Shown: positions 1 through 64,000 of the stretch, in pieces | Layout of the letters: every line of letters starts with the position of its first letter | Position numbering within the stretch: the stretch's first letter is position 1 | DNA from: a plasmid | DNA length: 64,000 nucleotides | Reading direction: 5' to 3' (one strand) | Sequence record: NZ_CP014126.2 | Made by a program: the position numbers and the translations under genes | The notes under the pieces: generated by a model | The model's input: the letters and a program-made list of their open reading frames with translations, nothing else | Database searches by the model: none | What the model was told of the DNA's origin: nothing

Positions 1-501
1 CCGGGCTTTACGGTCCTGATGCAGGAAAAAGCCCGTCTTGAATCCCTGCTGCCGCAGGGATGGGATAAAGACTTCACCACATTCTTCGATCTGAGCGGTG
101 AAACGCTTATGTCACTGATGGCGTTCTGCGTCGCCAGTTCAGTTGATGGGGTGCAGACGCGTGAATATCAGCGCACCACTGACAGCCGCCTGGACACACT
201 GGAAAATGCGATAGGCTTCCACATGCGTGACTGGTGGCAACCTACAAAGGCGAACTTCTTCGCTGACCTCAAGCATACACAGATTATCGATGCGCTGACT
301 GAGGCCGGATTTACAGGCGCGGCCGCTGACGCGGCGAAAATGAAGAAAGGCGATGCTGCTGAACTGGCAGAGGGAAAAATGCGGGATACGCGCTGGGTGC
401 CAGCCTGGATGAAAGCGCCGGAGCCTGAAACGATTGACGCGGCCGGGTCTGCTGAGGCTGGCAGTGACACTGACAACAACGACTCCGCTCACGCGGCCTG
501 A
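1..501 (+). CDS. ParB-like leading-region protein, 3' fragment (gene starts upstream of window)
   Basis: ORF is open to the window edge. Acidic C-terminus. Sits immediately upstream of psiB, as the ParB-like gene does in F-type leading regions. Assigned by position only. Confidence 0.35.
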   Translation, partial: PGFTVLMQEKARLESLLPQGWDKDFTTFFDLSGETLMSLMAFCVASSVDGVQTREYQRTTDSRLDTLENAIGFHMRDWWQPTKANFFADLKHTQIIDALTEAGFTGAAADAAKMKKGDAAELAEGKMRDTRWVPAWMKAPEPETIDAAGSAEAGSDTDNNDSAHAA

Positions 502-508
502 TAAGGAG

Positions 509-529
509 CGCCGCCCTTCGGGGCGGCAT
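509..529 (+). terminator. GC hairpin gccgccc-ttc-ggggcggc between the ParB-like gene and psiB
   Basis: Perfect inverted repeat seen directly. No clear U-tract. Confidence 0.3.
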
Positions 530-539
530 GGAGACAAAC

Positions 540-977
540 ATGAAAAATAACAATGCTCTGAATCTGACCGTGCTGACCGGAATGCACCCCTGCGAATTTG
601 AGGAGTGGCGCGAAAGAGGCGAGAACGATCGCCATATTCTGACCAGCGCTGTCGCGCAGCTGCTGCACGTGCCAGCGGGCTGGAATGTCAACGGGGAATA
701 CCGTGGCGAATTTGGCGGATTCTTTCCGGTTCAGCTGCGCTACACGCCGCCCGGAGAGGCGTTCAGTCTCTGCGTATGCAGTCCGGGAGACGTGTCCGGG
801 GAGTGGCTGATTGTACTCGTGTCAGCTGACGGTAACTGCGTGCGCGAGGTACTTAGGCTGACGCCGTTCGACCCGCAGCGTATCAGCGACCTGATCGCCG
901 CAGCGGCGCAGGCATCACTGCTGGAACACTGCGCAGCCGGCATGGCGGAATATCTGGCAGAAGGAGAGTTCGCATGA
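540..977 (+). CDS. psiB: Plasmid SOS inhibition protein PsiB
   Basis: [20 protein letters not shown]...[10 protein letters not shown] matches the F PsiB core [20 protein letters not shown]...[12 protein letters not shown] RBS sits before the ATG at 540; the ORF-track start at 528 is an alternative. Confidence 0.85.
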   Translation: [145 protein letters not shown]

Positions 978-1705
978 TCCCTGTCAGCCGTTCACTGGTT
1001 CCGCTTTCACCTGCACGCCGTGCAGCGATGCAGGCCATCGCGTTCGTTGAAAACAGGCATGAACGTAACGTGTACTGTGCAGACTATCCGTATGCACACG
1101 CCTTTTTTCGCCTGCTCAGGGGTAGCAGGCGAGTGACGCTGAAAGAAATCCGCTTTTTCCGTCCCTCGATGCTTGAGGCCGAATTCAGGGGTAACAGACA
1201 GTCATGGCTGGCAGCGATTGACCGGATGATTGCCAGTGCCGGTGAGGACTGTCCGCATCCGCTGAGCAGTTATGATGTTCACGATCTGTTTCCGGGATGG
1301 CGATTTCAGGGCACCGAGCGGCAGCGGCGAAAAACGGAGCTGCGCGATGAGAAGTATTCCCGCCAGTATCGCCGTGAGAGGGAGGAGAAAACGCGCACTC
1401 ATCAGGCGATAAAAGGACAGGCTGAGATTGACCTGGCATTCCACACGCCAGCCAGTGTCAGCAGCTGGATATCACGCTGGTCTGACTCGCAGCTGCATCA
1501 TACCGAGCTGGAGATCATGTTTTATCGGTGGAGTGAGAGATTCCCTTCACTGGAATCTCTGGATCGCTGGGAAATGGCAGGCCAGCCGTTATGGAGACTG
1601 GGGGCTGAGGCCGGGTTCCTGTCAGAGGAATCGACAGGGATGACGCAGGCGCTGGAACGCTGGATGGTACCCAACAAGTTGATGTTCAGGCCGGTGGCGG
1701 TATGA
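974..1705 (+). CDS. psiA: Plasmid SOS inhibition protein PsiA
   Basis: 239-243 aa with colinear similarity to F PsiA (LVPLS..., YPYA.AFFR.L.GSRR..L...RFF.PS, FYRWS.R.PSL...D.WE..GQPLW). Start overlaps the psiB stop. Confidence 0.85.
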   Translation: MIPVSRSLVPLSPARRAAMQAIAFVENRHERNVYCADYPYAHAFFRLLRGSRRVTLKEIRFFRPSMLEAEFRGNRQSWLAAIDRMIASAGEDCPHPLSSYDVHDLFPGWRFQGTERQRRKTELRDEKYSRQYRREREEKTRTHQAIKGQAEIDLAFHTPASVSSWISRWSDSQLHHTELEIMFYRWSERFPSLESLDRWEMAGQPLWRLGAEAGFLSEESTGMTQALERWMVPNKLMFRPVAV

Positions 1706-1926
1706 GCCGGGGCGATTACAGCACTGAACTTAAAACGGCGCGGAGTCAGCGCCGCAGGCTGGTAACCATGAAGGAAAAACTCTGCGCAATGTCGGGTGAG
1801 TGGGAGGGACTTTCAGGGGCGCAGGAGACTGAAACAGAGCGTCTGGCAGAGGCCGTTAGTGAGCAGATAAGGCGGCTGGACGATGACATTGCCTGGTGGC
1901 GGGCCGGTGGAGGCAAAGAGAGCTGA
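1702..1926 (+). CDS. hypothetical small charged protein (74 aa)
   Basis: ATGA start/stop overlap with psiA suggests translational coupling. No recognisable family. Confidence 0.3.
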   Translation: MSRGDYSTELKTARSQRRRLVTMKEKLCAMSGEWEGLSGAQETETERLAEAVSEQIRRLDDDIAWWRAGGGKES

Positions 1927-2030
1927 TGCTGAATGGTGACGTAATACGCAGACAGCAGCGATATTAAAGCGCTCAGCATGATCCCGGCACCGGCAGAGTT
2001 TGTGCGGCAGTTTTTCAGACAACCGACTGC

Positions 2031-2565
2031 CGGACATGGCCCCCTTCGGCTCCCCGGCGTTGCCGGGTCGTCAGTCCCACTCCGCTAACCGGCAAAGCCG
2101 GTAAGCTCCGCCGAACCCCTTCGGGTTTCGGACATAGGGCCTGATGGCTCAGGTCAAAGGCTGCAACCGGCTTTCGCCGGTGCTTCAACCGGGCGCGCTG
2201 CGCCCTTTAAAGGCGTCACGCCGTTCCGTCGTGACGACTGTGTTCATGCTCATCCCTGTGCTGTCACCCTTTTCCGGCTGGTACGGAGCGGAGGGCTTTT
2301 CGTAGCACAGTCATCCGTTCGCCCACTAGGGGTACGCTTCGCCGTTCCTCGCCCGTTCGCACTCGCCACAAAGACGGCTCGCTTGCGCTGCGGCCTGCGG
2401 TGACGCCCCGTGTTCGCCCGTCTGCCGGTGCTACTTATGCCCTTCGCCGCTCCATACCAACCGAAACAGGGTTTTAGTAACCATCAGAGGAAAACCAGCA
2501 TGAACACACAGAACGTCAAAACCGCCGCAACCAAAACCACCGAAACCTGGGCTGAAGGTCAAAAC
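2031..2565 (+). repeat. Leading-region structured repeat, copy A (Frpo/ssi-like ssDNA promoter candidate; includes RBS and first about 22 codons of the downstream gene)
   Basis: About 535 bp, near-identical to copies at 4963-5483 and 6956-7493 and to the first about 145 bp at 8865-9010. GC-rich with many local hairpins, e.g. aaccggc-NNN-gccggt and ccggcaaagccgg. Confidence 0.7.
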
Positions 2566-2907
2566 ACTAATTACTACCTGGGAGATCGTTTTACCAGCGC
2601 AGAGGGGTACGCCGAAGAAGTGCGGAATTACTGGCTGAATCGTGAGGCGGCGGCGGTAAAAGCGCCTGCGGAGATCGACGTACACCGCTTTCACGATGCG
2701 CTGGGGACACTCTATCCGCTGAACTGGGCATCCAGTGATAGCGGGAACTGTGAAACGTTCATGTTCGCAGAAATGTATTGCGGTGAGGTAACGGACATCT
2801 ACGCCCGTATCGGGGTGCGTTACTTCCGGCTGCGTAATTATAACCACATGACCCACGCTCAAATCCTAACGAGCGTTAAGGAGGCATTTGAACTGAACCA
2901 GAAATGA
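2500..2907 (+). CDS. hypothetical leading-region protein A (135 aa) with shared N-terminal leader MNTQNVKTAATKTTETW
   Basis: GAGGA RBS then ATG at 2500. The first 17-22 codons lie inside the repeat, and the rest is unique. Function unknown. Confidence 0.55.
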   Translation: MNTQNVKTAATKTTETWAEGQNTNYYLGDRFTSAEGYAEEVRNYWLNREAAAVKAPAEIDVHRFHDALGTLYPLNWASSDSGNCETFMFAEMYCGEVTDIYARIGVRYFRLRNYNHMTHAQILTSVKEAFELNQK

Positions 2908-2996
2908 AAAAAGCAGGCATAAGCCTGCTCATTCACCGCCGGAACCACGCGACCAACGAACGTTCCGGCGCTGTCAAACTTAACGGAGATAAACCC

Positions 2997-3143
2997 ATGC
3001 AATTCGACCCGCAAATCGTGTCACACGCACAGGCATTTGTAAATGCCCTTCGCAAAGGGAAGCGCGCGCGCGTCCCGGCTATTCGCCTGGAGCACTGGCA
3101 GCAGTTTATGACGCTGGTTTATGCCGGACTCGGCCTCGCGTGA
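2997..3143 (+). CDS. small conserved protein (48 aa), paralog of 7920-8057
   Basis: GGAGA RBS. MQFDPQIVSHAQAFVNALRKG aligns with MIFDMQIVAHAIAVVNAMRSG in module C. Same position after a leader-tagged gene. Confidence 0.45.
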   Translation: MQFDPQIVSHAQAFVNALRKGKRARVPAIRLEHWQQFMTLVYAGLGLA

Positions 3144-3153
3144 TGTGAAAAAG

Positions 3154-3173
3154 CCGCCCCTGATCGGGGCGGC
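3154..3173 (+). terminator. hairpin gccgcccc-tgat-cggggcggc
   Basis: Perfect 8-bp stem directly after the small ORF. Weak U-tract. Confidence 0.3.
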
Positions 3174-3191
3174 TGTAAAAGGAATCGATTC

Positions 3192-4010
3192 ATGTCACAG
3201 ATAAGTTTTGCGGAATTTTTTGACCAGGTACAGGACGCGGCACCGGTTGTTCAGCATCCTTTACCTGCGCTGCCGGTAAAACTGCCTGCGGTTTCCCCAC
3301 CCGTGTTAAGCCTTGCAGCGGCGAGAAGACAGTTTATCAGCGTCTTCCATGAGACAGCGTATAACCTGCGCCGCTGGGAGGTGTTCAGCGATTTCATTAT
3401 CCTGGCGGCCAGTGAACTGGATATCGCCCGGATCAGAACGCCGGAAAGCATTGAACGCTGCCGGAAAATCAGCGAACGCTACAGCGCCGCCGACATGCGC
3501 AATATGCACGAACTGTTCGCGCTGATGGTATGTGCGCTTCAGGCTCAGTTTCATGATTTTCTGGGCGCTGTTTTTATGGAGCTGGAGCTGGGCGACGATC
3601 GCCAGGGGCAATATTTTACGCCTTACAATGTCCAGTCAATGATGGCACGCCTGCTGATGCCCGGCGTGATTGATACCATCCGGCGGGAAGGGATGTTTAC
3701 CTTGTCAGAGCCGACCTGCGGAGCCGGGGGAATGGTTATCGCTTACGCAGAGTGCCTGATTGAAGCTGGGCTTAACCCTTCCGTTCAGATGTTCGTCAGT
3801 TGTATCGATATTGATCCTGTCGCGGCGGATATGGCGTTTATACAGCTTTCCCTGCTGGGCATTGCCGCTGAGGTTGTCACCGGTAATACACTGACGCTGG
3901 AGTTTAACCGGGTACGCTATACACCGGCTTACTATCTCAACGATTTCGAAGAACGCCTTGAAAGTCAGCGCCGGATCAAGGCTATGCTGGCTTTTATCAG
4001 GGCAATGTAG
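3192..4010 (+). CDS. N6-adenine DNA methyltransferase-like protein (AdoMet-binding motif I present, catalytic (D/N)PP(Y/F) motif not found)
   Basis: FTPYNVQSMMARLL....LSEPTCGAGGMVIAYAE....CIDIDPVAADMA resembles the HsdM/gamma-class MTase N-terminal motifs. The 272-aa protein ends before any NPPF/DPPY. Methylase-like genes are common in IncF leading regions. Confidence 0.55.
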   Translation: MSQISFAEFFDQVQDAAPVVQHPLPALPVKLPAVSPPVLSLAAARRQFISVFHETAYNLRRWEVFSDFIILAASELDIARIRTPESIERCRKISERYSAADMRNMHELFALMVCALQAQFHDFLGAVFMELELGDDRQGQYFTPYNVQSMMARLLMPGVIDTIRREGMFTLSEPTCGAGGMVIAYAECLIEAGLNPSVQMFVSCIDIDPVAADMAFIQLSLLGIAAEVVTGNTLTLEFNRVRYTPAYYLNDFEERLESQRRIKAMLAFIRAM

Positions 4011-4127
4011 GCCCGGACAAAACAGCAGGGAACAGAAAGGCAGGGAAGCCGCAATTACGGGTTTGTATGGGGTGCATGAGTCATGCAGAAATTGCACAAT
4101 ATACGGAATTTCGTATAATGAGGAGAT

Positions 4128-4461
4128 GATGCGTAAGAAAATCAGTTTTATTGACAGCAGTCTTGAGGATTTACGAGCTTTCCCGGAAGAGGCCCGCACC
4201 GCGTCAGGGTATCAGCTTGACCTGGTGCAGCAGGGACTGGAACCGGACGACTGGAAGCCATTTGCTTCAGTCGGTCAGGGAGCACGTGAAATACGCATCC
4301 GGGGTAATGACGGCATTTTCCGGGTCATGTATGTCGCCAAATTTGAAGAGGCCGTGTATGTGCTGCACTGCTTCCAGAAAAAGACACAGAAGACCAGCCA
4401 GAGTGACGTGGAACTTGCCCGGAATCGTTATCGCAGACTGGCAGAGGAGCGTAAAAAATGA
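4128..4461 (+). CDS. HigB/RelE-superfamily toxin (Gp49-like killer protein)
   Basis: 111 aa. Sits upstream of and overlaps (ATGA) an XRE-HTH gene, which is the HigBA arrangement. Typical size and charge. Confidence 0.55.
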
Positions 4462-4748
4462 ATATTCAGACTTTTGATAATGTGTGGGACGCGATCAGCG
4501 AAACGCCAGAGCAGGCGGAAAATATGAAACTTCGCGCCGAGTTAGTGAGCCGCCTGAATAGCTGGATTAAACGTAATGGCCTGAATCAGGCCACTGCCGC
4601 CGCTGCGCTGGGCGTTTCACAGCCAAGAGTGTCAGAGCTGGCAGGAGGCAAAATTAACTGCTTCTCGATTGATAAGCTGGTCAGCATGATGGCGCATGCC
4701 GGACTGCACATAACCAGTATTGAGATAAGCGAACCAGAGGCAGCTTGA
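4458..4748 (+). CDS. HigA-like XRE-family HTH antitoxin
   Basis: HTH segment NQATAAAALGVSQPRVSEL. 96 aa. Coupled to the upstream toxin. Confidence 0.6.
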   Translation: MNIQTFDNVWDAISETPEQAENMKLRAELVSRLNSWIKRNGLNQATAAAALGVSQPRVSELAGGKINCFSIDKLVSMMAHAGLHITSIEISEPEAA

Positions 4749-4805
4749 GCTGCCTTTTTGCCCCGCGCAAACTGCCAGGGCGGTAGCCCCTGCGGGGCAG
4801 GATAA

Positions 4806-4829
4806 ACCCGGTGCTGACGCACCGGCTAT
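4806..4829 (+). repeat. hairpin aaacccggtgc-tgac-gcaccggct, copy 1 of 3 (also at 6808-6831 and 8718-8741)
   Basis: Perfect 7-bp stem seen in three places. In copies 2 and 3 it is embedded in a longer 170-bp repeat. Confidence 0.6.
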
Positions 4830-4904
4830 ACCCTTTCACCTGACCGTCTTCATCCCTTCCCATCTGATGCTGATAGCTTGCCGTTTCTGATAACCGGGCT
4901 GATT

Positions 4905-4962
4905 CTGCCACTGCCACTGCCACTGCCACTGCCACTGCCACTGCCACTGCCACTGCCACTGC
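4905..4962 (+). repeat. Hexanucleotide microsatellite (CTGCCA/GCCACT) x about 9.7
   Basis: Perfect tandem hexamers seen directly. They abut the 5' edge of repeat copy B. Confidence 0.95.
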
Positions 4963-5483
4963 CGGGACATGGCCACCTTCGGCTCCCCGGCGTTGCCGGG
5001 TCGTCAGTCCCACTCCGCTAAGCGGCAAGCCGCTAAGCTCCGCCGAACCCCTCCGGGTTTCGGACATAGGGCCTGATGGCTGAGGTCAAAGGCTGCAACC
5101 GGCTATCGCCGGTGCTTCAACCGGGCGCGCTGCGCCCTTTAAAGGCGTCACGCCGTTCCGTCGTGACGACTGTGTTCATGCTCATCCCTGTGCTGTCACC
5201 CTTTTCCGGCTGGTACGGAGCGGAGGGCTTTTCGTAGCACAGTCATCCGTTCGCCCACTAGGGGTACGCTTCGCCGTTCCTCGCCCGTTCGCACTCGCCA
5301 CAAAGACGGCTCGCTTGCGCTGCGGCCTGCGGTGACGCCCCGTGTTCGCCCGTCTGCCGGTGCTACTTCTGCCCTTCGCCGCTCCATACCAACCGAAACA
5401 GGGTTTTAGTAACCATCAGAGGAGAACCAGCATGAACACACAGAACGTCAAAACCGCCGCAACCAAAACCACCGAAACCTGGG
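4963..5483 (+). repeat. Leading-region structured repeat, copy B
   Basis: Near-identical to copy A. Carries a compensatory hairpin variant (gcggc-aa-gccgc versus ccggc-aaa-gccgg). Confidence 0.7.
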
Positions 5484-6364
5484 TAAAACAAAACTTCGAC
5501 GTGCATCTGTCGATGCGCACAAATCGCCGGGTTAGTCTGGCGAAGCTGGAAGGCGATCTGATGAAGCACCGTGCCATGCAGAAACTGGGCGTTGATACTG
5601 AAGAGCTTTTCGATGACCTGCAGCTGGCAGTTGCGTGCATAACCACAATGATTGACAGGGGTGACATCGTCACACCGTCCGGATATGAGCTGGCGTCATC
5701 CGTGCGGTCTCTGGCTATCGAACTGTATCCTGAAGCGTGGGAGGCCGTGGATGGTCCTGATCTGCCGGAACTGGCATGGCTGCAGGCCGATGCTCCCGGA
5801 TGTCGTGAGGCTGAGCGTCAGTTATATATTGAGAATGCCCGTCCTTTTGGCGTCACCGTATACGGCTGCATGGAGTTCCATGAGGATGATCGAAATCTTG
5901 GCACGTACTGGCAGGATGGGGCAGTTTGCCTGGGCCGTGCTGATTCCATCACGGAGGCAATGGAGTTGCTGGTTCAGGCTGATCTGAACAATGACTGGCA
6001 ACTGTGCGACTACGATGCACTAAGCTTTCAGCCGAAGGTCGTCACGATCACCGACCTTGCACATCGAGTTGTGCTGCGCGGCAATGCCAGTAAGCTGGAA
6101 TGGACTGTACCTGAAACCGATCCGGCGGAACTTGAACGGATCGCTGAACAGAAAGCGGCACTGCTGAGCCAGGCTGCATTCGAGTCAGGCTGGGATAACT
6201 TTGAGACTGCCCGCATATTACGTAGCGAGGCTAACTTGTTGGAACTGGGCACCGTTCACGCCGTATGGCTGAACGATCCGAAAGTGGCAAAAGCCTTAAG
6301 AGAATACCGGCATCCGTCAAAACGCCTTGATGAAACAGAACTCATGGAAAATCTGGAGTTTTAG
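5432..6364 (+). CDS. hypothetical leading-region protein B (310 aa) with shared N-terminal leader
   Basis: Same RBS plus 17 codons as gene A, then a unique sequence. No family recognised. Confidence 0.55.
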   Translation: MNTQNVKTAATKTTETWVKQNFDVHLSMRTNRRVSLAKLEGDLMKHRAMQKLGVDTEELFDDLQLAVACITTMIDRGDIVTPSGYELASSVRSLAIELYPEAWEAVDGPDLPELAWLQADAPGCREAERQLYIENARPFGVTVYGCMEFHEDDRNLGTYWQDGAVCLGRADSITEAMELLVQADLNNDWQLCDYDALSFQPKVVTITDLAHRVVLRGNASKLEWTVPETDPAELERIAEQKAALLSQAAFESGWDNFETARILRSEANLLELGTVHAVWLNDPKVAKALREYRHPSKRLDETELMENLEF

Positions 6365-6434
6365 ACCGTTGCATGACTCGTGCTGCCTGGAATGCACTGA
6401 GCACCAGGTGGCGCGAAGGTAACAGGAGCTACCC

Positions 6435-6755
6435 ATGGTAAATAACACTGCACCCGATGTAAGACTGCCTGCGGCATTTTCGCAGCCTGAATCATTGAAA
6501 ATCGCTGACATCGGTTGTCTGGCCAGTCTCATCCAGCAGCAGGATAGCTACGATGGTGCAGCCATCGAATCTGCCGCAGCGGCCGTTAACATGTTCGCCA
6601 GCTGCACGGGACTGGACAGTGAAAATGACCTGGCTGCAACAGCGATTACCGATTTGCTCACAAACCTCATGCACCTATGTGAAGTGATTGATCTGCCGTT
6701 CTGTGAGTTTCTGAGTCGCGCCGGTGAACATTTCGAAAATGAAACCGGCAGCTGA
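6435..6755 (+). CDS. small strongly acidic protein (106 aa, about 17 D/E versus 3 K/R)
   Basis: Composition counted by eye. DNA-mimic-like charge. Follows gene B. Confidence 0.45.
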   Translation: MVNNTAPDVRLPAAFSQPESLKIADIGCLASLIQQQDSYDGAAIESAAAAVNMFASCTGLDSENDLAATAITDLLTNLMHLCEVIDLPFCEFLSRAGEHFENETGS

Positions 6756-6784
6756 ATCCGTGCCGTGCAGGGCACAAAGCCTGC

Positions 6785-6955
6785 AGGCCTTTCAGGCCAG
6801 GCAAAACCCGGTGCTGACGCACCGGCTCTCCCCCTCCGCGTTCTCTGTAGTCTGCCAGTGATGCCGGGTGTTTCACTGCTGTCCGGATGGTGTCGCCGGT
6901 TATGCAGGCTCAGATGCAATTGCTGCCTTTACTGACTAAACATCAACTTCAGGGG
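6785..6955 (+). repeat. 170-bp upstream repeat module, copy 1 (contains the ccggtgc-tgac-gcaccgg hairpin); identical copy at 8692-8864
   Basis: Identical sequence blocks seen directly. Each one directly precedes a copy of the structured repeat. Confidence 0.8.
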
Positions 6956-7493
6956 CCGGGACATGGCCACCTTCGGCTCCCCGGCGTTGCCGGGTCGTCA
7001 GTCCCACTCCGCTAACCGGCAAAGCCGGTAAGCTCCGCCGAACCCCTCCGGGTTTCGGACATAGGGCCTGATGGCTGAGGTCAAAGGCTGCAACCGGCTA
7101 TCGCCGGTGCTTCAACCGGGCGCGCTGCGCCCTTTAAGGGCGTCACGCCGTTCCGTCGTGACGACTGTGTTCATGCTCATCCCTGTGCTGTCACCCTTTT
7201 CCGGCTGGTACGGAGCGGAGGGCTTTTCGTAGCACAGTCATCCGTTCGCCCACTAGGGGTACGCTTCGCCGTTCCTCGCCCGTTCGCACTCGCCACAAAG
7301 ACGGCTCGCTTGCGCTGCGGCCTGCGGTGACGCCCCGTGTTCGCCCGTCTGCCGGTGCTACTTCTGCCCTTCGCCGCTCCATACCAACCGAAACAGGGTT
7401 TTAGTAACCATCAGAGGAGAACCAGCATGAACACACAGAACGTCAAAACCGCCGCAACCAAAACCACCGAAACCTGGGCTGAAGGGCAAAACA
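6956..7493 (+). repeat. Leading-region structured repeat, copy C
   Basis: Near-identical to copies A and B. Shares 5 extra codons (AEGQN) with A. Confidence 0.7.
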
Positions 7494-7816
7494 TCAACGG
7501 CTTGGATCCGGCACTGGCTCAGAGCCTGGATTATCTCAGGTTATTGAAGTCGGAGAGCATGACCGAGGAAGAACGTTTTGAACTTCTCACAGGCACTCTG
7601 ATGAATATGGCTGAAGAGGTTTGCAAGACGGTTACTGACTGGTCGCGCCCGCGCCCGATGATCCCGCTGGCATCATTTAAAGCGTGGATTGCAGCGGCAC
7701 ACATTGCGCACGGCTATCCAGACGGAATAGGCGATGCAGCATGGGGATACGCAAGCAGTGAACTGGCTTTGATTCTCAAAGCCGGATACGCCATGCATAA
7801 AGCGGATATTGCCTGA
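7427..7816 (+). CDS. hypothetical leading-region protein C (129 aa) with shared N-terminal leader
   Basis: Same start context. The unique body is acidic. Confidence 0.55.
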   Translation: MNTQNVKTAATKTTETWAEGQNINGLDPALAQSLDYLRLLKSESMTEEERFELLTGTLMNMAEEVCKTVTDWSRPRPMIPLASFKAWIAAAHIAHGYPDGIGDAAWGYASSELALILKAGYAMHKADIA

Positions 7817-7845
7817 TGAGAGAAGTGCAGATGTAAAAAAAGCAG

Positions 7846-7871
7846 AGTTTCCTCTGCTTTCTTCACCGCCG
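7846..7871 (+). terminator. hairpin aaagcagag-tttcct-ctctgcttt followed by a T-rich tail
   Basis: Inverted repeat plus ttctt directly after gene C. Confidence 0.4.
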
Positions 7872-7919
7872 GTATTTACGAGATACCGGCAACATCAAAA
7901 CCAGAATCTGGAGAGATAT

Positions 7920-8057
7920 ATGATTTTTGACATGCAAATCGTCGCACATGCCATCGCGGTTGTAAACGCAATGCGCAGCGGCCAGCTGGCACATTTAGCG
8001 GCAATGGTGTTTTCACAGTGGATGCAGGTAGCGCGTAAGGTGGAGAAGCAGCCATGA
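7920..8057 (+). CDS. small conserved protein (45 aa), paralog of 2997-3143
   Basis: GGAGAGA RBS. Alignment with the module A small ORF. Confidence 0.45.
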   Translation: MIFDMQIVAHAIAVVNAMRSGQLAHLAAMVFSQWMQVARKVEKQP

Positions 8058-8623
8058 GCCAGATTATTAAGCATCCACATTCCACAGCATTCACCAGCCT
8101 GATTCAGCAGGACGATATCACCAGAGTGATGGGCAAATACTGCCTTATTCGCCTGGATAATGGTGCAGAGTCCTTCTGGCACAATGGCCATTATGTCTGC
8201 GAGGCAAACGGTGCATACGGTGAAACGGGTGTGTCAGACATTGCCAGGCTGACCGCACGGGCGGGTGGTCATTCGTTACGGTGCATCGAGCTGCCGGTGC
8301 CTGATGGAGAGTGGTGCTGGGGTGATATAGCGGAAACACTGGCTCGCAGTGCCCTGAGTGAAACGGTACGGGCCTCCTGCATCGTGACGGGCTGCATAAC
8401 AGCGCAGGGCAGGGGGGTTCACTTCTGCAATCATCCGCTGCTGAGCGGCGACAACTCGAATCTGTGGTTTCCAATTGGCAACAATGAAGACTGGTTTGCG
8501 GCTGTGGAACGGATTCTGATCATGAACGGTTTAGCCGAAAATCTCACCAGTCTTTCACCGCTTCGTGACGGACCAGATTACATGGACTGGAAAGCGACCT
8601 ATAACAGGAAGGTCATAATCTAG
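8054..8623 (+). CDS. hypothetical protein (189 aa, Cys/His/Trp-rich)
   Basis: ATGA overlap with the small ORF. No family recognised. Confidence 0.4.
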   Translation: MSQIIKHPHSTAFTSLIQQDDITRVMGKYCLIRLDNGAESFWHNGHYVCEANGAYGETGVSDIARLTARAGGHSLRCIELPVPDGEWCWGDIAETLARSALSETVRASCIVTGCITAQGRGVHFCNHPLLSGDNSNLWFPIGNNEDWFAAVERILIMNGLAENLTSLSPLRDGPDYMDWKATYNRKVII

Positions 8624-8691
8624 GGAGCTAAGGCCGGTTTACACCGGCCATTCTGTCCATGAGCGGGGTGCTGAACCGCGAAAAAAACCAG

Positions 8692-8864
8692 CAGGCCTTA
8701 CAGGCCAGGCAAAACCCGGTGCTGACGCACCGGCTCTCCCCCTCCGCGTTCTCTGTAGTCTGCCAGTGATGCCGGGTGTTTCACTGCTGTCCGGATGGTG
8801 TCGCCGGTTATGCAGGCTCAGATGCAATTGCTGCCTTTACTGACTAAACATCAACTTCAGGGGC
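8692..8864 (+). repeat. 170-bp upstream repeat module, copy 2
   Basis: Identical to 6785-6955. Confidence 0.8.
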
Positions 8865-9010
8865 CGGGACATGGCCACCTTCGGCTCCCCGGCGTTGCCG
8901 GGTCGTCAGTCCCACTCCGCTAACCGGCAAAGCCGGTAAGCTCCGCCGAACCCCTTCGGGTTTCGGACATAGGGCCTGATGGCTGAGGTCAAGGGCTGCA
9001 ACCGGCTGTC
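8865..9010 (+). repeat. Leading-region structured repeat, copy D (5' about 145 bp only, then diverges into a different GC-rich leader)
   Basis: Identity with copies A-C ends after aaccggctgtcgccggtgc. Confidence 0.6.
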
Positions 9011-9314
9011 GCCGGTGCGTTCACTGGCCCCGAAATCGGGGCCGCTGAGGACCGGACCGGCAAAGGGCCGCCGTCCGGTGCTGTGTCCTGTTCATCTCCC
9101 GCGTTCTGTTTCGTTTCCTGAATTCCTCGCCGTGCAGAAATTTGGCACACGGGCGCCTTCGCACAAGGGACGCAAGCTAAACGGCTGCACCCGGTCCCTT
9201 CGGGCTGCGGCTTTGCCGTTTCCCTCTGCGCTCAGCCTGATCCCCGTGCGCCCGTTCTGCCCTCACGGCGAGGAACTCAGAGAAACATCGAATAAACCAC
9301 ACGGGAGACACAAC

Positions 9315-9893
9315 ATGTCAAAGCTGAACGTCAACACCCCGGCTTCAGAATCTAAAGAATCATCTTTTTTAACGGCAAAACCATCAGAAGAAATCAGCTA
9401 CGAAGCTATCCGTCGTGCATTACGTCGCAGTCTATTTTTCAAGGATCATCCGCAGTTCAATGTGAACACCGCGGCGCTGCGTAGCGATTTTGCTATGAAT
9501 CTGGAGTATCTGACGGCGGCAACCTTTACGCGCGAAGAGGCAGATTTTAATACGGGAAAATTCCGCTCAGGAATCGAGATGCTGCTGATTAACGCGCATG
9601 AAAAACTGCAGATCACGGTTTTTGTTTATGCTCCAGCGGCAGGCTCTGCACCGGAAATCTATGAAACCCGGATCGTGCATTCAGCTAATCCGATTGGTGA
9701 AGAAGAATATGCGGAAAATACCGAATACCAGACTACTAACGTTTACAAAGCCACAGGTGAGCTGAATGTTGCGGCGCTTGATCTGTTCTGGTCTGAGCAT
9801 GAAGGGCTGATTAAATATGCGAAGCAAAACCTGCCCCGGACTAACGAATACAGCCCATTCTGCCACTGGCAATTTTCGCACCTGAGAGGATGA
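9315..9893 (+). CDS. hypothetical acidic leading-region protein D (193 aa)
   Basis: GGGAGA RBS then ATG at 9315. The ORF-track start at 8979 lies in repeat and leader sequence. Glu-rich. Confidence 0.45.
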   Translation: MSKLNVNTPASESKESSFLTAKPSEEISYEAIRRALRRSLFFKDHPQFNVNTAALRSDFAMNLEYLTAATFTREEADFNTGKFRSGIEMLLINAHEKLQITVFVYAPAAGSAPEIYETRIVHSANPIGEEEYAENTEYQTTNVYKATGELNVAALDLFWSEHEGLIKYAKQNLPRTNEYSPFCHWQFSHLRG

Positions 9894-10014
9894 AAAAACA
9901 CTCCCCTGCAGCGTTCTGCAGGGAAATGAGATATCTGATATTCAGCAAATCGCTGGCCACTAGATAAGTTTTTTATTTGACAGCTGACACTATTTCTTTA
10001 TGAGGTTATTAATT

Positions 10015-10836
10015 ATGGTCCGTTTTTCTTCCCGCTATGCAGCCCCGACTGCTATCCGTAAAAACAGCCCGCTCAATAATGATGAGCTGATGCGCATTGT
10101 TCCGAGCGCATTTTCCGCCGAAAAGCATGATTCACGCTCTGAGCGTTATACCTATATTCCTACCATTACCCTGCTGGATAAACTGCGTGAAGAAGGGTTC
10201 GAACCTTTTTATGCCAGCCAGTCGCGCGTCCGCGATCCGGAAAGACGTGAGTTTACCAAACACATGATCCGCCTGCGCCGGGGAAATAATAACAGCGGCG
10301 AAGAGGTGCCGGAAATCGTATTACTGAACAGCCATGACGGCTCCAGCAGTTATAAAATGATCCCCGGTATTTTCCGGCAGGTCTGCACGAATGGCCTGGT
10401 GTGCTGGAAATCGTTTGGTGAAATCAGCGTGCCACACAAGGGGGATATTGTATCGCAGGTTATTGAAGGCGCTTATGAGGTGCTGGGCGTATTCGATAAG
10501 GTGGAAAATAATATCAGCATGATGAAATCCATTCAGGTTAACAGTGAAGAACGCCGCCTGCTGGGCCAGCTGGCGCTGGAATATAAATATGACGGCAAAG
10601 AGCCGCCGGTGTCAGCTGAGCGTATTATTAAGCCGCGTGCCTGGTATGACAAAGGCACCGACCTGTGGACCGCGTTTAATATCGTGCAGGAGAACCTGAT
10701 TAAGGGGGGGATGCCCGGCAGAACGGCAAAGGGAAAAAGAACTACGACACGACCGGTAACGGGCATCGACGGCGATATAAAGCTGAATCAGGCGCTGTGG
10801 AAGATGGCGGAGGAGTTCGCAAAACTCAAATCATGA
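10015..10836 (+). CDS. conserved plasmid leading-region protein (DUF932-like, family assignment from memory)
   Basis: 274 aa. Sits adjacent to the oriT-proximal transglycosylase, as in F-like plasmids. Confidence 0.4.
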   Translation: MVRFSSRYAAPTAIRKNSPLNNDELMRIVPSAFSAEKHDSRSERYTYIPTITLLDKLREEGFEPFYASQSRVRDPERREFTKHMIRLRRGNNNSGEEVPEIVLLNSHDGSSSYKMIPGIFRQVCTNGLVCWKSFGEISVPHKGDIVSQVIEGAYEVLGVFDKVENNISMMKSIQVNSEERRLLGQLALEYKYDGKEPPVSAERIIKPRAWYDKGTDLWTAFNIVQENLIKGGMPGRTAKGKRTTTRPVTGIDGDIKLNQALWKMAEEFAKLKS

Positions 10837-10858
10837 AAATAACCCCGGCATGCCGGGG

Positions 10859-11392
10859 TTATTTTTTGTCAGGCATTACGTCCGCAGCTAAGAAATTTTC
10901 AGGCGCGGGCGTTTTTTTATTCTGCTTCGCCATTGCGGTGTAAACCTCATCCCGTGCAATGAGCACGCGGTAAATACTCTTGATGATTGCAGCATATTCA
11001 CGACGCTGTTTGATCAGCTTCGGACTCGGGCCGGTGTTGTACATCCCGACGCTGTCCCAGTTTCTGCCATACTGTCTGAAATTTCGCGCCTCGATCCACG
11101 CACCGGTATAAATGCAGATGCACGGATCTTTCAGCAGCCTTTCCCGCGTAATATCAAACTTTTTCAGCTGATTAAAGTGAGAGCTGTTTATCTGCATATT
11201 GCAGACATCATGCGTGCCGCCGCTGCTTTTCGTATTCAGCGCATTATTACGCATGCGTGATTCCTGAATGGAATGCGCCATCAGGAGACGCGGATCAATA
11301 CCGAAATCCTGCCCGGCTTTTGTGAAACACATTTCCGGCGCAGCCTGCGCGCTGAATACAGCGGCAAGCGCGAGAGCAGCAAATATTTTCAT
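10859..11392 (-). CDS. Lytic transglycosylase (F geneX/orf169, R1 P19-like), signal peptide
   Basis: SLT-like ES....MQIN core (IQESRMRNN...DVCNMQINS). oriT-proximal and on the opposite strand, as in F. Confidence 0.75.
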   Translation of the reverse strand: MKIFAALALAAVFSAQAAPEMCFTKAGQDFGIDPRLLMAHSIQESRMRNNALNTKSSGGTHDVCNMQINSSHFNQLKKFDITRERLLKDPCICIYTGAWIEARNFRQYGRNWDSVGMYNTGPSPKLIKQRREYAAIIKSIYRVLIARDEVYTAMAKQNKKTPAPENFLAADVMPDKK

Positions 11393-11529
11393 TCTGATAA
11401 TCTCACGTACGTGCGCGTAAAGCGCCAGGCGGGTTCGTGTGGAAAATACCCGCTCAGATCATTGCTTGCAAGATAATTCGTTACAGACGCGCACGTTGCG
11501 CTGACCGGCTGGTGACGAACCTTGTCAGG

Positions 11530-12230
11530 GATATAAAGAATTCAGCAGGATAGCTTTATTTATCAAGCCGCTCTCCGGGTGTAAGATTTCATCACACCCC
11601 ACGCAAGATTTCATCTTGCAGTTTTTTTATTTTAAAACATAGAGTTATCCTGTTTTTAATGGAGTTTTTTGTTTATATAAAATTAAAAGTGTGCTAATTA
11701 ACACACTTTACAGTGCCGTATTGTGTGTCATGATGGTGCCTTATTGTGTGTTGTTATGGTGCTGGATTGTGTGTTGTGACAGTGCCGCCTTGTGTGGTAA
11801 TTAGGCACTGCAAAAGGCACTGTAGGGTGTGCTAATTATCGCTAGTCATTAAAATCAATAACCTAGATATATGCTACGCCATGCTAGTGCCTGATTAACA
11901 CACATCAAAACAGCCCACAGTGCCGGATTGGCACACCTAAAATAGAGTAGTAATGCCTGCTCACCACATCTTAGTTACTCAGGTTTTATCATTTCTTATG
12001 GCCTGGAAAGCTATATAGTGCTGAATTAACACACATTTTTGATGCGTCGCCTGCTATATCAGATCTCATGAAAAAATAATTACCTAGTGCTGGATTGACA
12101 CACACTCATTCAAAGAGAAATAATTAAAACAGCTGAGCTACACCTTCTACATATTTCTCCAGAAAAGATGCTCTGGTTTCTTATTCGCTTAAATTTTTCA
12201 GAATGCGATCTTATTTTCGCCGCTACGGAG
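11530..12230 (-). other. oriT: oriT region; F-like nic motif on the bottom strand: 5'-gcaagatgaaatcttGCGTGGGGTGT|GATG-3', nic predicted between 11594 and 11593
   Basis: Matches F oriT GCGTGGGGTGT|GGTG, preceded by an inverted repeat as in F. Location between geneX and traM. Confidence 0.65.
11685..12110. promoter_or_regulatory. Array of at least 9 copies of GTGC(C/T)NNATTRNCACAC-like motifs (TraM/TraY/IHF-binding-like oriT repeats)
   Basis: Examples: gtgctaattaacacac, gtgccgtattgtgtgt, gtgctggattgtgtgttg, gtgctgaattaacacaca, gtgctggattgacacacac. AT-rich context. Confidence 0.5.
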
Positions 12231-12240
12231 TGACAGCAAA

Positions 12241-12627
12241 ATGGCCCGAAGGAATATTTATTTTAAAGAGAAAACTGAAAGGGAAGTCCTTGAGCTTGTA
12301 CAGATTGAGCTTCAGAACGGAGCCACACACGGCGAGATAAACTTTTCCTCTGTTGTGAATGAGCTCGTCGGTATTGGTTTGATGGTAAAAAAACATCAGG
12401 GTGAAGGTAGCAAGTTTGATGCTGAGGGATTCAATCGAGATCTGATACGCAAAGTTTCGGGAACCCGTGAAGGAACCAGCATTATGATTGCAATGCTTAC
12501 AGAAATGTACCTGCATGTCAGAGGAGAGAACAATGCACACGCTCTGGAGGAGCTGATTGACCGTAACCTGACGGGGATAAGTGCGGCAGAGGATAGGGCT
12601 GAAAATAAGCATTTTATCCAGGAATAA
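12241..12627 (+). CDS. traM: TraM (oriT-binding relaxosome accessory protein)
   Basis: 128 aa. First gene after oriT. Colinear with F TraM (N-terminal RHH-like, then VSFS..... and an acidic C-terminus). Confidence 0.75.
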   Translation: MARRNIYFKEKTEREVLELVQIELQNGATHGEINFSSVVNELVGIGLMVKKHQGEGSKFDAEGFNRDLIRKVSGTREGTSIMIAMLTEMYLHVRGENNAHALEELIDRNLTGISAAEDRAENKHFIQE

Positions 12628-12654
12628 CGAAGCCGGGCGTTTGCCCGGCAATTT

Positions 12655-13920
12655 TTAATTTACGCGCGAAACAGGGATTCTCAGCGTGAACGTAGTACCC
12701 TTTCCGATTTCAGAGTGTGCCTTTATTGAACCGCTCATGGTTTTTATATAACTGTTCACAATAGTAAGTCCGAGTCCAAGACCTTGCCTGGTTTCTGATT
12801 CAGCACCTTGATTAAAAGGCTTGTAGAGGAACTTTAACTTACGCATGTCAAAGCCACATCCATTATCACTTACTCTTATCATTAAAATTCTATCGGTCAG
12901 TCTGAGTCTTACATCTATTAATCCATTACTGGTGTTTTTATTGGAATTATCTATCAGGTTGTGAATAATCGATATGAGCTTTTGCTTATCAGTTCGAATC
13001 AGTGTTTCAGGCAGGTTTACATGAAACTCTAATGTGTTTGTTGTTTCATTGAAGAGTGACATGCTTGATTCGATTATTTCATTGAGCCTGAAAGTTGTCA
13101 CATTTAAACCAACGTTTCCGATTTCAATCTTCGAGAACTCAAGGATCTCTTTTGTTTGCTGGAAGAGTTTATTTGAGTGTAATGAGATTTTTGCAAGATA
13201 TTTCTGAGTTGCGAGCATGCCCTCTTGGGGATCTATCATATCGCATGCGAGTTGAATTTTTTGGATTGAACCAGACATTTCGTGATAAATTGCCGAGATA
13301 AAGATATTCTTACCTTTTATGGCTGCTTTAAGTTTGGAGATGTGCATCCATAATACGATCATTAGAAGAAAAAGAAGGAATATACTTGCGAGCGCAGTTG
13401 TTTCTGCACTCATTGAGTTATCGCTTATTATCTTTTTAACTCTCTCAAAGTTTTTAATCTGAATACGATAGATGATTTGTTGGAGGTCAATCAAAGCCGG
13501 TTGCATTTCATCCATTTTACTTAGCAGCATTGCTTTTGTTGATGAAGGGTTTTCCGGATTATAGAGTGCGCCTAAATCAGCGCTTTGTTTTTCAATATTA
13601 CTTAGAGCTGATATGAAATCTGGCTCGTAATAAAACGTGCCGCTATAATTATATTTATTGCGAAGGATTAGTAGTTTTGAGTCAAAGACGGATTTACTGA
13701 TCAGGAAAGCATTCGGATTTTCAGTTTTATAAACTGCAGTTCTGGTACGTTCGAAAGCAAGAAATAATATTTCTGCAGTAGAATAGTTATCAAGAGTAGG
13801 AGCTATACTTCTGTACTGATTTTTTACTTCATTGAACTTCATAACAGTTAGATAGACGGAACCTCCAAAAAGCAGAGTCAGTACCAGGCCAAAAAATACC
13901 GCTGTTTTTTTACCTTTCAT
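12655..13920 (-). CDS. Sensor histidine kinase (2 TM helices, periplasmic domain, HisKA plus HATPase_c)
   Basis: H-box IYHEMSGS. N-box HNLIDNSNKN. G1 DNGCGF. G2 GLGLGLTIV. TM helices at the N-terminus and around aa 170-190. Confidence 0.8.
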   Translation of the reverse strand: MKGKKTAVFFGLVLTLLFGGSVYLTVMKFNEVKNQYRSIAPTLDNYSTAEILFLAFERTRTAVYKTENPNAFLISKSVFDSKLLILRNKYNYSGTFYYEPDFISALSNIEKQSADLGALYNPENPSSTKAMLLSKMDEMQPALIDLQQIIYRIQIKNFERVKKIISDNSMSAETTALASIFLLFLLMIVLWMHISKLKAAIKGKNIFISAIYHEMSGSIQKIQLACDMIDPQEGMLATQKYLAKISLHSNKLFQQTKEILEFSKIEIGNVGLNVTTFRLNEIIESSMSLFNETTNTLEFHVNLPETLIRTDKQKLISIIHNLIDNSNKNTSNGLIDVRLRLTDRILMIRVSDNGCGFDMRKLKFLYKPFNQGAESETRQGLGLGLTIVNSYIKTMSGSIKAHSEIGKGTTFTLRIPVSRVN

Positions 13921-14371
13921 CTACCGCCTCAATTCTGTTTATCTGCCAGACAGTGCGAGCATTTACTTCAAGATTATTCAACTCTGGATGCTGGTCCCTG
14001 GGATAAATGACAGCAAAAGGACCGAGATCTGAGACGGGTATCTGTTTTCCGTTTTTCTTGTAGGCAAGGATGACTCCATACTTGTCCAGTTCGGCTACGG
14101 GGAGGGTATAGCTGTAGTCATCAAGAGCAAAGATTCGCAACTGAGAGGCCTGAACACCGTACGATTTCAGGAGCGTAGTAAAAGTTACACCTTCGAATGT
14201 TGCTTCAGGGGTGAAATTAGTAGAGGTTTTAATAGTTGATAAAGCCAGATGTGACAGGTCTTCTGTAGTGATCGTTCTAGTCGTTTTACCAAAAACTAAC
14301 TGAAGCGTGTCTGCCAGCACCACAGGTGCTGACGTCATGGAGAGACACAATATACATGCCCTTATTATCAT
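13910..14371 (-). CDS. secreted/periplasmic hypothetical protein (153 aa)
   Basis: N-terminal signal peptide. Overlaps both neighbours, consistent with an operon. Confidence 0.45.
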   Translation of the reverse strand: MIIRACILCLSMTSAPVVLADTLQLVFGKTTRTITTEDLSHLALSTIKTSTNFTPEATFEGVTFTTLLKSYGVQASQLRIFALDDYSYTLPVAELDKYGVILAYKKNGKQIPVSDLGPFAVIYPRDQHPELNNLEVNARTVWQINRIEAVDER

Positions 14372-14811
14372 TTTTGTTTCCTTTTTCGCATGATCAGTTG
14401 GCCAAATTCATCGTCACCTTGCGGCACCCAACCTCGGGCTGCATAAAATCCTGCCGCAGAAGACCCTTTATCGGTGGTCAGTTCAATCTGGTCATCACTT
14501 CCGCTAAAGAACCAGTCTGTGATCCTTTCGAGTATCTCACTCCCAATACCTCGCCCGTGATACTCCGGTCTGACAAACAGGCCGCCAATGAGGGCATGGG
14601 GAATGTGTATACCCAGTCCGTAACCCACAAACTCGTCATTAATACTGCAGATCCATCCACCCCCCTGGCTGATGTCTTCAATTACCTGTTCTCTCTGCAG
14701 ATATTGTATCTGGTGAGCATGAACCATGTTTTCCTTTACAGAAAAACGGATGTCGTAAACTTCCTTGATGTGTCTTGGTTCAAGTTTCAGGAATTCCATT
14801 TTTAGTACCAT
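14368..14811 (-). CDS. GNAT family N-acetyltransferase
   Basis: RPEYHGRGIGSEIL acetyl-CoA binding motif. 147 aa. Confidence 0.75.
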   Translation of the reverse strand: MVLKMEFLKLEPRHIKEVYDIRFSVKENMVHAHQIQYLQREQVIEDISQGGGWICSINDEFVGYGLGIHIPHALIGGLFVRPEYHGRGIGSEILERITDWFFSGSDDQIELTTDKGSSAAGFYAARGWVPQGDDEFGQLIMRKRKQK

Positions 14812-14814
14812 TAT

Positions 14815-15585
14815 TTAATAGAAAATGTTTGCCAGAAGAATTGAGGATAAAATAAACACCCGCGTCGGTTTCTCGACAAGTTCAACACCATACTTGACGA
14901 TGGTTTCACCGATTTCCTGTTCATGCTGATTTAACTGTCCTGTTAACAAGATAATCGGAACTTTCTCATCTGTACTGCGAATTTTCTTAATGACTTCCTC
15001 TGAGTTTTGATCATAGTCAAGTAGCCAGTCAATAACATACCCATCATAAGATTCGCTATCAATAGCTTCACTGAGAGAGGCCGCAGTCTGAAAGGCCTGC
15101 CCGTCTATGCCGTACCTATTGGATACAGACTGCATTAACTCCAGGATTTCATTGTCATTATCAAGTATCGCTATTTTTGGGGCAGGCAAAAGGTCCATTT
15201 TCTTTACTTTCTTCATATCTTTGTGAATTTTTGAAGAAGTCGGGTTTATAATATAGAAGTTCTTACTTTTATATGCATAGTTAATACCAGGTTCTTTAAC
15301 CTCTACATCTTCATTACTTACTTCAACATTACATCGGATATGAATGTCGTTTACTATAAATAAGCCATTATAGTTACGCCTATCATCTAATGATTCATTG
15401 AAGAAAGAAAAAATACGTTTTACTTCCTGATAAGTTATGCCACGTTTTTCGTCTAGTTTTTGTTTGGCGCTCTTATATTGAATGTCTAGTATTTCAGCAA
15501 TAGTAGATGCCTGCTTTCTTTTTCCTATTCCCTTCCGTTCCAACAGGTTCAGGACTTTTTCAAGATTTAGCTTTGGTCTTTCCAA
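14815..15585 (-). CDS. Atypical response regulator: N-terminal HTH-like domain plus C-terminal receiver domain
   Basis: REC signature LDND...YDGYVIDWLL(D)...ILLTG(T)...VEKP(K) in the C-terminal half. N-terminal KQASTIAEILDIQYKSAKQKL is HTH-like. Sits in the position of traJ but on the opposite strand. Confidence 0.6.
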   Translation of the reverse strand: MERPKLNLEKVLNLLERKGIGKRKQASTIAEILDIQYKSAKQKLDEKRGITYQEVKRIFSFFNESLDDRRNYNGLFIVNDIHIRCNVEVSNEDVEVKEPGINYAYKSKNFYIINPTSSKIHKDMKKVKKMDLLPAPKIAILDNDNEILELMQSVSNRYGIDGQAFQTAASLSEAIDSESYDGYVIDWLLDYDQNSEEVIKKIRSTDEKVPIILLTGQLNQHEQEIGETIVKYGVELVEKPTRVFILSSILLANIFY

Positions 15586-15829
15586 TTGAACACCCGGCTG
15601 TATTGAATAGATTTAATAGTTTGCGTTTTTGCATTTCAATTTGGGTTAACTCAAAGATGATACACGACTGACGAACTTTTGAAGATAATTTTATGCTGTC
15701 AACTTATTGATATATATAGAGTTATTGTAAGTCCTCGCAATGGAATCAGAAAAATCCTCAAAAAATACTCAGCAAGGGGTTCACTTAGGGAGCGGTTATC
15801 TAGTAAAGTAGTGTAAGTGCCTTACATAC

Positions 15830-15994
15830 ATGTGCTCGCAGCGTAACGCCAAAGCTGTCGTGCTGTGTAAGGTGAGGCTCAATGTCAGTTTAAAAAAATA
15901 TGAACTCATGCTACGCCATAGCCTCACTGAATTTATTCTTGAATGGGGTCTAACTGCTACTGATGAGCTCATATATAAAATAATACATACATAA
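15830..15994 (+). CDS. candidate small RHH-like protein (54 aa), possible TraY analogue
   Basis: Not in the ORF track (under 60 aa). Translated by hand as MCSQRNAKAVVLCKVRLNVSLKKYELMLRHSLTEFILEWGL.... Upstream of traA, where traY sits in F. Confidence 0.2.
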   Translation: MCSQRNAKAVVLCKVRLNVSLKKYELMLRHSLTEFILEWGLTATDELIYKIIHT

Positions 15995-16045
15995 ACCTAT
16001 GCCGAAGTGTTCTCCACAAACATCTTTGCATAGCTGCGTTCAATC

Positions 16046-16082
16046 AGCCCCTCTCCTGTTCAGCATGTCTGGTGAGGGGCAG
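16046..16082 (+). other. hairpin gcccctctcc-N15-gtgaggggc in the traA upstream region
   Basis: 7-8 bp GC stem seen directly. Confidence 0.35.
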
Positions 16083-16287
16083 TTGATCGTTTTACAGATA
16101 CTTTCCAGATAGGTTTCCAACACCAGGGTTTTTTCTTCTTCTTTTCATTAACTAAGAGTTTTCTTTTCTCAGGAGGTGTGAGGTATCTAAAAGCCAAATT
16201 TCATTATCAATACTAGTCCCCGTTAATTAATGCATACGCTTTATGCGCGTATGAACTCAGTGTTTTTTTTAAACTGGATATTCACAA

Positions 16288-16710
16288 ATGAAAATTACCC
16301 ACTCCGTTACCGGTTTACCGGTGAACGTGGCGGTAGCATTGCCTGATGAGGTTAAGACTCACACAGGCAATGTATTCAGCCGCACCGCCAACCGTTTCCA
16401 TTCTGCTTCTTCTCTGTTCTTAACCTCCCTGAAATCCTCCCCCTCATTTCGCCACAGCCTAATGCTGTGCGCGTTGATGCTGGTTGTTGTGGCTTTTCCA
16501 CATATTGCTAATGCCACTGACCTGCTGAAGACGCAGCAGCAGGATGCCAGTGACACGTTTGGCCTGCAAAGCTCCGTTATGCGCTGGATTTATTTCGCAG
16601 AGATCATCATTTCAGTTGTGGGGTTCATTAAGACCCGAAATCCTCTGGTTTTTGTCGGCCTTATTGTGGTCCTGCTCGTAACCCGTGCTTTCTACGGTAT
16701 GGTCGGGTGA
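16288..16710 (+). CDS. traA: Propilin TraA (F-type pilin with long leader)
   Basis: C-terminal DLLKTQQQDASDTFGLQSSVMRWIYFAEIIISVVGFIKTRNPLVFVGLIVV... aligns with mature F pilin DLMASGNTTVKATFGKDSSVVKWVVLAEVLVGAVMYMMTKNVKF.... Confidence 0.75.
   Translation: MKITHSVTGLPVNVAVALPDEVKTHTGNVFSRTANRFHSASSLFLTSLKSSPSFRHSLMLCALMLVVVAFPHIANATDLLKTQQQDASDTFGLQSSVMRWIYFAEIIISVVGFIKTRNPLVFVGLIVVLLVTRAFYGMVG
16329..16340 (+). promoter_or_regulatory. ops-like element GGCGGTAGCATT (10/12 to RfaH ops consensus GGCGGTAGCGTG) on the non-template strand near the traA 5' end
   Basis: Sequence seen directly. An RfaH paralog is encoded 3.5 kb downstream. Confidence 0.4.
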
Positions 16711-16713
16711 TAT

Positions 16714-17019
16714 ATGGAAGACAGGGAATCGCGAAGGTATTACTTCCCGGAAACCCTAAACAACCAAAAGCGTTGGTTTGGTCTGCCACCTGAAGAGGCG
16801 GTTATTCTCATTGGTTGTGGCGGACTGGGGTTCTGGATTGACATGTTTGTCATCATGCTCATTACCGGCGGTGCGCTCTGGCTTCTTATACGTCACCTTA
16901 AGAAGGGGCAGGGGTCCTGGTGGCTTCTGAACCTTCTTTATTGGTATCTGCCCACCACGCTTTTCCGGACGCAGCTGCGGCGTGTTCCGGATTCCGGCAA
17001 CCGTCACTGGATGCAGTAG
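16714..17019 (+). CDS. traL: TraL (VirB3-like pilus assembly protein)
   Basis: YYFPETLNNQKRWFGLP..E...............KLKKGQGSWWLLNLLYWYLPT...........VPDS matches F TraL. Confidence 0.85.
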   Translation: MEDRESRRYYFPETLNNQKRWFGLPPEEAVILIGCGGLGFWIDMFVIMLITGGALWLLIRHLKKGQGSWWLLNLLYWYLPTTLFRTQLRRVPDSGNRHWMQ

Positions 17020-17070
17020 CCCTTCTGCCGCCTTTCGGGGCGGCACATTTCCCTGAAAATGGGAGGACTC

Positions 17071-17679
17071 ATGAAACTTCAGATAAAAGAAACGCGCCAC
17101 CGCGTGGTGGTATACACGCTCACGGGACTCGTCGCCCTCGTCTTTCTTCTTGCTGTTGCCTGTGGCATTACCGGTGCAATGGCTTGGTATTTTGCTCACA
17201 CGCAGAAAACCATCACCACTCCGATGACATTCGACAGACCATTTGTCTCCGATGTAACAGCCGGAGACGCAGCGCTGAATAGCATGCTTGTACGATCACT
17301 CGTTAACCTGCGTCTCAACGTCACGCCAGAAACGGTCGATCGCCAGCACGAGCTTCTTCTGAGTTTTGTAACTCCTGAAGCACGCTCTGAAATGAAAAAG
17401 GTGTTGGCTACCGAATCCGCATATGTGAAAAAAAATGGTATTGCCAGTGTGTATAGCATTGAGCAGGAGGCCACTGACCCTAAGACCGGCGATATCACGG
17501 TCGGAGGGACACTTCGAGCCAGTACTACAAACGGCAGCGTCAGCGTTGATCTGCCTGTTGCCAGGCAGGCCTGGCGGCTTCGTCTCCACTACGTAAATGG
17601 CCTAATCCGACTTGAAGCCTTTCCCGAAGTGTCCTGGTCCGCCTCTTTCAACGCAGATAGCTCTGGAAAATCATTATGA
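17071..17679 (+). CDS. traE: TraE (VirB5/VirB8-class pilus assembly protein)
   Basis: GGGAGG RBS. TITTPMTFDRPF and LRLNVTPETVD resemble F TraE. Single N-terminal TM helix. Confidence 0.8.
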   Translation: MKLQIKETRHRVVVYTLTGLVALVFLLAVACGITGAMAWYFAHTQKTITTPMTFDRPFVSDVTAGDAALNSMLVRSLVNLRLNVTPETVDRQHELLLSFVTPEARSEMKKVLATESAYVKKNGIASVYSIEQEATDPKTGDITVGGTLRASTTNGSVSVDLPVARQAWRLRLHYVNGLIRLEAFPEVSWSASFNADSSGKSL

Positions 17680-18407
17680 AAGCACAACTGATTGCCGCGT
17701 TCATCGCCGGTGTCATCCTGACTGGTCCGGTCAGCGCTACCGTACCCGGACCGGCTGGTACTGTATTTGAAAATAATGCGCATCTTAAAGCGATGATGAG
17801 TAATACCAGTCCAAATAAAATTGTTATCGATGGTGAATTGATCACTGGTATTACCGGCCCTGATAACGCCTATAAAAAAGCAAATACTGCCGATGGCGCA
17901 CTGCTGATAACGCCTCTTACGGGGCAGGATTTCACAATCTTCCTTGAAACTGCCAGCGGCGTAGGCGTCTCAATTGATGTATCACCGAAACCGGGAAACG
18001 GGCGCACTCTGCACCTTATTCCGGCAGATGCACCGGTGAAACCTAACCCTGACGCTAAATCATGGGAAGAAAGTCAGCCGTTCCAGAAAATACTGGTGAG
18101 CATTGCTCGCACCGTAGCGAATGGCGAGGTACCTGAAAACTATACCGAGATTAAGGCTTCGCGCGGTCCTGCTTATACCCCCCCCGCTGGCGTGCAGCTG
18201 ACACCTGAACGTCAGTTGGCAGGTTCGCATCTGCGGGTGATGCGTTATCGCATAAAAAATACAGGCTATGTGACCCGGATGCTTAGCGAGAAACAGTTCT
18301 GGCAGAAGGACGTGCGTGCAGTAATGCTCTCAACACAAACGCTTTATGCGAACGGTGAAGGCTTTGTATGGGTGATCTTCTCAACTGATCCGGAGGGCGG
18401 AGCATGA
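17676..18407 (+). CDS. traK: TraK (VirB9-like secretin-type protein)
   Basis: 243 aa with signal peptide. Position and size as in F. Confidence 0.75.
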   Translation: MKAQLIAAFIAGVILTGPVSATVPGPAGTVFENNAHLKAMMSNTSPNKIVIDGELITGITGPDNAYKKANTADGALLITPLTGQDFTIFLETASGVGVSIDVSPKPGNGRTLHLIPADAPVKPNPDAKSWEESQPFQKILVSIARTVANGEVPENYTEIKASRGPAYTPPAGVQLTPERQLAGSHLRVMRYRIKNTGYVTRMLSEKQFWQKDVRAVMLSTQTLYANGEGFVWVIFSTDPEGGA

Positions 18408-19792
18408 GCAATATCAATACCGCAACGCGTCGCCGGCAGTGGGTAATCACCGGTGTGGCCGTCGCGGTTATGCTGGCTGTGGGCGCGGGTATATGGGGGT
18501 ATTCAGAGCATCTTGCGGCACTGAAAAATCCTCCTCCGGCTCCAACCGCAGATCTGACAGGAGCAGGACTCGTCAGCAGTAGTTTTACCGCTGCAGTGTC
18601 AGAGTCCGTACTGACGCAGCAGCAGAACAAGACTGCCTCCCTTGAAAAGGACCTATCTACGCTGTCCAATAATGTCAGTTCACAGAACGAAGCGCTGACG
18701 CGCAAACTCGAACAGATAAGCTCGGCACTGGATAAGCTGCAGAGTCAGACGGACAAACCGCCATCGCAGAACGGGCCTGTCACTTCACAAACCGGACCAG
18801 GGACAACCGCTACTGGTCCAGCCTCGCTGGGACAGTCTGGTCCGGCACAATGGCGCGTAACTAACCCCGGTAACGGTCCGGGAGCAGGGCAGGGGAGTCA
18901 ATTCTATCCTGCACAGAGTCATAGTTTTTATCCCGGTAACGGTACTGTGCGCCCGGGTGGTCTGAGTCGAGATACTTTTACCTACGCTGCGCTCGCAGAG
19001 AAAAAGACAAAGCTTCCCTGGATTCCATCAGGATCGTTTTCAGAAGCGGTAATGATTGAAGGCGCAGATGCCAATGCCAGTGTTACTGGCCAGCAAAATA
19101 CCTCTCCAGTAGTCATTACTTTGTTGGGTGACGTTTCTATGCCCAACGGTAAAACATACAACATGGATCAGTGTCGCGTAACTGGAGAAATTTTCGGTGA
19201 TATTTCCAGCGAACGTGGCGAGGTCCGAACCAAAAACATCAGCTGCATACTGAAAAATGGCAAGCACATCGATATGGCTTTCGACGGTCATGTGTCTTAT
19301 CAGGGCAAGCAGGGTATTCGCGGCAAGCCTGTCATGCGTAATGGTGCAGTACTCGCTAACGCCGGATTTGCAGGGTTGCTATCGGGACTGGGTGAAGGTG
19401 TTCAGGCTGGCTCCACTACTACCGTCGGCATCGGTGCCACAGCTTCGCCAGCTGCAGGTGACATCTTAAGACAGGGACTAGGCGGCGGTGCCAGCAAAGC
19501 AGCAGATACGCTGAGTCAGTACTACATCAAACGCGCCGAGCAGTATCACCCTGTTATTGATATTGGTGCTGGCAACTCCGTGACAGTCGTATTCCAGCAG
19601 GGATTCAGGCTCGAAACCATTGAGGATGCTGAGGCGGAGAAAGCGCTAAAAGACGCGCCACAGGCCACTGTTCAGCAGGCTGCAGCAGTGGTGCCTGCCA
19701 GCGTCAATACAGGTAGTGCACCGGTTCTAAATCCTGATGAAGTACTGCGTCAGGCCAGTCAGTTACGTCTCGGTGATACGATCCCTCAATGA
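18404..19792 (+). CDS. traB: TraB (VirB10-like)
   Basis: 462 aa. N-terminal TM helix, Pro/Gly-rich linker, conserved C-terminal beta-barrel region. Position as in F. Confidence 0.8.
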   Translation: MSNINTATRRRQWVITGVAVAVMLAVGAGIWGYSEHLAALKNPPPAPTADLTGAGLVSSSFTAAVSESVLTQQQNKTASLEKDLSTLSNNVSSQNEALTRKLEQISSALDKLQSQTDKPPSQNGPVTSQTGPGTTATGPASLGQSGPAQWRVTNPGNGPGAGQGSQFYPAQSHSFYPGNGTVRPGGLSRDTFTYAALAEKKTKLPWIPSGSFSEAVMIEGADANASVTGQQNTSPVVITLLGDVSMPNGKTYNMDQCRVTGEIFGDISSERGEVRTKNISCILKNGKHIDMAFDGHVSYQGKQGIRGKPVMRNGAVLANAGFAGLLSGLGEGVQAGSTTTVGIGATASPAAGDILRQGLGGGASKAADTLSQYYIKRAEQYHPVIDIGAGNSVTVVFQQGFRLETIEDAEAEKALKDAPQATVQQAAAVVPASVNTGSAPVLNPDEVLRQASQLRLGDTIPQ

Positions 19793-19803
19793 AGGAGTTT
19801 TCA

Positions 19804-20337
19804 ATGAAACAGTGGTATGTGCTGCAAACGCTTTTTGCACAGGAGAAAAGGGCTGAGGCACATCTTATTAATCAGGGAGTTGAATGTTACCTACCATTTT
19901 TCACCTGTCAGTTACTGGCTGACGGGAAAGTGAAGCCGGTTAAAGCACAACCCCTTTTTCCTGGATATTTGTTTGCAAGGTTTGATCCGGAAGACATTCA
20001 CACAACCACTATAAAATCTACACGAGGCGTATCCACGATTGTTCGGTTCGGAAACCGCATTGCTGTTATGTCTGATGAAGAAATGAATCGCTTAAGGCAT
20101 GGTGCGGACTCGGCAGCGAAGGCTGACATGCAGTCTCCTGCGCATGGTGACAAAGTGTTGATTGCAGGCGGCGTTTTCGGAAACCTCGAAGCTATCTGGC
20201 ATGAGCCTAATGGTGCAAAACGGGCAATATTATTGCTGAATTTTATGGGCCGCCTTATTGAGTTGGATTTGAAAAAGGCCCGATCTGAGGGAATGCAGAT
20301 TAAAAGACTGACAGGCAGTAACCAGGCTGCGGCCTGA
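19804..20337 (+). CDS. RfaH/NusG-family transcription antiterminator paralog
   Basis: GAAGGAG RBS. WYVLQT..., FDPEDIHTTTIKSTRGVSTIVRFG closely matches E. coli RfaH FDPEVIHTTTINATRGVSHFVRFG. KOW-like C-terminus. Confidence 0.8.
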   Translation: MKQWYVLQTLFAQEKRAEAHLINQGVECYLPFFTCQLLADGKVKPVKAQPLFPGYLFARFDPEDIHTTTIKSTRGVSTIVRFGNRIAVMSDEEMNRLRHGADSAAKADMQSPAHGDKVLIAGGVFGNLEAIWHEPNGAKRAILLLNFMGRLIELDLKKARSEGMQIKRLTGSNQAAA

Positions 20338-20364
20338 GTGGTTTGACTCTTGAATATTTGAAAT

Positions 20365-20808
20365 TTGCAGAATATGGAGCATCGTATGAGACACTCATTC
20401 GTTAAAAGAATCATTAAAAATAATAAGTTACTAGTTAGCCTGACTATTACTGTCCTGACTTTCAATATGGTCACGTTGTTTTGGCTCAGGCACAGCGGAT
20501 ATCTGACATGGGAATCATTAAACTGGTCAGTTTTGAGGGTGATTGCTCTGGTCTCAGCATTAATGGCCGCTTTAAATCTTTACCTGCTCTTGAAACGCGA
20601 CGAACTGAGCTCCGTCTACCTTTTACCTGCTTCGGTTCCCTGGCTAATGGCGATGCTTTGGTACGTTTGCAAGAGTGTTTGGTATTGGTCGCTTCCTTCC
20701 TCTCCGGTTCAATATTTAATTTTTGGTGCGCTGGGAAGTTTCTTCTTCACTCTGGCTGTTGTAGCTGCAATGGCTAACCAACATGAAAGTATGGATAAAC
20801 GGATTTAG
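20365..20808 (+). CDS. inner-membrane hypothetical protein (4 predicted TM; occupies traP/trbD/trbG position)
   Basis: Hydrophobic segments. No recognisable similarity to F TraP. Confidence 0.3.
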   Translation: MQNMEHRMRHSFVKRIIKNNKLLVSLTITVLTFNMVTLFWLRHSGYLTWESLNWSVLRVIALVSALMAALNLYLLLKRDELSSVYLLPASVPWLMAMLWYVCKSVWYWSLPSSPVQYLIFGALGSFFFTLAVVAAMANQHESMDKRI

Positions 20809-21000
20809 TGCAACGCAACAAGCGATTATGAACGGTCAGATACCGCGTTACTCCGGGTTTTACTCAGCTGAGTAAAACCCGGAAGTTATAGAAAAACGTC
20901 ATATTGCAACCTTCACCTGCTCTTTTACTGCTCGTTCAGTTTAATCCCAACGCACCACTCCCTTATCAACTGCGGCCCTTCCGTATCTGAGGAAACTACT

Positions 21001-21549
21001 ATGCAAAAATTATTTGCGTGCGCACTGTTGTGCGCTGCGCTGACCGGCTGCGCCGGTATGAACTCTGATTTTGACTGCAACAAAACTGCGACCGATCAGT
21101 GTCTGTCGATGTCCGATGCCAGCAAACTGGCATCGAAGCATAAAAGCCTGGACGATCTGAGCGCAGAGAAGGAGGCCGGCCCAAAGCCTGCCGCTGAGGC
21201 GCTGGCGACGCCCGGCAATGCGAAATCCGCCATCAACCCTTACCGCTCTGTTAGCGTGGCCTCTCTGTCACCGCGCCCCATATCCGGACAGATTGCTAAT
21301 TCCGGGGACATCCGGGCATCAACACTGCCGGTCCACTCCGCATCACTGTCCGGAACCTCAGTCGCTGCAGCCGATGCCAACGGGCCCGGACATGCAGACG
21401 CACGTCGTATTCCTGACGCCACTCAGAGATTGTGGATTGCGCCTTGGGTGGATGAGCAGGACAGCTTCCATCAACCCGCTGTGGTTGAATTTGTTAAGCA
21501 GAAATCCCGCTGGGATGAAGACTTTCGCGTGATTAGCGAGGGAGAGTAA
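21001..21549 (+). CDS. traV: TraV lipoprotein (VirB7-like)
   Basis: Lipobox LTGCAG. FDCNKTATDQC matches F FECNATTSDTC. C-terminal LWIAPWVDEQDSFHQP matches F LWIAPYIDNQDVYHQP. Confidence 0.85.
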   Translation: MQKLFACALLCAALTGCAGMNSDFDCNKTATDQCLSMSDASKLASKHKSLDDLSAEKEAGPKPAAEALATPGNAKSAINPYRSVSVASLSPRPISGQIANSGDIRASTLPVHSASLSGTSVAAADANGPGHADARRIPDATQRLWIAPWVDEQDSFHQPAVVEFVKQKSRWDEDFRVISEGE

Positions 21550-21642
21550 TGAATAAACATTTTCCCTTCAAATCACGACATGAAACGTTCTCGCCCGACG
21601 CAGCCGGTGCTGCTCGGGGAGCGATAAAATCTGGAGAATGGC

Positions 21643-24288
21643 ATGCTCAATAACGTTATCGATCATCTTGCCGGCATTCTCAGCAGCGGGCGAGGTGAGG
21701 GCGGGGCAAAAGAAGCTGCCGCCATGCTACGTCAGAACTTCAATTATCCGTCTCTGAGTGGTCTGTTCCCCTGGCGCGCTTATGACGATACAACCGAACT
21801 CTACGTCAATAGCCGTTCCATTGGATTCGTTATGGAAGTGGCACCGCTGGCAGGTGCAAATCAGCAGGTGGTGCAGGCACTGGATGATCTGCTGCGCAAA
21901 ACATTACCCCGCAAAACTCCCGTCACAGTGTTGATGGTCGCCAGTAAGTGTGTTGGAGATCTGCTGGATGAGGGGCTTAGTCGAGATATGTGGAAAGGCA
22001 ATATGGCTCCACAACTCAATGCGATTACTAAGGCTTTTTGGGAGCGCTCAGCACTCAAGGGGTTGGCGAATAATCGCGATTATCCGCTGTACCTTCGTAA
22101 CTACCGCGTTTTTCTGGTGTACGCACAGGCCGGACGTGGTGGTATTCGGGCTATGGAAGAGGCAGTTCAGATGGGTAAAACGCTGCGCGTTTCGTTGCAG
22201 GCAGCCCATATGGATACCCGCCGCGTCGGGCCAGAAGAGTTTCTTTCTGTGGTTCGTGAGCAGCTCAACTACCGGCCGGGGCAGGTCACTACGAGTAATA
22301 AACAGTGGAACAGTGATCAAGAGCTGCACCGCCAGTGTGTTGACCCCAGCACAGAGCTTGAAGTGCATCCCGGTTTTCTTCGGCTAACCACGGCTCTTCA
22401 GCCGGAAGATCGAACCCTCGATAAAAGCGAAACTGATGGTGTCGCTCGTACACGCATTGTCAGTCTGCAGCTGACCCGAACACCCGCGAAGTTTGCGCTG
22501 TGGCAGGCTTCAGACAACCTGCAGAATATGCGTTTCCCGGATCTTGGTATTCCCTGCCCGTTTATTCTGAGCTGGACGGTATGCGTTGAAGATCAGGTAA
22601 AAAGTCAGAACTCTGCATTCAGCAAAGAGCAGGACCTGGGTAAGAAAGCAGGAACCTCTTATGCGAAGCTGTTTCCTGGTACCGAACGTGCTTATCAGGA
22701 GTGGCGCGGACTGCGTCAGGAACTGGCCAACAATGAAATCGCCATGTGCGATATGTCACTGAATCTCACACTCTTTACACCGGATGATGCGAGCGAGCAG
22801 AAAAAATGTGAGCTGGCAGCCATCAATGTGTTCCGTAAAAACGAGCTTGAAATAGCAGCACCGCGCTTTCAGCAGTTACGCAACTGGCTTACCACTTTGC
22901 CGTTTATGATGCAGGAGGGTTTATGGGACGATATGCGTCAAATGGGAGCGACACTCCGCTGTAAAACGTTTAATGCAGTCAATCTTATGCCCGTAGTTGC
23001 CGAACGGCAGATGTCGCCGCGCGGTATTCCGCTGGCCACTTATCGCAACCAGTTGGCCTTTTTCGACATGTTCAGCAAGCACAACGGAGCCAGTAACTTT
23101 AACTGTGCCGTGACGGGCACGTCAGGTGCGGGCAAGAGTTTCCTTATCCAGGGAATCCTGCGAGAGGTACTGAATACCGGGGGCTTTGGCTGGGTAATAG
23201 ACATGGGGGGTAGCTACAGGAACTTCTGCCGTCAGGCGGGTGGGGCATATCTTGATGGGGAAACGTTGCGCTTTAATCCGTTTGCCAATGTCACAGACAT
23301 CAGCGAGTCATCCGAGGGCATAACTGGTCTGATGGCCGTTCTGGCAAGTCCGCAGGGAAATCTGGATGAGATCAGTGAGGCTATTCTGCAGAAAGGAGTG
23401 GTCGCGGCCTATGAAGCGAAGCAGAACAAGGCGCGTATTGACGACGTAGTCCATTATCTTGAATCGTCAGATGTGACTGAAAAATATGCCAGCCAGCCAA
23501 CCATAATGAGTCGAATCAACGAACTGGTACTGCTGCTGGATCAATGGTGTACCTGGGGAGCCAACGGCGAATATTTTAACTCAGATGAACCTACTCTTGA
23601 CGGTGAAACACGGTTTACTGTGCTGGAGCTGCAGGGACTGGAGAAACGACCGAATCTTTTGTCCGCGGTGCTGTATTCGCTCATTTTGGCGATCCAGGAA
23701 AAGATGTACCACTCACCTCGTAGTCTGAAAAAAGTGGCCATTATCGATGAGGCCTGGCGTCTGTTCAGTGGACAGAACCCACATGCAGCACGCTTTATCG
23801 AAAAAGGCTATCGCACGGTTCGCCGCCATCGAGGCGCATTTATCACCATCACCCAGGGCATGAAAGACTTTACCGGATTACCGGGAGAGCCTGCTCCTTC
23901 CGCCGCCGCCGCCGCGTGGGACAACAGCGGAACAAAAATCACGCTACTGCAGGAGGCGAAAGCGCTGAAAACCTACCTCAATGCTAACCCCGATCAGTTC
24001 AGTGAGATGGAAACGGAAATTATTCGTGGATTCCAGAAGGCAATTCTTACGGGATACAGCTCCGCAATGATTTCAATGGGAGAGCAGAGTTCATTTTACC
24101 GCGTGTTTGTTGACCCGCTTACGCGAGCCCTCTTCAGCACCACGGGAGAGGACTATGAATACATGACGGAGGCACAGAATGCAGGAGCGACCAGCGAGGA
24201 AGCTGCGTGGCTTCTGGCCTGTGAACCACACATGTATCAGGCCGAAATGCAGGAACTGCAGTTATGGGCTGGCCTGACTGTAACCTGA
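21643..24288 (+). CDS. traC: TraC (VirB4-family T4SS ATPase)
   Basis: Walker A GTSGAGKS. Extensive colinearity with F TraC (LRFNPFANITD, RIDDVV, YFNSDEP, ITITQ). Confidence 0.95.
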   Translation: MLNNVIDHLAGILSSGRGEGGAKEAAAMLRQNFNYPSLSGLFPWRAYDDTTELYVNSRSIGFVMEVAPLAGANQQVVQALDDLLRKTLPRKTPVTVLMVASKCVGDLLDEGLSRDMWKGNMAPQLNAITKAFWERSALKGLANNRDYPLYLRNYRVFLVYAQAGRGGIRAMEEAVQMGKTLRVSLQAAHMDTRRVGPEEFLSVVREQLNYRPGQVTTSNKQWNSDQELHRQCVDPSTELEVHPGFLRLTTALQPEDRTLDKSETDGVARTRIVSLQLTRTPAKFALWQASDNLQNMRFPDLGIPCPFILSWTVCVEDQVKSQNSAFSKEQDLGKKAGTSYAKLFPGTERAYQEWRGLRQELANNEIAMCDMSLNLTLFTPDDASEQKKCELAAINVFRKNELEIAAPRFQQLRNWLTTLPFMMQEGLWDDMRQMGATLRCKTFNAVNLMPVVAERQMSPRGIPLATYRNQLAFFDMFSKHNGASNFNCAVTGTSGAGKSFLIQGILREVLNTGGFGWVIDMGGSYRNFCRQAGGAYLDGETLRFNPFANVTDISESSEGITGLMAVLASPQGNLDEISEAILQKGVVAAYEAKQNKARIDDVVHYLESSDVTEKYASQPTIMSRINELVLLLDQWCTWGANGEYFNSDEPTLDGETRFTVLELQGLEKRPNLLSAVLYSLILAIQEKMYHSPRSLKKVAIIDEAWRLFSGQNPHAARFIEKGYRTVRRHRGAFITITQGMKDFTGLPGEPAPSAAAAAWDNSGTKITLLQEAKALKTYLNANPDQFSEMETEIIRGFQKAILTGYSSAMISMGEQSSFYRVFVDPLTRALFSTTGEDYEYMTEAQNAGATSEEAAWLLACEPHMYQAEMQELQLWAGLTVT

Positions 24289-24303
24289 TCCGGAGAAATA
24301 ATT

Positions 24304-24750
24304 ATGCATGAAGAAAAAATGTCATCTGCCCGTGCAGATGAGGAAGGCGGTAACGGCCACGTCGCGACGGGTAGCGTCAGAGCAAAAACGTGGTCTCGGC
24401 TGCTTTACAGCCGGAGGTGCAGAACTGCTGTGGCAGGCGCACTGTTAGTAGTGATGAGCGGTGGTGTCAGCGCACTAGTTTCGCAAGCGCTACAGCCAGC
24501 ATACGTTGTGTTTGACATGAAAGGCACTATCGACACTTTTCGCCAGCAAACCGCGCAGCGGCCGATGGAAAAAGATGTGCTTGAGACCCTGACGAAGCGC
24601 TTTGGTGCAGCGCTGGATTCAAGCCTGACGGCCTGGCAGGAAAAACATAATGGCATCGTTCTGGTAAAGGGTGCGGTTGTTGGTGGTGCTCGCGACATCA
24701 CGCCTGACATTCAGGCGGACATTGCGCGTCAGATGCAGGGGACGCAATGA
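24304..24750 (+). CDS. trbI: TrbI
   Basis: C-terminal LTAWQEKHNGIVLV.....GGARDITPDIQADIARQM matches F TrbI. Confidence 0.7.
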   Translation: MHEEKMSSARADEEGGNGHVATGSVRAKTWSRLLYSRRCRTAVAGALLVVMSGGVSALVSQALQPAYVVFDMKGTIDTFRQQTAQRPMEKDVLETLTKRFGAALDSSLTAWQEKHNGIVLVKGAVVGGARDITPDIQADIARQMQGTQ

Positions 24751-25388
24751 ATAGACGCCCGATAGCCAGGCTTCTTGCCACAGTGGTTTTTTTACTCGCT
24801 ACAGCGGTTTCACTGACCGCAGGGGCGAAAGATCTTGGAACCATCGGGCATCTGTTTCCGATCGCCGAGCCGGACCTGCTGACCTTTATCGGCCAGCGAC
24901 TGCAGGGCATGAAAGACAGCGGCGAGATGGACAGGCTGCAGCGCGAGGCCGAAGCGCGTGTAAAGGAGCACGCAGTACGCCCGGCACCAGTGGCTGGGCT
25001 GACGTCGGCGAAGAAAAATAAAACTTTCATGTACGACCCGACATTTACAGTGCGTGAAACTATCCGGGATATGCGTGGAAATATCATTGCCCGGGCCGGC
25101 GATAAGGTTAATCCGCTGGATAAAGTGCCTTATAGCGAAACACTTTACTTCGTTGACGGAGACAACCCTGCGCAAATGGACTGGGTTAAACCACAGCTTA
25201 AGGAAAAGCAAAACTTCAAGGTCATTCTGGTTAAAGGCAATGTGCACGACAGCAGCATCGCTCTGGACGAGCCTGTCTACTTTGATCAGTACGGCACGCT
25301 AACAACAAAATTTGGCTTTGAGCACACGCCTGTACGTATCACACGTGACGGGCGCATGCTCAAAGTAGAGGAGGTGGCGCTGAAATGA
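24747..25388 (+). CDS. traW: TraW
   Basis: Colinear with F TraW (DLGT.G.L.P..EPD.LT.I.QRL......GEM, NPL..VP...TLYF.DGD.PAQ, VYFDQ.G). Confidence 0.85.
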   Translation: MNRRPIARLLATVVFLLATAVSLTAGAKDLGTIGHLFPIAEPDLLTFIGQRLQGMKDSGEMDRLQREAEARVKEHAVRPAPVAGLTSAKKNKTFMYDPTFTVRETIRDMRGNIIARAGDKVNPLDKVPYSETLYFVDGDNPAQMDWVKPQLKEKQNFKVILVKGNVHDSSIALDEPVYFDQYGTLTTKFGFEHTPVRITRDGRMLKVEEVALK

Positions 25389-25675
25389 GTCACAAAATGC
25401 GAGGACGTAAAGCTCCGGAAACTGTAAAAATTCACGCGGCTACTGTGCGTATGGATGATGCTGATAAAGCAAGACTGAGGCAGATGACCAGTGAGCACCC
25501 ACTGTACACAGAATCGGTAATAATCCGAGCTGCATTACAGGCTTTTCTTGCGTATGGCGTCCCGATGCGAACTGAAATTGTACTGGCCTCACTGAATGAA
25601 GGTGATGTAAGCGAACTCATGCGCCGCCACGGCATGCTGCCCACATCCGAGAGTGAGGGAACGCATGCAGTATAA
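25385..25675 (+). CDS. Ribbon-helix-helix (CopG/Arc-like) protein inserted in the tra operon
   Basis: beta-strand/helix pattern VKIHAATVRMDDADKARLRQM. ATGA coupling with traW. Confidence 0.45.
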   Translation: MSHKMRGRKAPETVKIHAATVRMDDADKARLRQMTSEHPLYTESVIIRAALQAFLAYGVPMRTEIVLASLNEGDVSELMRRHGMLPTSESEGTHAV

Positions 25676-26345
25676 CCTTGTCCAGAAGGTGATAGATGAC
25701 TGGCAGAAAACTGAGTCATCATCGGCATCCGTGGCTGCACCGGTTCAGCTGCACCCTGAGCCGGTAATGCAACCGGTATGGACGGCTCCTATCCCGCCTG
25801 CCTGCCGAGCTGAAATTTCACTGGCACCGGAGAGCATCAGTGCATTTACGTCAGGCTTACCGGCTGTGGGTAGTTTCATTGTTCTGATAGCGATGGCCAT
25901 TGTCATCGTCCGTGTAGGAAGGAGAATGACTCCCGAGAGGCCGGACACCATGCGCGTTGTATATGGATCGTCACCTCCGGCCCCCCTTGGCAGTCGTAAG
26001 ATGGCTGACCTGGCAGCCGCTGAGGCAAACAGCCATTACTGGCAATGCATGCTGGCGGCATTTGGCGGCGCGCTGGAGGCCGAAGGCTTTGCGCTTCGTG
26101 CTGAGCCTCGGGCAAAGATCCTGCTGCCTTATGCTGTCCGGGCCCGCGTGGGTATCGCCATCGTAAAAGCGCGTTACCGCTACCTGAACCCGCGCCAGAG
26201 CGACGAAGCTGCAGAGGCGATGCTGCGTGATGCCGAAGAGGATGACTACACCGGCAGCTGGACCGATTGCTGTCAGCGGGGAGCCGAGGCGGCCGGCTGG
26301 TATGTAGTAAGCCGGGGTGATGTCGGTCCACTAAATATGCAATGA
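25653..26345 (+). CDS. hypothetical protein with one predicted TM helix (230 aa)
   Basis: Overlaps the RHH gene. Central hydrophobic segment LPAVGSFIVLIAMAIVIVRVG. Confidence 0.4.
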   Translation: MRERMQYNLVQKVIDDWQKTESSSASVAAPVQLHPEPVMQPVWTAPIPPACRAEISLAPESISAFTSGLPAVGSFIVLIAMAIVIVRVGRRMTPERPDTMRVVYGSSPPAPLGSRKMADLAAAEANSHYWQCMLAAFGGALEAEGFALRAEPRAKILLPYAVRARVGIAIVKARYRYLNPRQSDEAAEAMLRDAEEDDYTGSWTDCCQRGAEAAGWYVVSRGDVGPLNMQ

Positions 26346-26367
26346 CCTTCCTACAGGTATAAAAATT

Positions 26368-26760
26368 ATGAGAAATAAAAATCGCGAACCGGGCCTTATT
26401 CGGGTGATGACGTCACTGGATAACGTTGGTCTGGGTGAGCGACAGAAAACTATTTCGGACCTGCTACACAGCGCGCGGTTCGCCATACAGGAAGGGGATT
26501 ACTTTACCGCACAGCAGCACATTACTGAGACTCTCGGCCAGTTGCGTAAAGCGCGACACAGCCTGCAGGTCTCTGGCGCAGATGAGCTGGAAATTAGTCT
26601 GCTTAATAATGCGATTGCCAGGCTGCTTGCTGTGCAGAAAGAAGGTGGTGCGGACTGGCGTGCTTATTTTTTTGTGTATTTACGTGAGAGCCGATATCCG
26701 CTGTTATTCCTGTTTTTTGTTGCAATATTAGCAATCGTATTCGTAAGGATTACTAGCTGA
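26368..26760 (+). CDS. hypothetical protein with C-terminal TM anchor (130 aa)
   Basis: ORF plus C-terminal hydrophobic tail YPLLFLFFVAILAIVFV. Confidence 0.35.
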   Translation: MRNKNREPGLIRVMTSLDNVGLGERQKTISDLLHSARFAIQEGDYFTAQQHITETLGQLRKARHSLQVSGADELEISLLNNAIARLLAVQKEGGADWRAYFFVYLRESRYPLLFLFFVAILAIVFVRITS

Positions 26761-26860
26761 CAGGTCATCTGCCAGAATTTTGTAACAGGAGGAGGGCCCG
26801 CAGTGGATATCAGCTGGTCTAAAATCTGCGCATGAGTTATCACTTAAAGGAAAACCGGCA

Positions 26861-27241
26861 ATGAAAAAAACGACGCTCAGCCTTCTGTTGTTTGCTGCTG
26901 GCCATGCCTCAGCTGCGCCGTCGCTCATGCAGGCCTGGCCGTCATGCGACATAAAAGCTCAGCATGACGCGAAGGGCGTAACCGGCGGAAGCATCAGAGA
27001 CCCGCTTCAGGCGCATATTTCAGTGCGCGTTAACGTACTGCAGGCCGATATCAGCAACGCCCGCAAGGCGCGTCATTTAACAGAATCTCAATCCGAACAG
27101 CTATGGCGTCATGCAGACCGCATCAGAAAAGATACTGATGGTTATGTGAAGCAGCAGGGATTTCTGAGCGCGGCAGAGCGCGCAAGCTACGACCGTGAAC
27201 TTGACGACATCACCGGCAAACTGTGCCGCGCAGTGAAGTAA
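26861..27241 (+). CDS. periplasmic protein with LTXXQ motif (CpxP/Spy-like)
   Basis: Signal peptide. LTESQ motif. Helical and charged. Confidence 0.4.
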   Translation: MKKTTLSLLLFAAGHASAAPSLMQAWPSCDIKAQHDAKGVTGGSIRDPLQAHISVRVNVLQADISNARKARHLTESQSEQLWRHADRIRKDTDGYVKQQGFLSAAERASYDRELDDITGKLCRAVK

Positions 27242-27297
27242 CATCTACCCGGGTGGCTCTGGCCACCTGAATGCCTTTTCTGCCCACGATGCGCAGG

Positions 27298-27331
27298 CTG
27301 TTCGTTCCTCGCGCCGCTGCGGTACGCCTCA
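27298..27331 (+). repeat. 34-nt conserved motif ctgttcgttcctcgcNNcgctgcggtacgcctca, copy 1 (copy 2 at 49655-49688), each flanked by its own inverted repeat
   Basis: 32/34 identity between the two copies seen directly. Flanks are gcaggctg...cagcctgc here and cttaactactt...aagtagttaag at copy 2. Confidence 0.6.
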
Positions 27332-27407
27332 GCCTGCACCCCGCAGGCAGGCCCGATTAACGTCTGACTCCGGCAGTTCCGCTGCCGTCATTACGGAACC
27401 TCACCCT

Positions 27408-27749
27408 ATGACATACCCCGCTGAAATATCGGCTCAGCCGGTCGTGCGCGATCGCTGGGGCGGCTGGACGCATCCTGACTTCTTTGTGCCCGCTGATGGT
27501 AATGAATATCCGCAGCCCGGCGAGTTTGAGGCCTGGCTTACCGCGCATAGTCTGGCGGCCGCCTTCACCTGGATGGAAAACGATGCGCCGGACTGGATCC
27601 GTGATCGCTTCCAGAAAACAGGTGACTGTAGCAGCTGGCAGCCCTCCGGGCCTGGCGGAGAGGGCTGGTTTATAGGCAGCATCCACGACACTGATGACGG
27701 CCCAGTGTGCGTCTGGCTTCGTCAAAAGCAGGAGGTGCGGAACGCATGA
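27408..27749 (+). CDS. hypothetical Trp/Asp-rich protein (113 aa), translationally coupled to traU
   Basis: ATGA overlap with the traU start. Confidence 0.45.
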   Translation: MTYPAEISAQPVVRDRWGGWTHPDFFVPADGNEYPQPGEFEAWLTAHSLAAAFTWMENDAPDWIRDRFQKTGDCSSWQPSGPGGEGWFIGSIHDTDDGPVCVWLRQKQEVRNA

Positions 27750-28738
27750 AACGCGCACTCTTCATTTTATGCCTTCTTGTGACGGCAATTATTGCCAGGC
27801 CGGTGATGGCGGCAACCAGTAATGCCGGCGACGGTCGGTGGGTGAACCCCATCAGTGACGTCTGCTGGAAGTGTCTTTTTCCGATGTCACTTGGCAGTAT
27901 CCAGCTGGCATCAGGCGCACACCCGGATACGCCTAACCCTGCCTCACCCATTCAGCTCTGCTCTTACGGTATTTTCTATCGTCTCGGGCTGGCGATCGGC
28001 TTTTGGGAACCGCTGGCGCTGACCGATGTGACCCGTGAGCCTGGCGTGATGGTGAATATGGGGGGATTTAAGATTAACCTCGGCCGCACCGGCACCGGAC
28101 GCGGTGGGCAAAGTGACTCACCCTCGCCTGGAAGCTTTTACCATGTGCACTGGTATAAGTATCCGCTGATTTTCTGGCTAAATATTATCACCAGCGAAGG
28201 CTGTATGCAGACCGGTGATATGGATATTGCCTACCTGTCTGAAGTAGACCCACTCTGGAACGACAGCACGCTGGCCATGATCCTGAACCCCGAAGTGGCG
28301 CTGTTTAATAACCTGCTGGCGCAGGGCGCCTGTGCGGCGGACTCGATTGCCTCCACGGCCGGCGTGCCACTGGATCCACTTTTCTGGTGCGCCGGTGCAC
28401 AGGGCTCGATGTATCCGTTTACAGGCTTTACCAGTAATGAGTTTTCGCCACTTGAAGCCTCCCTGCTCGTCAGTGAACGCATGGCCTTCAAGCTGCATCG
28501 GGAGGGGCTGGTCATGGAGACTATCGGGGCGGATGTTGCTGTCTGCTATGAATATCCGTCCCCGATCATCCCCAAATCACGCTGGCGTTATCAGATGGTG
28601 AATATGTACCCCGAACCAAACGACTGCCATCCATTCGGCACAACAACCCAGCTCTGGGGCTCTGTACACAACTCACCGGCTACGAAAAAGAACTTCGGCT
28701 ACCTCATGTGGCGAAAGCGTAACTGCGTTTATCTGTAA
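27746..28738 (+). CDS. traU: TraU
   Basis: AGGAGG RBS. 330 aa with signal peptide. Cys-rich, as in F TraU. Confidence 0.85.
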   Translation: MKRALFILCLLVTAIIARPVMAATSNAGDGRWVNPISDVCWKCLFPMSLGSIQLASGAHPDTPNPASPIQLCSYGIFYRLGLAIGFWEPLALTDVTREPGVMVNMGGFKINLGRTGTGRGGQSDSPSPGSFYHVHWYKYPLIFWLNIITSEGCMQTGDMDIAYLSEVDPLWNDSTLAMILNPEVALFNNLLAQGACAADSIASTAGVPLDPLFWCAGAQGSMYPFTGFTSNEFSPLEASLLVSERMAFKLHREGLVMETIGADVAVCYEYPSPIIPKSRWRYQMVNMYPEPNDCHPFGTTTQLWGSVHNSPATKKNFGYLMWRKRNCVYL

Positions 28739-28747
28739 GGACTCACC

Positions 28748-29377
28748 ATGAAACAACCTCTGATTACGGCGCTGCTCGCGGGCGCCGCGCTGCTGTGCGC
28801 AGGAATTGGGAATGCCGCTGAGCAGCCGTCCGTATCAGGTAACGATATGGCGTATATGAAACAGCAGCAGCGCGACCTGGAATTGTTCAAAAGCCAGCTG
28901 AAGGGCATGAATATCACGCTGCCGGATGCGCAGCAGGGACGAGTCTCGCAGCTGCAGAACGAAATTGCCGCCGCACAGGCGGATCAGAACAGCGCCGCGC
29001 GCCCTACGCCGCGGGCCGTTTACTTCGTCAGTCTGGGCATCCCGGAGGAAGGGCTGCTGCCGATGCTTGCGGACGCACGCCGCTTCGGCATACCTGCCAC
29101 GCTGCGCGGCCTGCTGAACAACGACTTCCGTCAGACGGCTGAGATGATGTTTGAACTGTCCAAAAAAGATAAGCAGGCAGGGGTGCAGATCGACCCGACC
29201 CTGTACGAGAAGTACAACATAAAGGCCGTGCCAGCGCTGGTCGTCACCTGTGGCAGTCAGTCTGATGTGATCTACGGCAGCCTGCCAGTGAAGCAGGCGC
29301 TCGAAGAAATTAAGCAGCGCGGCGACTGTGGCAGTACGGCTGCGCAGCTACTGCAGGACGCGGAGGGTGCGAAATGA
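28748..29377 (+). CDS. trbC: TrbC
   Basis: 209 aa periplasmic. Position and size as in F. Confidence 0.7.
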   Translation: MKQPLITALLAGAALLCAGIGNAAEQPSVSGNDMAYMKQQQRDLELFKSQLKGMNITLPDAQQGRVSQLQNEIAAAQADQNSAARPTPRAVYFVSLGIPEEGLLPMLADARRFGIPATLRGLLNNDFRQTAEMMFELSKKDKQAGVQIDPTLYEKYNIKAVPALVVTCGSQSDVIYGSLPVKQALEEIKQRGDCGSTAAQLLQDAEGAK

Positions 29378-31224
29378 AGCGTGCCCTGCTGCTTTCTTTA
29401 TGTCTGATGGCGTCCGGCGCATTCGCAGATGCGGTAAGCGACGCTTACAACGCGGGTGCAGGTTATGCCGGATCGAATAAGGGACAGGGAACCTCTGCTG
29501 CGAAGGGGACTGACCCGGCGTCAGTCATTCCGGGCTACACAGCCAATCCCCCGCAGGGCGGCTATTACGGCGGCGTACAGGGTGGCGACGGTGGCATAGC
29601 GGATAAAGGGCAGACCCAGATCGGAAGTAACGAAGCGGGACAGGCAGTCACGGATTCTTCAACGAAGAACCCGCCTGTAACCATCGATCCCAACGCTGAC
29701 TTTATCCAGAACGGCAAGAACGCAGAAGCCAACAGCGGCTCTATCGTGGACGGTACCAACAGCCAGTGCACCACGAAAGTTGTTTCAAAGTCGGTATTCG
29801 AAAACTTCACGTGCGACAGGGACGTAGCGCAGGTCCAGACCTGTGCCCGAACCGGCAGCGTTATCGTCACGGGCTCAAGCCATACGGAAACCCGGACGAT
29901 GAATATGCTGCTCAAAAACGCACGCCGCTCGGGCAAACAGGTAATAGTGGATTTCACGTTCCCTGAAACGGCTACGCTCGTCAGCGGCACCACGCAGCTT
30001 GTTTACACGCCGGCCCCGTCCTATAACTCCGGGGTTAATTACGTCACGTCGATTCTAAACAATAACGTTACGCTCCGTTACGGTAAGAAGGCAGCGGACA
30101 ACCTGGGTATCGCAGGGCTGCAGGTTAATGCAGGTCAGGTTTACTCTGCCGTGATTACCCCTGATGGCTCACGTATTGATGCCACCATCAATACGCTTAT
30201 TAAGTACATTAATGACGGCACTACCCTGTTCCACCTCGACGTGACGTTTAACGTGACGGTTTCCGATAAAAAGGCCGACACAACCTGGTCTGAAAGCTGC
30301 AGCTTTGACAAATCCCAGGCTACCGCCAGCACCGGCAGTGTTTGCACCGATCCGGGCGGCTCCCGCTCGGTTACCTCTGACGGCCAGACCTTTACCCAGA
30401 CGCAGGGCTGCTGGCAGTACCAGGACAGCTACATCGTGCCTGTTAATTCCACCGGTAACTGCGCCCAGCTGATGTCTGACAGAAACTGCACTATCGCTGC
30501 ACGCGGCTGTACCGAGGCTGAAGGCGGAACGTGCATGCATGAGCAGGATACATACCAGTGTCAGACCACTTTCACCTCTCAGGGACTGCTGTGCGGCGGA
30601 CAATATCTTTGTCAGAGCGGCGATTGTGACGGCACTGACGGTGCCGGCGATAGCGGCTTTGATACCGCCGTGGCCAAACTTGCCGGTCTTGCCTCCGCTG
30701 GTGATGACGTTAAAAACGGCGATCAGATAGACATCAAGGCCTTTACCGGACAGGCGCTCTACTGCCGCAAGGCGATGGCGGGCTTCTCAAACTGCTGCGT
30801 TGATACCGGCTGGGGAAACAGCTCGGGGCTGGCCAACTGCAACAGTGACGAAATGGCTATCGGCAAAGCGAAAGCTAAAAAGGTCACGGTTCTGGTCGGT
30901 GAAGCCTGCAATAAGGCTGTGCTTGGGGTGTGCGTACAGAAGAAGCAGGCTTACTGCGTGTTCGGCGGCAAACTTGCCCGCATCATTCAGGAGCAGGGCC
31001 GCCGCGATCAGCTGCACGTCAGCTTTGGCAGCGGAGACTCCCCGAACTGTCGTGGCATCACGGTTCCTGAACTGCAGGCCATTAACTTTGATCTGATTAA
31101 CTTCCAGGACTTCTACAGCGACCTGATGGCCAACCAGAAAATCCCTGACTCAGCGACGATGGTTCAGCAGGCTAAGGACCGCATTGCCGCGCAGGTTAAT
31201 GCGCAGACAGGAGGTAAAAAATGA
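29374..31224 (+). CDS. traN: TraN (mating-pair stabilisation outer-membrane protein)
   Basis: 616 aa. Signal peptide. C-terminal Cys-rich region (about 20 Cys) typical of TraN. Confidence 0.85.
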   Translation: MKRALLLSLCLMASGAFADAVSDAYNAGAGYAGSNKGQGTSAAKGTDPASVIPGYTANPPQGGYYGGVQGGDGGIADKGQTQIGSNEAGQAVTDSSTKNPPVTIDPNADFIQNGKNAEANSGSIVDGTNSQCTTKVVSKSVFENFTCDRDVAQVQTCARTGSVIVTGSSHTETRTMNMLLKNARRSGKQVIVDFTFPETATLVSGTTQLVYTPAPSYNSGVNYVTSILNNNVTLRYGKKAADNLGIAGLQVNAGQVYSAVITPDGSRIDATINTLIKYINDGTTLFHLDVTFNVTVSDKKADTTWSESCSFDKSQATASTGSVCTDPGGSRSVTSDGQTFTQTQGCWQYQDSYIVPVNSTGNCAQLMSDRNCTIAARGCTEAEGGTCMHEQDTYQCQTTFTSQGLLCGGQYLCQSGDCDGTDGAGDSGFDTAVAKLAGLASAGDDVKNGDQIDIKAFTGQALYCRKAMAGFSNCCVDTGWGNSSGLANCNSDEMAIGKAKAKKVTVLVGEACNKAVLGVCVQKKQAYCVFGGKLARIIQEQGRRDQLHVSFGSGDSPNCRGITVPELQAINFDLINFQDFYSDLMANQKIPDSATMVQQAKDRIAAQVNAQTGGKK

Positions 31225-32018
31225 AACCACTGCTGATAGCCCTGCTGCTGATGGCATGTACGGGGCAGGCCGTGGCGGACGATGCGCCGCCCGCTGACGG
31301 GGTGGTGACGCCGGCCGACCCGTTTACCGGTTGGCACTGGTACAACGAGCCGAAGAAAAAGCCGGAACCGCCTGCACCAAAAGCGCAGCCCGCGCCGCAG
31401 GTGCCGGACTTCAGCAGGCTGTCACCGTCAGAGCAGGCGGACGTTCTGAAAGCGTACACAAAGGAGGCGCTGAACAACGCCATACTCCATCCGTCCGCAG
31501 AGCATACCGCCACGTTCCTGCGCTGGCAGAAGTTCTGGACCGACCGGGCCTCGATGTTCAGCCAGTCATTCGCGGTGGCGCAGCTTGACCATCCTGATCT
31601 CGACTACAACCTTGACCATCCGCACTACAACAGCACCGCGCCGCTGCAGCAGGCACGGGACCAGCAGGAACAGACGCAGGCCATCAGCCAGCTTTCCGGG
31701 CAGTACGGGCTGTTCTACTTCTACCGCGGCAGTGACCCGATTGATGCGCAGATGGCGGGCGTGGTGGCGGACTTCGCCCGCCTGCGTCACATTTCGCTGA
31801 TACCGGTGAGTGTGGACGGCACGGTGTCCCCGCAGGTGCCCGACAGCCGGCCGGACGCCGGTCAGAGCGCGCGCATGGGCATCAGCCACTATCCGGCGCT
31901 GTTCCTGGTTGACCCGAAGTCAAAAAGCTTCCGTCCGCTCGCCTACGGTTTTATGACGCAGGACGACCTGGCGAAGCGCTTTCTTAACGTGGCCACCGGC
32001 TTTAAGCCTAACTTCTGA
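31221..32018 (+). CDS. traF: TraF (thioredoxin-fold, no CXXC)
   Basis: 265 aa. C-terminal HYPALFLVDPKS...PLAYGFM..DDL resembles F TraF. Confidence 0.8.
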   Translation: MKPLLIALLLMACTGQAVADDAPPADGVVTPADPFTGWHWYNEPKKKPEPPAPKAQPAPQVPDFSRLSPSEQADVLKAYTKEALNNAILHPSAEHTATFLRWQKFWTDRASMFSQSFAVAQLDHPDLDYNLDHPHYNSTAPLQQARDQQEQTQAISQLSGQYGLFYFYRGSDPIDAQMAGVVADFARLRHISLIPVSVDGTVSPQVPDSRPDAGQSARMGISHYPALFLVDPKSKSFRPLAYGFMTQDDLAKRFLNVATGFKPNF

Positions 32019-32028
32019 GGACCTGATT

Positions 32029-32499
32029 ATGCTGACACTCTCACCTGTCTGGCACGGGCGGCTGCGCGCTGCGCGGCTGGTACAAAACCTCCTGCTGCAG
32101 ACGCTCGTTATCCATCCGGCGCTTCTGTTCTTTCTGCTGTTCCTGCTCAGTGCACACGGCGCCGGTGGTGCCGGGCAGATGCTTGTGAACGAGGCCGAAA
32201 GGATGGTGCGCGACGCGCCGGCGGGAGAAGTGTGGGGCTGCGTATCGCAGGCCATGCCCGTGGAGAGCTGGCCGTTAGTTCCTGATACTTCACGGGATAA
32301 GGCCGCACCGGTCAGCAGTGATATCAAGCCTGCACCACCGGCAGCAATGTGCGTAAAGGCGGCGGTGAGCCGCGATGCGTGGGCGGCGCAGACTAATGAC
32401 ACGCTGCTGTTCCTCTATAAGGCTGGCGTGGTGCTTTCCGTCATATCAAGCCTGGCGGTGAGACATTTCCGCCGCCGGGCAATTGGAGAAAACGTATGA
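32029..32499 (+). CDS. hypothetical membrane protein in trbA position
   Basis: Position only. Confidence 0.3.
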   Translation: MLTLSPVWHGRLRAARLVQNLLLQTLVIHPALLFFLLFLLSAHGAGGAGQMLVNEAERMVRDAPAGEVWGCVSQAMPVESWPLVPDTSRDKAAPVSSDIKPAPPAAMCVKAAVSRDAWAAQTNDTLLFLYKAGVVLSVISSLAVRHFRRRAIGENV

Positions 32500-32708
32500 A
32501 CAGACTTCCCCTCATCATTACGCTGTTTATGGCGGGCATCATTTTTAACTGCCTGCGACAGTTGCTGGCATGGTCTGCCAGCTTCACGTATGACGTACTT
32601 GCCGGCGCTTCATTAGCCTGTCTGGTGCTGGTTGCGATGGGCCTCATTGCGGAACTGATTGCCTGGCGAAGGTCGCGCGGCGGCCGGGGAGGCCATCATG
32701 AAGCTTAA
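32496..32708 (+). CDS. small inner-membrane protein in traQ position
   Basis: 70 aa with two hydrophobic helices. Overlaps the trbB start. Confidence 0.3.
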   Translation: MNRLPLIITLFMAGIIFNCLRQLLAWSASFTYDVLAGASLACLVLVAMGLIAELIAWRRSRGGRGGHHEA

Positions 32709-33321
32709 TGTGCTGATGACGGTATTGCTGATACTGCCTGTATTCGTACAGGCGTCGGTGGCTTCGGATATTGCAGCGCTGGAGCAGACGAAGTTACAGC
32801 GCGGTGCGCAGCTGCCGGATTTCGGATTACCCGGGGCCAGCCTGGTGCGGGCGGCGCCCGTAAAACCACCCCGGATGATGGCCCTTTCAGACGGGCGGCA
32901 GGTGAACCTGAATGACTATGCGGTGGTGGTTTTTATGCAGCGCGGCTGTCAGTACAGCGCGAAGTTCGATCCGCTGCTGAAGTCCTGGGCTGATGAGGAA
33001 GGAATAAAGGTGTACCCCTACACACTTGACGGCTACGGGGACGCGGCCTTTCCGGTGGCGCTTATCCCGCGTAAAGCGGGACCGAACGAGCCGATTGCCG
33101 GTGAAATTCTGACGTTCTTCGGTAATGGCCTGCCCATCGCCACGCCGACCACGTTTATGGTCAACGTTAACACCAACGTGGCCTACCCGCTTTTTCAGGG
33201 AGAGACGGATATGGGAACGATGAGCCAGCGCCTGGCACAGATGATCGAAGCCGATATCGATAACCTTCCACCGGACACGCTGGGTCCGGTACCAAGCAGC
33301 GCCTCACTGACTCCGCAGTAA
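32698..33321 (+). CDS. trbB: TrbB (thioredoxin-like disulfide isomerase, CXXS/CXXC-type)
   Basis: GGGAGG RBS. Signal peptide. FMQRGCQYSAKF thioredoxin-like motif. Confidence 0.7.
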   Translation: MKLNVLMTVLLILPVFVQASVASDIAALEQTKLQRGAQLPDFGLPGASLVRAAPVKPPRMMALSDGRQVNLNDYAVVVFMQRGCQYSAKFDPLLKSWADEEGIKVYPYTLDGYGDAAFPVALIPRKAGPNEPIAGEILTFFGNGLPIATPTTFMVNVNTNVAYPLFQGETDMGTMSQRLAQMIEADIDNLPPDTLGPVPSSASLTPQ

Positions 33322-33352
33322 TGAAGGCAGCTTTACCGCTCACGGAACACCT

Positions 33353-33631
33353 ATGACTGAAAAAACTTTAACGCTCTCGCGACTTGAGACTGCGCTGTTG
33401 ATTGTCTGCGCCTCGCTGCTGGCTGCAGCCTGCCTTTACGCCTGGCTCGTCTGCGACCTTGCTGGCCCGATAAACGGCATGTCTTACGGTTCGGATGCGC
33501 TGGTCCTCAGCGGCCTGCAACTCTACCCGTTACTTTTCCTTTTTTCCCTTGCCGGAGGCTTAGGCTTCGGCGCACTGACCAGCATCACACTGCGCCGGCA
33601 CGGATTTATGGCTGACCGGAGTTTTCAATGA
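33353..33631 (+). CDS. small membrane protein in trbJ/trbF position
   Basis: 92 aa with two TM helices. Confidence 0.3.
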   Translation: MTEKTLTLSRLETALLIVCASLLAAACLYAWLVCDLAGPINGMSYGSDALVLSGLQLYPLLFLFSLAGGLGFGALTSITLRRHGFMADRSFQ

Positions 33632-33665
33632 CAGAACGTATACATTTACAGACGGGGAAAACACC

Positions 33666-35033
33666 ATGAATCTGCGTCAGTTCCTCACAGGCGCTCTGGC
33701 TGCCCTTACCCTGAGTATGCCGGCCTTTGCCGATGTGCAGGGTGACCTGAACGGCTACTTTGGCAGCCTCGGCTTTGACGGCAACGTGTCAAAGGCGCAG
33801 GCATGGCAGGGTCAGGCCGCAGGCTATGTCACCGGCGGCTCAATTTATCTGCGTAACCCGGTCAAACAGGTGCAGCTCATCTCGATGCAGGTGCCGTCAC
33901 TCAACGCCGGCTGCGGCGGCATTGACTCCTATCTGGGTGCCTTTTCCTATATCAACGGGGCAGAGCTGCAGCGCTTCGTTAAGCAAATCATGAGCAATGC
34001 CGCCGGATATGCTTTTGATCTCGCACTGCAAACGATGGTGCCGGAGCTCAAACAGGCTAAGGATTTCCTGCAGAAGCTGGCCTCTGATGTGAACTCAGCC
34101 AACATGAGTTCGTGCCAGGCAGCGCAGGGCATTATTGGAGGTCTGTGGCCGGTATCTCAGGTGTCAAACCAGAAAATCTGCCAGGACATTGCTGGCGAGA
34201 GCAATATTTTCTCCGACTGGGCGGCGTCGCGTCAGGGCTGCACAGTAGGTGGTCAGGGTGACAGCGTCACCGGAAGGGCTGCTGACAACATGAAGGACCA
34301 GGTGCTGAAGAACAAGAATCTCATCTGGGATGCGCTGGGTCGCAATCACCTGTTTGACGGTAACCGCCAACTGAAGGAGCTGGTAATGAGCGTGGTGGGC
34401 TCCATCATTTTCAATAAAGCCGGCCAGGTCACCGTCCTTACGCCACTGGTTGATAACCGCGACATCATCACCGTGCTGATGCGCGGCGGCACCGCGAAAA
34501 TGTACGGCTGCGACGAACAGGATCTTTGTCTCGGCCCCACGGTAACAAACGTCACAGTCAGTAGTGACGTCGCCCTGGTTACGCAGGTACGTAATCTGAT
34601 GATCTCTATCGACAGTAAGCTTACTGCTGATACCGGTCTGTCAGACAGGGAGAAGGGCTTTATTAATACCACTTCAGTTCCGGTGCTTAAGTATCTGACC
34701 AACTCACGCAGCATGGGCATGAGTCCGACCTACCTGATACAGGTAGCCGATTTTATCGCTCAGGACATGATGATCCAGTATCTGCAGGAACTGGTAAAGC
34801 AAGCCAGTCAGTCGCTGGCAGGTAAAAACTTCCCCGAGCAGGCGGCAGGCGAGCTTCGTAACAACGTTCTGGCTGCAACCTCGCTACTGGCACAGATGAA
34901 ACTGCAGTCTACAGCCGATCAAAATGCGCTGGACGGCATTGATCGCAATATGCAGTACCTGCAGCAGCAGGTGTCGACCATTATCTCAACGTCTTATCAG
35001 GGCAACTATAAATGGGGAACTGGCCATGACTGA
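33666..35033 (+). CDS. traH: TraH
   Basis: 455 aa with signal peptide. Size and position as in F (458 aa). Confidence 0.85.
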   Translation: MNLRQFLTGALAALTLSMPAFADVQGDLNGYFGSLGFDGNVSKAQAWQGQAAGYVTGGSIYLRNPVKQVQLISMQVPSLNAGCGGIDSYLGAFSYINGAELQRFVKQIMSNAAGYAFDLALQTMVPELKQAKDFLQKLASDVNSANMSSCQAAQGIIGGLWPVSQVSNQKICQDIAGESNIFSDWAASRQGCTVGGQGDSVTGRAADNMKDQVLKNKNLIWDALGRNHLFDGNRQLKELVMSVVGSIIFNKAGQVTVLTPLVDNRDIITVLMRGGTAKMYGCDEQDLCLGPTVTNVTVSSDVALVTQVRNLMISIDSKLTADTGLSDREKGFINTTSVPVLKYLTNSRSMGMSPTYLIQVADFIAQDMMIQYLQELVKQASQSLAGKNFPEQAAGELRNNVLAATSLLAQMKLQSTADQNALDGIDRNMQYLQQQVSTIISTSYQGNYKWGTGHD

Positions 35034-38000
35034 AATCTGGACCATATACGGCGGGGACATGTGGCGACAGGTGTTCAACGGCGTTGTTACCGTTCTTGGC
35101 GCTGATACCTTTACCACTCTGTTACGCATCGTCAGCATGTTCGGAGTGCTGGGTGTAGCCGTAACATTCGTTAAAACCAGAAACCCCTTGGTTTTCCTTC
35201 ATTATCTGGCGGTATTCATGCTTATCACCTCTGCGCTACTGGTTCCCAAGCGCAGCGTGCAGATACATGACATTACCGATCCGGCGGCAGTTTATCAGGT
35301 TGATAACGTGCCGGTGGGACTGGCCATGATTGCCGGGCTTTCCACAGGTGCAGGTTATGGCGTGGCACAGCTGTATGACTACGTTTTTGCGCGGCCTGAC
35401 TCGCTGACTTACACGAAGACGGGCATGCTGTTCGGATCTCAGGTCATTGCGCAGACGACAGACTTTCGTACGCAGAACCCGGAGCTTTCGCAGATGCTTA
35501 CGGATTACGTAGAGAACTGTGTGGTAGGTGACATCCTGCTTAATAACAAATACACCATAGCGCAACTGCTTAATAGTACTGACCCACTGACTCTTATCAC
35601 GAACAACCCGAGCCCATTACGCGGACTTTATCAGGATGCCGGAGGAGGAAGACAATTTATCACCTGTCAGCAGGCGGCTGCAGTGATAAAGAACCTTATC
35701 GGGGCGGATGTACGGATCGGCGGAACCACCTGGCATCAGCTTGCTACGCGAGTATTTGGTAATCGGGTCAATGCCGATGCGCTTCTGGGTAATGCGATGG
35801 ATGAAAGTTATAACTTTTTCTATGCAGGCGGCCTGAGTGCTGCACAGATTATGCGAAATAATATTACCAATGCGGCCGTACGTGACGGCTGGAAAGGATT
35901 CGCGGCACGCTCTTCAGACACGGCCAACCTGGTTAACCTGGCGACGGAGTCCAGTATGACCAAGCAGCGCCTGAGCTGGGCCTCATTCGGAAGCATCATG
36001 GGTCGAATGCTTCCGATGTTTCAGTCGTTGCTAATGCTCATCCTGATCGCACTGTTCCCGTTAATGATTGCGCTGGCGCTGACCAACCACACCATATTTG
36101 GACTTAATACGCTGAAAATATATGCTGGCGGCTTTCTGTACTTCCAGATGTGGCCTGTGATGTATGCGATCCTTAACTCACTGGCAAACTTTTATTTACA
36201 GTCGAAAACCGGTACCACGGCGCTGGTATTATCTAATCAGGATCAGGTGGCATTGCAGCACTCAGATGCAGCCAATATCGCAGGATATCTGAGTGCATCT
36301 ATTCCGGCGCTGTCGTTCTATCTGACAAAGGGGGCTGGGGCTATTGCTTCACAGGTGGCGGGCAGCGTCATCAGTTCGGCAGCATTCTCGACGGGTGGAC
36401 AGGCATCGACTACGGCGGACGGCAACTGGTCGTTTAACAACATGTCGATGGATAACGTTAATGCAAACAAGTTCGACACAAATATGATGCATCGCTCCGG
36501 TTCGCAGTCACTCCAGACCGGTAATGGCGCAATGCATACGCAGACTGCAGACGGACATAATGTCTACGATACCAGCGGAGCGGTATCAACCCTGCCAGTG
36601 AATATGCGTCTCAGTGCGCTGGCCAGCAGCGGATACTCCGAACAGGCGCGACAGGCCCAGCAACAGGCACAAAGCTCGCTGGATGGCTATAACCATAGCG
36701 TCACCAGCGGGTTCCAGCAGTTGCATCAGCTGACAACTCAGACTGGCAACAGCGATAGCGTGACGCAGGGTAGCGATAGCAGTGTGGCAACCAACGTCAG
36801 CCGTGGCGCCAGCAAAATGCAGTCGGCTGTTGAGAGCTATGCGAAGTCTCATAATGTCTCTGAGCAGCAGGCATATAACAAGCTCATGGATATAAGCAAT
36901 CAGGGCAGTGCAGGCACCGGTATCAGGGGACAGGTTAAATTTGACTCTGGTGACCAGCTGGCAGGTAAACTTGGTAAGTGGGCTACTGGTGTCAGCGCCG
37001 GTGGTGAGGCCAGTGTAAACGCTGACTGGCGTCACTCTTCTGGCAGTTCGCACGGCACACAGGATACAAATGCTGAGGGACGAGATCATCGCCAGGACCA
37101 AAGCAGTCAGGAGGCACGCGACTTCCGTGAGGGTATGGACATGATCACTTCCACCCGCCTCAGCGAGTCGGGGAATCACACCGACAACCAGTCAAACTCT
37201 CAGGTTCAGCAGTTTGCAGCTACGCTTAACGACGCTAAGAGCCAGTACCATCAGTACACCGAAAGCAGCACACGCAGCCAGGAACTCAGCCGTATGGCCA
37301 CTCTGTCACAGACACAGAGTGCAAGCCTGGACGCAAACTACAATCAGGAGTTTGTGGACTGGACTACCGCAAAATATGGCAGCGACGCGCAGAACATTCT
37401 GACCAATGTGAAAGGTGCAGAGGGTGCAGCGATGGAGTTCATGCACGAGCGGCTTGAACCGCAGATTATGAAAAACTATGTTGACCGTACGGACCAGGTT
37501 AACAGTGAGCCGCTGCAGCCAACTCGGTCGCTTAATGGTCCTGGTATACCACAGAACGGTGATGCGCAGATTCCGGCGAGTGTACCGATATCAGAACAAA
37601 ACGTACCCGCAGCTGACTCTTCAGGCAGTGTTACTCGAGGCTCGGCTCGCACGAATGGCAATTCAGGCTCAGGCTATGAATTATCAGCAGAGCGACCTGC
37701 GAACTTAAGTAGCCGCGCAACGGAGACGCATATTAACAATAGTGAGCGTAATATCAGCGCGCCGTCCGGTGATCCTTCTCAGGCAATGAAAGATGATTTC
37801 CGTAGTGGGGAAAAGCGTGTTAGCGAGCAGGCTGCCGGTGCTGGCATTCAGAGTAATGTGGCTGATATGGTTGCAGCACAAAGATCTGGCCTTATGGAAA
37901 CTGTCAGGGAAAACGATGGCAAAATAGCTGAAAACAAAAACACTGTTCAGGCATCCAGTGATATACTCAGGAATGAGCATCAGGGAGCAGTGAGAAACCA

Positions 38001-38121
38001 GCAGGTTGGTCGTACTGAAGAGGATTTGCGTCAGACAAAACCTATCGGTGATAGCGCTGAGATTAAGGATTTCAAAGACAAATTAGAAAAACTTCGTTCA
38101 GAGCAAAGAAAAGCCTCTTAG
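35026..38121 (+). CDS. traG: TraG (VirB6-like N-domain plus mating-pair stabilisation C-domain)
   Basis: ATGACTGA overlap with the traH stop. Polytopic N-terminus, long Ser/Gln-rich periplasmic C-terminus. 1031 aa versus 938 in F. Confidence 0.85.
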   Translation: MTEIWTIYGGDMWRQVFNGVVTVLGADTFTTLLRIVSMFGVLGVAVTFVKTRNPLVFLHYLAVFMLITSALLVPKRSVQIHDITDPAAVYQVDNVPVGLAMIAGLSTGAGYGVAQLYDYVFARPDSLTYTKTGMLFGSQVIAQTTDFRTQNPELSQMLTDYVENCVVGDILLNNKYTIAQLLNSTDPLTLITNNPSPLRGLYQDAGGGRQFITCQQAAAVIKNLIGADVRIGGTTWHQLATRVFGNRVNADALLGNAMDESYNFFYAGGLSAAQIMRNNITNAAVRDGWKGFAARSSDTANLVNLATESSMTKQRLSWASFGSIMGRMLPMFQSLLMLILIALFPLMIALALTNHTIFGLNTLKIYAGGFLYFQMWPVMYAILNSLANFYLQSKTGTTALVLSNQDQVALQHSDAANIAGYLSASIPALSFYLTKGAGAIASQVAGSVISSAAFSTGGQASTTADGNWSFNNMSMDNVNANKFDTNMMHRSGSQSLQTGNGAMHTQTADGHNVYDTSGAVSTLPVNMRLSALASSGYSEQARQAQQQAQSSLDGYNHSVTSGFQQLHQLTTQTGNSDSVTQGSDSSVATNVSRGASKMQSAVESYAKSHNVSEQQAYNKLMDISNQGSAGTGIRGQVKFDSGDQLAGKLGKWATGVSAGGEASVNADWRHSSGSSHGTQDTNAEGRDHRQDQSSQEARDFREGMDMITSTRLSESGNHTDNQSNSQVQQFAATLNDAKSQYHQYTESSTRSQELSRMATLSQTQSASLDANYNQEFVDWTTAKYGSDAQNILTNVKGAEGAAMEFMHERLEPQIMKNYVDRTDQVNSEPLQPTRSLNGPGIPQNGDAQIPASVPISEQNVPAADSSGSVTRGSARTNGNSGSGYELSAERPANLSSRATETHINNSERNISAPSGDPSQAMKDDFRSGEKRVSEQAAGAGIQSNVADMVAAQRSGLMETVRENDGKIAENKNTVQASSDILRNEHQGAVRNQQVGRTEEDLRQTKPIGDSAEIKDFKDKLEKLRSEQRKAS

Positions 38122-38147
38122 TATTAACTTATTAGGATGAGGGAATT

Positions 38148-38717
38148 ATGGAAAATTTAACTGTAGCTAAAATTAATGCTGATATTTCGATGATAACAGA
38201 TGGTTTTAGTTCGGGTGATAGAGTAATTCCTTCACCTGTAAAACTACTCAAGGCAAGTGTCCTGGTGCCTGCAATTGCTGTTGTCTTGAGTTTTCTAAGT
38301 ATACTAACGGTGTATGTCTCAGTGTATGGTTCTGAAATATCACTAGCAGGTTACTGGGAGTATCTTATCAGTGAGGGATGGGCTGTAATTCTGCCTACAG
38401 CTTTAGTGGGCATATTCTTTTCTTTTATGATTTACGGCAATCTCGTTGTATATCTGACTGTTCCAAAGGGTGTTCGTGCGAAATCGATACTCTTTAGCCA
38501 TATAAGAAAGTTGGCACAGCGTACAGTTGCGATATTTATAATCCTTATGATTTCCGCTGCACTATTAGCTGGATTGAAACCTTGGCTGGCTTTTGGCGTG
38601 CCTGCACTGGAAGTTGCTTTATTATTTGTTTTGAATTTAGTGATCGGCGCTGAAGTCAATCGTCTCGGCGTCGGGCTGTTAATCGAAAAATTAAGCACCT
38701 TAATTAAAAGTATTTAA
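38148..38717 (+). CDS. traS: TraS-like entry-exclusion inner-membrane protein
   Basis: 189-aa polytopic membrane protein between traG and traT. The family is hypervariable, so the call is positional. Confidence 0.45.
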   Translation: MENLTVAKINADISMITDGFSSGDRVIPSPVKLLKASVLVPAIAVVLSFLSILTVYVSVYGSEISLAGYWEYLISEGWAVILPTALVGIFFSFMIYGNLVVYLTVPKGVRAKSILFSHIRKLAQRTVAIFIILMISAALLAGLKPWLAFGVPALEVALLFVLNLVIGAEVNRLGVGLLIEKLSTLIKSI

Positions 38718-38843
38718 GTTCTCACATTCCCTGCCGATACCCCTTCCGGCACTCTGCCGGAAGGGTCTCCTTTATAAAAATCCCTAAACAGCGTGCCCCG
38801 GGGCGCGCCTGTCCCGTTTTTTCAATTAAACAAGGATATGTCC

Positions 38844-39575
38844 ATGAAAAACCGCAATGCCTTTGTAGCAGCGACCGTTGCTGCCTCCCTGATGCTTTCC
38901 GGCTGTAGTGCAATGAGCACCGCCATTAAAAAGCGCAACCTCGATGTAAAAACACAAATGAGCCAGACAGTATGGCTTGAGCCTTCCAGTCAGAAAACGG
39001 TTTACCTGCAGGTCCGTAATACGTCAGATAAAGACATGAGCGATCTTGAGCCAATGCTTGCTCAGGACCTGCGTGCGAAAGGCTATACCGTAACCTCCAG
39101 TCCTGATGCTGCCTACTACTGGATTCAAGCGAATGTTTTGAAAGCTGAGAAGATGGATTTACGCCAGGCACAAAGCTTCCTGTCGACAGGATATGAAGGT
39201 GCCGCTGCTGGTGCTGCTCTGGGCGCAGGTATTACTGCTTACAACAGTAACTCAGGTGGAGCAATTCTGGGTATAGGTCTGGCCGCGGGGCTTGCCGGAA
39301 TGGCGGCAGATGCACTCGTGGAGGACACAAACTATACGATGGTGACCGATCTGCAAATCTCTGAGCGCAGCAAGGCATCGGTGACAACCGACAATATAGC
39401 AGCGCTGCGTCAGGGCAATTCCGGAATCAAACTGCAGACGAGCAGTGAGGATGGAAACCGCATGAAATATCAGACTCGTGTGGTATCGAATGCAAACAAG
39501 GTTAACCTGAAATTCGAAGAGGCTAAGCCGGTACTCGAAGCTCAACTGGCAAAATCTGTTGCTGGTATTATGTAA
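38844..39575 (+). CDS. traT: TraT surface-exclusion lipoprotein
   Basis: [31 protein letters not shown]..., [16 protein letters not shown] and [17 protein letters not shown] are near-identical to F TraT. Confidence 0.95.
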
Positions 39576-39606
39576 CTGACAGCATGCTGAATACGGAAGC
39601 GAAACA

Positions 39607-39906
39607 GTGCGAAGGAAAATTGAGGATGTTGCAGCCTGGCTGCCAGCACCTGTAATGATCACACTGCTTGGTGTCATCTTTACGCTAGTGTTAGCGAACA
39701 TGACTGATAGCTGGCTTCCGGGAGAGTTTATCAGTGCAATGAAAGAATACAACGGCACATCAGTTGCCGCTGATTCTGCAGATTTCTTCCGGATCGTCAT
39801 TGCAGCTGTGTCTGTGTATGTTTTGTCGATAGCATCATGCGGAATGACCATCGCACTGGCGCTCTGCCATGCCATACGCCTGCTCTGGAAGATGGCAGGT
39901 TGTTGA
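39607..39906 (+). CDS. small membrane protein (99 aa)
   Basis: ORF with two hydrophobic helices. No F counterpart. Confidence 0.3.
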   Translation: MRRKIEDVAAWLPAPVMITLLGVIFTLVLANMTDSWLPGEFISAMKEYNGTSVAADSADFFRIVIAAVSVYVLSIASCGMTIALALCHAIRLLWKMAGC

Positions 39907-40126
39907 GTTCACGGAAAAAACCTCTATAAAGACAGCGGCAAGCGCCTTCAGGGAAATTAGACTGTCTCCCCTGACAACAGGGCGCCTGCCGCCTCCCATC
40001 AGCACCCCCAAACGCTGATCAATTAACGTCCCGGCCGCCTTCCCGGGTCTTAACTCTTAAACAAACATGCGCAATCTGCCCGCCTTTCAGCGGCGGACTG
40101 CGCCTGCCCGTCGCCTGGAGCTGTCT

Positions 40127-42730
40127 ATGAGTTTCACACCTAAAAACCTGACGCAGGGCGGCCAGATGACGGCCTACCGCCTGCGGATGTTTGCGCAGGT
40201 TAACGGCTGGATCACCGGCTGGATATTGCTCGTGTATTTTCTGGTTACTGCCGCCGTGTTCTGGCTGATAACGCCTGATGATGCGCTCCGTAACGGTCTT
40301 TGGTACTGGTGCGCTAGCCTGTTTTCCGGTTTTGTATTTCTGATGAATCCCTCCGGTCCAGCTACCTGGGATATTGTCTGGCACTGCGGTGCGGGCGAAC
40401 AGCTTTGCACCACCAAGTTAACGCTGGCCCAGCTACTGGCTAATCCGTGGATGCAGCTACAAGGTGCCACTGTGCTGCAGAGCATAAAGACATGCGCGCT
40501 CTACTGCGGAGCGGTCTTTTCCGTTTTGCTGTGTTTCATCTACTGGTATGTAGGCCGCATCGGCAAAAAAGAGGGGGAGGACGAAATCATCTCGGGCATG
40601 ACCCTGACGGATAAACCCGAGGAAGTGAACCGCCAGCTAAAAAAATCAGGAGAAAAATCAGACCTTCAGATAGGCGGCCTTCACATGGTGAAGAACGCCG
40701 AGGTAATGAATCAGCTCATTCACGGCACCATTGGCGTGGGCAAGTCCACGCTCATCCGCTGGCTGCTGGACTACATCCGCCGGCGCGGCGACCGCGCGAT
40801 CGTTTACGACTCAGGCGGCACATTCATTGAAACCCACTATGACGAGCGCCTGGACAAAATCCTGAACGCGCACGATCAGCGCTGTGAGAACTGGGTGCTC
40901 TGGCGCGAGACGCCAGACGTGGTGGACTACGAGAACATGACGGCCGCGCTAATGCCGGTCGAGGGTGATTCTGACCCGTTCTGGGTGTCCTCATCGCGCA
41001 CCATCTTCGGCGACACGGCTATGCAGTTTGCGTCACGTCCAGACCGCAGTATCGAAGCTTTCCTGAAAACATGCCTGTCTATCGACCTGAAAAGCCTGCG
41101 CGAATTTCTGAAGAACACGCCGTCCGCCAATCTGGTGGAGGAAAAAATCGAGAAGACGGCCATCTCTATCCGCTCTGTGCTGACCAACTATGCCAAGTCG
41201 TTGCGCTACCTGCAGGGGCTAGACAAGGAGGGCAAGCCAGAGTTCAGCATTCGCGAATGGATGACCGACTCACAGTACGACAACAGCTGGCTGTTTATCT
41301 CCACGACGGCCCGCCATCGCAAGGCAGTTCGCCCGTTGATATCAATGTGGCTGTCGTTGACCACGCTATTGCTGCAAAGCATGGGGGAGAACAGCGAGCG
41401 GCGCGTCTGGTTCATCCTCGATGAAATTGCCAGCCTGCAGAAGATACCTGAACTCAACGAGACACTGGCCGAAGCCCGCAAGTTCGGTGGCTGTTTCGTG
41501 CTGGGCATTCAGAACATGCCACAGCTGATCCACATCTACGGTCGCGAGATGGCCAAAGCCATCTTTGACCTGCTCAATACCCGCGCCTACGGCCGATCAC
41601 CAAGCGCTGAGGTGGCCAAAATAGTGGAGGAGGAGCTGGGACATCAGCGTCGGCGCGAAGCTCGCGAACAGAACAGTTACGGCCTTGATCAGGTGCGCGA
41701 CGGTATCTCTATCAGTAGGGACAAGATAAACGACCCCATCGTGGACTACGACCAGATCATGAAAATGCCTAACCTGCAGTTCTATGTGCGCCTGCCGGGT
41801 GAATACCCTGTGGTTAAGCTGAACCTGAAGTACCGCAAGCAGAAAAAATATCATCCCGCTTTGATAGAACGTAATTTCCGCGACCGGCTGAGCCCGGAGC
41901 TCGAACGCATCATCGAGAGCAATGAGCGGACCTCCCGCGCGGCAAACATTTCTTTCCCTACTGGCGAAGAAATACAGGAAGACGGTAACCGCACCACCGC
42001 AACCGCAGTGTCTGAGTCTGCACCTGTCTCACCGGCTGCCGCGCCGTTAAAAGCTGACGCCTCCGTGACAAGACCTGACTCGCCTGCTGAGAGAGAGGTT
42101 ATGCCTCATGCTGCAGCGAGTCCCGCCTCAGAGGTAGCGGGTAATGTGGCTCCGCCCTCGAATGTGCGTCCGTTCCCGCTGAGTTTTGTACCCGTTCCGT
42201 CCAGCACGGTTGATGCTGAGCAGCCGCTGGAAAAGCAGACTGCCGCAGATGCACCGACTGAAAAAGAAATGCCCCTACAGGTGCCTGTCCGGACGGATAC
42301 GTCATCAGATTTCGCGGGTGCAACATTGCCGCCGAAGGCACCGCAGCCGGTAGTTCCCACCGTCATGAGGTCAAAATCGTCCGGTCCGAGCGCGCTCGAT
42401 ATGCTGGCGCGCCGCAAGAGCCGGAACGCCACTACAGGCACCGGCGAAGGGGCTGCTGAGGAGGCAGCGTCGCATGACGACTCAGGGCAGGGCGAAGCTC
42501 CCGAACTGAACATGCAGATGGAAAAAGATGACGGCGGCCGCCTCATTGTCAGGCACATCAGCCCGCGAAAAACCGACCAAGAAAAGCGCGAGGAGTCAGA
42601 CGCCAGGCAGCACAGTGACGCTAATGCACGCATGGCCGACGACGAAAAGAACATCCTGCGACACCGCAACGACTACGAGGCGTATCAGGAGATGAGTGAC
42701 AGCCTTGACCCGGGAGGGTATGAACGATGA
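40127..42730 (+). CDS. traD: TraD type IV coupling protein
   Basis: MSFTPKNLTQGGQ matches F MSFNAKDMTQGGQ. Walker A HGTIGVGKS. ARKFGGCFVLGIQ. Variable Pro/Ser/Ala-rich acidic C-terminal tail with no QQP repeats. Confidence 0.95.
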   Translation: MSFTPKNLTQGGQMTAYRLRMFAQVNGWITGWILLVYFLVTAAVFWLITPDDALRNGLWYWCASLFSGFVFLMNPSGPATWDIVWHCGAGEQLCTTKLTLAQLLANPWMQLQGATVLQSIKTCALYCGAVFSVLLCFIYWYVGRIGKKEGEDEIISGMTLTDKPEEVNRQLKKSGEKSDLQIGGLHMVKNAEVMNQLIHGTIGVGKSTLIRWLLDYIRRRGDRAIVYDSGGTFIETHYDERLDKILNAHDQRCENWVLWRETPDVVDYENMTAALMPVEGDSDPFWVSSSRTIFGDTAMQFASRPDRSIEAFLKTCLSIDLKSLREFLKNTPSANLVEEKIEKTAISIRSVLTNYAKSLRYLQGLDKEGKPEFSIREWMTDSQYDNSWLFISTTARHRKAVRPLISMWLSLTTLLLQSMGENSERRVWFILDEIASLQKIPELNETLAEARKFGGCFVLGIQNMPQLIHIYGREMAKAIFDLLNTRAYGRSPSAEVAKIVEEELGHQRRREAREQNSYGLDQVRDGISISRDKINDPIVDYDQIMKMPNLQFYVRLPGEYPVVKLNLKYRKQKKYHPALIERNFRDRLSPELERIIESNERTSRAANISFPTGEEIQEDGNRTTATAVSESAPVSPAAAPLKADASVTRPDSPAEREVMPHAAASPASEVAGNVAPPSNVRPFPLSFVPVPSSTVDAEQPLEKQTAADAPTEKEMPLQVPVRTDTSSDFAGATLPPKAPQPVVPTVMRSKSSGPSALDMLARRKSRNATTGTGEGAAEEAASHDDSGQGEAPELNMQMEKDDGGRLIVRHISPRKTDQEKREESDARQHSDANARMADDEKNILRHRNDYEAYQEMSDSLDPGGYER

Positions 42731-45700
42731 TGACCGTTGCTCCGGTGGCCTCTGCCGCCGACGCTGCCGGCTACTATAGCAGCAAGGATAACTATTACTT
42801 TCTGGACGACATGCCGACGCAGTGGATGGGAGATGGGGCGCGCGAGCTCGGCCTTGAGGGGCCGGTTGACCTTGATACGTTCACCGGCATTCTGCACGGC
42901 AACCTGCCTAACGGCGTGACGCTGGGTAAAGAAATGCAAGGCGCGCACGTGCACCGTCCGGGACACGACTTTACCTTTTCGGCACCTAAAAGCGTATCAA
43001 TGCTTATCCTTGCAGGCGGCGACAAACGCCTGCTGGAGGCACACCACGACGCGGTGAAAGAGACGCTGGCTATTATGGAGCAGACGATAAGTGCCCGTGA
43101 CACGAAGGAGGGTATTACGCGCATCGTGACCAGCGGTAAAATGGTCGCAGCACTGTTTACGCACGATACCTCGCGCAACCTCGACCCGCAGGTTCATACC
43201 CACGCTGTGGTGGCTAACGTCACGGAGCTGGACGGCAAGTGGAAGGCGCTGGCCACCGATACTATTCACGGTGCCGGTTTCATCGAGACGGCGTACCGAA
43301 ACCAGATAACATACGGCAAAATCTACCGCAACGTGCTTAAAGGAAAGGCTGAGGCTATCGGTTATGAAACCGTTCCGACCGGCGGCCGTCATGATTTGTG
43401 GGAGATAAAGGGCTTTACCGAAACAGTGCTGGAGGAGTTCTCCTCTCGCCACCGGGAAATTCACGCACGCGCCGGTGAGGATGCATCGCTGAAAAGCCGC
43501 GACGTGGCCGCACTCGATACCCGCCAGCGTAAGCAGGATATTAGCCGGTATGGCGAAGACGAAACCGCACCGGTACACACCCGGCCAGACCCCTCCGCCT
43601 TAAATGTAACGCCTGAGCCCACAATGGATCGCGCGGTAACTGCCGCGAAAAATCCCCCTGAAATTAGGGGGAAAGCATCGTCAAGTGCTGCAATCAGGGA
43701 ACAGGACGAGCCGATCACGATACCTGTACCTGTCCCGGAGCGTTCTGAGACTGCTGCAGAGAAACCGCCCGTAATAGTTGAAGAACCATCAATAGTACCG
43801 CCAGTTCGGGAGCTGGACGCGCCGATCGAGAAGCCAGAAACCGCTGATGGCCGGACCCGCCTGCAGGATCGCTGGCAGCGGCAGATGAATGACGTCGGAT
43901 TTGATATCGGCAGCGTTATCAGTGAAGCGAAGGCCCGTGAGGCAATGCTGCCCGCCCAGGAGGAAACCGTACCCGCACTAACTCAAGCTATGGACGCCGT
44001 ACGCATCGCAATTTCGGTACTGAGCGACAACAGAACCCGCTTTACCTATGGAGATCTGCTGCTGACCGCTCACGAGGCGGGTGAGACGCAGCAAAAGCTG
44101 CCAGACCTTCGCCGCGCAATCGACCAGGCAATTGGTGAGGACTTGCTGACGCCGCTCGACGGTGAAAAGGGTGTTTTCACTTCGCATATTCACCTTCTCG
44201 ATGAACTCTCTGTGCAGTCACTGACGGCGGACATTCTCAAAGAGAATAAAGTGGCGAACCTGCGTATCTTTTCAAAAGCACCGCCGGCACATCTCGGAAA
44301 AGCGGCGCGGGCGCCAGTGTCGATCCTGAATGCCCCTGCTTCCGTGCAGCGGCTACGTGAAACTACTGAGGAGCTGGTGACAATGTCACGGGAACAGGGG
44401 CGGGACGTGAAGGTACTAACCAGCTCCGCGGAGCGCGCTCTGAGCTTTGGGAAATCCCCGTTGATTAAAAATGACCTGCTGTCGCGCAGCCGCGTGCTGG
44501 ACAGCACGTTCAGCCTCGGCATACAGAGCACTCTTATCATTGAGGGTGCGGAAAAACTCGGTCTGAAAGAAATGCTGGTTCTGACCGGCGAGGCGCGTGA
44601 AAAGAACGCGCAGCTGATATTTCTGGATAGCGCCGGTCGGCAGTCAAACGCAAACGCCCTTTCCGTGCTGGCCTCTGCTGGAGTGGAGCGCCTTACGCTG
44701 AGCACCCCAGCGCCTGAAATGGCTACCCGGGTAATGAGTATCCAGGACAAGCGCGAGCGCTATCAGGTCCTGGCCGATCGTTATGCCGAACTCAGCGGCG
44801 GAGACGCGCCGGTGACGGCCGTCGTGACCGGGGCCCGGGAACAGCAGCAGCTCACAGGCGTCATCCGCGACGCGCTTCAGAACGCCGGAAAGCTCGGGCG
44901 GAATGCAGTAAACGTTGAGGCGCGCACGCCGGTGTTTGCTACAGCAAAAGAGCGCCGGCTTCCGGCTACCTATCGGTCGGGAATGGTGCTTGAGGACCGC
45001 ACTGGAAAAGAAGAGACGCGTCACTACGTCATTGATCGTGTGCATGAAGATACGCGCATGCTGTCCCTGACCGACAGCGACGGCGTGCTGACGCGGGTGA
45101 AAATGGCAGATCTGAATGGGGACTGGCGGTTGTTTACACGTACCACACTTAGCGTGGCACAGGGTGAGCAACTTTTTGCGCTTGCGGCCGACAAAGAGGC
45201 TGGCCTGAAGGCCAGGGAAAGGCTCACAGTGACTTCAGTGGAAAACGGCATGCTGACTATTCAGAAGGAGGGCCAGAAGCGTCCGCTTCGTCTTAGTGCA
45301 GATAATCCGCTTTACGTCACTCACGGTTACGTTAGTGCGCCCGGGAGCAGGGACCACGAGGCAGGTACGGTTCTTGCTTCGCTTGGCACCCGCGACCTGT
45401 CCGCCAACATGATGAACGCACTGGCGCAGTCCGGAAGCCAGGCTGAAATCTACACTGGCGAAGCGCTGAGCCGTGCGGAAGAGAAACTCGGGCGCCTGCA
45501 GGGCAACCGTACTCCGCTTGAACTGGTCCGCCAGCTGAGCGGCCGCGAAGAGGCCGGTGAAGCCATGGACGCACTCAAATCAGGGGTTCAGACCGACGCG
45601 CAGAAGGCTGTTTCACGCGCAGTGGCCAACATGCGGGATGTTGCTTTCCCGTTTGCACAGCTGACGGAAAAAGCGACCGAGTTTCTTGGCAGCACCCGGG

Positions 45701-48570
45701 GTGTCATCGGGGAAATCACCCGACTTGAGGACGCCGGGGAACTCATTAAGGTGCCGTATGATGGCGAGGCTCGCTATGTTGCCCGCGCTACATGGGAGAT
45801 GGAGAAAGCAATCATTCGAGAGGTGGAGGCTGGGAAAAACACCCTTACACCACTGATGGAAAGTGCCTTAGCCGTGCTGCCCTCCAGCCTGACAGTGGGA
45901 CAGCGTGATGCGTCAGCACTTATTCTGCAGAGCGCCGATCGCTTCACGGCGGTACAGGGCTACGCAGGTGTGGGTAAAACTACGCAGTTTAATGCCGTTA
46001 AAACTGCCATTGATACACTGCCCGAAACCGTGCGGCCGATCGTTATCGGCCTGGGGCCGACGCATCGTGCTGTCAAAGAAATGCGCAGCATCGGTATTGA
46101 GGGCCAGACTATGAAGTCGTTTCTGCTTGACTGGCAGCAGCGCACTGCCGCCGGTGAAAAGGTCAGCTACGGTAATACGCTGTTTCTCATTGACGAGGCC
46201 TCCATGCTGGGTAACCAGGACACGGCTGAAGCAATGCGTGCCATCGCGGCGGGCAATGGCAGGGCGGTAATGGTGGGGGACGTCGCACAGCTTGAATCAC
46301 CGGAGAGCGGAGCTCCTTTCCGCCTGCTGCAGGAGCGCAGCCCGATTGACGTAGCGGTGATGAAGGAAATCAAACGCCAGCTAAGCGATGATCTGCGCGG
46401 AGCGGTGTACAGCGTGATTGAGAATAAAGCCGCCGCGGCACTGGAGAAAATTGATCGCGTTTCACCTGCGGTGGTGTCACGTCAGGCGGGCAGCCAGACG
46501 CCGGTACGTTCGGTAGTTGAAATCCCACCTCCGCCAAAGGATGAAAACGGCAACGAGCTGCCTAGCCCCGATGGTAAAAGGGCACCCCGTGTCCATGACG
46601 CAATCGTAGCCGATTACATGAGCCGCACGCCGTCAGCTCGTGCAGAGACGCTTATTGTGGTCTCACTGAATGACGACCGTCGGGCCATAAACGCAGGTAT
46701 TCACCAGGCCATGACGGAGGCAAAGGAGCTGGGCGGAAAGGCGGTCCAGGTGCCGGTGCTTGAGCGAGTCAGCGGCGGACGTCATGACTTTAACAAGTTT
46801 GATGCCTGGAGGGTCGGTCACGTAGTGCTGAGTGGTGAGCGTTACCTGAATGTCATAGGCCTGGACCGCGGCACGAATAATGTGCTGCTGCGCGACGAGG
46901 ATGGCCGGATGCGTTACTACTCGCCAGCCGAGCTGAACGCCACTGAAATCGAGGTGTTCCGGAAGGAAACACTCGAACTGCGTACCGGTGACAGCATCCG
47001 CATGAACAAAACCCAGCGGCAGGCAGGCCATGCGGCGCATGAACAGTACCGCGTGGCGGCGCTGCATGACAATGGTGATGTTGTGCTGCAGGGCACATCA
47101 GGTAAGAAAGTGATCTCTCCCGGCGATACTTTGGCGGACCGGCACATTGACTACGCGTGGGCAGTGACCGGCCATGGCGCTCAGGGGGCGAGTAGTCGCT
47201 TCGTTATCGCGCTGGAGAGCGCAACAGGCCGGCGGGGTATGATCAGCGGGATGCGTTCGTTTTATATCAGCCTGTCGAGGGCAAAAGAGCACGTGCAGGT
47301 TTACTCTGATAACGTGAAACGCTGGAAAGAGGCGTTGATACGGGAGGAAAAGGGCTTTAAAACCGCCCACGATGCGCTGTCGCCAGAAATTGAGCGTAAG
47401 CAAGCCCGGGCTATCTGGTCGATGGGCCAGCCCCTGGCGAAAACCGCTATCGGACGTGCATTTCTGAACAGTAATGCACTCCGCGGCGGGCCGGTTACGG
47501 CGCGCATCATCCCGCCGACACGTAAGTATCCAGAACCGCATCTGGCATTACCGGCTTATGACGGTAACGGTAAAGCAGCCGGCCTGACGTTAATTCCGCT
47601 GCGCCACGAAAAAGGAACGCTTAACCCCGGCCAGCCTCGCCAGCTGGCAACTGATAGTGCACAGGCCGCTCTGCTGCAGAAAAGCCGAAATGGTGAGACT
47701 GTCATCGTAAGCGATCTGGCGCAGGGTCTTACAGCTGCGCGTGACAGACCGGAAGCTGGCGTAGTGATACTCACCGGGAGGCAGCAGCCGTCTGCACAGC
47801 TTCTCAGAGTTGCTGGCGGGCATACGGAACAGGCGATGAGGCCGGATGCTACGCTGCTGAGTCTGGTCAAAGCAGAGTTGCAGGACATGCTAAAGATGCT
47901 GCCTTTAAATGAACCAGCACAGGATGAGCGCGACATTCTTCGGACCGCCCTGGAAGCTATTAAAGATTCGTTAGTATTGCCAGAAGTGCATAGAGAGGAA
48001 AAAGGCGAAAGGGCTTTGGATTCTGCCGAAATCAGGAAAACTGCTCAACTCCTGTCAGAAGTGCCAGTTATAAAACTACCTGAAACTTCGCGTGAAGGGA
48101 TGGACAAAAATACTCTGCCGGCAGAGCTTGCAGAGCGGATAGCTGAAGCTATGCAGCATAAATTGTCCGTTCTTCCCGCAGAAACTGCGCCAGATTACAG
48201 TTCACTTGTCCGTCAGGCATCCGAGGCACTTGCTCAGGCTGGCGATATGCCACCTGATGCGGCTGTCCGGGCCGTTCTTAACGCGCTGTCGGGCAGCAGA
48301 TTGCCTTCAGGTATTACATCGCAAGGTGAGATGCAGGCTGGCGGCTCGCTTCCAGCTTCGGTGGTACGCCATGTTCAGGATGAACTGGCGGCGATACAGG
48401 TAACCGGTAAGCATATGCAGGAAACAATCTCTGACAGGGAGGTTGCAGGCGTTGCCCGGGAGCTGGACAGGCAAGTACAGCTTACACTGCCACCGGAAGT
48501 TCGTGGCCGGGAACCTGAGCGAGAATTACCGTCCCCCGAAATTACACGCCATATCCAGAAAGAACGTTGA
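42727..48570 (+). CDS. traI: TraI relaxase-helicase (MOBF)
   Basis: MMTVAPV. GYYSSKDNYY. HDTSRNLDPQVHTHAVVANVT (3-His motif). QGYAGVGKTTQ helicase Walker A. Colinear with F TraI. Extra insertion of about 100 aa near aa 285-390. Confidence 0.95.
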   Translation: MMTVAPVASAADAAGYYSSKDNYYFLDDMPTQWMGDGARELGLEGPVDLDTFTGILHGNLPNGVTLGKEMQGAHVHRPGHDFTFSAPKSVSMLILAGGDKRLLEAHHDAVKETLAIMEQTISARDTKEGITRIVTSGKMVAALFTHDTSRNLDPQVHTHAVVANVTELDGKWKALATDTIHGAGFIETAYRNQITYGKIYRNVLKGKAEAIGYETVPTGGRHDLWEIKGFTETVLEEFSSRHREIHARAGEDASLKSRDVAALDTRQRKQDISRYGEDETAPVHTRPDPSALNVTPEPTMDRAVTAAKNPPEIRGKASSSAAIREQDEPITIPVPVPERSETAAEKPPVIVEEPSIVPPVRELDAPIEKPETADGRTRLQDRWQRQMNDVGFDIGSVISEAKAREAMLPAQEETVPALTQAMDAVRIAISVLSDNRTRFTYGDLLLTAHEAGETQQKLPDLRRAIDQAIGEDLLTPLDGEKGVFTSHIHLLDELSVQSLTADILKENKVANLRIFSKAPPAHLGKAARAPVSILNAPASVQRLRETTEELVTMSREQGRDVKVLTSSAERALSFGKSPLIKNDLLSRSRVLDSTFSLGIQSTLIIEGAEKLGLKEMLVLTGEAREKNAQLIFLDSAGRQSNANALSVLASAGVERLTLSTPAPEMATRVMSIQDKRERYQVLADRYAELSGGDAPVTAVVTGAREQQQLTGVIRDALQNAGKLGRNAVNVEARTPVFATAKERRLPATYRSGMVLEDRTGKEETRHYVIDRVHEDTRMLSLTDSDGVLTRVKMADLNGDWRLFTRTTLSVAQGEQLFALAADKEAGLKARERLTVTSVENGMLTIQKEGQKRPLRLSADNPLYVTHGYVSAPGSRDHEAGTVLASLGTRDLSANMMNALAQSGSQAEIYTGEALSRAEEKLGRLQGNRTPLELVRQLSGREEAGEAMDALKSGVQTDAQKAVSRAVANMRDVAFPFAQLTEKATEFLGSTRGVIGEITRLEDAGELIKVPYDGEARYVARATWEMEKAIIREVEAGKNTLTPLMESALAVLPSSLTVGQRDASALILQSADRFTAVQGYAGVGKTTQFNAVKTAIDTLPETVRPIVIGLGPTHRAVKEMRSIGIEGQTMKSFLLDWQQRTAAGEKVSYGNTLFLIDEASMLGNQDTAEAMRAIAAGNGRAVMVGDVAQLESPESGAPFRLLQERSPIDVAVMKEIKRQLSDDLRGAVYSVIENKAAAALEKIDRVSPAVVSRQAGSQTPVRSVVEIPPPPKDENGNELPSPDGKRAPRVHDAIVADYMSRTPSARAETLIVVSLNDDRRAINAGIHQAMTEAKELGGKAVQVPVLERVSGGRHDFNKFDAWRVGHVVLSGERYLNVIGLDRGTNNVLLRDEDGRMRYYSPAELNATEIEVFRKETLELRTGDSIRMNKTQRQAGHAAHEQYRVAALHDNGDVVLQGTSGKKVISPGDTLADRHIDYAWAVTGHGAQGASSRFVIALESATGRRGMISGMRSFYISLSRAKEHVQVYSDNVKRWKEALIREEKGFKTAHDALSPEIERKQARAIWSMGQPLAKTAIGRAFLNSNALRGGPVTARIIPPTRKYPEPHLALPAYDGNGKAAGLTLIPLRHEKGTLNPGQPRQLATDSAQAALLQKSRNGETVIVSDLAQGLTAARDRPEAGVVILTGRQQPSAQLLRVAGGHTEQAMRPDATLLSLVKAELQDMLKMLPLNEPAQDERDILRTALEAIKDSLVLPEVHREEKGERALDSAEIRKTAQLLSEVPVIKLPETSREGMDKNTLPAELAERIAEAMQHKLSVLPAETAPDYSSLVRQASEALAQAGDMPPDAAVRAVLNALSGSRLPSGITSQGEMQAGGSLPASVVRHVQDELAAIQVTGKHMQETISDREVAGVARELDRQVQLTLPPEVRGREPERELPSPEITRHIQKER

Positions 48571-48649
48571 TCCCCAACTTCCACGGCCAGCCTTAAAGTT
48601 GGCCGAATCATCTTTACTGCCAGCACCTAGCCGGCTTAAGCGAACCGAC

Positions 48650-49441
48650 ATGAAAAAATATATGAATCTGGCCGCGATCGCGCTGGCCATCTCTACCGTT
48701 GTGCCCGCTGTTTCAGCTGCTGAAACAGCGGATTTTACAGCAGCACAGCAAACCCGTATCGGGGAAATAGCGGCAGACTATCTTGTCGCTCATCCTGAGA
48801 TTCTTCTTGAGGTCAGTAAACAGCTCCAGGCACGCCAGAGTGAAATGCAGAGAAGTGCGCGGGTTAATGCTGCGCTGAAGGGGCACAGGCTGCTTATGCA
48901 GCTGGAAAATATTCCGGTTAAAGGCCCCGTGGATTCTGGCGTTATTGTTACCGAGTTCTTTGACTATGAATGCAGCGCGTGCAGCATGATGGCTCCGGTT
49001 ATGGAAAAGGTCATGGCCGCGAATCCAGACGTCCGCTTTGCATTCAGGGACTGGACCATCTTTGCAACGCGCTTTCCGGAGTCAACGCAGGCTTCCCGTA
49101 GTGGCCTGGAAATATTCAGGAAACTGGGTGCTGATGCTTATATGAAATATCACAACGGCATTTACGGCACCGGTCATAATGAAGGACGACTGACTGGTGA
49201 CGATATTAAAAAAGCAGCAAATACAGTTGGGGCGCAGGAAATCAGTACAGGAGAAAATGAGCTCGCTGATCGAATCATTGAAGCCAATGATTCACTGGCC
49301 GAAATGCTGGGCCTGACGGGTACGCCAGGTATCATTGTTATGCCATCTGAAAACGCAACAGCTGCGAACACTACAGTACTGCCGGGTGTGGTCAGCGAGG
49401 CTGTTATGCAGTCGGCAATCGAACGTGCCCGCGGAAAATGA
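48650..49441 (+). CDS. DsbA-like periplasmic thiol:disulfide oxidoreductase
   Basis: Signal peptide. FFDYECSACS CXXC motif. 263 aa. Confidence 0.7.
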   Translation: MKKYMNLAAIALAISTVVPAVSAAETADFTAAQQTRIGEIAADYLVAHPEILLEVSKQLQARQSEMQRSARVNAALKGHRLLMQLENIPVKGPVDSGVIVTEFFDYECSACSMMAPVMEKVMAANPDVRFAFRDWTIFATRFPESTQASRSGLEIFRKLGADAYMKYHNGIYGTGHNEGRLTGDDIKKAANTVGAQEISTGENELADRIIEANDSLAEMLGLTGTPGIIVMPSENATAANTTVLPGVVSEAVMQSAIERARGK

Positions 49442-50094
49442 TGGGGCATTTACTACATATAGTAGATATAGCAGCTGGCACAGCCACTACATATAGCGTT
49501 ATCCGCAGAAACAGTAGATAAGCTCGGTTTACCACTGCCCCTTACGCACCAAAATTATGGGCCACATGCAGAAGTCTGAAATTAATCCTCCGGACTCTGC
49601 AGTGTCCCGCTAAAAAAGTGGAGCATCACTGAATAGACAACTTAACTACTTCGGCTGTTCGTTCCTCGCTACGCTGCGGTACGCCTCAACCAAAGTAGTT
49701 AAGTCGTTGCCTCGTTACCTCTCTCATACACGTCCATCAACTTACCATTCTTAATGCTGGTCACAGCAATGTAGGTCCATAAACCAGATTTCAGATCCGC
49801 CATATATTTGATTTTGCTCTGGTGAAAAGTGGAACACTGACATGACATCAGAATTGATTTCATGATGTATTCCTAAGCGACCGATACTAATTGAGGTCAT
49901 TCTGTACTGGATTTAAATGGGACAGATGGGTATCCTTTTCAGAATTCGCCGGATGGCGATCCTTTTAGATCCTCGCCTGAGAATTGTGGAGATTCAATGG
50001 CGGGATGGCAGAAAACCTGTGACCGGACATGCGCGGCGCGGGGAAGAACAAACCGGATGGGACGTATCCGTAAAACGTCCAGGGTGCAGAGCTT

Positions 50095-50185
50095 CAGTTT
50101 CACCGGGCTCTGAATGCAAAAACCCCCTGATTCTTCTCAACTTTGGCGGGCTGGCAAGAAATCAGGGGGTCCAAAAGCAGGCGCT
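50095..50185 (-). ncRNA. copA: CopA-like antisense RNA region of the IncFII-type replicon (two stem-loops; loop contains TTGGCG)
   Basis: Stems cagagc...gctctg and accccctgattcttc...gaagaaatcagggggt seen directly. TTGGCGGG loop as in R1/R100 CopA. Located in the repA leader. Confidence 0.4.
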
Positions 50186-50254
50186 GTGCCTGTAAAGGAT
50201 TATAACGCATGCAATTCATAAGACAACCCCTGTCCGCCATAAGTACTGGACAGG

Positions 50255-51190
50255 GTGAATGACCATATTTTAATCGGGTCAGTTAGCCCGACTTCTGAAA
50301 ATGACAGACGCCGCCGCGGCGATCATGACGTCACCTGCAAATGTCCTGAACCGCAGTGGTTCGCACCTGATGGCTATCGTCCGCTTCCGGGTGAGTTTGG
50401 CCATGCCATGCGCCGTCTGGTCGTCAAAGAGAAAACCAGCGGTAAATGGAAGCTGCGTTTCCGGCCGTCACTCCATCCTTACTTCACGCAGTACCGTAAA
50501 GCTGCAGGCCGCGCTCGACACTTCAGGCCTGAACGACGTGCGCTTATCGATGCGATATTCCCTCTGCTTGTTCAGCGTGCCGACATGGCCACCTGGGTTG
50601 TGACGGTCAATGTCAGCCGGCTGGCCAGTGAGCTCAGTCCGAAAGACAGTGAAGGCAATGCCATCCCTGAAACCCGCGTAGAACCCTGCCGTCTATCGCG
50701 TCTATTCCCGGAACTGGCCCGGTTTGGCCTTATCGAAATGCCTGATCTGGAATGGGACCCGATTGAACAGTACTGGATGCCCCGGCATATCATTCTCACG
50801 GAACGTTTCTGGCAGCTGTGCGGCGTTAACATGGATAAGCTGCTTCTGCAGCGAAATCAGCGCATCGAGGCTGAAGAGGAAGGTATTCTCGAACCCGGTA
50901 CGCGTGACTCCGTCAGGGCAGCCCGTCGGCGCTGGTATGAAAAAGCCCGTATAGCGACGCTGCTGAGTCGGCGCGAGAAGGCAGTACGGGGGAAAAGGCG
51001 CAATAAGCTGGGCAAGCTCCCCCTCGATGAACGGCGCAGCACGATGGCCAGCTGGCTCATTCGCACACGGCCGAACCACGAACTGATCAATCTCGACGCA
51101 GACAGTTTTGATCGCCTGGTGTGGCAGCATCTTAACCAGCTGGAGCTGGGCCTCGGCTACGAGCCTGCACCTCACGACGTAGTTCACTGA
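50255..51190 (+). CDS. repA: IncFII-family replication initiator RepA1-like
   Basis: RRALIDAIFPLL, LSRLFPELARFGLI and WDPIEQYWMPRHII align with R100 RepA1 RRAIDALLQGL, TRALTFLSELGLI and YDPLIGCYIPTDI. Confidence 0.7.
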   Translation: MNDHILIGSVSPTSENDRRRRGDHDVTCKCPEPQWFAPDGYRPLPGEFGHAMRRLVVKEKTSGKWKLRFRPSLHPYFTQYRKAAGRARHFRPERRALIDAIFPLLVQRADMATWVVTVNVSRLASELSPKDSEGNAIPETRVEPCRLSRLFPELARFGLIEMPDLEWDPIEQYWMPRHIILTERFWQLCGVNMDKLLLQRNQRIEAEEEGILEPGTRDSVRAARRRWYEKARIATLLSRREKAVRGKRRNKLGKLPLDERRSTMASWLIRTRPNHELINLDADSFDRLVWQHLNQLELGLGYEPAPHDVVH

Positions 51191-51199
51191 CGTTTCCCG

Positions 51200-51460
51200 C
51201 ACGATTTTAACCGCCTTAACTGGCGGTAAAGTCGTTTGTGCCGCGTAACTGACACACTGTTTTTCTCCCCGCAGCCGCGCCATTCCGACCCCGCAACTGA
51301 CATAAATACAGCTTTTTCGGGGGCTGTCTTTTTTTACTCACATTTACCCGCAATTGGAAAGTTGACCTTACCTGCAAGTGAGTCTGATGTTACCCGCAAG
51401 ACATTCCTGACCTTCGGTCAGTAAAGAAATAATCAAAAGGAAAATAAGGTTTTCAGTCCG
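51200..51460 (+). other. probable oriV of the IncFII-like replicon (AT-rich segment downstream of repA)
   Basis: Position relative to repA and AT-rich tracts. No specific motif verified. Confidence 0.3.
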
Positions 51461-52349
51461 GCCATTCTGAGAATAGATAAGGCCTTCGCTTGCAGCGGCC
51501 GCAGGCGTCCGCGCCGCTCAGAATCTGAAGTAGCTCCCGCCTGCGGCGGGCATGGTGAAAACTCATTAGTTACAACACTCATAATTACGATATAAGGACA
51601 CTTCAGAGCCGTCCTGAAGCCTCCAGCCCATCTCCAGCAAGACCGAGCCGTCCTGAAACTCCGAGTGCCCATTAACAGGCCGCCCCCGCCCGGCCCTTCG
51701 GGCCGGAACAGGAGTGGCTGTGATGGATGGTGTAACTAATCCTCTAAGCTTTACTGTTCATAGTGAACAGTAAAGCCAAGACCCCGGAAATCGCGCCCTG
51801 TACGTCGCTCTGCGCCGTCCAGCCCGCTCACCGGGGCTTCGGGATTAGATAAACGTTATCGTCGCTTTAAGGCCGTCTCGCTTAGCAGGAAGGGGTTGGT
51901 TAGCGCCATATATCAAGCCGTAACCGGCTGCGCCGGGCGTACGGCGCCGTCTGACCACTGTACCCTGCGCTGACATCATCTGGCGCCTCCATGCCGCTTA
52001 GCGGCATACAAAGCGTTATACTCAGCTCTGGAGGTGCCAATATGTCTTACAATCTGGCCAGCAAAGAAAAGAGTGAAAGAGAAAGAGTCAGCGTTGACCT
52101 TGCAGCTGCTGGAGTAGCTTACAAAGAACGGCTTAATATGCCGGTGATCCCGCATGAGGTTGAACTGCAGCAGCCAGCGGCGCTGCGTGAATATTTCCGT
52201 GAAAGAGTTGTGCATTACCGGCAGCAATCAGAGTTACTGCCTAAAGGCACTGATGCTGTCTATCAGAAGGAAGCCAAAGAGTAGCGCCGTAAATACACTA
52301 TGAAGGGTAACCACCCTGCGTTTCAGGACTATCCACTATACCGGGGGAT

Positions 52350-53237
52350 TCAGAGTTTGTTATTCCGTTTGAGGATATTGAGCACATAGTCGCTCCCCTC
52401 TTTATCAACGGAGTATTCGAGAAAACCGATATCCTTCAGCTGCTGGAGAGCCTTCTTCACAGTAGCATTCTGGTTACCCAGGTGTGATGTAAGCTGAAGC
52501 CGCTCACGCAGCCGGTCAAACCCAATCCGATAAAAGGTTGGCGGTAACTCAGCCAGGTAAAGATAGAGTGCCTGTGCAGACTCTTTTCGGGAAAGCTTCT
52601 GGAGTGCTTTAAGATACAACCTGGTTTTACCATCTACCCGGTACAGTGTATTAAGCTTAGAGTTTGGCTTGATGATGATTTTGCCGGTATGGCTGTCGTA
52701 GTAAGTCGATTCAACAAGGTGCATGTTGATGGTGATACGATCGTCTGTACCGGGTACGCTCTTCACGAAGCTTATATTGGTCCGGGCTATTCGGGTAAGA
52801 GACGCATCAAACCTGTCCTTCAATTGCCTGTCGATGCGCTTTGTTTCGAAACCGCAGTATTTTGCGAAATCAGCAAAGTTGAGCTCCAGCTGATCGTCGT
52901 TATCGAGCTTTTTATTCGATAACGCATAGATAATACCTACCCAGACTTTGAAATCGGTATCCATGTCGAGACGCGGACCGTAAATCTGAATCTGGTTGTA
53001 ACCCTCACCCTCTACAATGGACAGGCGTGACAGTGACTCTGTTGCATCGATACTGTGACTTTTCCTGCCGCCCTTATCCGTTGATTTAAGCGTGGGCACA
53101 AAGACGCCCAGTCGCAGCAGAACTTTAGGTTGTATTGTCTGACGCAGAGTGGGAAGAAGGTGAATAACTTCACCTGATTCTTTGGATGTTTCCTCGATAA
53201 TGAGTGATAACTTATTGTTTTCCATTAACAATTCCAA
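52350..53237 (-). CDS. Iteron-type replication initiator (Rep_3 family, RepFIB/pSC101-like)
   Basis: 295 aa. Flanked by iterons. Typical winged-helix Rep_3 features (from memory). Confidence 0.65.
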   Translation of the reverse strand: MELLMENNKLSLIIEETSKESGEVIHLLPTLRQTIQPKVLLRLGVFVPTLKSTDKGGRKSHSIDATESLSRLSIVEGEGYNQIQIYGPRLDMDTDFKVWVGIIYALSNKKLDNDDQLELNFADFAKYCGFETKRIDRQLKDRFDASLTRIARTNISFVKSVPGTDDRITINMHLVESTYYDSHTGKIIIKPNSKLNTLYRVDGKTRLYLKALQKLSRKESAQALYLYLAELPPTFYRIGFDRLRERLQLTSHLGNQNATVKKALQQLKDIGFLEYSVDKEGSDYVLNILKRNNKL

Positions 53238-53244
53238 ATATCAT

Positions 53245-53420
53245 AGTGAGTGTATAAGAACGGTATAGTACCCGGTGCAGTGGATCAAATCTACCCGCTA
53301 TAGTGTAGTTTGAACCCTGTATAGTGGATATCACACCCTTTACAGTGGATGGATGTACCCGGTGCAGTGTATTGGATCAGGCTGTAATCGTTGATATCAA
53401 AGGTCTCAGGGCAATCTTAT
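53245..53420. repeat. Iterons of the Rep_3 replicon (direct repeats of about TACAGTGGAT/TATAGTG/GGTGCAGTG)
   Basis: cggtgcagtggat, ctatagtgtag, gtatagtggata, ttacagtggatgg and ccggtgcagtgta seen directly. A further copy (tccactatacc) lies at about 52330. Confidence 0.65.
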
Positions 53421-53549
53421 TCCTTATTGATCTACTACTGATCCTCTAATGATCCTTTTATTTAAACTATCCAGTGGATAAAACTGTTGGTAAGCACCGA
53501 TAGTTCTGTCATCAAGTTAGGAGCCAATACACGAAACCAAAGCGCATAT

Positions 53550-53753
53550 CTATTTAACAAACCTCCATACATATCCCGGTACGCGATCAAAAAGTTTCCC
53601 TGCTGCAAACTCAGCTTTTCGATGATCATAAGCCTGCGTCATGGCATAACCTTCATCGTCGTTAACTTTGTAGCTAAGATGTTCGTAAACAGTCTCAAGG
53701 GTTGCAAGCGTATGACAACGCCTGAATTTCATAAGCCAGTCTGTTTTCGTCAT
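53550..53753 (-). CDS. hha: Hha/YmoA-family H-NS co-modulator
   Basis: TKTDWLMKFRRCHTLATLETVYEH........KLFDRVPGYVWRFVK matches Hha [24 protein letters not shown]....KLYDKIPSSVWKFIR. Confidence 0.8.
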   Translation of the reverse strand: MTKTDWLMKFRRCHTLATLETVYEHLSYKVNDDEGYAMTQAYDHRKAEFAAGKLFDRVPGYVWRFVK

Positions 53754-53884
53754 ATCTTTCCTGTTAATTGTAGAATGAAATTAATTGATAATATCCATAG
53801 TAGACATTAGCCGATTGATGGATTATTTTTTTGTTTTGTTATGCCTGAAACAAAAAATGGCAGCACGAATAGGATATAGTTATT

Positions 53885-54451
53885 GTGATTCATATAAAAG
53901 ATAACTCTCTCTATATAAGGTTACAAACTTTGAAAAAATTAAAAAAGTGCTGTCTGCTTTCTTTGGCTTTACCTTTCTTTTCTCACGCTGACGCTGATAT
54001 CAATGCTGGGTTTTCACCAGGGGGAACAGCCCAAGATTTGATCCTCAACTTCATCCACTCAGCTGCCGGTTCTGTCGATGTGGCGGCGTACGACTTCACC
54101 AGCGAACCGGTTGCAGAAGCGCTCAGTCAGTTGGCTCAGAGTGGAGTACGCGTAAGAATTGTTGCAGATGAGAAAAAAAGTCACGACCGCTGGTCACTGG
54201 TTAACAAGCTGGCCTGTTCAGGTATTCAGGTCAGAACAGATGAGCAGTACAGTATTATGCATAACAAATTTATTGTGACTGGAAATAACGGCGTGCAAAC
54301 GGGATCGTTTAATTACACCTCATCGGCTGAAAAACGTAATGCTGAGAATGCCCTGGTTATCCGAGGCAATTCATTCCTGAGTCAGCAGTATCAGAATGAA
54401 TTTAACCGCCTTTGGGCAGAGTCATCGCCCGTACAGTGCAACTATTCATGA
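53885..54451 (+). CDS. nuc: Phospholipase-D-family endonuclease (Nuc-like), secreted
   Basis: HNKFIV (HxK of the HKD motif). Signal peptide. Size about Nuc of pKM101. A TTG start near 53929 is possible. Confidence 0.65.
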   Translation: MIHIKDNSLYIRLQTLKKLKKCCLLSLALPFFSHADADINAGFSPGGTAQDLILNFIHSAAGSVDVAAYDFTSEPVAEALSQLAQSGVRVRIVADEKKSHDRWSLVNKLACSGIQVRTDEQYSIMHNKFIVTGNNGVQTGSFNYTSSAEKRNAENALVIRGNSFLSQQYQNEFNRLWAESSPVQCNYS

Positions 54452-54488
54452 TCGACAGGCGAAATATAATCTGCTGGGCGGACTGTAT

Positions 54489-55793
54489 ATGACAAAGAAA
54501 AAAGTTTATCCGGTTCACTTCACTGGTCAGCGGGGCCAGCAGGAGGCGTCTGAGGCTTTCCAGCAGAATGAAACATCCACCTGGCAGCGCTGGCTCAAAC
54601 ACTCCCGGGATAATAAAAAAACTACAGTGGTGACCTGTAGATGTCTGCCGGCAGAACACGATCCGGTCAGGAGACGGCTGAAGGTTCACTACTCCCGGGA
54701 TACCGAACGCTGCTGGCTATCTTCATACGCCTTCACGGGTAATGAGCATAAACCTGACTGCCGGTTTTATTCGGTGTGGTCTGATGAACGTCAGGCAGAG
54801 ATTTATCAGGGAGAAGCGGTCCGTGCTGCAGCGGATGGCACCATTGTGGTCAGACTGCCCACGGGCCTCCAGAAAAAGGCACCTTCTGATGTAAAACCGG
54901 CTGAAAACGCCTCAGATGACGAACCGGTGAAACGTAAACGACGGCCATCGATGAGCCTGCTGGGGCTTCTGCACCTGTTGTGGGAGCAATCTGGTATTAA
55001 TGTCTGGCACCCCGCTTTCGATAAAAAGAAACGTACCCCTGGCTGGGTGAGCTGGCACCTACAGCAGATTGCGGCCCGGATTCGTATTGGTCGCGTGCCA
55101 CTGGAAGAATCCCTGCTGCTCATGGCCATGAAAGATACGCCGCAGGTTATCGCTAACCGGGAACACCTGAGAGCGGCCGAAAAGAACAAAAGGCGACTCA
55201 TCGTCGTTTCTGTGCTGGCTGGCTGGAGTGAAGCCGGTGAAGTACGGCTGAAGACTATGCTGCCGCTGGGGCTGTTTTCTGGCTTTCCTGATCTGATTCT
55301 GCCTGAAGACGTTCGTCACCGCCTGGAGTGTAGTTTTAGCCGCGAGCTCGGCGACTGGCGCAGGGGAATGAAAGTCGTGATTATCGCTGAAACAGAGCCG
55401 CCGGAAACATCGTTCAGGAAAATAGACGGCCGTAGCCGACCGTCCAACTGCAGTACCGTGATCGATGTAGCGCTGATGACGGTCAGCCCACGCTTTATTC
55501 CGCTGGATTCAGGCTATGAGGGGGCTGTGGAAGAAAAACTGTGGCAGGAAAAACGCGCCTTTATCAAGCCCCTGCGCTACGACGGTGAAGAAGATGTGTT
55601 TCCGGATTTTGTGCTCAAAGACGTTCCTGGCGTGGATGCGCTTCCGATGGAAGTGTTCGGCATGAACTCGCCAGAGTACCTGCTGCGCAGGCAGGTAAAA
55701 ACTTCCCACTATGAGGCGGAATATGGGCCCGGGCGTTGGTGGTACTGGGATGCTGCTGCGAAGTCAGACATGCCTGCATTTCCCTGCGTCTGA
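54489..55793 (+). CDS. hypothetical basic protein (434 aa; possibly DUF1173-like, unverified)
   Basis: ORF with RBS. Cys cluster CRC....C..Y. No catalytic motif recognised. Confidence 0.4.
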   Translation: MTKKKVYPVHFTGQRGQQEASEAFQQNETSTWQRWLKHSRDNKKTTVVTCRCLPAEHDPVRRRLKVHYSRDTERCWLSSYAFTGNEHKPDCRFYSVWSDERQAEIYQGEAVRAAADGTIVVRLPTGLQKKAPSDVKPAENASDDEPVKRKRRPSMSLLGLLHLLWEQSGINVWHPAFDKKKRTPGWVSWHLQQIAARIRIGRVPLEESLLLMAMKDTPQVIANREHLRAAEKNKRRLIVVSVLAGWSEAGEVRLKTMLPLGLFSGFPDLILPEDVRHRLECSFSRELGDWRRGMKVVIIAETEPPETSFRKIDGRSRPSNCSTVIDVALMTVSPRFIPLDSGYEGAVEEKLWQEKRAFIKPLRYDGEEDVFPDFVLKDVPGVDALPMEVFGMNSPEYLLRRQVKTSHYEAEYGPGRWWYWDAAAKSDMPAFPCV

Positions 55794-55916
55794 CACAGGT
55801 GTCTTTTAACTGCAGGGAGATATGGCTGAAGTACCGTATCTGTTTATCCTGTGCCTGACAGGTTGTCAGGCCTGAACGCGGAAGGTATTGTTTAATAAGA
55901 AGCGTCAGGACGATAA

Positions 55917-56402
55917 ATGAAGCTGAACCTGCAGGAGCTGGCAGTGGACACGACTGAAGAACTCAATAACACCTATTTCTATGCAGGCAGACCCAACCTT
56001 ACCGCTGGTGAGCTCTTTTTCATGGTTTTCTGTGAACAAGTCGCCGAACAGCTGGGGATTGATGACTTCGGCGCGATCGTGGCCATCCTGTCCGGACGTA
56101 ATGTCCTGACTACCCGCACCAAACCGCGCGATGCTCTGAAGGGAACCTCCTATGCCTCACGGGCAGCGCGCAGAGTATTTCCGAAAGCCAAATTTCCCTT
56201 CGGCATAAAGCTCCCCACCATCGTAGGGGGATACCCGCCCCGGACCGCCCGTATTCTTTTTACGCATAAGCTCAGCACCTTTGTCGGACGGGCGATACCC
56301 GTCGTGGGCTGGGTGATTCTGGCCAGAGACGTTGCCGATATCAGTTTCAATTCGGTCCGACTGTACAATGCCATCGCCCGCGGGGAGGATAAGATATGGT
56401 AG
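55917..56402 (+). CDS. hypothetical protein (161 aa)
   Basis: ORF. Overlaps the next gene by 7 nt. Confidence 0.4.
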   Translation: MKLNLQELAVDTTEELNNTYFYAGRPNLTAGELFFMVFCEQVAEQLGIDDFGAIVAILSGRNVLTTRTKPRDALKGTSYASRAARRVFPKAKFPFGIKLPTIVGGYPPRTARILFTHKLSTFVGRAIPVVGWVILARDVADISFNSVRLYNAIARGEDKIW

Positions 56403-56689
56403 ATGACACCCAGGCACGCGTAATGGCACTCATTGAGCCGTGGAACGGCCGCTCCCTGCTGACGTTCCGGAAAAAAACACTCACGCCAGAGATGTCGCTC
56501 AATCTGGACATGAAGCTGGACCCGGAGGATGCTGCGGAATGCCTTCAGAACGTCTTCGATGAGTTTGGAATGGATTCTGATGAAGTAGCATTCAGCCGCT
56601 ATTATCCAAAAAGCCCGCGCGAGGCGATCCCTCTTACTATCGGGATGCTGATTGAGTCAGCCCGTGCCAGACGATGGTGCTATGACTGA
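56396..56689 (+). CDS. hypothetical acidic protein (97 aa; DUF1493-like, unverified)
   Basis: Coupled to the upstream ORF. Confidence 0.4.
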   Translation: MVDDTQARVMALIEPWNGRSLLTFRKKTLTPEMSLNLDMKLDPEDAAECLQNVFDEFGMDSDEVAFSRYYPKSPREAIPLTIGMLIESARARRWCYD

Positions 56690-56810
56690 TGACCAGGCCG
56701 CCGGAGACAGTTATCAGCGTTCAGGCGTTCAAATTTTGATTCCGCACCTTTTATCTACACTTAGATAGATTTTTTATTGAAACGTAAGGCTGATAATTCA
56801 TAAGGAAGAT

Positions 56811-59800
56811 ATGTTCAGTAAAATATTAGGCGGTGTCCGTCATGAATCGGACCGGTTTATAAAAAAAAATATAAAATCAAAAGAGTCTTACGGGAAACTT
56901 AAATGGAATTTTATTGAAAAAATAATTGTCTCCAGTTCAAAATATCCGGGCAGGGCCATCGGGAGTCTACTTTTATTTTTTTCCTGTCTCTTTACGGGGA
57001 TGCAGTTTTTACGCCCTCATATTCAGCCTGTAGCGACAAAGTGGTTACCTCACTGGGATAAAATTTTTGACTGGCAGACAACTCTGTTAGGGGGGCAGCT
57101 TACCATCATTGGGGTGGTCTACCCTCTTGTTGTCGGGCTCATAAGCATCATTTTTCAAAAGAAGTCTGCCAGAAAAATAGTGCAGGCAGCCTATCAGTCA
57201 TACTCAGGGTTCATGCTGGCCGGGCTGAGCGGTCTGGTTCTTTCAGGGTTTATCCTGTTAGGTATTTTCATCAGAACGTTTTGCAGTAATTACAGCTATG
57301 CTCTCCTATGTGCTATCTGCGTCATCTGGATGATGATTAACATCGCTCTCTCCGTCTGGTTTTTTATAAAAAGTCTGAGTGTACTGAATGACGTCGAGCG
57401 TGACCGCATGGTTTTGCGCTTTCTAACCGCTGACGTTCTTACTGTTATCCTTAAAAAGAGGGTGTCAGATATTTTCAGTGCTGCACCCTTGGCCAGAAAA
57501 TTGATAGTCGCCAGTAAATATCCTCACATTTCTATTGAGGACTATTCATTTGATAGTGATTTTACGGTAATTACAAAAAAAGTTACCCGCAACGAGGTTG
57601 TGACAGATATATATTTGATCCCGCTGAAAATGGTTTTTTTCTTCATTAATAGGTTAAAAGGAAGAGAAAGAAATCGTTTATCATTCACATTTTACCATCC
57701 TCTTGAAGTTAATAATTCAGCAGGACATGTTCCCCTGTTTAAGGTCCGGGGACTGTCACCAGATTCATTCTCTGTATATCTGATGAAGCTTTGTTTTAAA
57801 ACCGGCAGGCCTTCGAAAGACACGGTCGACAATCTCTGGATTATCAGGGGGATGCTCGGTGAAGCCGTTGACGCACTCGCCGCAGGAGATATCTACGCTT
57901 TTGAAGAAGCGCTGGACAGCACATGTCGTGATTTCACTGCTATCGCTGATGTGTTCAGCTTCAGCAACGAGCTTGAGGCTGGCAACCTGTTGCTTATTAA
58001 AAATGATGCCTTGTGGGAGCAGAGCTTTAGCCAAATGTTCTACGGGGAAATCTATCGTCTCAACTCACAGGCTGTGCTACGGATGGGACTTTCCGGGAGG
58101 TTCTTCAGCAGGTGCATGCAACTGCCTCGTATGTTGTTTGAATACAGGGCAGAGAGCACGTTTGAGGAAGTCCGTCTTGGAATGACCTATAGCATTTACG
58201 CTTGGGAGACGCTGATGAGTTGGGGGAAACTTCATGTCAGTAAAGTAGATCCCACACTGCGACAGACGTACGATGAACTGGTCATGGAGTTTGTAGCTTT
58301 ATGGGAAGGCTGGTCAGACAGTCTGCAGTACAAAACAGAGAAAACCGCAAGTCCCGTTCTTTACCGTGAAAGCAGACTGGAGCATCTCCGGCTGATGCCA
58401 GATATTCTGATGCATGCTGTCATCACAGGAGATTATGAAACGGTTCGTCACGCTGTAGATGTTTTCAACCGCTGGCTTAACAATACGGTCAAAGAGGGCG
58501 GATACAGCGGCCTGCTTATGTGGCAGGAATTTTTCATTACGCCGGCTATTTTCAAAGGAGACGAACCTTTTAACCGTAATCACCTTTCAGGCATGCAGAC
58601 CATTAATTCTGAAGAATTGCCTGAGCTTGCGTTCACGAACGCGCTGACTGATATCAGACTTTGCACATCCGCATTTCTTCTAAATCAAGAGCGTAAACTT
58701 AACGCTGATATACTTCGTTTTTCAGTAGACACCCTGCTCAGCGGTAGCCTCGTCATCGAGACTGGTGGTTATGAACGGGTTTCAATGGCGCTTACCAAAT
58801 CATCTGATGTAATCGACGTGCTTATCCGGATTCTTGCCTGGGGCCGAAAAAGCCTGAATCCTGCGAGCGGGTGGCTGAGCGGGCTGATCCGGCATTTGTC
58901 ATCACAACACGGTGAAAGAATGATAAGCGGGCGGGTTTACAGTGGTAACCGGCTCTCCGGAATTCCAGACCTGCACAGAGAGTTTGCTGAACTGATCATG
59001 ATGACCAGCTTGGCCACTGGTGAGTCGGTATCTGAACGTTTCAAATGCTGCTTGGCTGCCGGCCTGTTAAGTTATGACGTAAAAGAACGATTGTCAGGCA
59101 GTCTTCGACAAATTCTGGATTCAGTCGAAAAAATCACGCAATTGAGAATTGAGAACGGTAAGGATTTTAATGTCTGTAAAAGTGCGACTGGCGCTCTGCT
59201 TAGCGAATATCTTGAACTCTTAACCAAGAGTATGGAGCAGGATGTGCTGTCACTTCCTGTCAGTACGGAAAAAATTGATGCGCTGAGCAGAAAGGTATCT
59301 GACATGCTCAGAGATAAGCTCCCTAATATCTTTCCCTTTAATCTGTTTGGCGAGCTGGCCTATCATCAGGAACTTGAAAATGCAGGTATTCTTCCGTGTC
59401 TGTTTGTGGCTGATAAAGTTTATTACTCTGAAGGGATTAGCAAAGCTGTATTCAACATGGGCTCTTTTTTGTACAGTAGTATTTCTGGTCGACTGCAAGC
59501 ACAGATACTTGGCTGGCTGGGATGTGAAAAAGCCATAAGAGAAATAGGTGCGGCAAGCTTACGTGAAGTTATAGATATTGTCTCAAAGCTTCCCGATACA
59601 GAAGATGGTGATTGTCTTATTGTCTGCAATCAAGCCATGAATGAGGAACTATCTTCCATGCGAAGCGATTTATTACGCAGGGATGACGATAAATCACTAC
59701 TGTATTATGGGGCAGATCACTCACTTAAAATCCGCGGTGTACATAGAGATTATTCATTACTGAGTTTCAGTTTTTATAAAAAAGCTGATCCTTTTATCGT

Positions 59801-59990
59801 CAACAGCAGGGCTTTCAGTGAATTCAAAATTAAAGCGCCTGCAGGCAAAGGCGCTATAAGTTTTAGAGCTGAAAAACACCCTGAAGACGACTCAAAACTG
59901 CTTTTATGCGCAGACCTGGAATATAGATGTATCATCAGCGAGCCGTTAAAAATCAGATTTGTTGACCATAGCAACCGGCACACCATATAG
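56811..59990 (+). CDS. large orphan protein (1059 aa): N-terminal 4-TM anchor plus about 850-aa helical cytoplasmic domain
   Basis: Hydrophobic helices between aa about 45-200. AT-rich codon usage unlike the tra genes. No known motif seen. Confidence 0.55.
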   Translation: MFSKILGGVRHESDRFIKKNIKSKESYGKLKWNFIEKIIVSSSKYPGRAIGSLLLFFSCLFTGMQFLRPHIQPVATKWLPHWDKIFDWQTTLLGGQLTIIGVVYPLVVGLISIIFQKKSARKIVQAAYQSYSGFMLAGLSGLVLSGFILLGIFIRTFCSNYSYALLCAICVIWMMINIALSVWFFIKSLSVLNDVERDRMVLRFLTADVLTVILKKRVSDIFSAAPLARKLIVASKYPHISIEDYSFDSDFTVITKKVTRNEVVTDIYLIPLKMVFFFINRLKGRERNRLSFTFYHPLEVNNSAGHVPLFKVRGLSPDSFSVYLMKLCFKTGRPSKDTVDNLWIIRGMLGEAVDALAAGDIYAFEEALDSTCRDFTAIADVFSFSNELEAGNLLLIKNDALWEQSFSQMFYGEIYRLNSQAVLRMGLSGRFFSRCMQLPRMLFEYRAESTFEEVRLGMTYSIYAWETLMSWGKLHVSKVDPTLRQTYDELVMEFVALWEGWSDSLQYKTEKTASPVLYRESRLEHLRLMPDILMHAVITGDYETVRHAVDVFNRWLNNTVKEGGYSGLLMWQEFFITPAIFKGDEPFNRNHLSGMQTINSEELPELAFTNALTDIRLCTSAFLLNQERKLNADILRFSVDTLLSGSLVIETGGYERVSMALTKSSDVIDVLIRILAWGRKSLNPASGWLSGLIRHLSSQHGERMISGRVYSGNRLSGIPDLHREFAELIMMTSLATGESVSERFKCCLAAGLLSYDVKERLSGSLRQILDSVEKITQLRIENGKDFNVCKSATGALLSEYLELLTKSMEQDVLSLPVSTEKIDALSRKVSDMLRDKLPNIFPFNLFGELAYHQELENAGILPCLFVADKVYYSEGISKAVFNMGSFLYSSISGRLQAQILGWLGCEKAIREIGAASLREVIDIVSKLPDTEDGDCLIVCNQAMNEELSSMRSDLLRRDDDKSLLYYGADHSLKIRGVHRDYSLLSFSFYKKADPFIVNSRAFSEFKIKAPAGKGAISFRAEKHPEDDSKLLLCADLEYRCIISEPLKIRFVDHSNRHTI

Positions 59991-60221
59991 CTGGGAACGC
60001 CGCAGTCGCGAAACATTAAGCGAACGCGGCCCTTTATCCGGATGGCGCTGTCCTCGCAAAAATGTCACCACCGCCAACGTTCGAGGCGCATTCTTTCCTT
60101 CGGCGTGTCAGGTTGCGTCATCAAAGACTTTTTGGCAAAAAATCAACTGACAGTCATTTTCCCTCTGCATTTTTTTACTGTCTATGGCCGGGAACGGCAT
60201 AAGAACGTGAGCCAGTAATTT

Positions 60222-60884
60222 TCATTCATTGCCCCTTTCCTGGGGCGTAACGGCGTTCGTTTTATCTGCTGTATTCTCTTTATGAATGGCCCATATCCGC
60301 TTGACCTGACTGACGCTGCATCCCGCCAGGGTAGCTGTGCGCGCTATCGTTATGCCTGACTCCCTCAGTGCAATGATACGTTCGTGCGTTTTGGGTTCCG
60401 GCCTGCGCCCTTTATACTTACCTGAAGCCTTCGCCAGTTCAACGCCCTGCCGTTGCCTTTCACGACGAGTTTCGTAGTCGTCCCGTGCGGTCTGAAGGGC
60501 TACCTTAAGCAGCATGTCCTGAACGGATTCAAGCACGATTCTGGCCACTCCGTCATGGCTTATGGCCAGCTCGGACAAATCCACTATGCCGGGAATGGCC
60601 AGCTTTGCTCCCTTTGCCTTTATCGAACCAATCAGCTGCTCTGCCTCTGTAAGCGGAAGACGGCTGATGCGGTCAATTTTTTCAGCCACGACCACCTCCC
60701 CGGGCTGCAGGTCGGCAATCATGCGCTGAAGTTCAGGCCTGTCTGCCCTGGCACCTGAAGCCTTTTCTTTATAAACGCCGGCGACATAAAAGCCCCTGCC
60801 CCGGGCATCTTCAATAATGCTGTTCTGCCGCGTCAGTTCCTGTTCATCAGTACTGACCCGAAGATAGATACGTGCAATCTGCAT
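60222..60884 (-). CDS. Serine recombinase (resolvase/invertase family)
   Basis: N-terminal YLRVSTDEQ catalytic-serine motif. C-terminal HTH. 220 aa. Confidence 0.85.
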   Translation of the reverse strand: MQIARIYLRVSTDEQELTRQNSIIEDARGRGFYVAGVYKEKASGARADRPELQRMIADLQPGEVVVAEKIDRISRLPLTEAEQLIGSIKAKGAKLAIPGIVDLSELAISHDGVARIVLESVQDMLLKVALQTARDDYETRRERQRQGVELAKASGKYKGRRPEPKTHERIIALRESGITIARTATLAGCSVSQVKRIWAIHKENTADKTNAVTPQERGNE

Positions 60885-60904
60885 GGTTTAGCTGTCCCAT
60901 CCTC

Positions 60905-61252
60905 TTAACGTAAATAATCCCTAAGCGCTTCCCGGCCGCCGTTGTCTTCGGGCATGGCGCTCACAATGCGTCTTAGCGCAGCTTTGTGTAAGGGGGTACT
61001 GTTAACGAGTTCCATTAGTTGCCGCTGTGCATTTATCGCTAGACTGCTGGCTGAGCAATATTTGCGGGTTCGAAAGAGGCGTTCCCATAAATTAAAGTTC
61101 ATCAATCGATTTGTCAGGACATACATCGATACAAGGTCCTTATGCACCTCAATCTCTTCTTTAGGTAGTTCACCTTCGGCAATGTAGTCGCCAGGGAGGT
61201 TGAGATAGGTCTCATCGAGTGGGTCATTCACTAAAGAACTAAAGGGTTTCAT
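60905..61252 (-). CDS. hypothetical protein (115 aa)
   Basis: ORF co-oriented with the recombinase. Confidence 0.35.
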   Translation of the reverse strand: MKPFSSLVNDPLDETYLNLPGDYIAEGELPKEEIEVHKDLVSMYVLTNRLMNFNLWERLFRTRKYCSASSLAINAQRQLMELVNSTPLHKAALRRIVSAMPEDNGGREALRDYLR

Positions 61253-61278
61253 TGCGACCTCAAAGGCAGTTTTTTCAG

Positions 61279-61554
61279 TTAGGACGGATCACTATTACTA
61301 AGGGAGTCAAATCTCATGTATAGCGCCCCCTGGAAATCAATATCACCTCGTACAGTAATTTTTACGTCGGTACCTGGACTTAGAAATGCAATTTTCTCTG
61401 CATGCTTAATTTCAGTTGTACAGATGCGCAACCATTCCGGTTCGCCTGTAAGCAGAACGCCATACAGCATCAGGTTTGTGTCACTGACCGTTCCTACATG
61501 AGCAATCTGAACCACATTGCCCGAAAACGATCTCTTTTTAGTACTTAGCATCAA
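61279..61554 (-). CDS. hypothetical beta-rich protein (91 aa)
   Basis: ORF co-oriented with the recombinase. Confidence 0.3.
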   Translation of the reverse strand: MMLSTKKRSFSGNVVQIAHVGTVSDTNLMLYGVLLTGEPEWLRICTTEIKHAEKIAFLSPGTDVKITVRGDIDFQGALYMRFDSLSNSDPS

Positions 61555-62072
61555 ATCCCCCTTTCTTGTCTTAGCTTGATAGTGGTCAATTTGAGTATAC
61601 CTATAATGGCTAATTAATTTTCCATAGGCTAAAAATGTTCTAGGCAGTTTAAATTGGCCATATATATATTGTCCACCTAAATTGGCTAGGTAAGCGGTTT
61701 AATATAACGTACGTTACTTTGGCATGGTTTATAGTTATTGTGTCTAATAATACCAAATTGATATTATTTTTATTTTGAATTGTTTCTGCGGAATCTATTA
61801 ACTAGGTTGTTTATTTTTGACGTATTAGTTACGTAAAGTTATAGTTTTAGGTTTAATTATTTGATGTGCTGCTTTTTATGCGCTTCAGGGATCTGGCTAC
61901 TGCAGGAAGTGTAAGAGATGAGTTGGAATGAAAAAGGCCACCTGTAGAGGTGGCCTTCTGTACTGCAATACTTTGTGTTCGTCGGCCTGCATTTTTCAGC
62001 GTCGCAGGGGGAGTGCCGTCTCTTGTCCCTACCGAGGTTCTATTACAGCACCTTAAGACCTATAGGTCAACC

Positions 62073-63071
62073 CTAATCGTCAAATCCCAGTTGTAGCCAC
62101 TCATCGACTTCAGTTTCGACTCTTTGGTCAGACGTTCCGCTTACTGATGCTTGATACAGTCTCTTCAAGACAGCGTATCTTGACCTCAGCTGTTCAACCT
62201 CTTGTGAAACTGAATCATTTGTTTTTGTGAGACCATCAATGATTCCTTTGTCTATTTGAGTCTGATCAAAAAGTTTATCTTTAGTCTTTTGCAAGTTAAC
62301 TAAACCTATGGCAGTCAAAAGACCCTTTTCGAGTGCAGTCATATCATTTCGACTGATATTACGAGGATAACTCTGACTTCTTAAGTATTGGCGAGTTTTG
62401 CCTTGCCCCAGACGTTCAAGCGGTGGAAGAATTCGATTGTAAGATACACTCTGAATCATATCACATAAGGCAAAACTTTTATTTCCAAATGTAAATTCAG
62501 ATATGTTTTCAGTGGATTTTGTTTCAAGTTCAAATACAGAATTATTGACTGTGAAACCTTCAGGTTCAACAGAAGTGATTGGCACCACTTTTGCTCCCCA
62601 GGAGTCACAGCTTACAACAATGGCTGGCCTACGTTTATGCATTTCACCTTCTTGATTGGAGCAAGGGTATATATCGCTACTAGAAAAGCTATTGTTTGTG
62701 AAATTTAAAGCTTGATATATATGGCCGTATTCAACAATTACGATAGTACCTTTGCGTGTTACCTGACCAGCCGTCCGTCTACCTGATTGAGCTAATGTTT
62801 CCGATAGATAAATATCACCGGATGTATTTTTTGCTGTTACCCAAATGCCCCAAACATTTTTAGAAATACCTAAAAAAAATTCAACCTTCCACCTAAAGTT
62901 TTGCACTCCCGAGAATTTCATTGTGAAAAAAAAGGGCGGAATCTTTTTTTTCCACATCTGAGATACCGGTATGAGAACTTCATCAATGTTATCAAATGAT
63001 TTAGTCCCAAGAAGCTGATCATTCTGCGGTATATTTCCAAGCAGAAAGTATTTTATAGTTACCGCAGCCAT
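62073..63071 (-). CDS. MazF/PemK-like endoribonuclease-fold domain fused to N- and C-terminal extensions (332 aa)
   Basis: GTIVIVEYGH.....HKRRPAIVVSCDSWGAKVVPITSV...SVFEL....FALCDMIQSVSYNRI parallels MazF GDLIWVDFDP...GHRPAVVLSP....CLCVPCTT.... C-terminal coiled-coil-like tail. AT-rich. Confidence 0.45.
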   Translation of the reverse strand: MAAVTIKYFLLGNIPQNDQLLGTKSFDNIDEVLIPVSQMWKKKIPPFFFTMKFSGVQNFRWKVEFFLGISKNVWGIWVTAKNTSGDIYLSETLAQSGRRTAGQVTRKGTIVIVEYGHIYQALNFTNNSFSSSDIYPCSNQEGEMHKRRPAIVVSCDSWGAKVVPITSVEPEGFTVNNSVFELETKSTENISEFTFGNKSFALCDMIQSVSYNRILPPLERLGQGKTRQYLRSQSYPRNISRNDMTALEKGLLTAIGLVNLQKTKDKLFDQTQIDKGIIDGLTKTNDSVSQEVEQLRSRYAVLKRLYQASVSGTSDQRVETEVDEWLQLGFDD

Positions 63072-63260
63072 CTTCTTCCTTATTTTAAAATTTTCTTAAA
63101 TGCACTGTGCATTCTTTTAAAGTTAAAAACCTTTTGTGAAAGCACCCGTATTTAATAGGATTAAAGCAACAAAAAAAATCTTAACTTGTTGTTTTTTAAT
63201 GATATTTTTATTGATGTTATAGTTACTGGGTATTCATCTTATCTTTCATTGACTAAACTT

Positions 63261-63887
63261 TCAATCATCAAAAAATTCATTAGGTCCGCCTGCTAATCTG
63301 TATGAGCTATAGACGTAAGTTTTCTCTTTTTCCGCATAGAAATTCTCGGCGAAATGCTTGTTAAAAACATCGATCAAGCTTTTATTTTTTGTCTCTATGA
63401 ACTTCTGTCGAACTTGATGTGCTTCAAGCACGCGAATCTCACATCTTTTTCTTATATCATTATTTTTTTTATATTGGTCAATTGCAGAGCTAGATTCAGA
63501 TGAGAGTTTTCCAGTAGTCCATAACTCAACAATTATTTCAGCGTTAGGAGCATCGTTTTTACCCTGAGCAATAAAAACTGGTATTTGTTTTCCAACCCAG
63601 TTTTTTATGTCATCGTGGATGACTTCTGAATAAGGTTTGTAACCTTTACATTCTATGAATCTTATTTCTCTATGTTTTTTAGTTACACACACATCACTAT
63701 CTGCGAATTTTCCTTTTTGGTCTTTACAATATCTACCGATTTCTACATCTCCACCATCCCCTCTAACTACCTCAGCGACAAGATATTCGAATAGAGCACC
63801 CTGTAATTGTGCATTTGCACCTTTAATTTGGGAAAAAGAAGTCATTAGAGAATCAATTTTTTCAAGTGTATTTCTTCTTGATGACAT
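63261..63887 (-). CDS. PD-(D/E)xK-like nuclease-fold protein (208 aa)
   Basis: FEYLVAE...GGDVEIG...DSDVCVT...IRFIECKGYK fits an E...D...(D/E)xK arrangement. AT-rich island. Confidence 0.35.
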   Translation of the reverse strand: MSSRRNTLEKIDSLMTSFSQIKGANAQLQGALFEYLVAEVVRGDGGDVEIGRYCKDQKGKFADSDVCVTKKHREIRFIECKGYKPYSEVIHDDIKNWVGKQIPVFIAQGKNDAPNAEIIVELWTTGKLSSESSSAIDQYKKNNDIRKRCEIRVLEAHQVRQKFIETKNKSLIDVFNKHFAENFYAEKEKTYVYSSYRLAGGPNEFFDD

Positions 63888-64000
63888 AAAGTATTGAGCT
63901 AGGAATTCGTTTAACTCATTCAGGCTTTTGGCAACCTCATGTCCGAAAAGATTACTTGGTGTCGCTGGTATGATTCCAAATTTTTTTAGTTCTAAAAACG

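What the first reader, a model, noticed from the sequence alone, without database searches (positions are those of the whole stretch)
2031..9320. Modular leading-region array: four copies of a 0.5-kb structured repeat, each fusing the same RBS and 17-codon leader to a different cargo gene
Copies at 2031-2565, 4963-5483 and 6956-7493 are near-identical over about 520-540 bp, and a partial copy lies at 8865-9010. Each copy ends inside a coding region, so proteins A, B and C (135, 310 and 129 aa) all begin MNTQNVKTAATKTTETW and then diverge completely. A and C share five further codons. The repeat is GC-rich and full of short hairpins. Between copies, substitutions are structure-preserving: ccggc-aaa-gccgg in A, C and D becomes gcggc-aa-gccgc in B, and aaccggc-[ttt/tat/tgt]-gccggt varies only in the loop. 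That pattern argues for selection on a folded nucleic acid rather than on the spurious 63-aa antisense ORFs inside it. All cargo genes point toward oriT, so the transferred bottom strand is their template. This is the geometry expected for Frpo/ssi-type single-strand promoters that fire in the recipient before complementary-strand synthesis. The shared N-terminal peptide could be a by-product of a promoter-plus-TIR module. It could also be a common degron or tag that makes these early-entry proteins transient. Either way, the element behaves like a promoter-plus-leader cassette that captures cargo, which I have not seen described.
Basis: partly seen in the sequence, partly recalled or inferred. 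Interest (0 to 1): 0.85.

Follow-up and report, generated by a model that had tools for sequence, protein, structure and literature searches.

The report
Repeated single-strand promoter modules with shared leader
Four copies of a known kind of "single-stranded DNA promoter" (Frpo/ssi family) head four operons in the first-entering region of a Pantoea conjugative plasmid. Each copy also supplies the ribosome site and first ~17 codons of whatever gene follows it, a widespread feature I could not find described.

Summary
Window 2031-2565, 4963-5483 and 6956-7493 are 94-98% identical. The "partial" copy D is a complete but diverged paralog (8865-~9365).

The window is the leading region of a Pantoea agglomerans MOBF/MPF_F plasmid: psiB-psiA ... 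DUF932, SLT, oriT, traM.

A profile built from 26 related copies hits the validated F-plasmid promoters Frpo2 and Frpo1 (E 5e-17 and 1e-16). It also hits the low-certainty "Frpo*" candidates of Samuel et al. 2024 (E down to 3e-76). All 46 copies in 14 plasmids point toward oriT.

The bottom (transferred) strand folds into a long imperfect hairpin (z -6.2). Covariation supports it: 36 compensated pairs, 94.7% of cells paired.

Arrays of such promoters are already known. The in-frame leader seems unreported. MNTQNV(NV)KTAA... starts the first ORF in 35 of 42 copies outside F, on at least 18 unrelated cargo families, and a leader query hits about 1,100 plasmids.

The leader belongs to the element, not to the cargo. 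Third codon positions of its core are invariant, and the same DNA persists untranslated in F. This points to a nucleic-acid role rather than a peptide tag. Transcription from ssDNA was not tested here.

The parts
2031..2160 (-). Copy A, upstream accessory domain: nested small hairpins on the transferred strand. The same domain is at 4963-5092, 6956-7085 and 8865-8994.
   Evidence: Bottom-strand fold z -4.6. Helices 16-18 covary, for example CG:16 / UA:9. This part alone is found in about 4,600 PLSDB plasmids.
2238..2508 (-). Copy A, long imperfect hairpin on the transferred (bottom) strand. Its basal stem contains the SD region, the ATG and codons 2-4.
   Evidence: strand folding DNA: -128.7 kcal/mol, z -6.2. 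In helix 2, 8 of 12 pairs carry compensatory changes.
2299..2328 (-). Copy A, inferred promoter on the non-template arm. -35-like TAGTGG at 2323-2328, TG at 2306-2307, -10-like TACGAA at 2299-2304 at the edge of a conserved mismatch bubble. Inferred start about 2443.
   Evidence: The motif CCC-TTGnnn-N16-18-(TGn)TAC plus bubble is conserved in the 25-copy alignment. Coordinates. This is inference only; the canonical sigma-70 scan is negative.
2487..2565 (+). Copy A, Shine-Dalgarno GAGGA (2487-2491), ATG at 2500, and shared leader codons 1-17 (to 2550; to 2565 shared with C).
   Evidence: The leader is 82% A+C with 4% T. It contains a 15-nt internal tandem duplication at 2517-2547.
2500..2907 (+). 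Cargo ORF A (135 aa), first cistron of an operon. The operon continues with a small ORF (2904-3143), an N6-MTase (3192-4010) and a Gp49/HTH toxin-antitoxin pair (4129-4748).
   Evidence: No family hit for A.
4963..5483 (+). Copy B of the module. Hairpin about 5170-5440; inferred -35 at 5255-5260 and -10 at 5231-5236 on the minus strand; SD at 5419; ATG at 5432.
5432..6364 (+). Cargo ORF B (310 aa), followed by ORF 6435-6755.
   Evidence: Homologs occur only in Pantoea and all carry the leader.
6956..7493 (+). Copy C of the module. Hairpin about 7165-7435; inferred -35 at 7250-7255 and -10 at 7226-7231 on the minus strand; SD at 7414; ATG at 7427.
7427..7816 (+). Cargo ORF C (129 aa), followed by ORFs 7920-8057 and 8054-8623.
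   Evidence: The C cargo family exists both with and without the leader.
8865..9365 (+). Copy D, a full-length diverged paralog. Its first ~155 nt are near-identical to C and the rest is a different subfamily, as in Mixta and Erwinia plasmids. Hairpin about 9079-9330; inferred -35 TTGTGC at 9161-9166 and -10 CAAATT at 9139-9144 on the minus strand; SD GGGAGA at 9303; ATG at 9315.
   Evidence: nhmmer E 3e-54. Bottom-strand fold z -6.2..
9315..9893 (+). Cargo ORF D (192 aa, leader variant MSKLNVNTPASES), followed by a DUF932 gene (10000-10836).
   Evidence: The ortholog in Mixta is annotated at 192 aa. The RefSeq homolog is annotated from an upstream ATG as 304 aa.
11589..11600 (-). nic-like sequence GGGGTGTGATGA on the bottom strand, between the SLT gene and traM. 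It fixes the bottom strand as the transferred strand. The match alone is weak evidence.
   Evidence: 2 mismatches to F, and a chance-level count over the whole window. Position and strand are as in F. Synteny with F. 23-bp repeats at 11713-11796.

Best explanation
The four repeats are members of the Frpo/ssi family of single-stranded-DNA promoters. They sit in the leading region of an F-like (MOBF/MPF_F) Pantoea agglomerans plasmid, and each heads one operon that points toward oriT.

Proposed mechanism (inferred unless marked otherwise):
1. During conjugation the bottom strand enters the recipient 5'-first from oriT, so the modules arrive in the order D, C, B, A.
2. Before the complementary strand is made, each module folds into a ~270-nt imperfect hairpin.
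3. The arm distal to the gene acts as the non-template strand. It carries a degenerate -35 (TTGnnn in the family, TAGTGG in A-C) and a TG-extended -10-like TACGAA next to a conserved mismatch bubble.
4. Host sigma-70 RNA polymerase starts on the other arm about 55 nt before the ATG and reads out of the hairpin into the cargo.
5. Conversion to duplex DNA destroys the bubble and switches the promoter off.

What the module contains downstream of the promoter (shown): the basal stem of the hairpin holds the Shine-Dalgarno sequence, the ATG and codons 2-4. The conserved element runs on for about 13-18 more codons. Whatever gene follows is therefore expressed as an in-frame fusion to a common, hydrophilic, A/C-rich leader.

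Why the copies are so alike (inferred from shown identities): copies within one plasmid are kept near-identical by recombination or gene conversion. The same process shuffles cargos between positions.

Role of the leader DNA (inferred): it most likely works at the nucleic-acid level, as part of the element's basal architecture and as a U-poor, structure-free ribosome landing pad. The peptide is probably not the functional part.

Shown here: homology, strand, position, hairpin, covariation, modular leader, nucleotide-level conservation. Inferred: ssDNA transcription, promoter hexamers, start site, and the role of the leader.
For: Context. The window has near-full-length matches to Pantoea MOBF/MPF_F plasmids, in the order ArdA-ParB-psiB-psiA-[A..D]-DUF932-SLT(-)-traM, collinear with F. 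A nic-like site lies on the minus strand.

Homology. A profile of 26 full-length copies hits F Frpo2 (E 5.1e-17) and Frpo1 (E 1.4e-16). It also hits published T-strand sequences:
- Samuel 2024 Frpo*5: 3e-76
- Frpo*7: 2.5e-54
- Frpo*4: 1.6e-44
- F ssiD: 3e-18

Orientation and distribution. All 46 copies in 14 plasmids are on the gene/oriT-directed strand. In complete E. coli genomes, 259 of 261 places are on plasmids.

Structure.
- Bottom-strand hairpin z is -6.2 for A and for D. F Frpo1 gives -5.9.
- 94.7% of cells are paired, against 82% in shuffles and 35-48% in slid controls.
- 36 compensated pairs, against 24 in shuffles and 12-18 in slid controls.
- G.T against A.C deviations are 79 to 17. 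alifold gives -46.5 for the T strand and -31.7 for the plus strand.

Leader belongs to the element.
- 35 of the 42 elements outside F that reach the 3' end start a leader ORF (37 of 44 by the script's raw count, which also scores an F Frpo2 artefact).
- 36 leader ORFs fall into 18 unrelated cargo clusters.
- A consensus-leader tblastn at E<=10 matches 1,104 plasmids; this is a permissive cut-off, so treat it as an upper estimate.
- KlcA-like, N6-MTase, YgeA and C-family cargos all exist with and without the leader.
- A leaderless C homolog sits behind an ordinary promoter with no Frpo-like element.

Nucleotide-level constraint on the leader.
- Codon-position identity is 0.74/0.81/0.70. The core AAC GTC AAx ACC is 96-100% conserved at the third positions of codons 5, 6 and 8.
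- The same core persists without an ATG, and with stops after it, upstream of ssb or DUF905 in F and four other plasmids.

Accessibility. With the natural leader the translation-initiation region of A-C costs 3.5-7.1 kcal/mol to open. With the leader deleted or swapped it costs 8-15 kcal/mol.

Concerted evolution. Mean identity is 83% within plasmids and 62% between plasmids.

Literature. Frpo1/Frpo2 are required for early expression (PMC9849209). Six ssDNA promoters with mapped starts are reported in pESBL (PMC12672017).
Against: - No transcription data exist for this plasmid.
- No canonical sigma-70 site is found on either strand of copy A.
- The -35-like hexamer of A-C (TAGTGG) is poor.
- Samuel et al. 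rated this subfamily as low-certainty.
- Direct pairwise similarity to F Frpo is weak (63%). Homology rests on a profile.
- Covariation alone cannot separate a DNA hairpin from an RNA hairpin. The G.T/A.C asymmetry was counted on a structure predicted from the T-strand orientation, which biases it.
- The accessibility result depends on an inferred start site and fails for copy D (12.1 against 7.3 kcal/mol).
- The invariant core TTGACGTT on the T strand lies outside the covarying stem in this subfamily, and its role is unexplained.
Confidence: 0.75

Rival explanations
1. The shared N-terminal peptide is itself the functional unit. It would be a common tag (degron, targeting or interaction motif) that makes all first-cistron proteins behave alike after entry.
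For: - The ORF is kept open through the leader in 35 of 42 non-F copies.
- N5, V/I6 and T8 are nearly invariant at the protein level.
- The Ala codons at positions 9-10 vary synonymously (GCC/GCT/GCA/GCG).
Against: - Third positions of the core codons 5, 6 and 8 are 96-100% invariant, including non-preferred GTC.
- Positions 2-4 and 11-17 change non-synonymously and freely.
- The same DNA is conserved untranslated in F and four other plasmids.
- Cargo families function without the leader.
Confidence: 0.12
2. The conserved structure acts in the mRNA, not in ssDNA. It would be a structured 5' UTR or leader (attenuator, thermometer, or target of a common sRNA or protein) transcribed from an ordinary promoter at the 5' end of the repeat.
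For: - Covariation is compatible with RNA pairing.
- The SD and ATG lie inside the basal stem, which in an RNA would occlude translation and could be regulatory.
- A shared leader would suit a common trans-acting regulator.
Against: - No sigma-70-like site is found anywhere in 1900-2700 on the plus strand.
- G.T wobbles (A.C mismatches in the RNA) outnumber A.C by 79 to 17, and the plus-strand consensus folds worse.
- The element is homologous to elements shown to work as ssDNA promoters (PMC9849209).
- No Rfam family matches.
Confidence: 0.08
3. The repeats are mainly priming signals (ssi) for complementary-strand synthesis, or recombination hot-spots or relics of a mobile element. Their position before genes would be incidental.
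For: - Frpo was discovered as an ssi (ssiD), and its RNA primes DNA synthesis (reviewed in PMC7690428; 10.64898/2026.01.09.698686).
- Recombination between copies is evident.
Against: - Every copy is immediately followed by an SD, an ATG and an ORF in the same orientation.
- No transposase, terminal inverted repeats or intron features are present.
- The element is almost absent from chromosomes.
- Priming and promoter roles are not exclusive in this family.
Confidence: 0.05

Closest known systems
F plasmid Frpo1/Frpo2 (ssiD; 'class 1' or ssp1 ssDNA promoters) and ColIb-P9 ssi1-3
   Same: - Leading-region location and orientation toward oriT.
- A ~270-330-nt imperfect hairpin on the transferred strand.
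- Several near-identical copies per plasmid, each heading a different operon.
- Significant profile homology (E about 1e-16 to 1e-18).
- A shared mid-stem bubble and the shared core AACGTCAAAACCGC near the 3' end.
   Different: - In F the leader-homologous segment has no ATG and is 5' UTR. ssb and ygeA use their own SD and ATG 40-50 nt further on.
- The F apex (AAAAAGTTTT type) is replaced in window copies A-C by a different apex sequence.
- The window copies carry an extra ~130-nt upstream structured domain that was not detected in F.
- ColIb Frpo1 itself was not hit by the profile.
'Frpo*' low-certainty candidates of Samuel et al. 2024 (Salmonella AAEPNF010000010.1 Frpo*5-7; insect-gut metagenome Frpo*2 and *4)
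   Same: Same family by sequence (E 3e-76 to 8e-18). The published segments end exactly at the same SD/ATG position.
   Different: Those authors extracted only the intergenic part. The conserved in-frame leader, the covariation and the cargo modularity were therefore not described. No function was tested for these candidates.
Class 2 (ardA/klcA, ssp2/'Frpo3') and class 3 (M.EcoGIX) ssDNA promoters of pESBL and F (Wen et al. 2025; Fraikin et al. 2026)
   Same: Same logic: a long T-strand hairpin, with the promoter on the arm distal to the gene reading toward the base. By eye, the apex of window copies A-C resembles Frpo*1, which I take to be this type (GCGAACGGGCGAGGAACGGCG against Frpo*1 GCGAACGGGTGAGGAGACGGCG).
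   Different: No significant profile match to Frpo'4 or Frpo*1. Roadblock activity and mapped start sites are known only for the published elements.
Integron attC/Pc cassette systems and synthetic bicistronic or 'standardised TIR' designs (analogy only)
   Same: One expression module is reused in front of interchangeable cargo. Folding of a single strand is the functional form, as with attC.
   Different: No integrase and no site-specific recombination sites. Cargo exchange here appears to use homologous recombination between repeated promoter modules.

Membership tests
Frpo/ssi single-stranded DNA promoters (class 1 sensu Wen et al. 2025) | Sequence homology to F Frpo (ssiD) / ColIb ssi | tested here: met
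   The profile of 26 copies hits F Frpo2 at E 5.1e-17, Frpo1 at 1.4e-16 and ssiD at 3e-18. Pairwise similarity alone is weak, and ColIb Frpo1 was not hit.
Frpo/ssi single-stranded DNA promoters (class 1 sensu Wen et al. 2025) | Located in the leading region, upstream of genes whose template is the transferred strand | tested here: met
   Synteny with F and Pantoea MOBF plasmids. nic-like site on the minus strand. 46 of 46 copies are oriented toward oriT.
Frpo/ssi single-stranded DNA promoters (class 1 sensu Wen et al. 2025) | Transferred strand folds into a long, stable, imperfect stem-loop | tested here: met
   z -6.2 for A and D, against -5.9 for F Frpo1. 36 compensated pairs and 94.7% pairing. 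T-strand bias of wobble pairs.
Frpo/ssi single-stranded DNA promoters (class 1 sensu Wen et al. 2025) | Stem reconstitutes -35 and -10 boxes, with mismatches around -10 | tested here: inconclusive
   The alignment shows a conserved TTGnnn-N16-18-(TGn)TAC next to a conserved bubble. In A-C the -35 is TAGTGG and the -10 is TACGAA. The stringent scan finds nothing.
Frpo/ssi single-stranded DNA promoters (class 1 sensu Wen et al. 2025) | Sigma-70 RNA polymerase transcribes the ssDNA form, the dsDNA form is inactive, and there is zygotic induction in transconjugants | not testable with these tools
   Needs in vitro transcription, or 5'-RACE/RNA-seq after mating.
Frpo/ssi single-stranded DNA promoters (class 1 sensu Wen et al. 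2025) | RNA made from the element primes complementary-strand synthesis (ssi activity) | not testable with these tools
   Needs an M13-type ssi assay or conversion kinetics.
'Frpo*' candidate group of Samuel et al. 2024 | Sequence similarity to the listed Frpo*2, 4, 5, 6 and 7 sequences | tested here: met
   nhmmer E 3.2e-76 (Frpo*5), 2.5e-54 (*7), 1.6e-44 (*4) and 8.2e-18 (*2), all in T-strand orientation. *6 was not included in the test.
Insertion sequence / group II intron / other mobile repeat | Own transposase or RT, terminal repeats, scattered genomic distribution in both orientations | tested here: not met
   No such ORFs. One orientation only. 259 of 261 E. coli places are plasmid-borne. 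No Rfam hit.

The most novel reading that the evidence does not exclude
The conserved leader segment is a dedicated, previously unrecognised cis-module of ssDNA promoters. It comprises the SD, the ATG and about 17 A/C-rich codons with the invariant core AACGTCAAAACC. Its proposed job is to make the first cistron translatable straight off a transcript made on a single-stranded template. It could do this by letting the re-forming DNA hairpin strip the 5' end of the RNA from the template and by offering a structure-free ribosome landing pad. Because all operons share it, it may also serve as a common operator for coordinated shut-off. This would explain why more than 1,000 plasmids fuse it to unrelated cargos. 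It would also give a sequence tag for finding ssDNA-promoter-driven genes.
Probability: 0.3. Interest if true: 0.7.

Novelty: new variant of a known kind. Interest (0 to 1): 0.5.

Why it matters
Leading-region ssDNA promoters decide which anti-defence and establishment genes a plasmid expresses in the first minutes after entry. That field moved from one in vitro paper (1997) to in vivo proof only in 2023-2026.

This window adds three things:
- The poorly supported 'Frpo*' group is a real, covarying, strand-specific homolog of Frpo.
- These modules evolve in concert within a plasmid and swap apex, flank and cargo.
- In most copies the module reaches into the coding region and donates a conserved leader to at least 18 unrelated first-cistron proteins. 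This was probably missed because earlier surveys cut candidates at the annotated start codon.

If the leader is needed for expression from ssDNA, it becomes a simple marker for early-expressed (likely anti-defence) genes. It also becomes a design rule for engineered leading-region payloads, and a caution for clustering and annotation. Unrelated proteins share an N-terminus, and start codons inside the GC-rich repeat are mis-called, as with the 304-aa annotation of cargo D.

Tried and rejected
1. TTGACG (the complement of leader codons 5-7) as the -35 of the ssDNA promoter. Rejected: 16-18 nt further on lies GGTTTT/GGTTCT, not a -10. With the NV duplication the spacing to CAT changes. An RNA started there would miss the ATG.
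2. An F-like extension of the basal stem through the leader. It is present in F and partly in copy A. It is not conserved in the family, where the partner segment forms its own covarying local hairpin (helix 9).
3. A canonical sigma-70 scan of 1900-2700 on both strands found nothing.
4. Rfam at E<=1 gave only sub-threshold hits: AS-pc01, DUF3085 RNA and CC3552.
5. A leader-profile search of the 5.8-billion-protein set. The second returned only proteins of 30-77 aa, so it could not give a large-scale cargo/Pfam table. tblastn on PLSDB and 14 fetched loci were used instead.
6. Word-indexed homolog searches for cargos B and C found only close Pantoea relatives. The exhaustive HMMER search was needed to find leaderless C homologs.
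7. Pfam, NCBIfam and PHROGs gave no function for cargos A-D.
8. Looking up the published -35/-10 and start sites of Frpo. Masai & Arai 1997, Bates 1999, Nasim 2004 and Bikard 2010 are not held, and Wen 2025 has no text supplement. The promoter placement is therefore my own inference.
9. An IS, intron or mobile-repeat explanation was rejected (see the membership test).
10. No paper in the searchable library mentions the leader peptide or a shared N-terminus downstream of Frpo.

Full report
**1. What is in the sequence**

The repeat finder and MAFFT confirm three near-identical ~530-bp direct repeats: A 2031-2565, B 4963-5483 and C 6956-7493. They are 94-96% identical in a gapped family alignment.

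Each repeat ends inside an ORF. The ORFs start at 2500, 5432 and 7427, behind the same Shine-Dalgarno sequence. All three begin MNTQNVKTAATKTTETW. A and C also share AEGQN.

The fourth copy needs a correction. Only 8865-~9020 is near-identical to C, plus 200 nt further upstream (8668-8865 = 6760-6956, 96%). A family profile nevertheless aligns D over its whole length (8867-9362, E 3e-54). D has its own long hairpin. Its ORF at 9315 starts with a leader variant, MSKLNVNTPASESKESS. D is therefore a full-length, diverged and partly recombinant paralog.

**2. Context and strand**

The first 12 kb match Pantoea agglomerans plasmids typed MOBF/MPF_F at 95-96% identity.

The gene order in the closest homolog is ArdA, DUF905, ParB, psiB, psiA, [A operon], [B], [C], [D], DUF932, lytic transglycosylase (reverse), traM. 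The window itself starts within ParB. This order is collinear with the F leading region.

A nic-like GGGGTGTGATGA lies on the minus strand at 11589-11600, between the transglycosylase gene and traM. By itself this match is weak, but its place and strand are as in F. It is next to 23-bp direct repeats.

The bottom strand is therefore the transferred strand and the template of all these genes. The modules enter in the order D, C, B, A.

**3. Relation to known elements**

The literature already describes this kind of array:
- F has Frpo1 and Frpo2, 92% identical and 5 kb apart. Each is required for early expression of its downstream genes (PMC9849209).
- ColIb-P9/pESBL has ssi1-3 plus two further classes, with mapped starts (PMC12672017).
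- Samuel et al. counted 13,089 Frpo homologs in 6,006 elements (PMC11541004).

I fetched 13 other plasmids carrying related repeats. They come from Klebsiella, Pantoea, Serratia, E. coli, Arsenophonus, Mixta, Phytobacter, Citrobacter, Erwinia and Kosakonia, plus F.

An nhmmer profile of 26 full-length copies hits F Frpo2 (E 5.1e-17) and Frpo1 (E 1.4e-16). Searched against the T-strand sequences in Samuel's Supplementary Table 2, it gives:

| Published sequence | E-value |
|---|---|
| Frpo*5 | 3.2e-76 |
| Frpo*7 | 2.5e-54 |
| Frpo*4 | 1.6e-44 |
| Frpo*2 | 8.2e-18 |
| F ssiD | 3e-18 |
| Serratia Frpo'1 | 4e-14 |

ColIb Frpo1, Frpo'4 and Frpo*1 were not hit.

The window repeats thus belong to the group those authors called low-certainty 'Frpo*', and that group is homologous to bona fide Frpo.

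All 46 profile hits in the 14 plasmids lie on the oriT-directed strand. In 5,426 complete E. coli genomes, 259 of 261 matching places are on plasmids. This rules out an IS-like or intron-like repeat.

**4. Structure**

Folded as DNA, the bottom strand of A gives a ~270-nt imperfect hairpin (window 2238-2508) with z -6.2. D gives z -6.2 and F Frpo1 gives z -5.9. The upstream 200 nt form a string of small hairpins (z -4.6).

I aligned 25 copies in T-strand orientation. RNAalifold predicts 71 pairs, 36 of them with compensatory changes. The count of structure pairs gives:

| Measure | Observed | Column shuffles | Register slid |
|---|---|---|---|
| Cells paired | 94.7% | 82% | 35-48% |
| Compensated pairs | 36 | 24 | 12-18 |
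| Covariation score | 0.389 | 0.173 | 0.065-0.107 |

Helix 2 pairs the start codon and codons 2-4 with the upstream arm. Eight of its 12 pairs carry compensatory changes.

Among pairs whose commonest state is Watson-Crick, G.T deviations outnumber A.C by 79 to 17. The T-strand consensus folds better than the plus strand (-46.5 against -31.7 kcal/mol). This favours folding of the transferred DNA strand over folding of the mRNA. One caveat: the pair set was derived from the T-strand orientation.

The hairpin apex is mosaic. A-C carry one type, some plasmids carry the F-like AAAAAGTTTT apex, and D, Mixta and Erwinia carry a third type.

**5. Where the promoter probably is (inference)**

No canonical sigma-70 site exists on either strand of 1900-2700.

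Nearly all family members do share a motif on the arm distal to the gene: CCC-TTGnnn, then 16-18 nt, then (TGn)TAC[GA]A[AC]. A conserved internal loop and a GCCC/GGGC duplex follow immediately. The candidate Frpo'4, which I take to be of the class-2 type (my reading of its sequence), shows clearer hexamers at the equivalent place (TTGCAT ... TAAGAT).

In copy A this gives TAGTGG (2323-2328, minus strand) and TG-n-TACGAA (2299-2307, minus strand). The implied start on the opposite arm is near 2443, giving a ~56-nt 5' UTR. The complementary arm would not be transcribed, so the SD would be free in the RNA.

I could not check this against the published start sites. The relevant papers and figures are not held.

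**6. The leader**

Across the 14 plasmids, 44 elements extend to the 3' end of the model. Two of them are F Frpo1 and Frpo2.

- 35 of the other 42 start an ORF with M-x-x-x-N-V/I-(N-V)-K-T-A-A-x-E-S-x-E.... The script's raw count is 37 of 44. That count also scores an F Frpo2 artefact (MMGAEN...) and a 44-aa ORF in the Erwinia plasmid.
- The exceptions are mainly F-like copies in front of ssb or DUF905.
- The 36 leader ORFs I compiled (including F YgeA, whose own N-terminus is leader-like) fall into 18 unrelated cargo clusters.
- Named cargos include ParB-like, DUF3560, DUF4942, N6-methylase, KlcA/ArdB-like antirestriction and YgeA-like proteins.
- tblastn with a consensus leader at E<=10 finds 1,104 PLSDB plasmids, 834 of them conjugative. 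Many of these hits are individually non-significant, so this is an upper estimate.
- A profile search finds 153 further clusters of small proteins at E<=1, 114 of them at E<=0.001.

The leader belongs to the element and not to the cargo:
- The C cargo family has members with the leader and members starting MKRSD..., MIFST..., MISAT....
- One leaderless member sits behind an ordinary TTGTAT-17-TATTAT promoter, with no Frpo-like sequence upstream.
- KlcA-like, methylase and YgeA homologs likewise occur with and without it.

Conservation acts at the nucleotide level:
- Identity by codon position is 0.74/0.81/0.70.
- In the core AAC GTC AAx ACC, the third positions of codons 5, 6 and 8 are 96-100% invariant.
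- The same core...CGCAAAACGTCAAAACCGCGGC..., is retained without an ATG and followed by stops or frameshifts. This is seen upstream of ssb or DUF905 in F and in Klebsiella, Pantoea and E. coli plasmids.

The sense strand of the UTR and leader is A/C-rich and U-poor. The leader is 72% A+C in the family and 82% in A-C, against 50% in cargo.

With the inferred start, the SD-to-+15 region of A, B and C costs 4.2, 7.1 and 3.5 kcal/mol to open. Without the leader the cost is 8-15 kcal/mol. With the leader swapped for cargo codons it is 10.5-12.6 kcal/mol, and none of 30 swaps was as low as the natural sequence. Copy D does not follow this pattern.

**7. Evolution**

Copies within a plasmid average 83% identity, typically 92-97%. 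Copies in different plasmids average 62%.

The following all point to frequent homologous recombination or gene conversion between modules:
- mosaic apices;
- the C/D hybrid 5' part;
- different cargo orders in related Pantoea plasmids;
- a database protein (P0153) with a B-like N-terminus, an internal leader remnant and a C-type C-terminus.

Recombination both homogenises the promoter-plus-leader segment and moves cargos.

**8. Verdict**

The Frpo/ssi interpretation is well supported computationally but not experimentally.

The repeat array itself is a known kind of system.

I did not find the widespread translated leader described. Earlier surveys took only intergenic DNA.

The leader's invariant core (T-strand TTGACGTT) remains unexplained. 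My preferred reading is a nucleic-acid role: basal architecture of the element plus a structure-free translation-initiation pad. A peptide tag is a minority alternative.

Noticed in passing
window 2031-2160 (also 4963-5092, 6956-7085, 8865-8994): The first ~130 nt of the repeat form a separate structured domain. It consists of covarying nested hairpins closed by TTCGGC/GCCGAA. This domain alone occurs in about 4,600 PLSDB plasmids, mostly Klebsiella IncF, and in pOXA-48 upstream of a small ORF plus DUF4942. It was not detected in F Frpo. Its function is unknown.
   Followed up: partly
window 4905-4963: A perfect (CTGCCA) x 9.8 hexanucleotide array directly abuts the 5' end of repeat B. It is absent from A, C and D.
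   Followed up: no
window 6760-6956 and 8668-8865; also 4785-4833: The ~200 nt upstream of repeats C and D are 96% identical. They contain a two-hairpin module (AGGCCTTTCAGGCC...CCGGTGCTGACGCACCGG) that also precedes B. Rfam gives a sub-threshold DUF3085-RNA hit at 6746-6817 (27.7 against 40.6 bits). This could be an operon terminator or another ssDNA structure.
   Followed up: partly
window 8979-9893: An ORF of 304 aa runs from an ATG inside repeat D through the whole hairpin into cargo D. The RefSeq homolog is annotated this way. The SD, the leader and the 192-aa Mixta ortholog all indicate 9315 as the real start. The 53-aa (plus strand) and 63-aa (minus strand) ORFs inside A-C are likewise by-products of the GC-rich repeat.
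   Followed up: partly
window 2517-2547 (and 5449-5479, 7444-7474): The leader of A-C contains a 15-nt tandem duplication (CAAAACCGCCGCAAC / CAAAACCACCGAAAC, giving KTAAT/KTTET). Other plasmids carry a 6-nt AACGTC duplication (NVNV). The leader grows by small in-frame duplications.
   Followed up: no
L002 (F plasmid) 6560-6660 and 11960-12070: In F Frpo2 the untranslated leader remnant (..QNVKTAAPETQKMMGAEN..) is in frame with the ssb start, with no stop between. F YgeA itself starts MSTRNIHVNTAS, a shortened leader. F Frpo1-ygeA therefore carries two leader-derived segments in tandem.
   Followed up: partly
protein P0153: A 258-aa database protein joins a leader plus B-like N-terminus to an internal leader remnant (..MKTAAHESADTR..) and a C-type cargo. 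It looks like a product of recombination between two modules.
   Followed up: no
window 11589-11600 and 11713-11796: A nic-like GGGGTGTGATGA lies on the minus strand. 23-bp x 3.7 direct repeats (GTGCCGTATTGTGTGTCATGATG) lie between the transglycosylase gene and traM. Together these are the probable oriT and TraM-binding region.
   Followed up: partly
window 4129-4748: A Gp49-family (HigB/RelE-like) toxin and an HTH_37 antitoxin pair sit as the last genes of the A operon, between two recombinogenic repeats. This recalls the suggestion that flmAB in F protects the segment between Frpo1 and Frpo2 from deletion (PMC9849209).
   Followed up: no
window 2908-3002 (minus strand): A sub-threshold Rfam hit to AS-pc01 (antisense RNA of IncF plasmid pHK01; 30.3 against 79 bits) overlaps the small ORF after cargo A.
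   Followed up: no

Follow-up and report, generated by a model that had tools for sequence, protein, structure and literature searches.

The DNA analysed here (the window) is a 64,000-nt stretch of the plasmid in sequence record NZ_CP014126.2. In the window the gap between traM and traA is filled by four AT-rich, mostly overlapping genes on the minus strand, as established from the list of open reading frames (ORFs) and Pfam searches. The first-pass annotation, made from the letters alone, had described these genes as an operon for a sensor kinase, a periplasmic protein, a GNAT acetyltransferase and a response regulator, and all four ORFs lie exactly where it had placed them. The features of the slot and of the adjoining transfer (tra) operon are as follows.

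12241–12627, plus strand: traM, relaxosome protein gene, left border of the slot (Pfam Tra_M, 2.1e-12; TraM in a 99.5%-identical public record)
12632–12649, both strands: hairpin GCCGGGCGTTTGCCCGGC, GC-rich, with 7 GC pairs, terminator-like, between the convergent traM and kinase genes (terminator scan)
12655–13920, minus strand: sensor histidine kinase, 421 aa (HATPase_c, 3.9e-23)
13910–14371, minus strand: secreted PruR-family protein of the SUOX-fold pterin-binding type, 153 aa (PruR structures; Oxidored_molyb, 8.5e-7)
14368–14811, minus strand: GNAT acetyltransferase, 147 aa (Acetyltransf_1, 2.3e-13)
14815–15585, minus strand: response regulator, 256 aa (BetR HTH, 5.3e-8; Response_reg, 3.2e-7)
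15586–16287, no strand: divergent control region, 702 bp, between the regulator gene and traA
15733–15773, minus strand: four TTTTGAG(T)-like direct repeats, candidate regulator site within the divergent control region
16288–16710, plus strand: traA, propilin gene, first of the transfer operon and right border of the slot (Pfam TraA, 4.5e-5; annotated as pilin TraA)
16327–16346, plus strand: ops-like element, 20 nt, core GGCGGTAGCATT at 16329–16340, in the 5' end of traA
19789–20337, plus strand: plasmid RfaH paralogue in the tra operon, after traB (NCBIfam RfaH equivalog and Pfam NusG)

Neighbouring genes of the module overlap by 11 or 4 nt or are separated by a gap of 3 nt. The AT-richness remarked on in the first-pass annotation is evident in the GC content, which amounts to 0.33–0.40 in the regulator and kinase genes and 0.44–0.48 in the GNAT and secreted protein genes, below the 0.50–0.55 of the tra genes. 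All four module genes are under purifying selection (pN 0.19–0.40 versus pS 0.71–0.95), with values of 0.25–0.37 versus 0.81–0.86 for the kinase and 0.21–0.29 versus 0.74–0.79 for the GNAT. The analysis supports a complete and intact two-component system, located in the traJ/traY slot on the opposite strand.

Transfer regulators and the RfaH paralogue

The ORF list contains no TraJ-family ORF between traM and traA on the tra strand, and in the 99.5%-identical record traJ, traY and finO are unannotated, as is any FinO/ProQ protein; the earlier conclusion that traJ is absent therefore stands. Rfam searches returned no FinP or traJ-leader match at E≤1 within positions 11000–17000. Downstream of traI, where the lack of finO had also been noticed, there are a DsbA/ScsC-like gene, a 92-aa ORF and an IncFII-like repA, which carry domains other than FinO. 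Besides the module, no other transfer regulator was found in the window. The 54-aa ORF at 15830–15994, once considered as a possible stand-in for traY, had to be rejected: it is not conserved, has no Pfam match at E≤10, shows no similarity to the real TraY of a sister plasmid in blastp, and was negative in tblastn. The TraY proteins of two plasmids with related modules (L002 and L016) were recognised in the same Pfam search at 5.8e-18 and 6.2e-17. According to the ORF lists, Pfam, blastp and tblastn, the control region 15586–16287 holds neither TraY nor a conserved ORF.

The module resembles the TraJ/TraY/FinOP circuit of F-like plasmids in its position between traM and the first pilus gene, in its presumed role as plasmid-specific master regulator of the transfer promoter, and in that the slot is hypervariable compared with the conserved backbone, as is the case with traJ alleles. 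It differs in that the regulator has no sequence or fold relation to TraJ, is encoded on the opposite strand and is predicted to depend on phosphorylation, with a membrane sensor of its own. Moreover, there is neither FinP antisense RNA nor FinO, and TraY is also missing in this plasmid.

Plasmid-encoded RfaH paralogues act at ops sites, ActX of IncX plasmids being one example. Such a system is defined by an RfaH-family protein together with a GGCGGTAGnnTG element that lies close to the start of the operon, on the strand that is transcribed. The paralogue in the tra operon scores 150.3 bits against the NCBIfam RfaH equivalog (cut-off 124) and matches Pfam NusG at 1.6e-22. The ops-like core GGCGGTAGCATT has one mismatch to GGCGGTAGNNTG, and across four plasmids the 20-nt island is unchanged, with flanks about 60% identical. 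As in the known systems, the transfer operon contains an RfaH-family gene and, near its start, a conserved GGCGGTAG-type element; unlike in those systems, the element falls within the traA reading frame as annotated, and its last three letters are ATT instead of GTG. The RfaH paralogue is likely to be the reader of the ops-like element.

Components of the module and their known relatives

In phmmer comparison with the PDB, the secreted protein matched 7KOM (7.2e-19), 7RKB (3.5e-18), 7KP2 (1.9e-17) and 7KOS (5e-17), all deposited as pterin-binding protein PruR, and it matched Pfam Oxidored_molyb with 29.1 bits (cut-off 24; 8.5e-7). Its signal peptide, as read from the sequence, is predicted to end between ...VVLA and DT. 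The pterin site of PruR from Agrobacterium tumefaciens comprises L101-N102, Y104 and W160, with Trp in place of the Moco cysteine of SUOX (PMC11194511). The ALDDY and VWQ motifs of the secreted protein line up with these residues, the correspondence being by alignment only (PMC11194511); the Leu, Tyr and Trp are kept, and in the Erwiniaceae/Serratia clade Asp consistently takes the place of the Asn. The PruR-like variants encoded by Klebsiella and E. coli plasmids retain ALNDY. By its matches to the solved structures the secreted protein belongs to the PruR pterin-binding family, whose ligand in the periplasm is a reduced pterin (tetrahydromonapterin); for the plasmid protein, pterin binding itself is predicted. 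Because of this relationship (E=7e-19), the module can be classed as a PruR-DTB/Air-type two-component system, and the family identity provides a concrete signal hypothesis.

The kinase has two transmembrane (TM) segments (about residues 7–27 and 176–196) that enclose a periplasmic loop of ~148 aa (about 28–175), and its cytoplasmic part consists of a TorS-like DHp and ATPase core, with neither a HAMP nor a PAS domain. The top NCBIfam match is TorS (2.1e-34, residues 200–419). Pfam searches bore out the expected HATPase_c (82.5 bits, 3.9e-23), GNAT and Response_reg domains, together with a BetR HTH; HisKA was matched only weakly, with 16.6 bits, under the Pfam cut-off. Residues H213-E214, N321, N325, D352xG354xG356 and G380xG382xG384 are invariant in 13 kinase homologues, and with the H-box, N box, G1 and G2 boxes all present the protein is by sequence a classical histidine kinase. 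Its periplasmic part (residues 1–200) retrieved only 18 close kinase relatives among 1.84e9 representative proteins (phmmer); GGDEF/EAL proteins were absent among these matches, and homology to DcpA was not demonstrable. The periplasmic loop does not contain a single Trp and hence lacks, in its literal form, the invariant WX7E motif by which DcpA-type PruR partners are defined; its conserved segments are KFNxxKxQY and LDNYSxxEIxFLxFE. Any acetylation input, as put forward at first pass, would come from the GNAT, which is common to the conserved four-gene unit on plasmids and chromosomes (Serratia and Erwinia chromosomal copies). It matches Acetyltransf_1 (2.3e-13) and no specific NCBIfam family, the best being ArsN2 with 21.7 bits against a cut-off of 125.

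The response regulator is composed of a BetR-type HTH (residues 4–61), a beta-rich middle domain (74–132) and a C-terminal receiver (137–254). The unusual order of an N-terminal HTH and a C-terminal receiver, recognised at first pass, is borne out by Pfam, where BetR (PF08667) matches residues 7–65 with 33.5 bits (cut-off 21.6; profile positions 6–64 of 148 only) and Response_reg matches residues 138–240 with 30.9 bits (cut-off 30.2; 3.2e-7). In precomputed annotation PF08667 is found in 65 of the 71 regulator homologues. D142, D186 (the phospho-acceptor), W187, T215, G216, K239 and P240 show little or no variation in sets of 15 and 45 homologues; both sets conserve D142 and D144 of the acidic pocket as well as D186, T215 and K239-P240. 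An AlphaFold2 model of the regulator (pLDDT 88.1) matched receiver domains alone in Foldseek, with target-normalised TM-scores of about 0.7–0.87. The protein thus possesses both a REC and a BetR domain.

In PruR-DTB systems the periplasmic pterin-binding protein PruR is paired with a partner whose periplasmic loop is of the DcpA type and whose kinase core is of the TorS/BaeS type (Greenwich et al., PNAS 2024, PMC11194511; review PMC13259868). They are defined by a pruR gene immediately upstream of the gene for a two-TM protein with a periplasmic loop of 138–150 aa and a TorS/BaeS-like core, and the 11-nt overlap, ~148-aa loop and TorS-like core of our module conform to this architecture. Here too, the gene for a small secreted protein lies upstream of and overlaps that for a two-TM kinase, with a response-regulator gene alongside. 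The differences are that the kinase loop is devoid of WX7E and limited in its sequence similarity to the 18 close relatives, that the pterin-site Asn is Asp, that a GNAT is encoded in the operon, and that the operon is plasmid-borne and faces a transfer operon. Outputs have been described for none of the DTB systems, and neither of the two papers connects them with plasmids or conjugative transfer (PMC11194511, PMC13259868); the 2026 review (PMC13259868) uses neither the word 'plasmid' nor 'conjugative transfer'.

The second relative is the antibiotic-induced response system AirS/AirM/AirR of Chromobacterium violaceum (Lozano et al., mBio 2020, PMC7240160), which comprises a two-TM kinase with no recognised sensor domain, a secreted protein with an OxMoco domain on which the kinase depends, and a BetR plus REC regulator. 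This chromosomal system controls violacein and quorum-sensing genes, among others on the chromosome (PMC7240160). The plasmid likewise encodes these three protein types together, a likeness of domain composition to the published description, and the convergent regulator arrangement of air recurs in the Serratia, Arsenophonus and Enterobacter versions of the module. Unlike the air genes, which are chromosomal, the four genes here are co-directional and include the GNAT. Within the PruR-DTB/Air class, Chromobacterium AirSMR is the only system with a known phenotype.

Distribution of the module

Comparison of related F-like plasmids revealed the same module in the traM–traA slot of about 14 Pantoea/Erwinia plasmids, at ~66% nucleotide identity and with synonymous sites saturated. 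It likewise occupies this slot in an Enterobacter IncFII plasmid; a Serratia fonticola plasmid has an orphan regulator there, and in the plasmid of Erwinia billingiae TH88 the kinase is broken into three ORFs. Sister plasmids, whose leading regions are 90–95% identical, hold a minus-strand Arc-type regulator between traM and traA, and the interval can therefore be regarded as a regulator slot. The module is AT-rich in every context examined. Horizontal acquisition, as suggested at first pass, thus holds in a deep sense but not as a recent insertion, the module being clade-wide at ~66% identity; on these sequence comparisons it is a long-established allele of a regulatory slot whose content can be exchanged.

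Homologues of the regulator adjoin type IV secretion system (T4SS) operons in 13 of the 15 sampled plasmid records, covering F, T and I types and two proteobacterial classes. Sets of regulator, PruR-like protein and kinase genes are found divergent from VirB-, I- and F-type T4SS operons in plasmids of Serratia symbiotica, Arsenophonus, Klebsiella, Shigella and Paraburkholderia. A regulator match is present in 465 plasmids, 384 of them typed as conjugative. Many clinical Klebsiella, E. coli, Shigella and Salmonella plasmids carry a diverged form of the module, and the enteric variant encodes a GT9-like protein where the Pantoea module has the GNAT. One copy, on a Rhizobium plasmid, does not adjoin a T4SS, and four-gene chromosomal copies with no T4SS nearby exist in Serratia (between thi and rpoBC) and in Erwinia pyrifoliae (with IS elements on both sides). 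These chromosomal copies show that a link to conjugation is not inherent in the system. Its occurrence at this place in a tra region had seemed unfamiliar at first pass; the arrangement is in fact common in public plasmids, but our literature search found no published description of a two-component system at this transfer-operon position.

The control region and possible roles of the module

The four TTTTGAG(T)-like units of the repeat array are spaced by 11 bp and read on the regulator strand. The array is the sole conserved block upstream of 11 compared regulator genes, including the Serratia chromosomal, Arsenophonus and Enterobacter ones, and in an alignment of four plasmids the control region is conserved only in its regulator-proximal ~200 bp. 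The repeat box is single in the window, where the pattern CTCAAAAAN3-4CTC matches once (0.10 expected in 64 kb). Of the 8 matching loci, 7 have the pattern in the intergenic region upstream of the regulator, the match at L008 being located elsewhere. The array is a candidate binding site of the regulator: conservation of the site is observed, and binding is presumed. Since the box is also carried by the Serratia chromosomal copy (L012), which has no T4SS, it may serve autoregulation only, and its distance of ~520 bp from the traA start codon counts against control of tra. Strong sigma-70 consensus sites are absent from the control region on both strands; on visual inspection, a weak candidate plus-strand -35/-10 pair follows closely downstream of the repeats, which are at helical spacing.

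On balance we lean, if only slightly, towards the reading that a PruR-DTB/Air-type phosphorelay has been co-opted to replace TraJ and controls the divergent transfer promoter. Phosphorelay control is the best reading because regulator homologues adjoin T4SS operons in 13/15 plasmid records. A phosphorelay switch had already been proposed at first pass, and this association strengthens the proposal, the control itself being deduced from gene arrangement. In such a circuit the 153-aa protein would be exported to the periplasm and bind a small ligand, most likely, by homology to PruR, a reduced pterin. With or without the ligand it would touch the ~148-aa kinase loop and, by analogy with PruR–DcpA, shift the kinase/phosphatase balance. 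The kinase would phosphorylate Asp186 of the regulator (the residues are present in the sequence), which would bind the conserved repeats at 15733–15773 through its BetR HTH and from there control its own operon and a divergent promoter reading into traA. The RfaH paralogue may then be recruited at the ops-like site within traA and carry transcription through the 30-kb operon, as the conservation of the element suggests. The intact domains, the purifying selection and the conserved repeat array favour this reading. Against it speak the four-gene copies on chromosomes without a T4SS, the Trp-free kinase loop with no demonstrable homology to DcpA, the Asp at the position of the pterin-site Asn and the Rhizobium plasmid copy away from a T4SS.

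We regard it as unlikely that the module is cargo. On this view it would be a signalling cassette that helps the host to adapt (in surface or redox responses, for example), would regulate nothing but itself and chromosomal targets, and would be lodged in an AT-rich, recombination-prone slot that tolerates insertions; transfer would be constitutive or governed solely by host factors and RfaH. The chromosomal copies that lack a T4SS, the repeat box upstream of the Serratia one, the single box in the window and the Rhizobium copy away from a T4SS all agree with this view, and the targets of AirSMR, the sole relative to have been characterised, are violacein and further genes of the chromosome (PMC7240160). 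It is difficult to reconcile with the location of the regulator gene beside the first T4SS genes in 13/15 records, across three mating-pair-formation classes and two proteobacterial classes, with the different DNA-binding regulator that sister plasmids hold in the slot, and with a window in which no other transfer regulator was found. A distinctly unlikely variant keeps the same wiring with the opposite sign: the regulator would be a repressor, a fertility-inhibition analogue replacing FinOP, and the tra promoter would be off until the signal arrives. Most conjugative systems are repressed by default, FinOP is missing here, and the Arc-type proteins in the sister-plasmid slot come from a repressor family; a repressor would also agree with the broken kinase tolerated by the Erwinia billingiae TH88 plasmid and with the Serratia fonticola plasmid retaining the regulator only. 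However, the lack of a strong sigma-70 consensus promoter in the control region fits dependence on an activator, and repeats upstream of the weak plus-strand -35/-10 pair resemble, on inspection, an activator site, although neither point is decisive. That the module is a decaying, non-functional remnant is highly improbable: a weak HisKA match and the TH88 kinase in three ORFs stand against four intact ORFs, conserved catalytic and phospho-acceptor residues, and strong purifying selection despite saturated synonymous divergence.

The timing of conjugation is understood in few models, namely TraJ/FinOP of F, TraR of Ti and the pheromone plasmids. In plasmids of plant-associated Erwiniaceae, a sensor kinase and a periplasmic co-sensor of a pterin-binding family stand at the head of transfer operons. 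A possible but doubtful extension of the phosphorelay reading is that a plasmid-borne periplasmic pterin sensor is the master switch of conjugation in Pantoea and in hundreds of Klebsiella, E. coli, Salmonella and Shigella plasmids (F-, T- and I-type), and that the GNAT or GT9-like enzyme may tailor the signal; were this true, transfer would be tuned to a redox-sensitive metabolite that the bacterial community excretes. If the module controls transfer, it would name an external chemical cue for plasmid spread, supply the first output for the PruR-DTB class, a question left open by its defining authors, and make the ligand, kinase or regulator a target for blocking transfer. The traM–traA slot itself is thereby seen to be a swappable regulator cassette, which can be filled by TraJ, an Arc-type protein or a whole phosphorelay.

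The traM–traA interval and the missing F-type regulators

The interval between traM and traA, where F-like plasmids carry traJ and traY, is occupied in the Pantoea plasmid by a module of four minus-strand genes. Their coordinates and domains are exactly as noted in the first-pass annotation, and domain annotation of the kinase, the regulator and the GNAT protein recovered the expected domain types; the observation therefore holds, and the interpretation attached to it was borne out in part. Over this region, the window is 99.5% identical to Pantoea agglomerans T88c plasmid pT88c_C.

Features of the interval, by window position
12241–12627, plus strand: traM, bordering the module on one side
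12632–12649: GC-rich hairpin between the kinase gene and the convergent traM
12655–13920, minus strand: kinase, 421 aa, two transmembrane segments
13910–14371, minus strand: secreted protein, 153 aa, signal peptide, Oxidored_molyb match
14368–14811, minus strand: GNAT protein, from ORF and domain annotation
14815–15585, minus strand: regulator, BetR HTH at residues 7–65, receiver at 138–240
16288–16710, plus strand: traA, bordering the module on the other side

Within the module, genes overlap by 4 or 11 nt or are separated by a 3-nt gap, and their GC content is 0.33–0.48 versus 0.50–0.55 in the tra genes. TraJ, TraY and FinO are annotated nowhere in the near-identical record, in agreement with the proposed absence of traJ and of finO after traI; the ORFs downstream of traI are of other kinds, namely a DsbA/ScsC-like gene, a 92-aa ORF and an IncFII-like repA. 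Searches of positions 11000–17000 for FinP or a hidden traJ leader gave no Rfam match at E≤1. The suggestion that a 54-aa ORF (15830–15994) may stand in for traY had to be abandoned: it has no Pfam match at E≤10 in a search in which the true TraY proteins of L002 and L016, two plasmids that carry related modules, scored 5.8e-18 and 6.2e-17, shows no similarity by blastp to the TraY of a sister plasmid or by tblastn, is not conserved in the plasmids of Erwinia billingiae TH88 (L003) or Pantoea ananatis (L005), and is missing from the PGAP gene calls. Comparison of the regulator–traA gap with its counterparts in L003 and L005 revealed no conserved small ORF.

In the near-identical plasmid NZ_CP134722.1 a Shedu defence nuclease gene (57521–58891) lies between the dsbA-like gene and repA, without a counterpart in the window (49442–50254). 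Near the second, Rep3-type replication gene of the window are genes for a DNA polymerase III theta-subunit homologue (51991–52284) and a PLD-family nuclease-like protein (53885–54451).

Relationship of the module proteins to PruR-DTB and Air systems

The informative piece of the module is the secreted protein, which matches four solved structures deposited as pterin-binding PruR (7KOM, 7.2e-19). A true molybdoenzyme was rejected, as the protein is only 153 aa long and fits the truncated PruR class. By alignment, its pterin site retains Leu, Tyr and Trp, with Asn changed to Asp; enteric plasmid variants retain ALNDY. The PruR of Agrobacterium is a periplasmic protein that binds reduced monapterin and controls the enzyme DcpA via the periplasmic loop of the latter (PMC11194511). 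TorS/BaeS-like kinases make up 23–29% of PruR partners, and the resulting systems, named PruR-DTB, often lie near regulator genes, with no known output given (PMC11194511).

The kinase retains the H, N, G1 and G2 boxes in an alignment of homologues, and its core is closest to TorS (2.1e-34). Its periplasmic loop of ∼148 aa has the right length for a PruR-DTB partner but contains no tryptophan and no WX7E motif. A phmmer search with the sensor half against 1.84e9 representative proteins yielded 18 near relatives only and no link to DcpA. In the regulator, the acidic pocket, the phospho-acceptor Asp186, Thr215 and Lys239 are kept across sets of 15 and 45 homologues. An AlphaFold2 model of this protein (pLDDT 88), built with database homologues, places a beta-rich middle domain between a four-helix HTH and a canonical receiver; Foldseek searches with the model retrieved receiver domains only, with neither a solved full-length relative nor a TraJ-like fold.

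The sole characterised system which, as the module does, combines a kinase, an OxMoco-type protein and a BetR-REC regulator is Air. In the AirS/AirM/AirR system of Chromobacterium violaceum, AirM is required for signalling (PMC7240160). Since the kinase loop lacks WX7E, Asp takes the place of Asn and the loop has 18 relatives only, we refer to the module as PruR-DTB-like and Air-like; judged from sequence, it resembles both classes rather than being a proven member of either. The words plasmid and conjugation are absent throughout a 2026 review of pterin signalling (PMC13259868), and a search of open-access papers and bioRxiv preprints turned up nothing published on a system of this kind beside transfer operons or tied to conjugation.

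The control region and the start of traA

When the 300-nt stretches preceding 11 regulator genes were aligned, one conserved block only emerged, consisting of four TTTTGAG(T)-like units with 11-bp spacing (15733–15773 in the window). The core pattern of this box matches once in the 64 kb (0.10 expected), with no second box in the window. In seven of the eight loci with a match it lies in the intergenic region upstream of the regulator gene; in the sister plasmid L008 the match is elsewhere. The box also precedes the Serratia chromosomal copy of the regulator, so that autoregulation is the safest reading. Judging from its position, the candidate box may also control the divergent tra promoter. 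Scanned with the sigma-70 consensus, the control region showed no strong promoter. By inspection, TATCAT at 15657–15662 (minus strand), conserved in the 11-gene alignment, could be the −10 element of the regulator gene; on the plus strand, TTCACT-N18-TAAAGT (15781–15810) follows shortly after the box and could serve as a weak promoter. Neither motif is called by the consensus scan.

A further candidate element was found at the start of the transfer operon.

Elements associated with RfaH
16327–16346, plus strand: ops-like island GTGGCGGTAGCATTGCCTGA, invariant in four plasmids
19789–20337, after traB: RfaH equivalog, a plasmid RfaH paralogue

The island begins 39 nt into the annotated traA ORF and is invariant in the four plasmids even at third codon positions, while its flanks are ∼60% identical. 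Its core GGCGGTAGCATT, inside the 5′ end of traA, is similar to ops, the site that RfaH reads. Translation of traA may actually begin at a later codon than annotated, or ops may work within coding sequence. Upstream of traM (about 11690–12130) there are ∼10 direct and inverted AGTGCCGGATTGACACAC-like repeats, also present in the plasmids L002 and L006, which probably serve at oriT as binding sites for TraM or the relaxosome.

Distribution of the module and its association with transfer systems

Distant blastn searches located the module next to traM, at ∼66% nucleotide identity, in other Erwiniaceae plasmids (other P. agglomerans, P. ananatis, Pantoea sp. and E. billingiae). The module is AT-rich relative to the tra genes, but the proposed horizontal acquisition would be an old one, as these syntenic copies rule out a recent insertion into one plasmid. 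All four genes display saturated pS (0.71–0.95) and low pN (0.19–0.40), indicating long coexistence under purifying selection.

The leading region beside the interval is 90–95% identical among the window, L002 and L006. In L002 the interval holds a module 66% identical to that of the window, and in L006 a different minus-strand gene, for an Arc-family DNA-binding protein of ∼200 aa; the same Arc-type gene occupies this position in plasmids of Pectobacteriaceae, Phytobacter and Rahnella. With conserved flanks and varied content, the traM–traA interval is a swappable regulator cassette, a variability comparable to that of the traJ alleles of F-like plasmids. The Arc/RHH protein of the sister F-like plasmids (L006 5401–6006, L007 4934–5548, L008 5444–6106, L009 3138–3752) appears to be another, seemingly undescribed, TraJ substitute.

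Arrangements differ further afield. In an Enterobacter IncFII plasmid, traM, GNAT, PruR and kinase genes follow on the same strand and the regulator is divergent from traA. A Serratia fonticola plasmid keeps the regulator alone, divergent from traY-traY-traA (L019 5953–6732); a kinase homologue encoded on Serratia chromosomes might act as the partner of this orphan. The E. billingiae TH88 kinase is broken into three ORFs (L003 2918–4194). In the P. ananatis plasmid L005 there are two regulator paralogues (5169–5939 and 6503–7273), and the module-attached one has Glu instead of the phospho-acceptor Asp. With the regulator alignment as query, species-representative genomes yielded one locus only, too few for a census.

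Tblastn with the regulator matched 465 plasmid records (among them Klebsiella 260, Escherichia 57 and Salmonella 35), of which 384 are typed as conjugative, an underestimate since MOB-suite calls NZ_CP134722.1 non-mobilizable despite its full F-type T4SS, TraD and 1947-aa MobF relaxase. Of the 15 plasmid records sampled, 13 have the regulator next to a T4SS operon, counting Serratia symbiotica, where two genes intervene, one for a further regulator and one of the NusG family. The other two records are a Rhizobium plasmid and one from Serratia liquefaciens with chromosomal-looking content. The four-gene set adjoins a VirB-type T4SS in S. symbiotica and Arsenophonus plasmids. In four examples inspected, a diverged module with the regulator at its head (regulator, ∼330-aa GT9-like protein, PruR-like protein and hybrid kinase) faces away from the start of an MPF_I, MPF_T or MPF_F operon, and a Paraburkholderia plasmid is arranged alike, with an annotated GT9 protein at the GNAT position. 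In the Klebsiella/E. coli/Shigella variant, the hybrid kinase has its own receiver and a ∼310–330-aa protein replaces GNAT (L014 4432–5361, L015 4373–5356, L016 4375–5370, L011 7784–8770), with weak glycosyltransferase-9 similarity in three of these four when scanned.

The four-gene unit is also chromosomal, in Serratia with the thi operon and rpoBC as neighbours on its two sides (194 member sequences in the cluster) and in Erwinia pyrifoliae with IS elements on either side, and these copies too are AT-rich relative to their flanks. As no T4SS accompanies them, the unit is a general signalling cassette that plasmids put at the transfer promoter. In the Pantoea plasmid, it is most likely the transfer switch, in which a pterin-type periplasmic sensor would act through a phosphorelay.

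Follow-up and report, generated by a model that had tools for sequence, protein, structure and literature searches.

The window analysed here, a stretch of 64,000 nt, belongs to an F-type conjugative plasmid of ~163 kb from Pantoea agglomerans, and it raises the question of whether an RfaH-like protein encoded inside the tra operon reads an ops-like site at the head of that same operon. The tra operon of F needs host RfaH and carries its ops within the operon (PMC7593976). A preliminary description of this DNA had proposed that a resident paralog and the site form a positive feedback loop and make the operon self-sufficient for antitermination. The features in Table 1 are based on the list of open reading frames (ORFs), Pfam and NCBIfam profile searches, and the PGAP annotation of a 99.7% identical record.

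Table 1. Features of the traA–traC region, in window coordinates
Feature	Position	Strand	Basis or remark
HTH/response-regulator gene, divergent, upstream of traA; candidate tra regulator	14815..15585	-	Pfam BetR, Response_reg; annotation
traA, propilin, 140 aa, long leader peptide; first tra gene in the plasmid	16288..16710	+	Pfam TraA 4.5e-05; NCBIfam TraA_TIGR 9.8e-13 (below cutoff); PGAP annotation
Predicted upstream RNA hairpin, CGUUACCGG-UUUA-CCGGUGAACG	16305..16327	+	3' end 12 nt before U11
Conserved nucleotide island, GTGGCGGTAGCATTGCCTGAT, traA codons 14-20	16327..16347	+	7-locus alignment
ops-like 12-mer, GGCGGTAGCATT (G1..T12)	16329..16340	+	Sequence scan
Predicted downstream RNA hairpin	16336..16373	+	ops positions 8-12 + GCCUG pair with CAGGCAAUGU
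traL, traE, traK, traB, pilus assembly, between site and rfaH	16714..19792	+	Pfam TraL, TraE, TraK_N/C, TrbI; annotation
rfaH Shine-Dalgarno, AAGGAG	19792..19797	+	6 nt 5' of ATG; overlaps traB stop 19790-19792; sequence read
Plasmid rfaH paralog, 177 aa, NGN + KOW-type C-terminal domain	19804..20337	+	Pfam, NCBIfam, structure-chain alignment, homologs
Hypothetical membrane protein, right after rfaH	20386..20808	+	ORF, PGAP CDS
traV and traC, first distal tra genes	21001..24288	+	ORFs, Pfam, annotation

The rfaH gene lies between traB (18404-19792) and traV (21001-21549), where F carries traP/trbD/trbG, a placement that had been described before and that the ORFs, the annotation and the comparison with F all bear out. 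Further genes of the operon, traD and the mobF relaxase among them, extend to about position 48600, and traV and traC are expected to be the first distal genes to gain from antitermination; a crude scan found no excess of terminators for antitermination to overcome. An AGGA/GAGGG Shine-Dalgarno-like motif stands 8-9 nt 5' of the traA ATG in most relatives and is weaker (GGA) in the window, and in other lineages an Arc-family regulator replaces the HTH/response-regulator gene upstream of traA. The ORF that follows rfaH overlaps its stop by 4 nt in many relatives; in the window, the hypothetical membrane protein gave no Pfam or NCBIfam match and may or may not be part of the system. Our comparison set consists of 25 related plasmid loci with this rfaH, some of them near-duplicates, in which the order traA-L-E-K-B-rfaH recurs in members of three Enterobacterales families (the several genera include Pantoea, Erwinia, Rahnella, Brenneria/Prodigiosinella, Ewingella, Cedecea and Phytobacter) and in metagenomes. 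The paralog is kept at this one operon position in 25/25 loci, at protein identities of 43-99%.

Homology supports the earlier identification of the gene product as an RfaH paralog: it is a genuine member of the RfaH clade, full-length, and its gene is embedded in a tra operon of the F type. Its start (MKQWY) agrees with all homologs, Pfam NusG-NGN matches at 1.4e-22, and the NCBIfam RfaH model PRK09014 scores 150.5 bits (cutoff 124), with TIGR01955 at 142.7 bits, under its cutoff of 144.5; the RfaH HMM scores far higher than that of NusG (150 versus 42 bits). Residues 1-158 align with E. coli RfaH (2oug, E=2.9e-32), with identities of 45/100 in the N-terminal and 19/46 in the C-terminal domain. 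PGAP/RefSeq already calls the gene rfaH in the 99.7% identical record, and in the phylogeny the protein falls in a monophyletic tra-embedded clade separate from chromosomal RfaH. Among the residues of the RfaH autoinhibition interface (PMC5587751), F51, P52, R138 and L142 are retained, I93 is still hydrophobic and F130 is changed to W; in no case do positions I93 and F130 carry the E and V typical of NusG. In two AlphaFold2 runs the C-terminal domain was modelled with low confidence as beta, a KOW barrel like that of NusG, and neither run gave its alpha-hairpin form.

The putative recruitment site begins 41 nt past the A of the traA ATG. The match reported earlier is confirmed: GGCGGTAGCATT agrees with ops, GGCGGTAGCGTG, at 10/12 positions, with positions 1-9 identical, T11 kept and G12 replaced by T, and its core GCGGTAGC equals canonical ops positions 2-9 with no mismatch. 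By analogy with E. coli ops (PMC5995543), the polymerase is predicted to pause at U11 (16339), where traA codon 18 begins. The T at position 12 counts against canonical pausing; G12C in E. coli ops abolishes the U11 pause in vitro, with recruitment still seen (PMC5995543). A search for further ops-like 12-mers had been proposed; in the window alone the number of such sites, the traA one included, does not exceed chance (6 with two or fewer mismatches, 5.3 expected). The exact 8-mer GGCGGTAG has 5 copies against 1.5 expected, a count that 2/100 shuffles reach, and the longer motif GCGGTAGC[AT]TTG has a single copy, at traA; a scan of the remainder of the near-identical plasmid outside the window found no GCGGTAGCNT.

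It is because the site is conserved across relatives, not because of its count within the window, that we regard it as non-random. The core GCGG(T/A)AGC, which occurs as GCGGTAGC (class T) or GCGGAAGC (class A), stands at an identical offset from the traA start in 25/25 rfaH-bearing loci, 3436-3532 nt upstream of rfaH (about 3.47 kb in the window plasmid), and its position is also conserved in two loci beyond this set, L025 and L161. When seven non-redundant class-T loci are aligned, the majority-base frequency reaches 0.94 over +39..+59, compared with 0.52 and 0.62 in two upstream blocks and 0.48 downstream. Synonymous sites of traA codons 15-18 (GCG GTA GCW TTG) are invariant save one, at ops position 10; in Ewingella the motif is retained although a 1-nt deletion breaks the upstream frame; and the class peptides AVALP and AEACP, chemically different, are encoded by near-identical DNA. 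The island thus appears to be under nucleotide-level selection, and the alignments support the ops-like site as a conserved sense-strand element heading the same operon as rfaH. A chance match combined with a paralog that works as a general NusG without a specific site, as the 12-mer count and the NusG-like barrel might suggest, is scarcely credible: it is already contradicted by the conservation data in both the rfaH-bearing loci and the two further ones, and the HMM scores and the two interface positions speak against it as well.

The two classes of site are accompanied by differences in the protein, where residues 20, 64 and 68, T6-pocket and DNA-contact positions among them, co-vary with site base 6. 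Class T goes with I64/T68 in 15/15 loci and with H20 in 14/15, and class A with Q20/V64/A68 in 10/10. Zuber et al. (2018) found that H20 shapes the T6 pocket and that T68 touches ops, and with E. coli RfaH few ops substitutions are as damaging in vivo as T6A (PMC5995543). The joint change of base and residues is an argument for direct reading of the site by the paralog, in the GCGGAAGC class at least, and since T6A is so defective, host RfaH would be expected to serve the class-A pair poorly. Class A forms one clade in the phylogeny, and the covariation therefore counts once, as a single evolutionary event that has been stably maintained. Of the four side chains through which E. coli RfaH contacts ops directly, two are missing from the window paralog (K10->L, R23->N), and the K10A mutant of the E. 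coli protein has a strong defect (PMC5995543); with both side chains replaced, its recognition of ops may not be strictly canonical.

The loss of K10 and R23 also favours a different reading, namely that the traA site is an ordinary ops read by host chromosomal RfaH, as in F, and that the paralog is redundant, a back-up in RfaH-poor hosts, or has another target or role. The Enterobacter plasmid L161, which has no rfaH, carries the near-canonical ops GGCGGTAGCGTC in traA at the identical +41 position; it represents a large Enterobacter lineage without plasmid rfaH (211 plasmid records, one member's site examined). Because the class-T core is canonical at ops positions 2-9 and 11, host RfaH by itself could account for the conservation; chromosomal RfaH in an Erwiniaceae relative has K10/H20/R23/T68, all canonical. 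Such a reading is nevertheless at odds with the retention of the paralog at a single position across such divergent loci and with the joint change of base 6 and pocket residues in class A, and no second extended motif was found on the plasmid as an alternative target; we consider it unlikely, though deserving of serious attention. Given that L161 has such an ops at this traA position, the site probably predates the paralog and can probably be used by host RfaH. For this reason the self-sufficiency of the operon could at most be presumed, and the site is not exclusive to plasmids with the paralog; the earlier interpretation is supported in part, namely for the RfaH paralog, the ops-like site and the position of that site upstream of the paralog in one operon.

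Predicted RNA structures flank the site, with uneven support across lineages. The upstream hairpin has -10.8 kcal/mol in the window (z=-2.38), and the mean 30-nt MFE over 14 loci dips sharply (-11.2) just 5' of the core. For the subclade that includes the window, the share of paired cells is 86.7%, versus 27-58% when slid, with compensatory changes in 4/9 pairs and a covariation score reached by 1/500 shuffles; in class A this hairpin is not significant against shuffles, nor is that of L161, and RNAalifold found no common register for it. The downstream hairpin is stronger in the window (-20.2 kcal/mol, z=-5.99, 0/200 shuffles); similar ones with other partner sequences occur in several class-T lineages (Eper z=-4.65, YJ76 -2.87, L061 -2.54, ZJU23 -2.22), and comparable ones were not found in class A. 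Pairing is also one of the RfaH-unrelated reasons for which the block might be kept, the others being the propilin leader peptide A-V/E-A-L/C-P and a regulator or small-RNA site. The block does lie within a real ORF, and its distance from the start codon is conserved; in several loci a conserved GUUAUCG with which CGGUAGC could pair lies downstream, and there is a downstream complement for the TTGCCTGA extension. However, the window, ZJU23, JT1 and Eb661 lack this long-range pairing, and class A disrupts it with no compensating change, while a peptide constraint fits poorly with the frozen synonymous sites (save at ops position 10), the out-of-frame motif in Ewingella and the non-conservative V->E and L->C changes. 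Being hard put to explain an 8/8 core match to the known ligand of a downstream-encoded protein, co-changing with its pocket residues, such an origin seems to us improbable.

The best explanation, which we hold with rather more confidence than doubt, is that the plasmid RfaH acts at the traA site with feedback on its own synthesis. RNA polymerase would pause at U11 of the ops element on the traA non-template strand, where the GCGGTAGC core would form a small ops hairpin with G5 and T6 exposed for binding by an RfaH-type factor. First copies of the paralog would come from basal read-through or from priming by host RfaH; plasmid RfaH would then load at the traA site, remain on the polymerase and suppress pausing and Rho-dependent termination along the ~30 kb of tra genes that follow. 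Because the paralog lies in the operon headed by the conserved site, the topology for feedback proposed in the preliminary description exists, and with rfaH 3.47 kb downstream on one transcript it would give a positive loop. The ancestral traA site was presumably read by host RfaH, and in one sub-lineage base 6 would have changed from T to A along with H20Q, T68A and I64V at or near the T6 pocket. That the upstream hairpin ends 10-12 nt short of the pause, and that the site keeps a constant spacing of 14 codons from the start codon, suggest a pause that is hairpin-assisted and synchronised with the first translating ribosome. What was observed in this analysis is the sequence, its homology, synteny, conservation and covariation; pausing, binding, antitermination, feedback and coupling to the ribosome are inferred from these. 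Canonical ops sites sit in untranslated leaders, outside ORFs (PMC11880322, PMC11685472), and the location of the window site inside the traA ORF, unlike these, is a point against this explanation.

The closest known counterpart is E. coli RfaH with the ops of F, with which the window system shares the protein family (~45% NGN identity, with the HTT motif, Q24, T72, R73 and the interface residues retained), GCGGTAG as the DNA core and a long F-type tra operon as target. It differs in that the factor is plasmid-encoded, inside its own target operon, in the replacement of K10, R23 and G12, and in the predicted hairpins that flank the site; in F and a Klebsiella IncFII plasmid the ops lies after traV, in the traV-traR intergenic region, rather than 41 nt inside traA. 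The IncX PrfaH (ActX) is likewise a plasmid-encoded NusG-family antiterminator, co-transcribed with the type IV secretion genes that it activates and with a non-template-strand recruitment site upstream of its own gene in an autoregulatory topology, and antitermination by this resident paralog was demonstrated in 2025 (PMC11880322). There, however, it is the first gene, its site lies in the 5' UTR at -42 to -25 and is unlike ops (stem C2:G13/G3:C12/G4:C11, loop GGTCAT), and the secretion system is VirB-type (PMC11880322); by description this sets it apart from the window paralog, a close RfaH relative encoded by the sixth gene of an F-type operon with a near-canonical ops in a coding region. 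The PDB chain 9ik0, labelled RfaH, is a weak match to the paralog (37.6 bits). The Bacteroides UpxY proteins are also operon-resident NusG paralogs, with ops-like non-template hairpins (opsX; GCG...AGC stems), nascent-RNA pause hairpins that reach about -12, and paralog-site pairs diverged for specificity, but they are first genes of capsule operons with sites in untranslated leaders and UpxZ cross-inhibition (PMC11685472); no UpxZ-like partner was identified in the window plasmid system.

Wang et al. (2020) reported from bioinformatic analysis that the tra operons of some plasmids encode NusG paralogs of their own and that plasmid rfaH genes form a separate branch in Enterobacteriaceae, proposed tra antitermination and a host-range advantage, and gave the recruitment modes of operon-resident paralogs as unknown (PMC7593976). 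The traA site, its two classes and the pocket substitutions, which we did not find in the literature searched, are what the present analysis adds to that work. As the idea was proposed by Wang et al. and demonstrated for IncX PrfaH, the concept is already published, and the window plasmid is a fresh example of it, with an interesting specificity variant.

The preliminary description placed an RfaH homolog between traB and traV and, within traA, a 12-mer resembling ops, the element at which RfaH is recruited and transcription pauses; both are borne out by the sequence, the 12-mer in its position, its strand and its match at 10 of 12 positions. The homolog is the sixth gene of an operon that runs on to traD and a MobF relaxase gene, it stands where F has traP/trbD/trbG, and the ops-like site lies 3.47 kb upstream of it. 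Whereas a typical RfaH gene is chromosomal and unlinked, this one is plasmid-borne and inside the tra operon, encoded alongside the conjugation genes on the same strand and downstream of the ops-like site. A crude scan, in itself uninformative, found no promoter-like site on the + strand between traA and rfaH, nor upstream of either gene, and no excess of terminators; we infer that rfaH is co-transcribed with the conjugation genes. Over 15900-21600 the sequence shares 99.7% identity with plasmid pT88c_C of Pantoea agglomerans (NZ_CP134722, 163 kb, MPF_F).

Features of the tra region and neighbouring sequence (positions in the window)
Feature	Position	Remark
Four-gene unit	12656-15585 (-)	divergent from traA
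Interval from regulator to traA	15586-16287	no traJ or traY ORF
traA	16288-16710	
Predicted upstream hairpin	16305-16327	
ops-like site GGCGGTAGCATT	16329-16340	sense strand; G1 41 nt after traA ATG; predicted pause position U11 at 16339
Predicted downstream hairpin	16336-16373	overlaps 3' end of ops-like site
traL, traE, traK		between traA and traB
traB	18404-19792	
RfaH-like ORF	19804-20337	between traB and traV; RefSeq name already rfaH
Hypothetical multi-pass membrane protein	20386-20808	directly after rfaH; no family match
traV, traC		3' of rfaH, after the membrane protein
GGCGGTAGCCTG	30316-30327 (-)	antisense inside traN
Shedu immune-nuclease gene	about 49567-50937 (-)	adjoins repA

The encoded protein carries an NGN domain (Pfam PF02357, 1.4e-22, residues 2-98), passes the NCBIfam RfaH model PRK09014 with 150.5 bits (cutoff 124) and falls narrowly below the cutoff of TIGR01955 (142.7 against 144.5), while the UpxY, LoaP and NusG models score 71, 43 and 42 bits. 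It aligns with E. coli RfaH (2oug) over residues 1-158 at E=2.9e-32. A scan of genome contigs with the paralog returned solely chromosomal RfaH loci, at about 44% identity, which served as outgroups; the tra-embedded RfaH proteins form a monophyletic clade separate from chromosomal RfaH. AlphaFold2, run on broad and on clade-only alignments, gave a confident N-terminal domain and a C-terminal domain that is beta in form at low confidence (pLDDT 48-74). In RfaH the autoinhibited state has an alpha-helical C-terminal domain, which refolds to a beta-barrel in a fold switch, and the interface residues that hold RfaH closed were identified by Shi et al. 2017 (PMC5587751). Among the paralogs F51, P52, R138 and L142 are kept, residue 93 (I93) is M, V, L or I but in no case E, and W, not V, takes the place of F130 in every one; the interface residues are retained or conservatively replaced, a pattern compatible with autoinhibition in the paralog. 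E48 is Q in most.

In E. coli RfaH the side chains in direct contact with ops are K10, H20, R23 and R73 (PMC5995543), and the window protein has L10, H20, N23 and R73 at these positions. Across the whole tra clade two of these four side chains have been replaced, and R23 is lost in all tra-embedded proteins. The window protein keeps Q24, T68 and T72, and the HTT motif (H65-T66-T67), which has been attributed to contact with the beta gate-loop, is invariant in all paralogs.

The site in traA differs from canonical ops, GGCGGTAGCGTG, at positions 10 and 12 only, with G12 replaced by T, and it matches the consensus GGCGGTAGnnTG on the non-template strand (core G2-G8 plus T11). Within the window alone the 12-mer is unremarkable: six sites with two or fewer mismatches occur where 5.3 are expected, and the 8-mer core occurs five times against 1.5 expected, a count reached by 2 of 100 shuffles. 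It is comparison with related operons that sets it apart. A tblastn search for NusG/RfaH-like genes gave 403 plasmid records, 66 of them with E<=1e-25, and the loci compared comprise 21 annotated plasmid loci with rfaH together with metagenomic ones, at 43-99% protein identity and from host genera that include Pantoea, Erwinia, Rahnella, Brenneria/Prodigiosinella, Ewingella, Cedecea and Phytobacter. All rfaH-bearing loci fetched have the order traA-L-E-K-B-rfaH and the motif GCGG[T/A]AGC 42 nt after the traA ATG and 3436-3532 nt before rfaH. The site is thus intragenic, in traA codons 14-18 and promoter-proximal in an operon of about 30 kb, not in an untranslated leader, and a Shine-Dalgarno-like motif and ATG lie upstream of it at a conserved distance.

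Conservation among the related operons exceeds what coding constraint explains. Across seven non-redundant loci with T at position 6, the majority-base frequency is 0.94 at +39 to +59, against 0.52 and 0.62 in upstream blocks and 0.48 downstream. Codons 15-18 read GCG GTA GCW TTG in all seven, and their sole varying synonymous site is ops position 10, a variable position of the E. coli consensus, while neighbouring codons encode unrelated amino acids. In the Ewingella locus a 1-nt deletion produces a stop codon in the upstream frame and the motif is intact. A motif that survives a broken frame, together with frozen synonymous sites, indicates selection on DNA or RNA rather than peptide, and explanations of the block by a peptide motif or a long-range RNA helix were judged weak. 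The traA site is very probably one at which a factor of the RfaH family loads.

Two loci are irregular in layout. In the Ewingella plasmid (L015, Ewingella americana pB61b, about 1973-2030) the frameshift lies in the N-terminal extension of traA and makes the TAG of the ops core an in-frame stop, so PGAP places the start of traA at the TTG that lies within the motif; the gap of about 2.7 kb after traV has no listed traC CDS, the plasmid is typed as non-mobilizable, and the system is possibly decaying. A metagenome contig of the P0008 subclade (L028) has two tandem traA copies, the first cut by the contig end, which leaves the site unread there, and the second without the site; a further two ORFs separate traB from rfaH.

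The site appears to be framed by RNA structure. A predicted hairpin ends 1-3 nt before the core in all 14 loci folded, and mean 30-nt folding energy shows a sharp minimum of -11.2 kcal/mol just upstream of the core, against -1 to -5 in the flanks. At pauses of the his type about 10-12 nt separate the 3' end of the nascent-RNA hairpin from the pause 3' end downstream of it, and here the stem end falls 10-12 nt before U11 in 13 of the 14 loci, by our own count on predicted structures. The window stem has z=-2.4, and in its subclade four of nine pairs show compensatory changes, a covariation score reached by 1 of 500 shuffles. The upstream hairpins of class A, the loci with A at position 6, and of Enterobacter plasmid L161 were no better than shuffles, and RNAalifold on the 14 loci recovered no hairpin common to all, since the register of the stem varies from one subclade to another. 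A second and stronger predicted hairpin, at -20.2 kcal/mol (z=-6.0), is formed by the conserved TTGCCTG extension and its downstream complement; several class-T lineages have analogous downstream hairpins made with other partner sequences, and class A has none. An Rfam scan of 15500-21700, meant to cover any model containing JUMPstart/ops, gave noise only; F's canonical ops region gave no match either, so the scan is uninformative on this point.

Sites in the 25 rfaH-bearing loci fall into two classes, T (GCGGTAGC; GCGGTAGCATT), to which the window belongs, and A (GCGGAAGC; GCGGAAGCCTG), where position 6 is A and T11 and G12 are kept. The proteins divide with them. The 15 loci with GCGGTAGC(A/T)TT all encode RfaH with I64 and T68, and H20 is present in 14 of these and N20 in one; the 10 loci with GCGGAAGCCTG encode Q20, V64 and A68 without exception, residue 23 being S, Q or E. 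The structure of E. coli RfaH bound to ops shows T6 flipped out into a pocket of H20, R23, Q24 and R73, with T68 among the contacting residues, and T6A is among the four strongest in-vivo ops defects (PMC5995543), so the class-A substitutions include the expected places. In the traA peptide a T6A change turns Val16 into Glu, which class A tolerates. Class A is a single clade nested in the tra-embedded RfaH clade, and the T/A change is therefore one event kept through later divergence rather than repeated covariation. Two co-resident plasmids of Pantoea sp. At-9b, pPAT9B05 and pPAT9B02, both carry class-A rfaH and identical CTGCGGAAGCCTGCCCG sites, which makes cross-talk between their tra operons likely.

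That the plasmid's own RfaH uses the traA site is, in our judgement, reasonably probable, and the support is best in class A. For the T class of the window, service of the site by host RfaH is a serious alternative: chromosomal RfaH of E. coli, Salmonella and an Erwiniaceae relative keeps K10, H20, R23 and T68 throughout, and the site also occurs where there is no paralog. The Enterobacter plasmid L161 (CP056561; TraB 52% identical) has a near-canonical GGCGGTAGCGTC at 2231-2242, with G1 at traA +41 as in the window, and no rfaH-like sequence, while L025, a locus with a truncated tra region from which rfaH has been lost, has kept the site. The L161 segment from traA to traB matches 211 plasmid records, mostly Enterobacter and Citrobacter, with no rfaH under the match among the matches listed; the site itself was read in L161 only. 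In F and in a Klebsiella IncFII plasmid traA lacks a site, and canonical GGCGGTAGCGTG lies just after traV, so that F-type operons use two ops placements, and the example of L161 separates the in-traA placement from the paralog. Most simply, the in-traA placement would be ancestral and served by host RfaH, the monophyletic paralog would have been captured later than the site, and host RfaH, acting at an intragenic ops, is probably what a large IncF plasmid lineage of Enterobacter relies on.

A check of the whole plasmid for further sites recovered the extended motif at traA only, with no GCGGTAGCNT outside the window. The window's other copies of GGCGGTAG, at 4779+, 13921-, 30320- and 40174-, were discounted as targets, T11 being missing or the copy antisense, and the copy at 13921 has no counterpart in L002, a relative at 73% identity. 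The window's best match to canonical ops, GGCGGTAGCCTG (11/12, with T11 and G12), is of a kind expected about 0.3 times by chance, by our estimate. A motif scan of metagenomes gave mostly chance 17-mer matches, with relevant genes at two loci only, L061 and L086. In L086 (contig Ga0214472_10050464) the same extended motif, CTGCGGTAGCTTTGCCTGA at 3601-3617 (-), lies about 150 nt after a distant RfaH-like gene (29% identity) and heads a polysaccharide-type operon with a glycosyltransferase and an NAD-epimerase. Two PLSDB records, NZ_OY843411 and NZ_CP047533, filed as plasmids of about 95 kb, were rejected as cases of plasmid rfaH: they contain the chromosomal region fadBA-ubiD-rfaH-tatDCBA-ubiB and are probably chromosomal fragments mis-binned as plasmids.

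The four-gene unit upstream of traA encodes an HTH/response regulator, a GNAT acetyltransferase, a molybdopterin-dependent oxidoreductase-like protein and a HAMP histidine kinase. In other lineages its place is taken by an Arc-family DNA-binding protein, which points to an upstream regulator module swapped between lineages having the site in common. The relatives L002 and L012 (73% identity) have a TraY-domain gene in the interval before traA. In many relatives the rfaH stop codon and the ORF that follows share a 4-nt overlap, an arrangement suggestive of translational coupling. MOB-suite types the near-identical record as non-mobilizable despite its annotated MobF relaxase and TraD. Other parts of the plasmid encode copper and arsenic resistance, have umuDC in several copies and include a thiol-redox cluster with gorA, DsbA, thioredoxins and an alkene reductase. 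This cluster resembles the thiosulfinate-tolerance cluster of onion-associated Pantoea.

The earlier proposal that paralog and site make the operon self-sufficient for antitermination, with positive feedback on the paralog, is plausible. A fuller model, which we put forward tentatively and consider rather unlikely to hold in its entirety, is that sites and proteins are co-evolved orthogonal pairs (GCGGTAGC with H20/T68; GCGGAAGC with Q20/A68), the derived pair being insulated from host RfaH, and that a site 14 codons into traA between two RNA hairpins couples RfaH loading to the first ribosome. Tied to arrival of the first translating ribosome, loading would act as a pause-then-escape checkpoint like the leader pauses of attenuators, and a coupled transcription-translation complex would be assembled at the very start of the 30-kb operon. 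The most interesting aspects are the pairing of T6 and A6 sites with their proteins as a matter of specificity and a placement that is intragenic and flanked by predicted hairpins. Target choice by specialised NusG paralogs is under active study, and in class A a close relative of RfaH has a site that departs from canonical ops at the one base that is flipped out, while the pocket receiving that base, or its vicinity, has matching substitutions; this amounts to a natural experiment on the evolution of factor-site specificity. That ops has at least two placements among F-type plasmids, one following traV and one within traA, together with the probable dependence on host RfaH, bears on proposals to target RfaH-type factors against plasmid transfer.

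Plasmid-borne antiterminators that have their own site are, as a basic idea, already in the literature, and the advance is therefore incremental. Wang et al. 2020 (PMC7593976) described resident NusG paralogs in plasmid tra operons, proposed antitermination and stated that modes of recruitment were unknown; no description of the traA site of the F-type family was found in open-access papers and preprints. Transfer of IncX plasmids requires their protein PrfaH, which binds a non-template sequence resembling ops in the 5' UTR of its own gene (PMC11880322). Like it, the window rfaH is plasmid-encoded, among conjugation genes and downstream of its putative own site, but PrfaH/ActX comes first in its T4SS operon and has the recruitment site in that 5' UTR, whereas here rfaH is sixth and the site is in traA. 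UpxZ provides a point of comparison for a possible partner role of the membrane protein encoded after rfaH, and Bacteroides UpxY sites are described as pairing an ops-like DNA hairpin with an RNA pause hairpin (PMC11685472).
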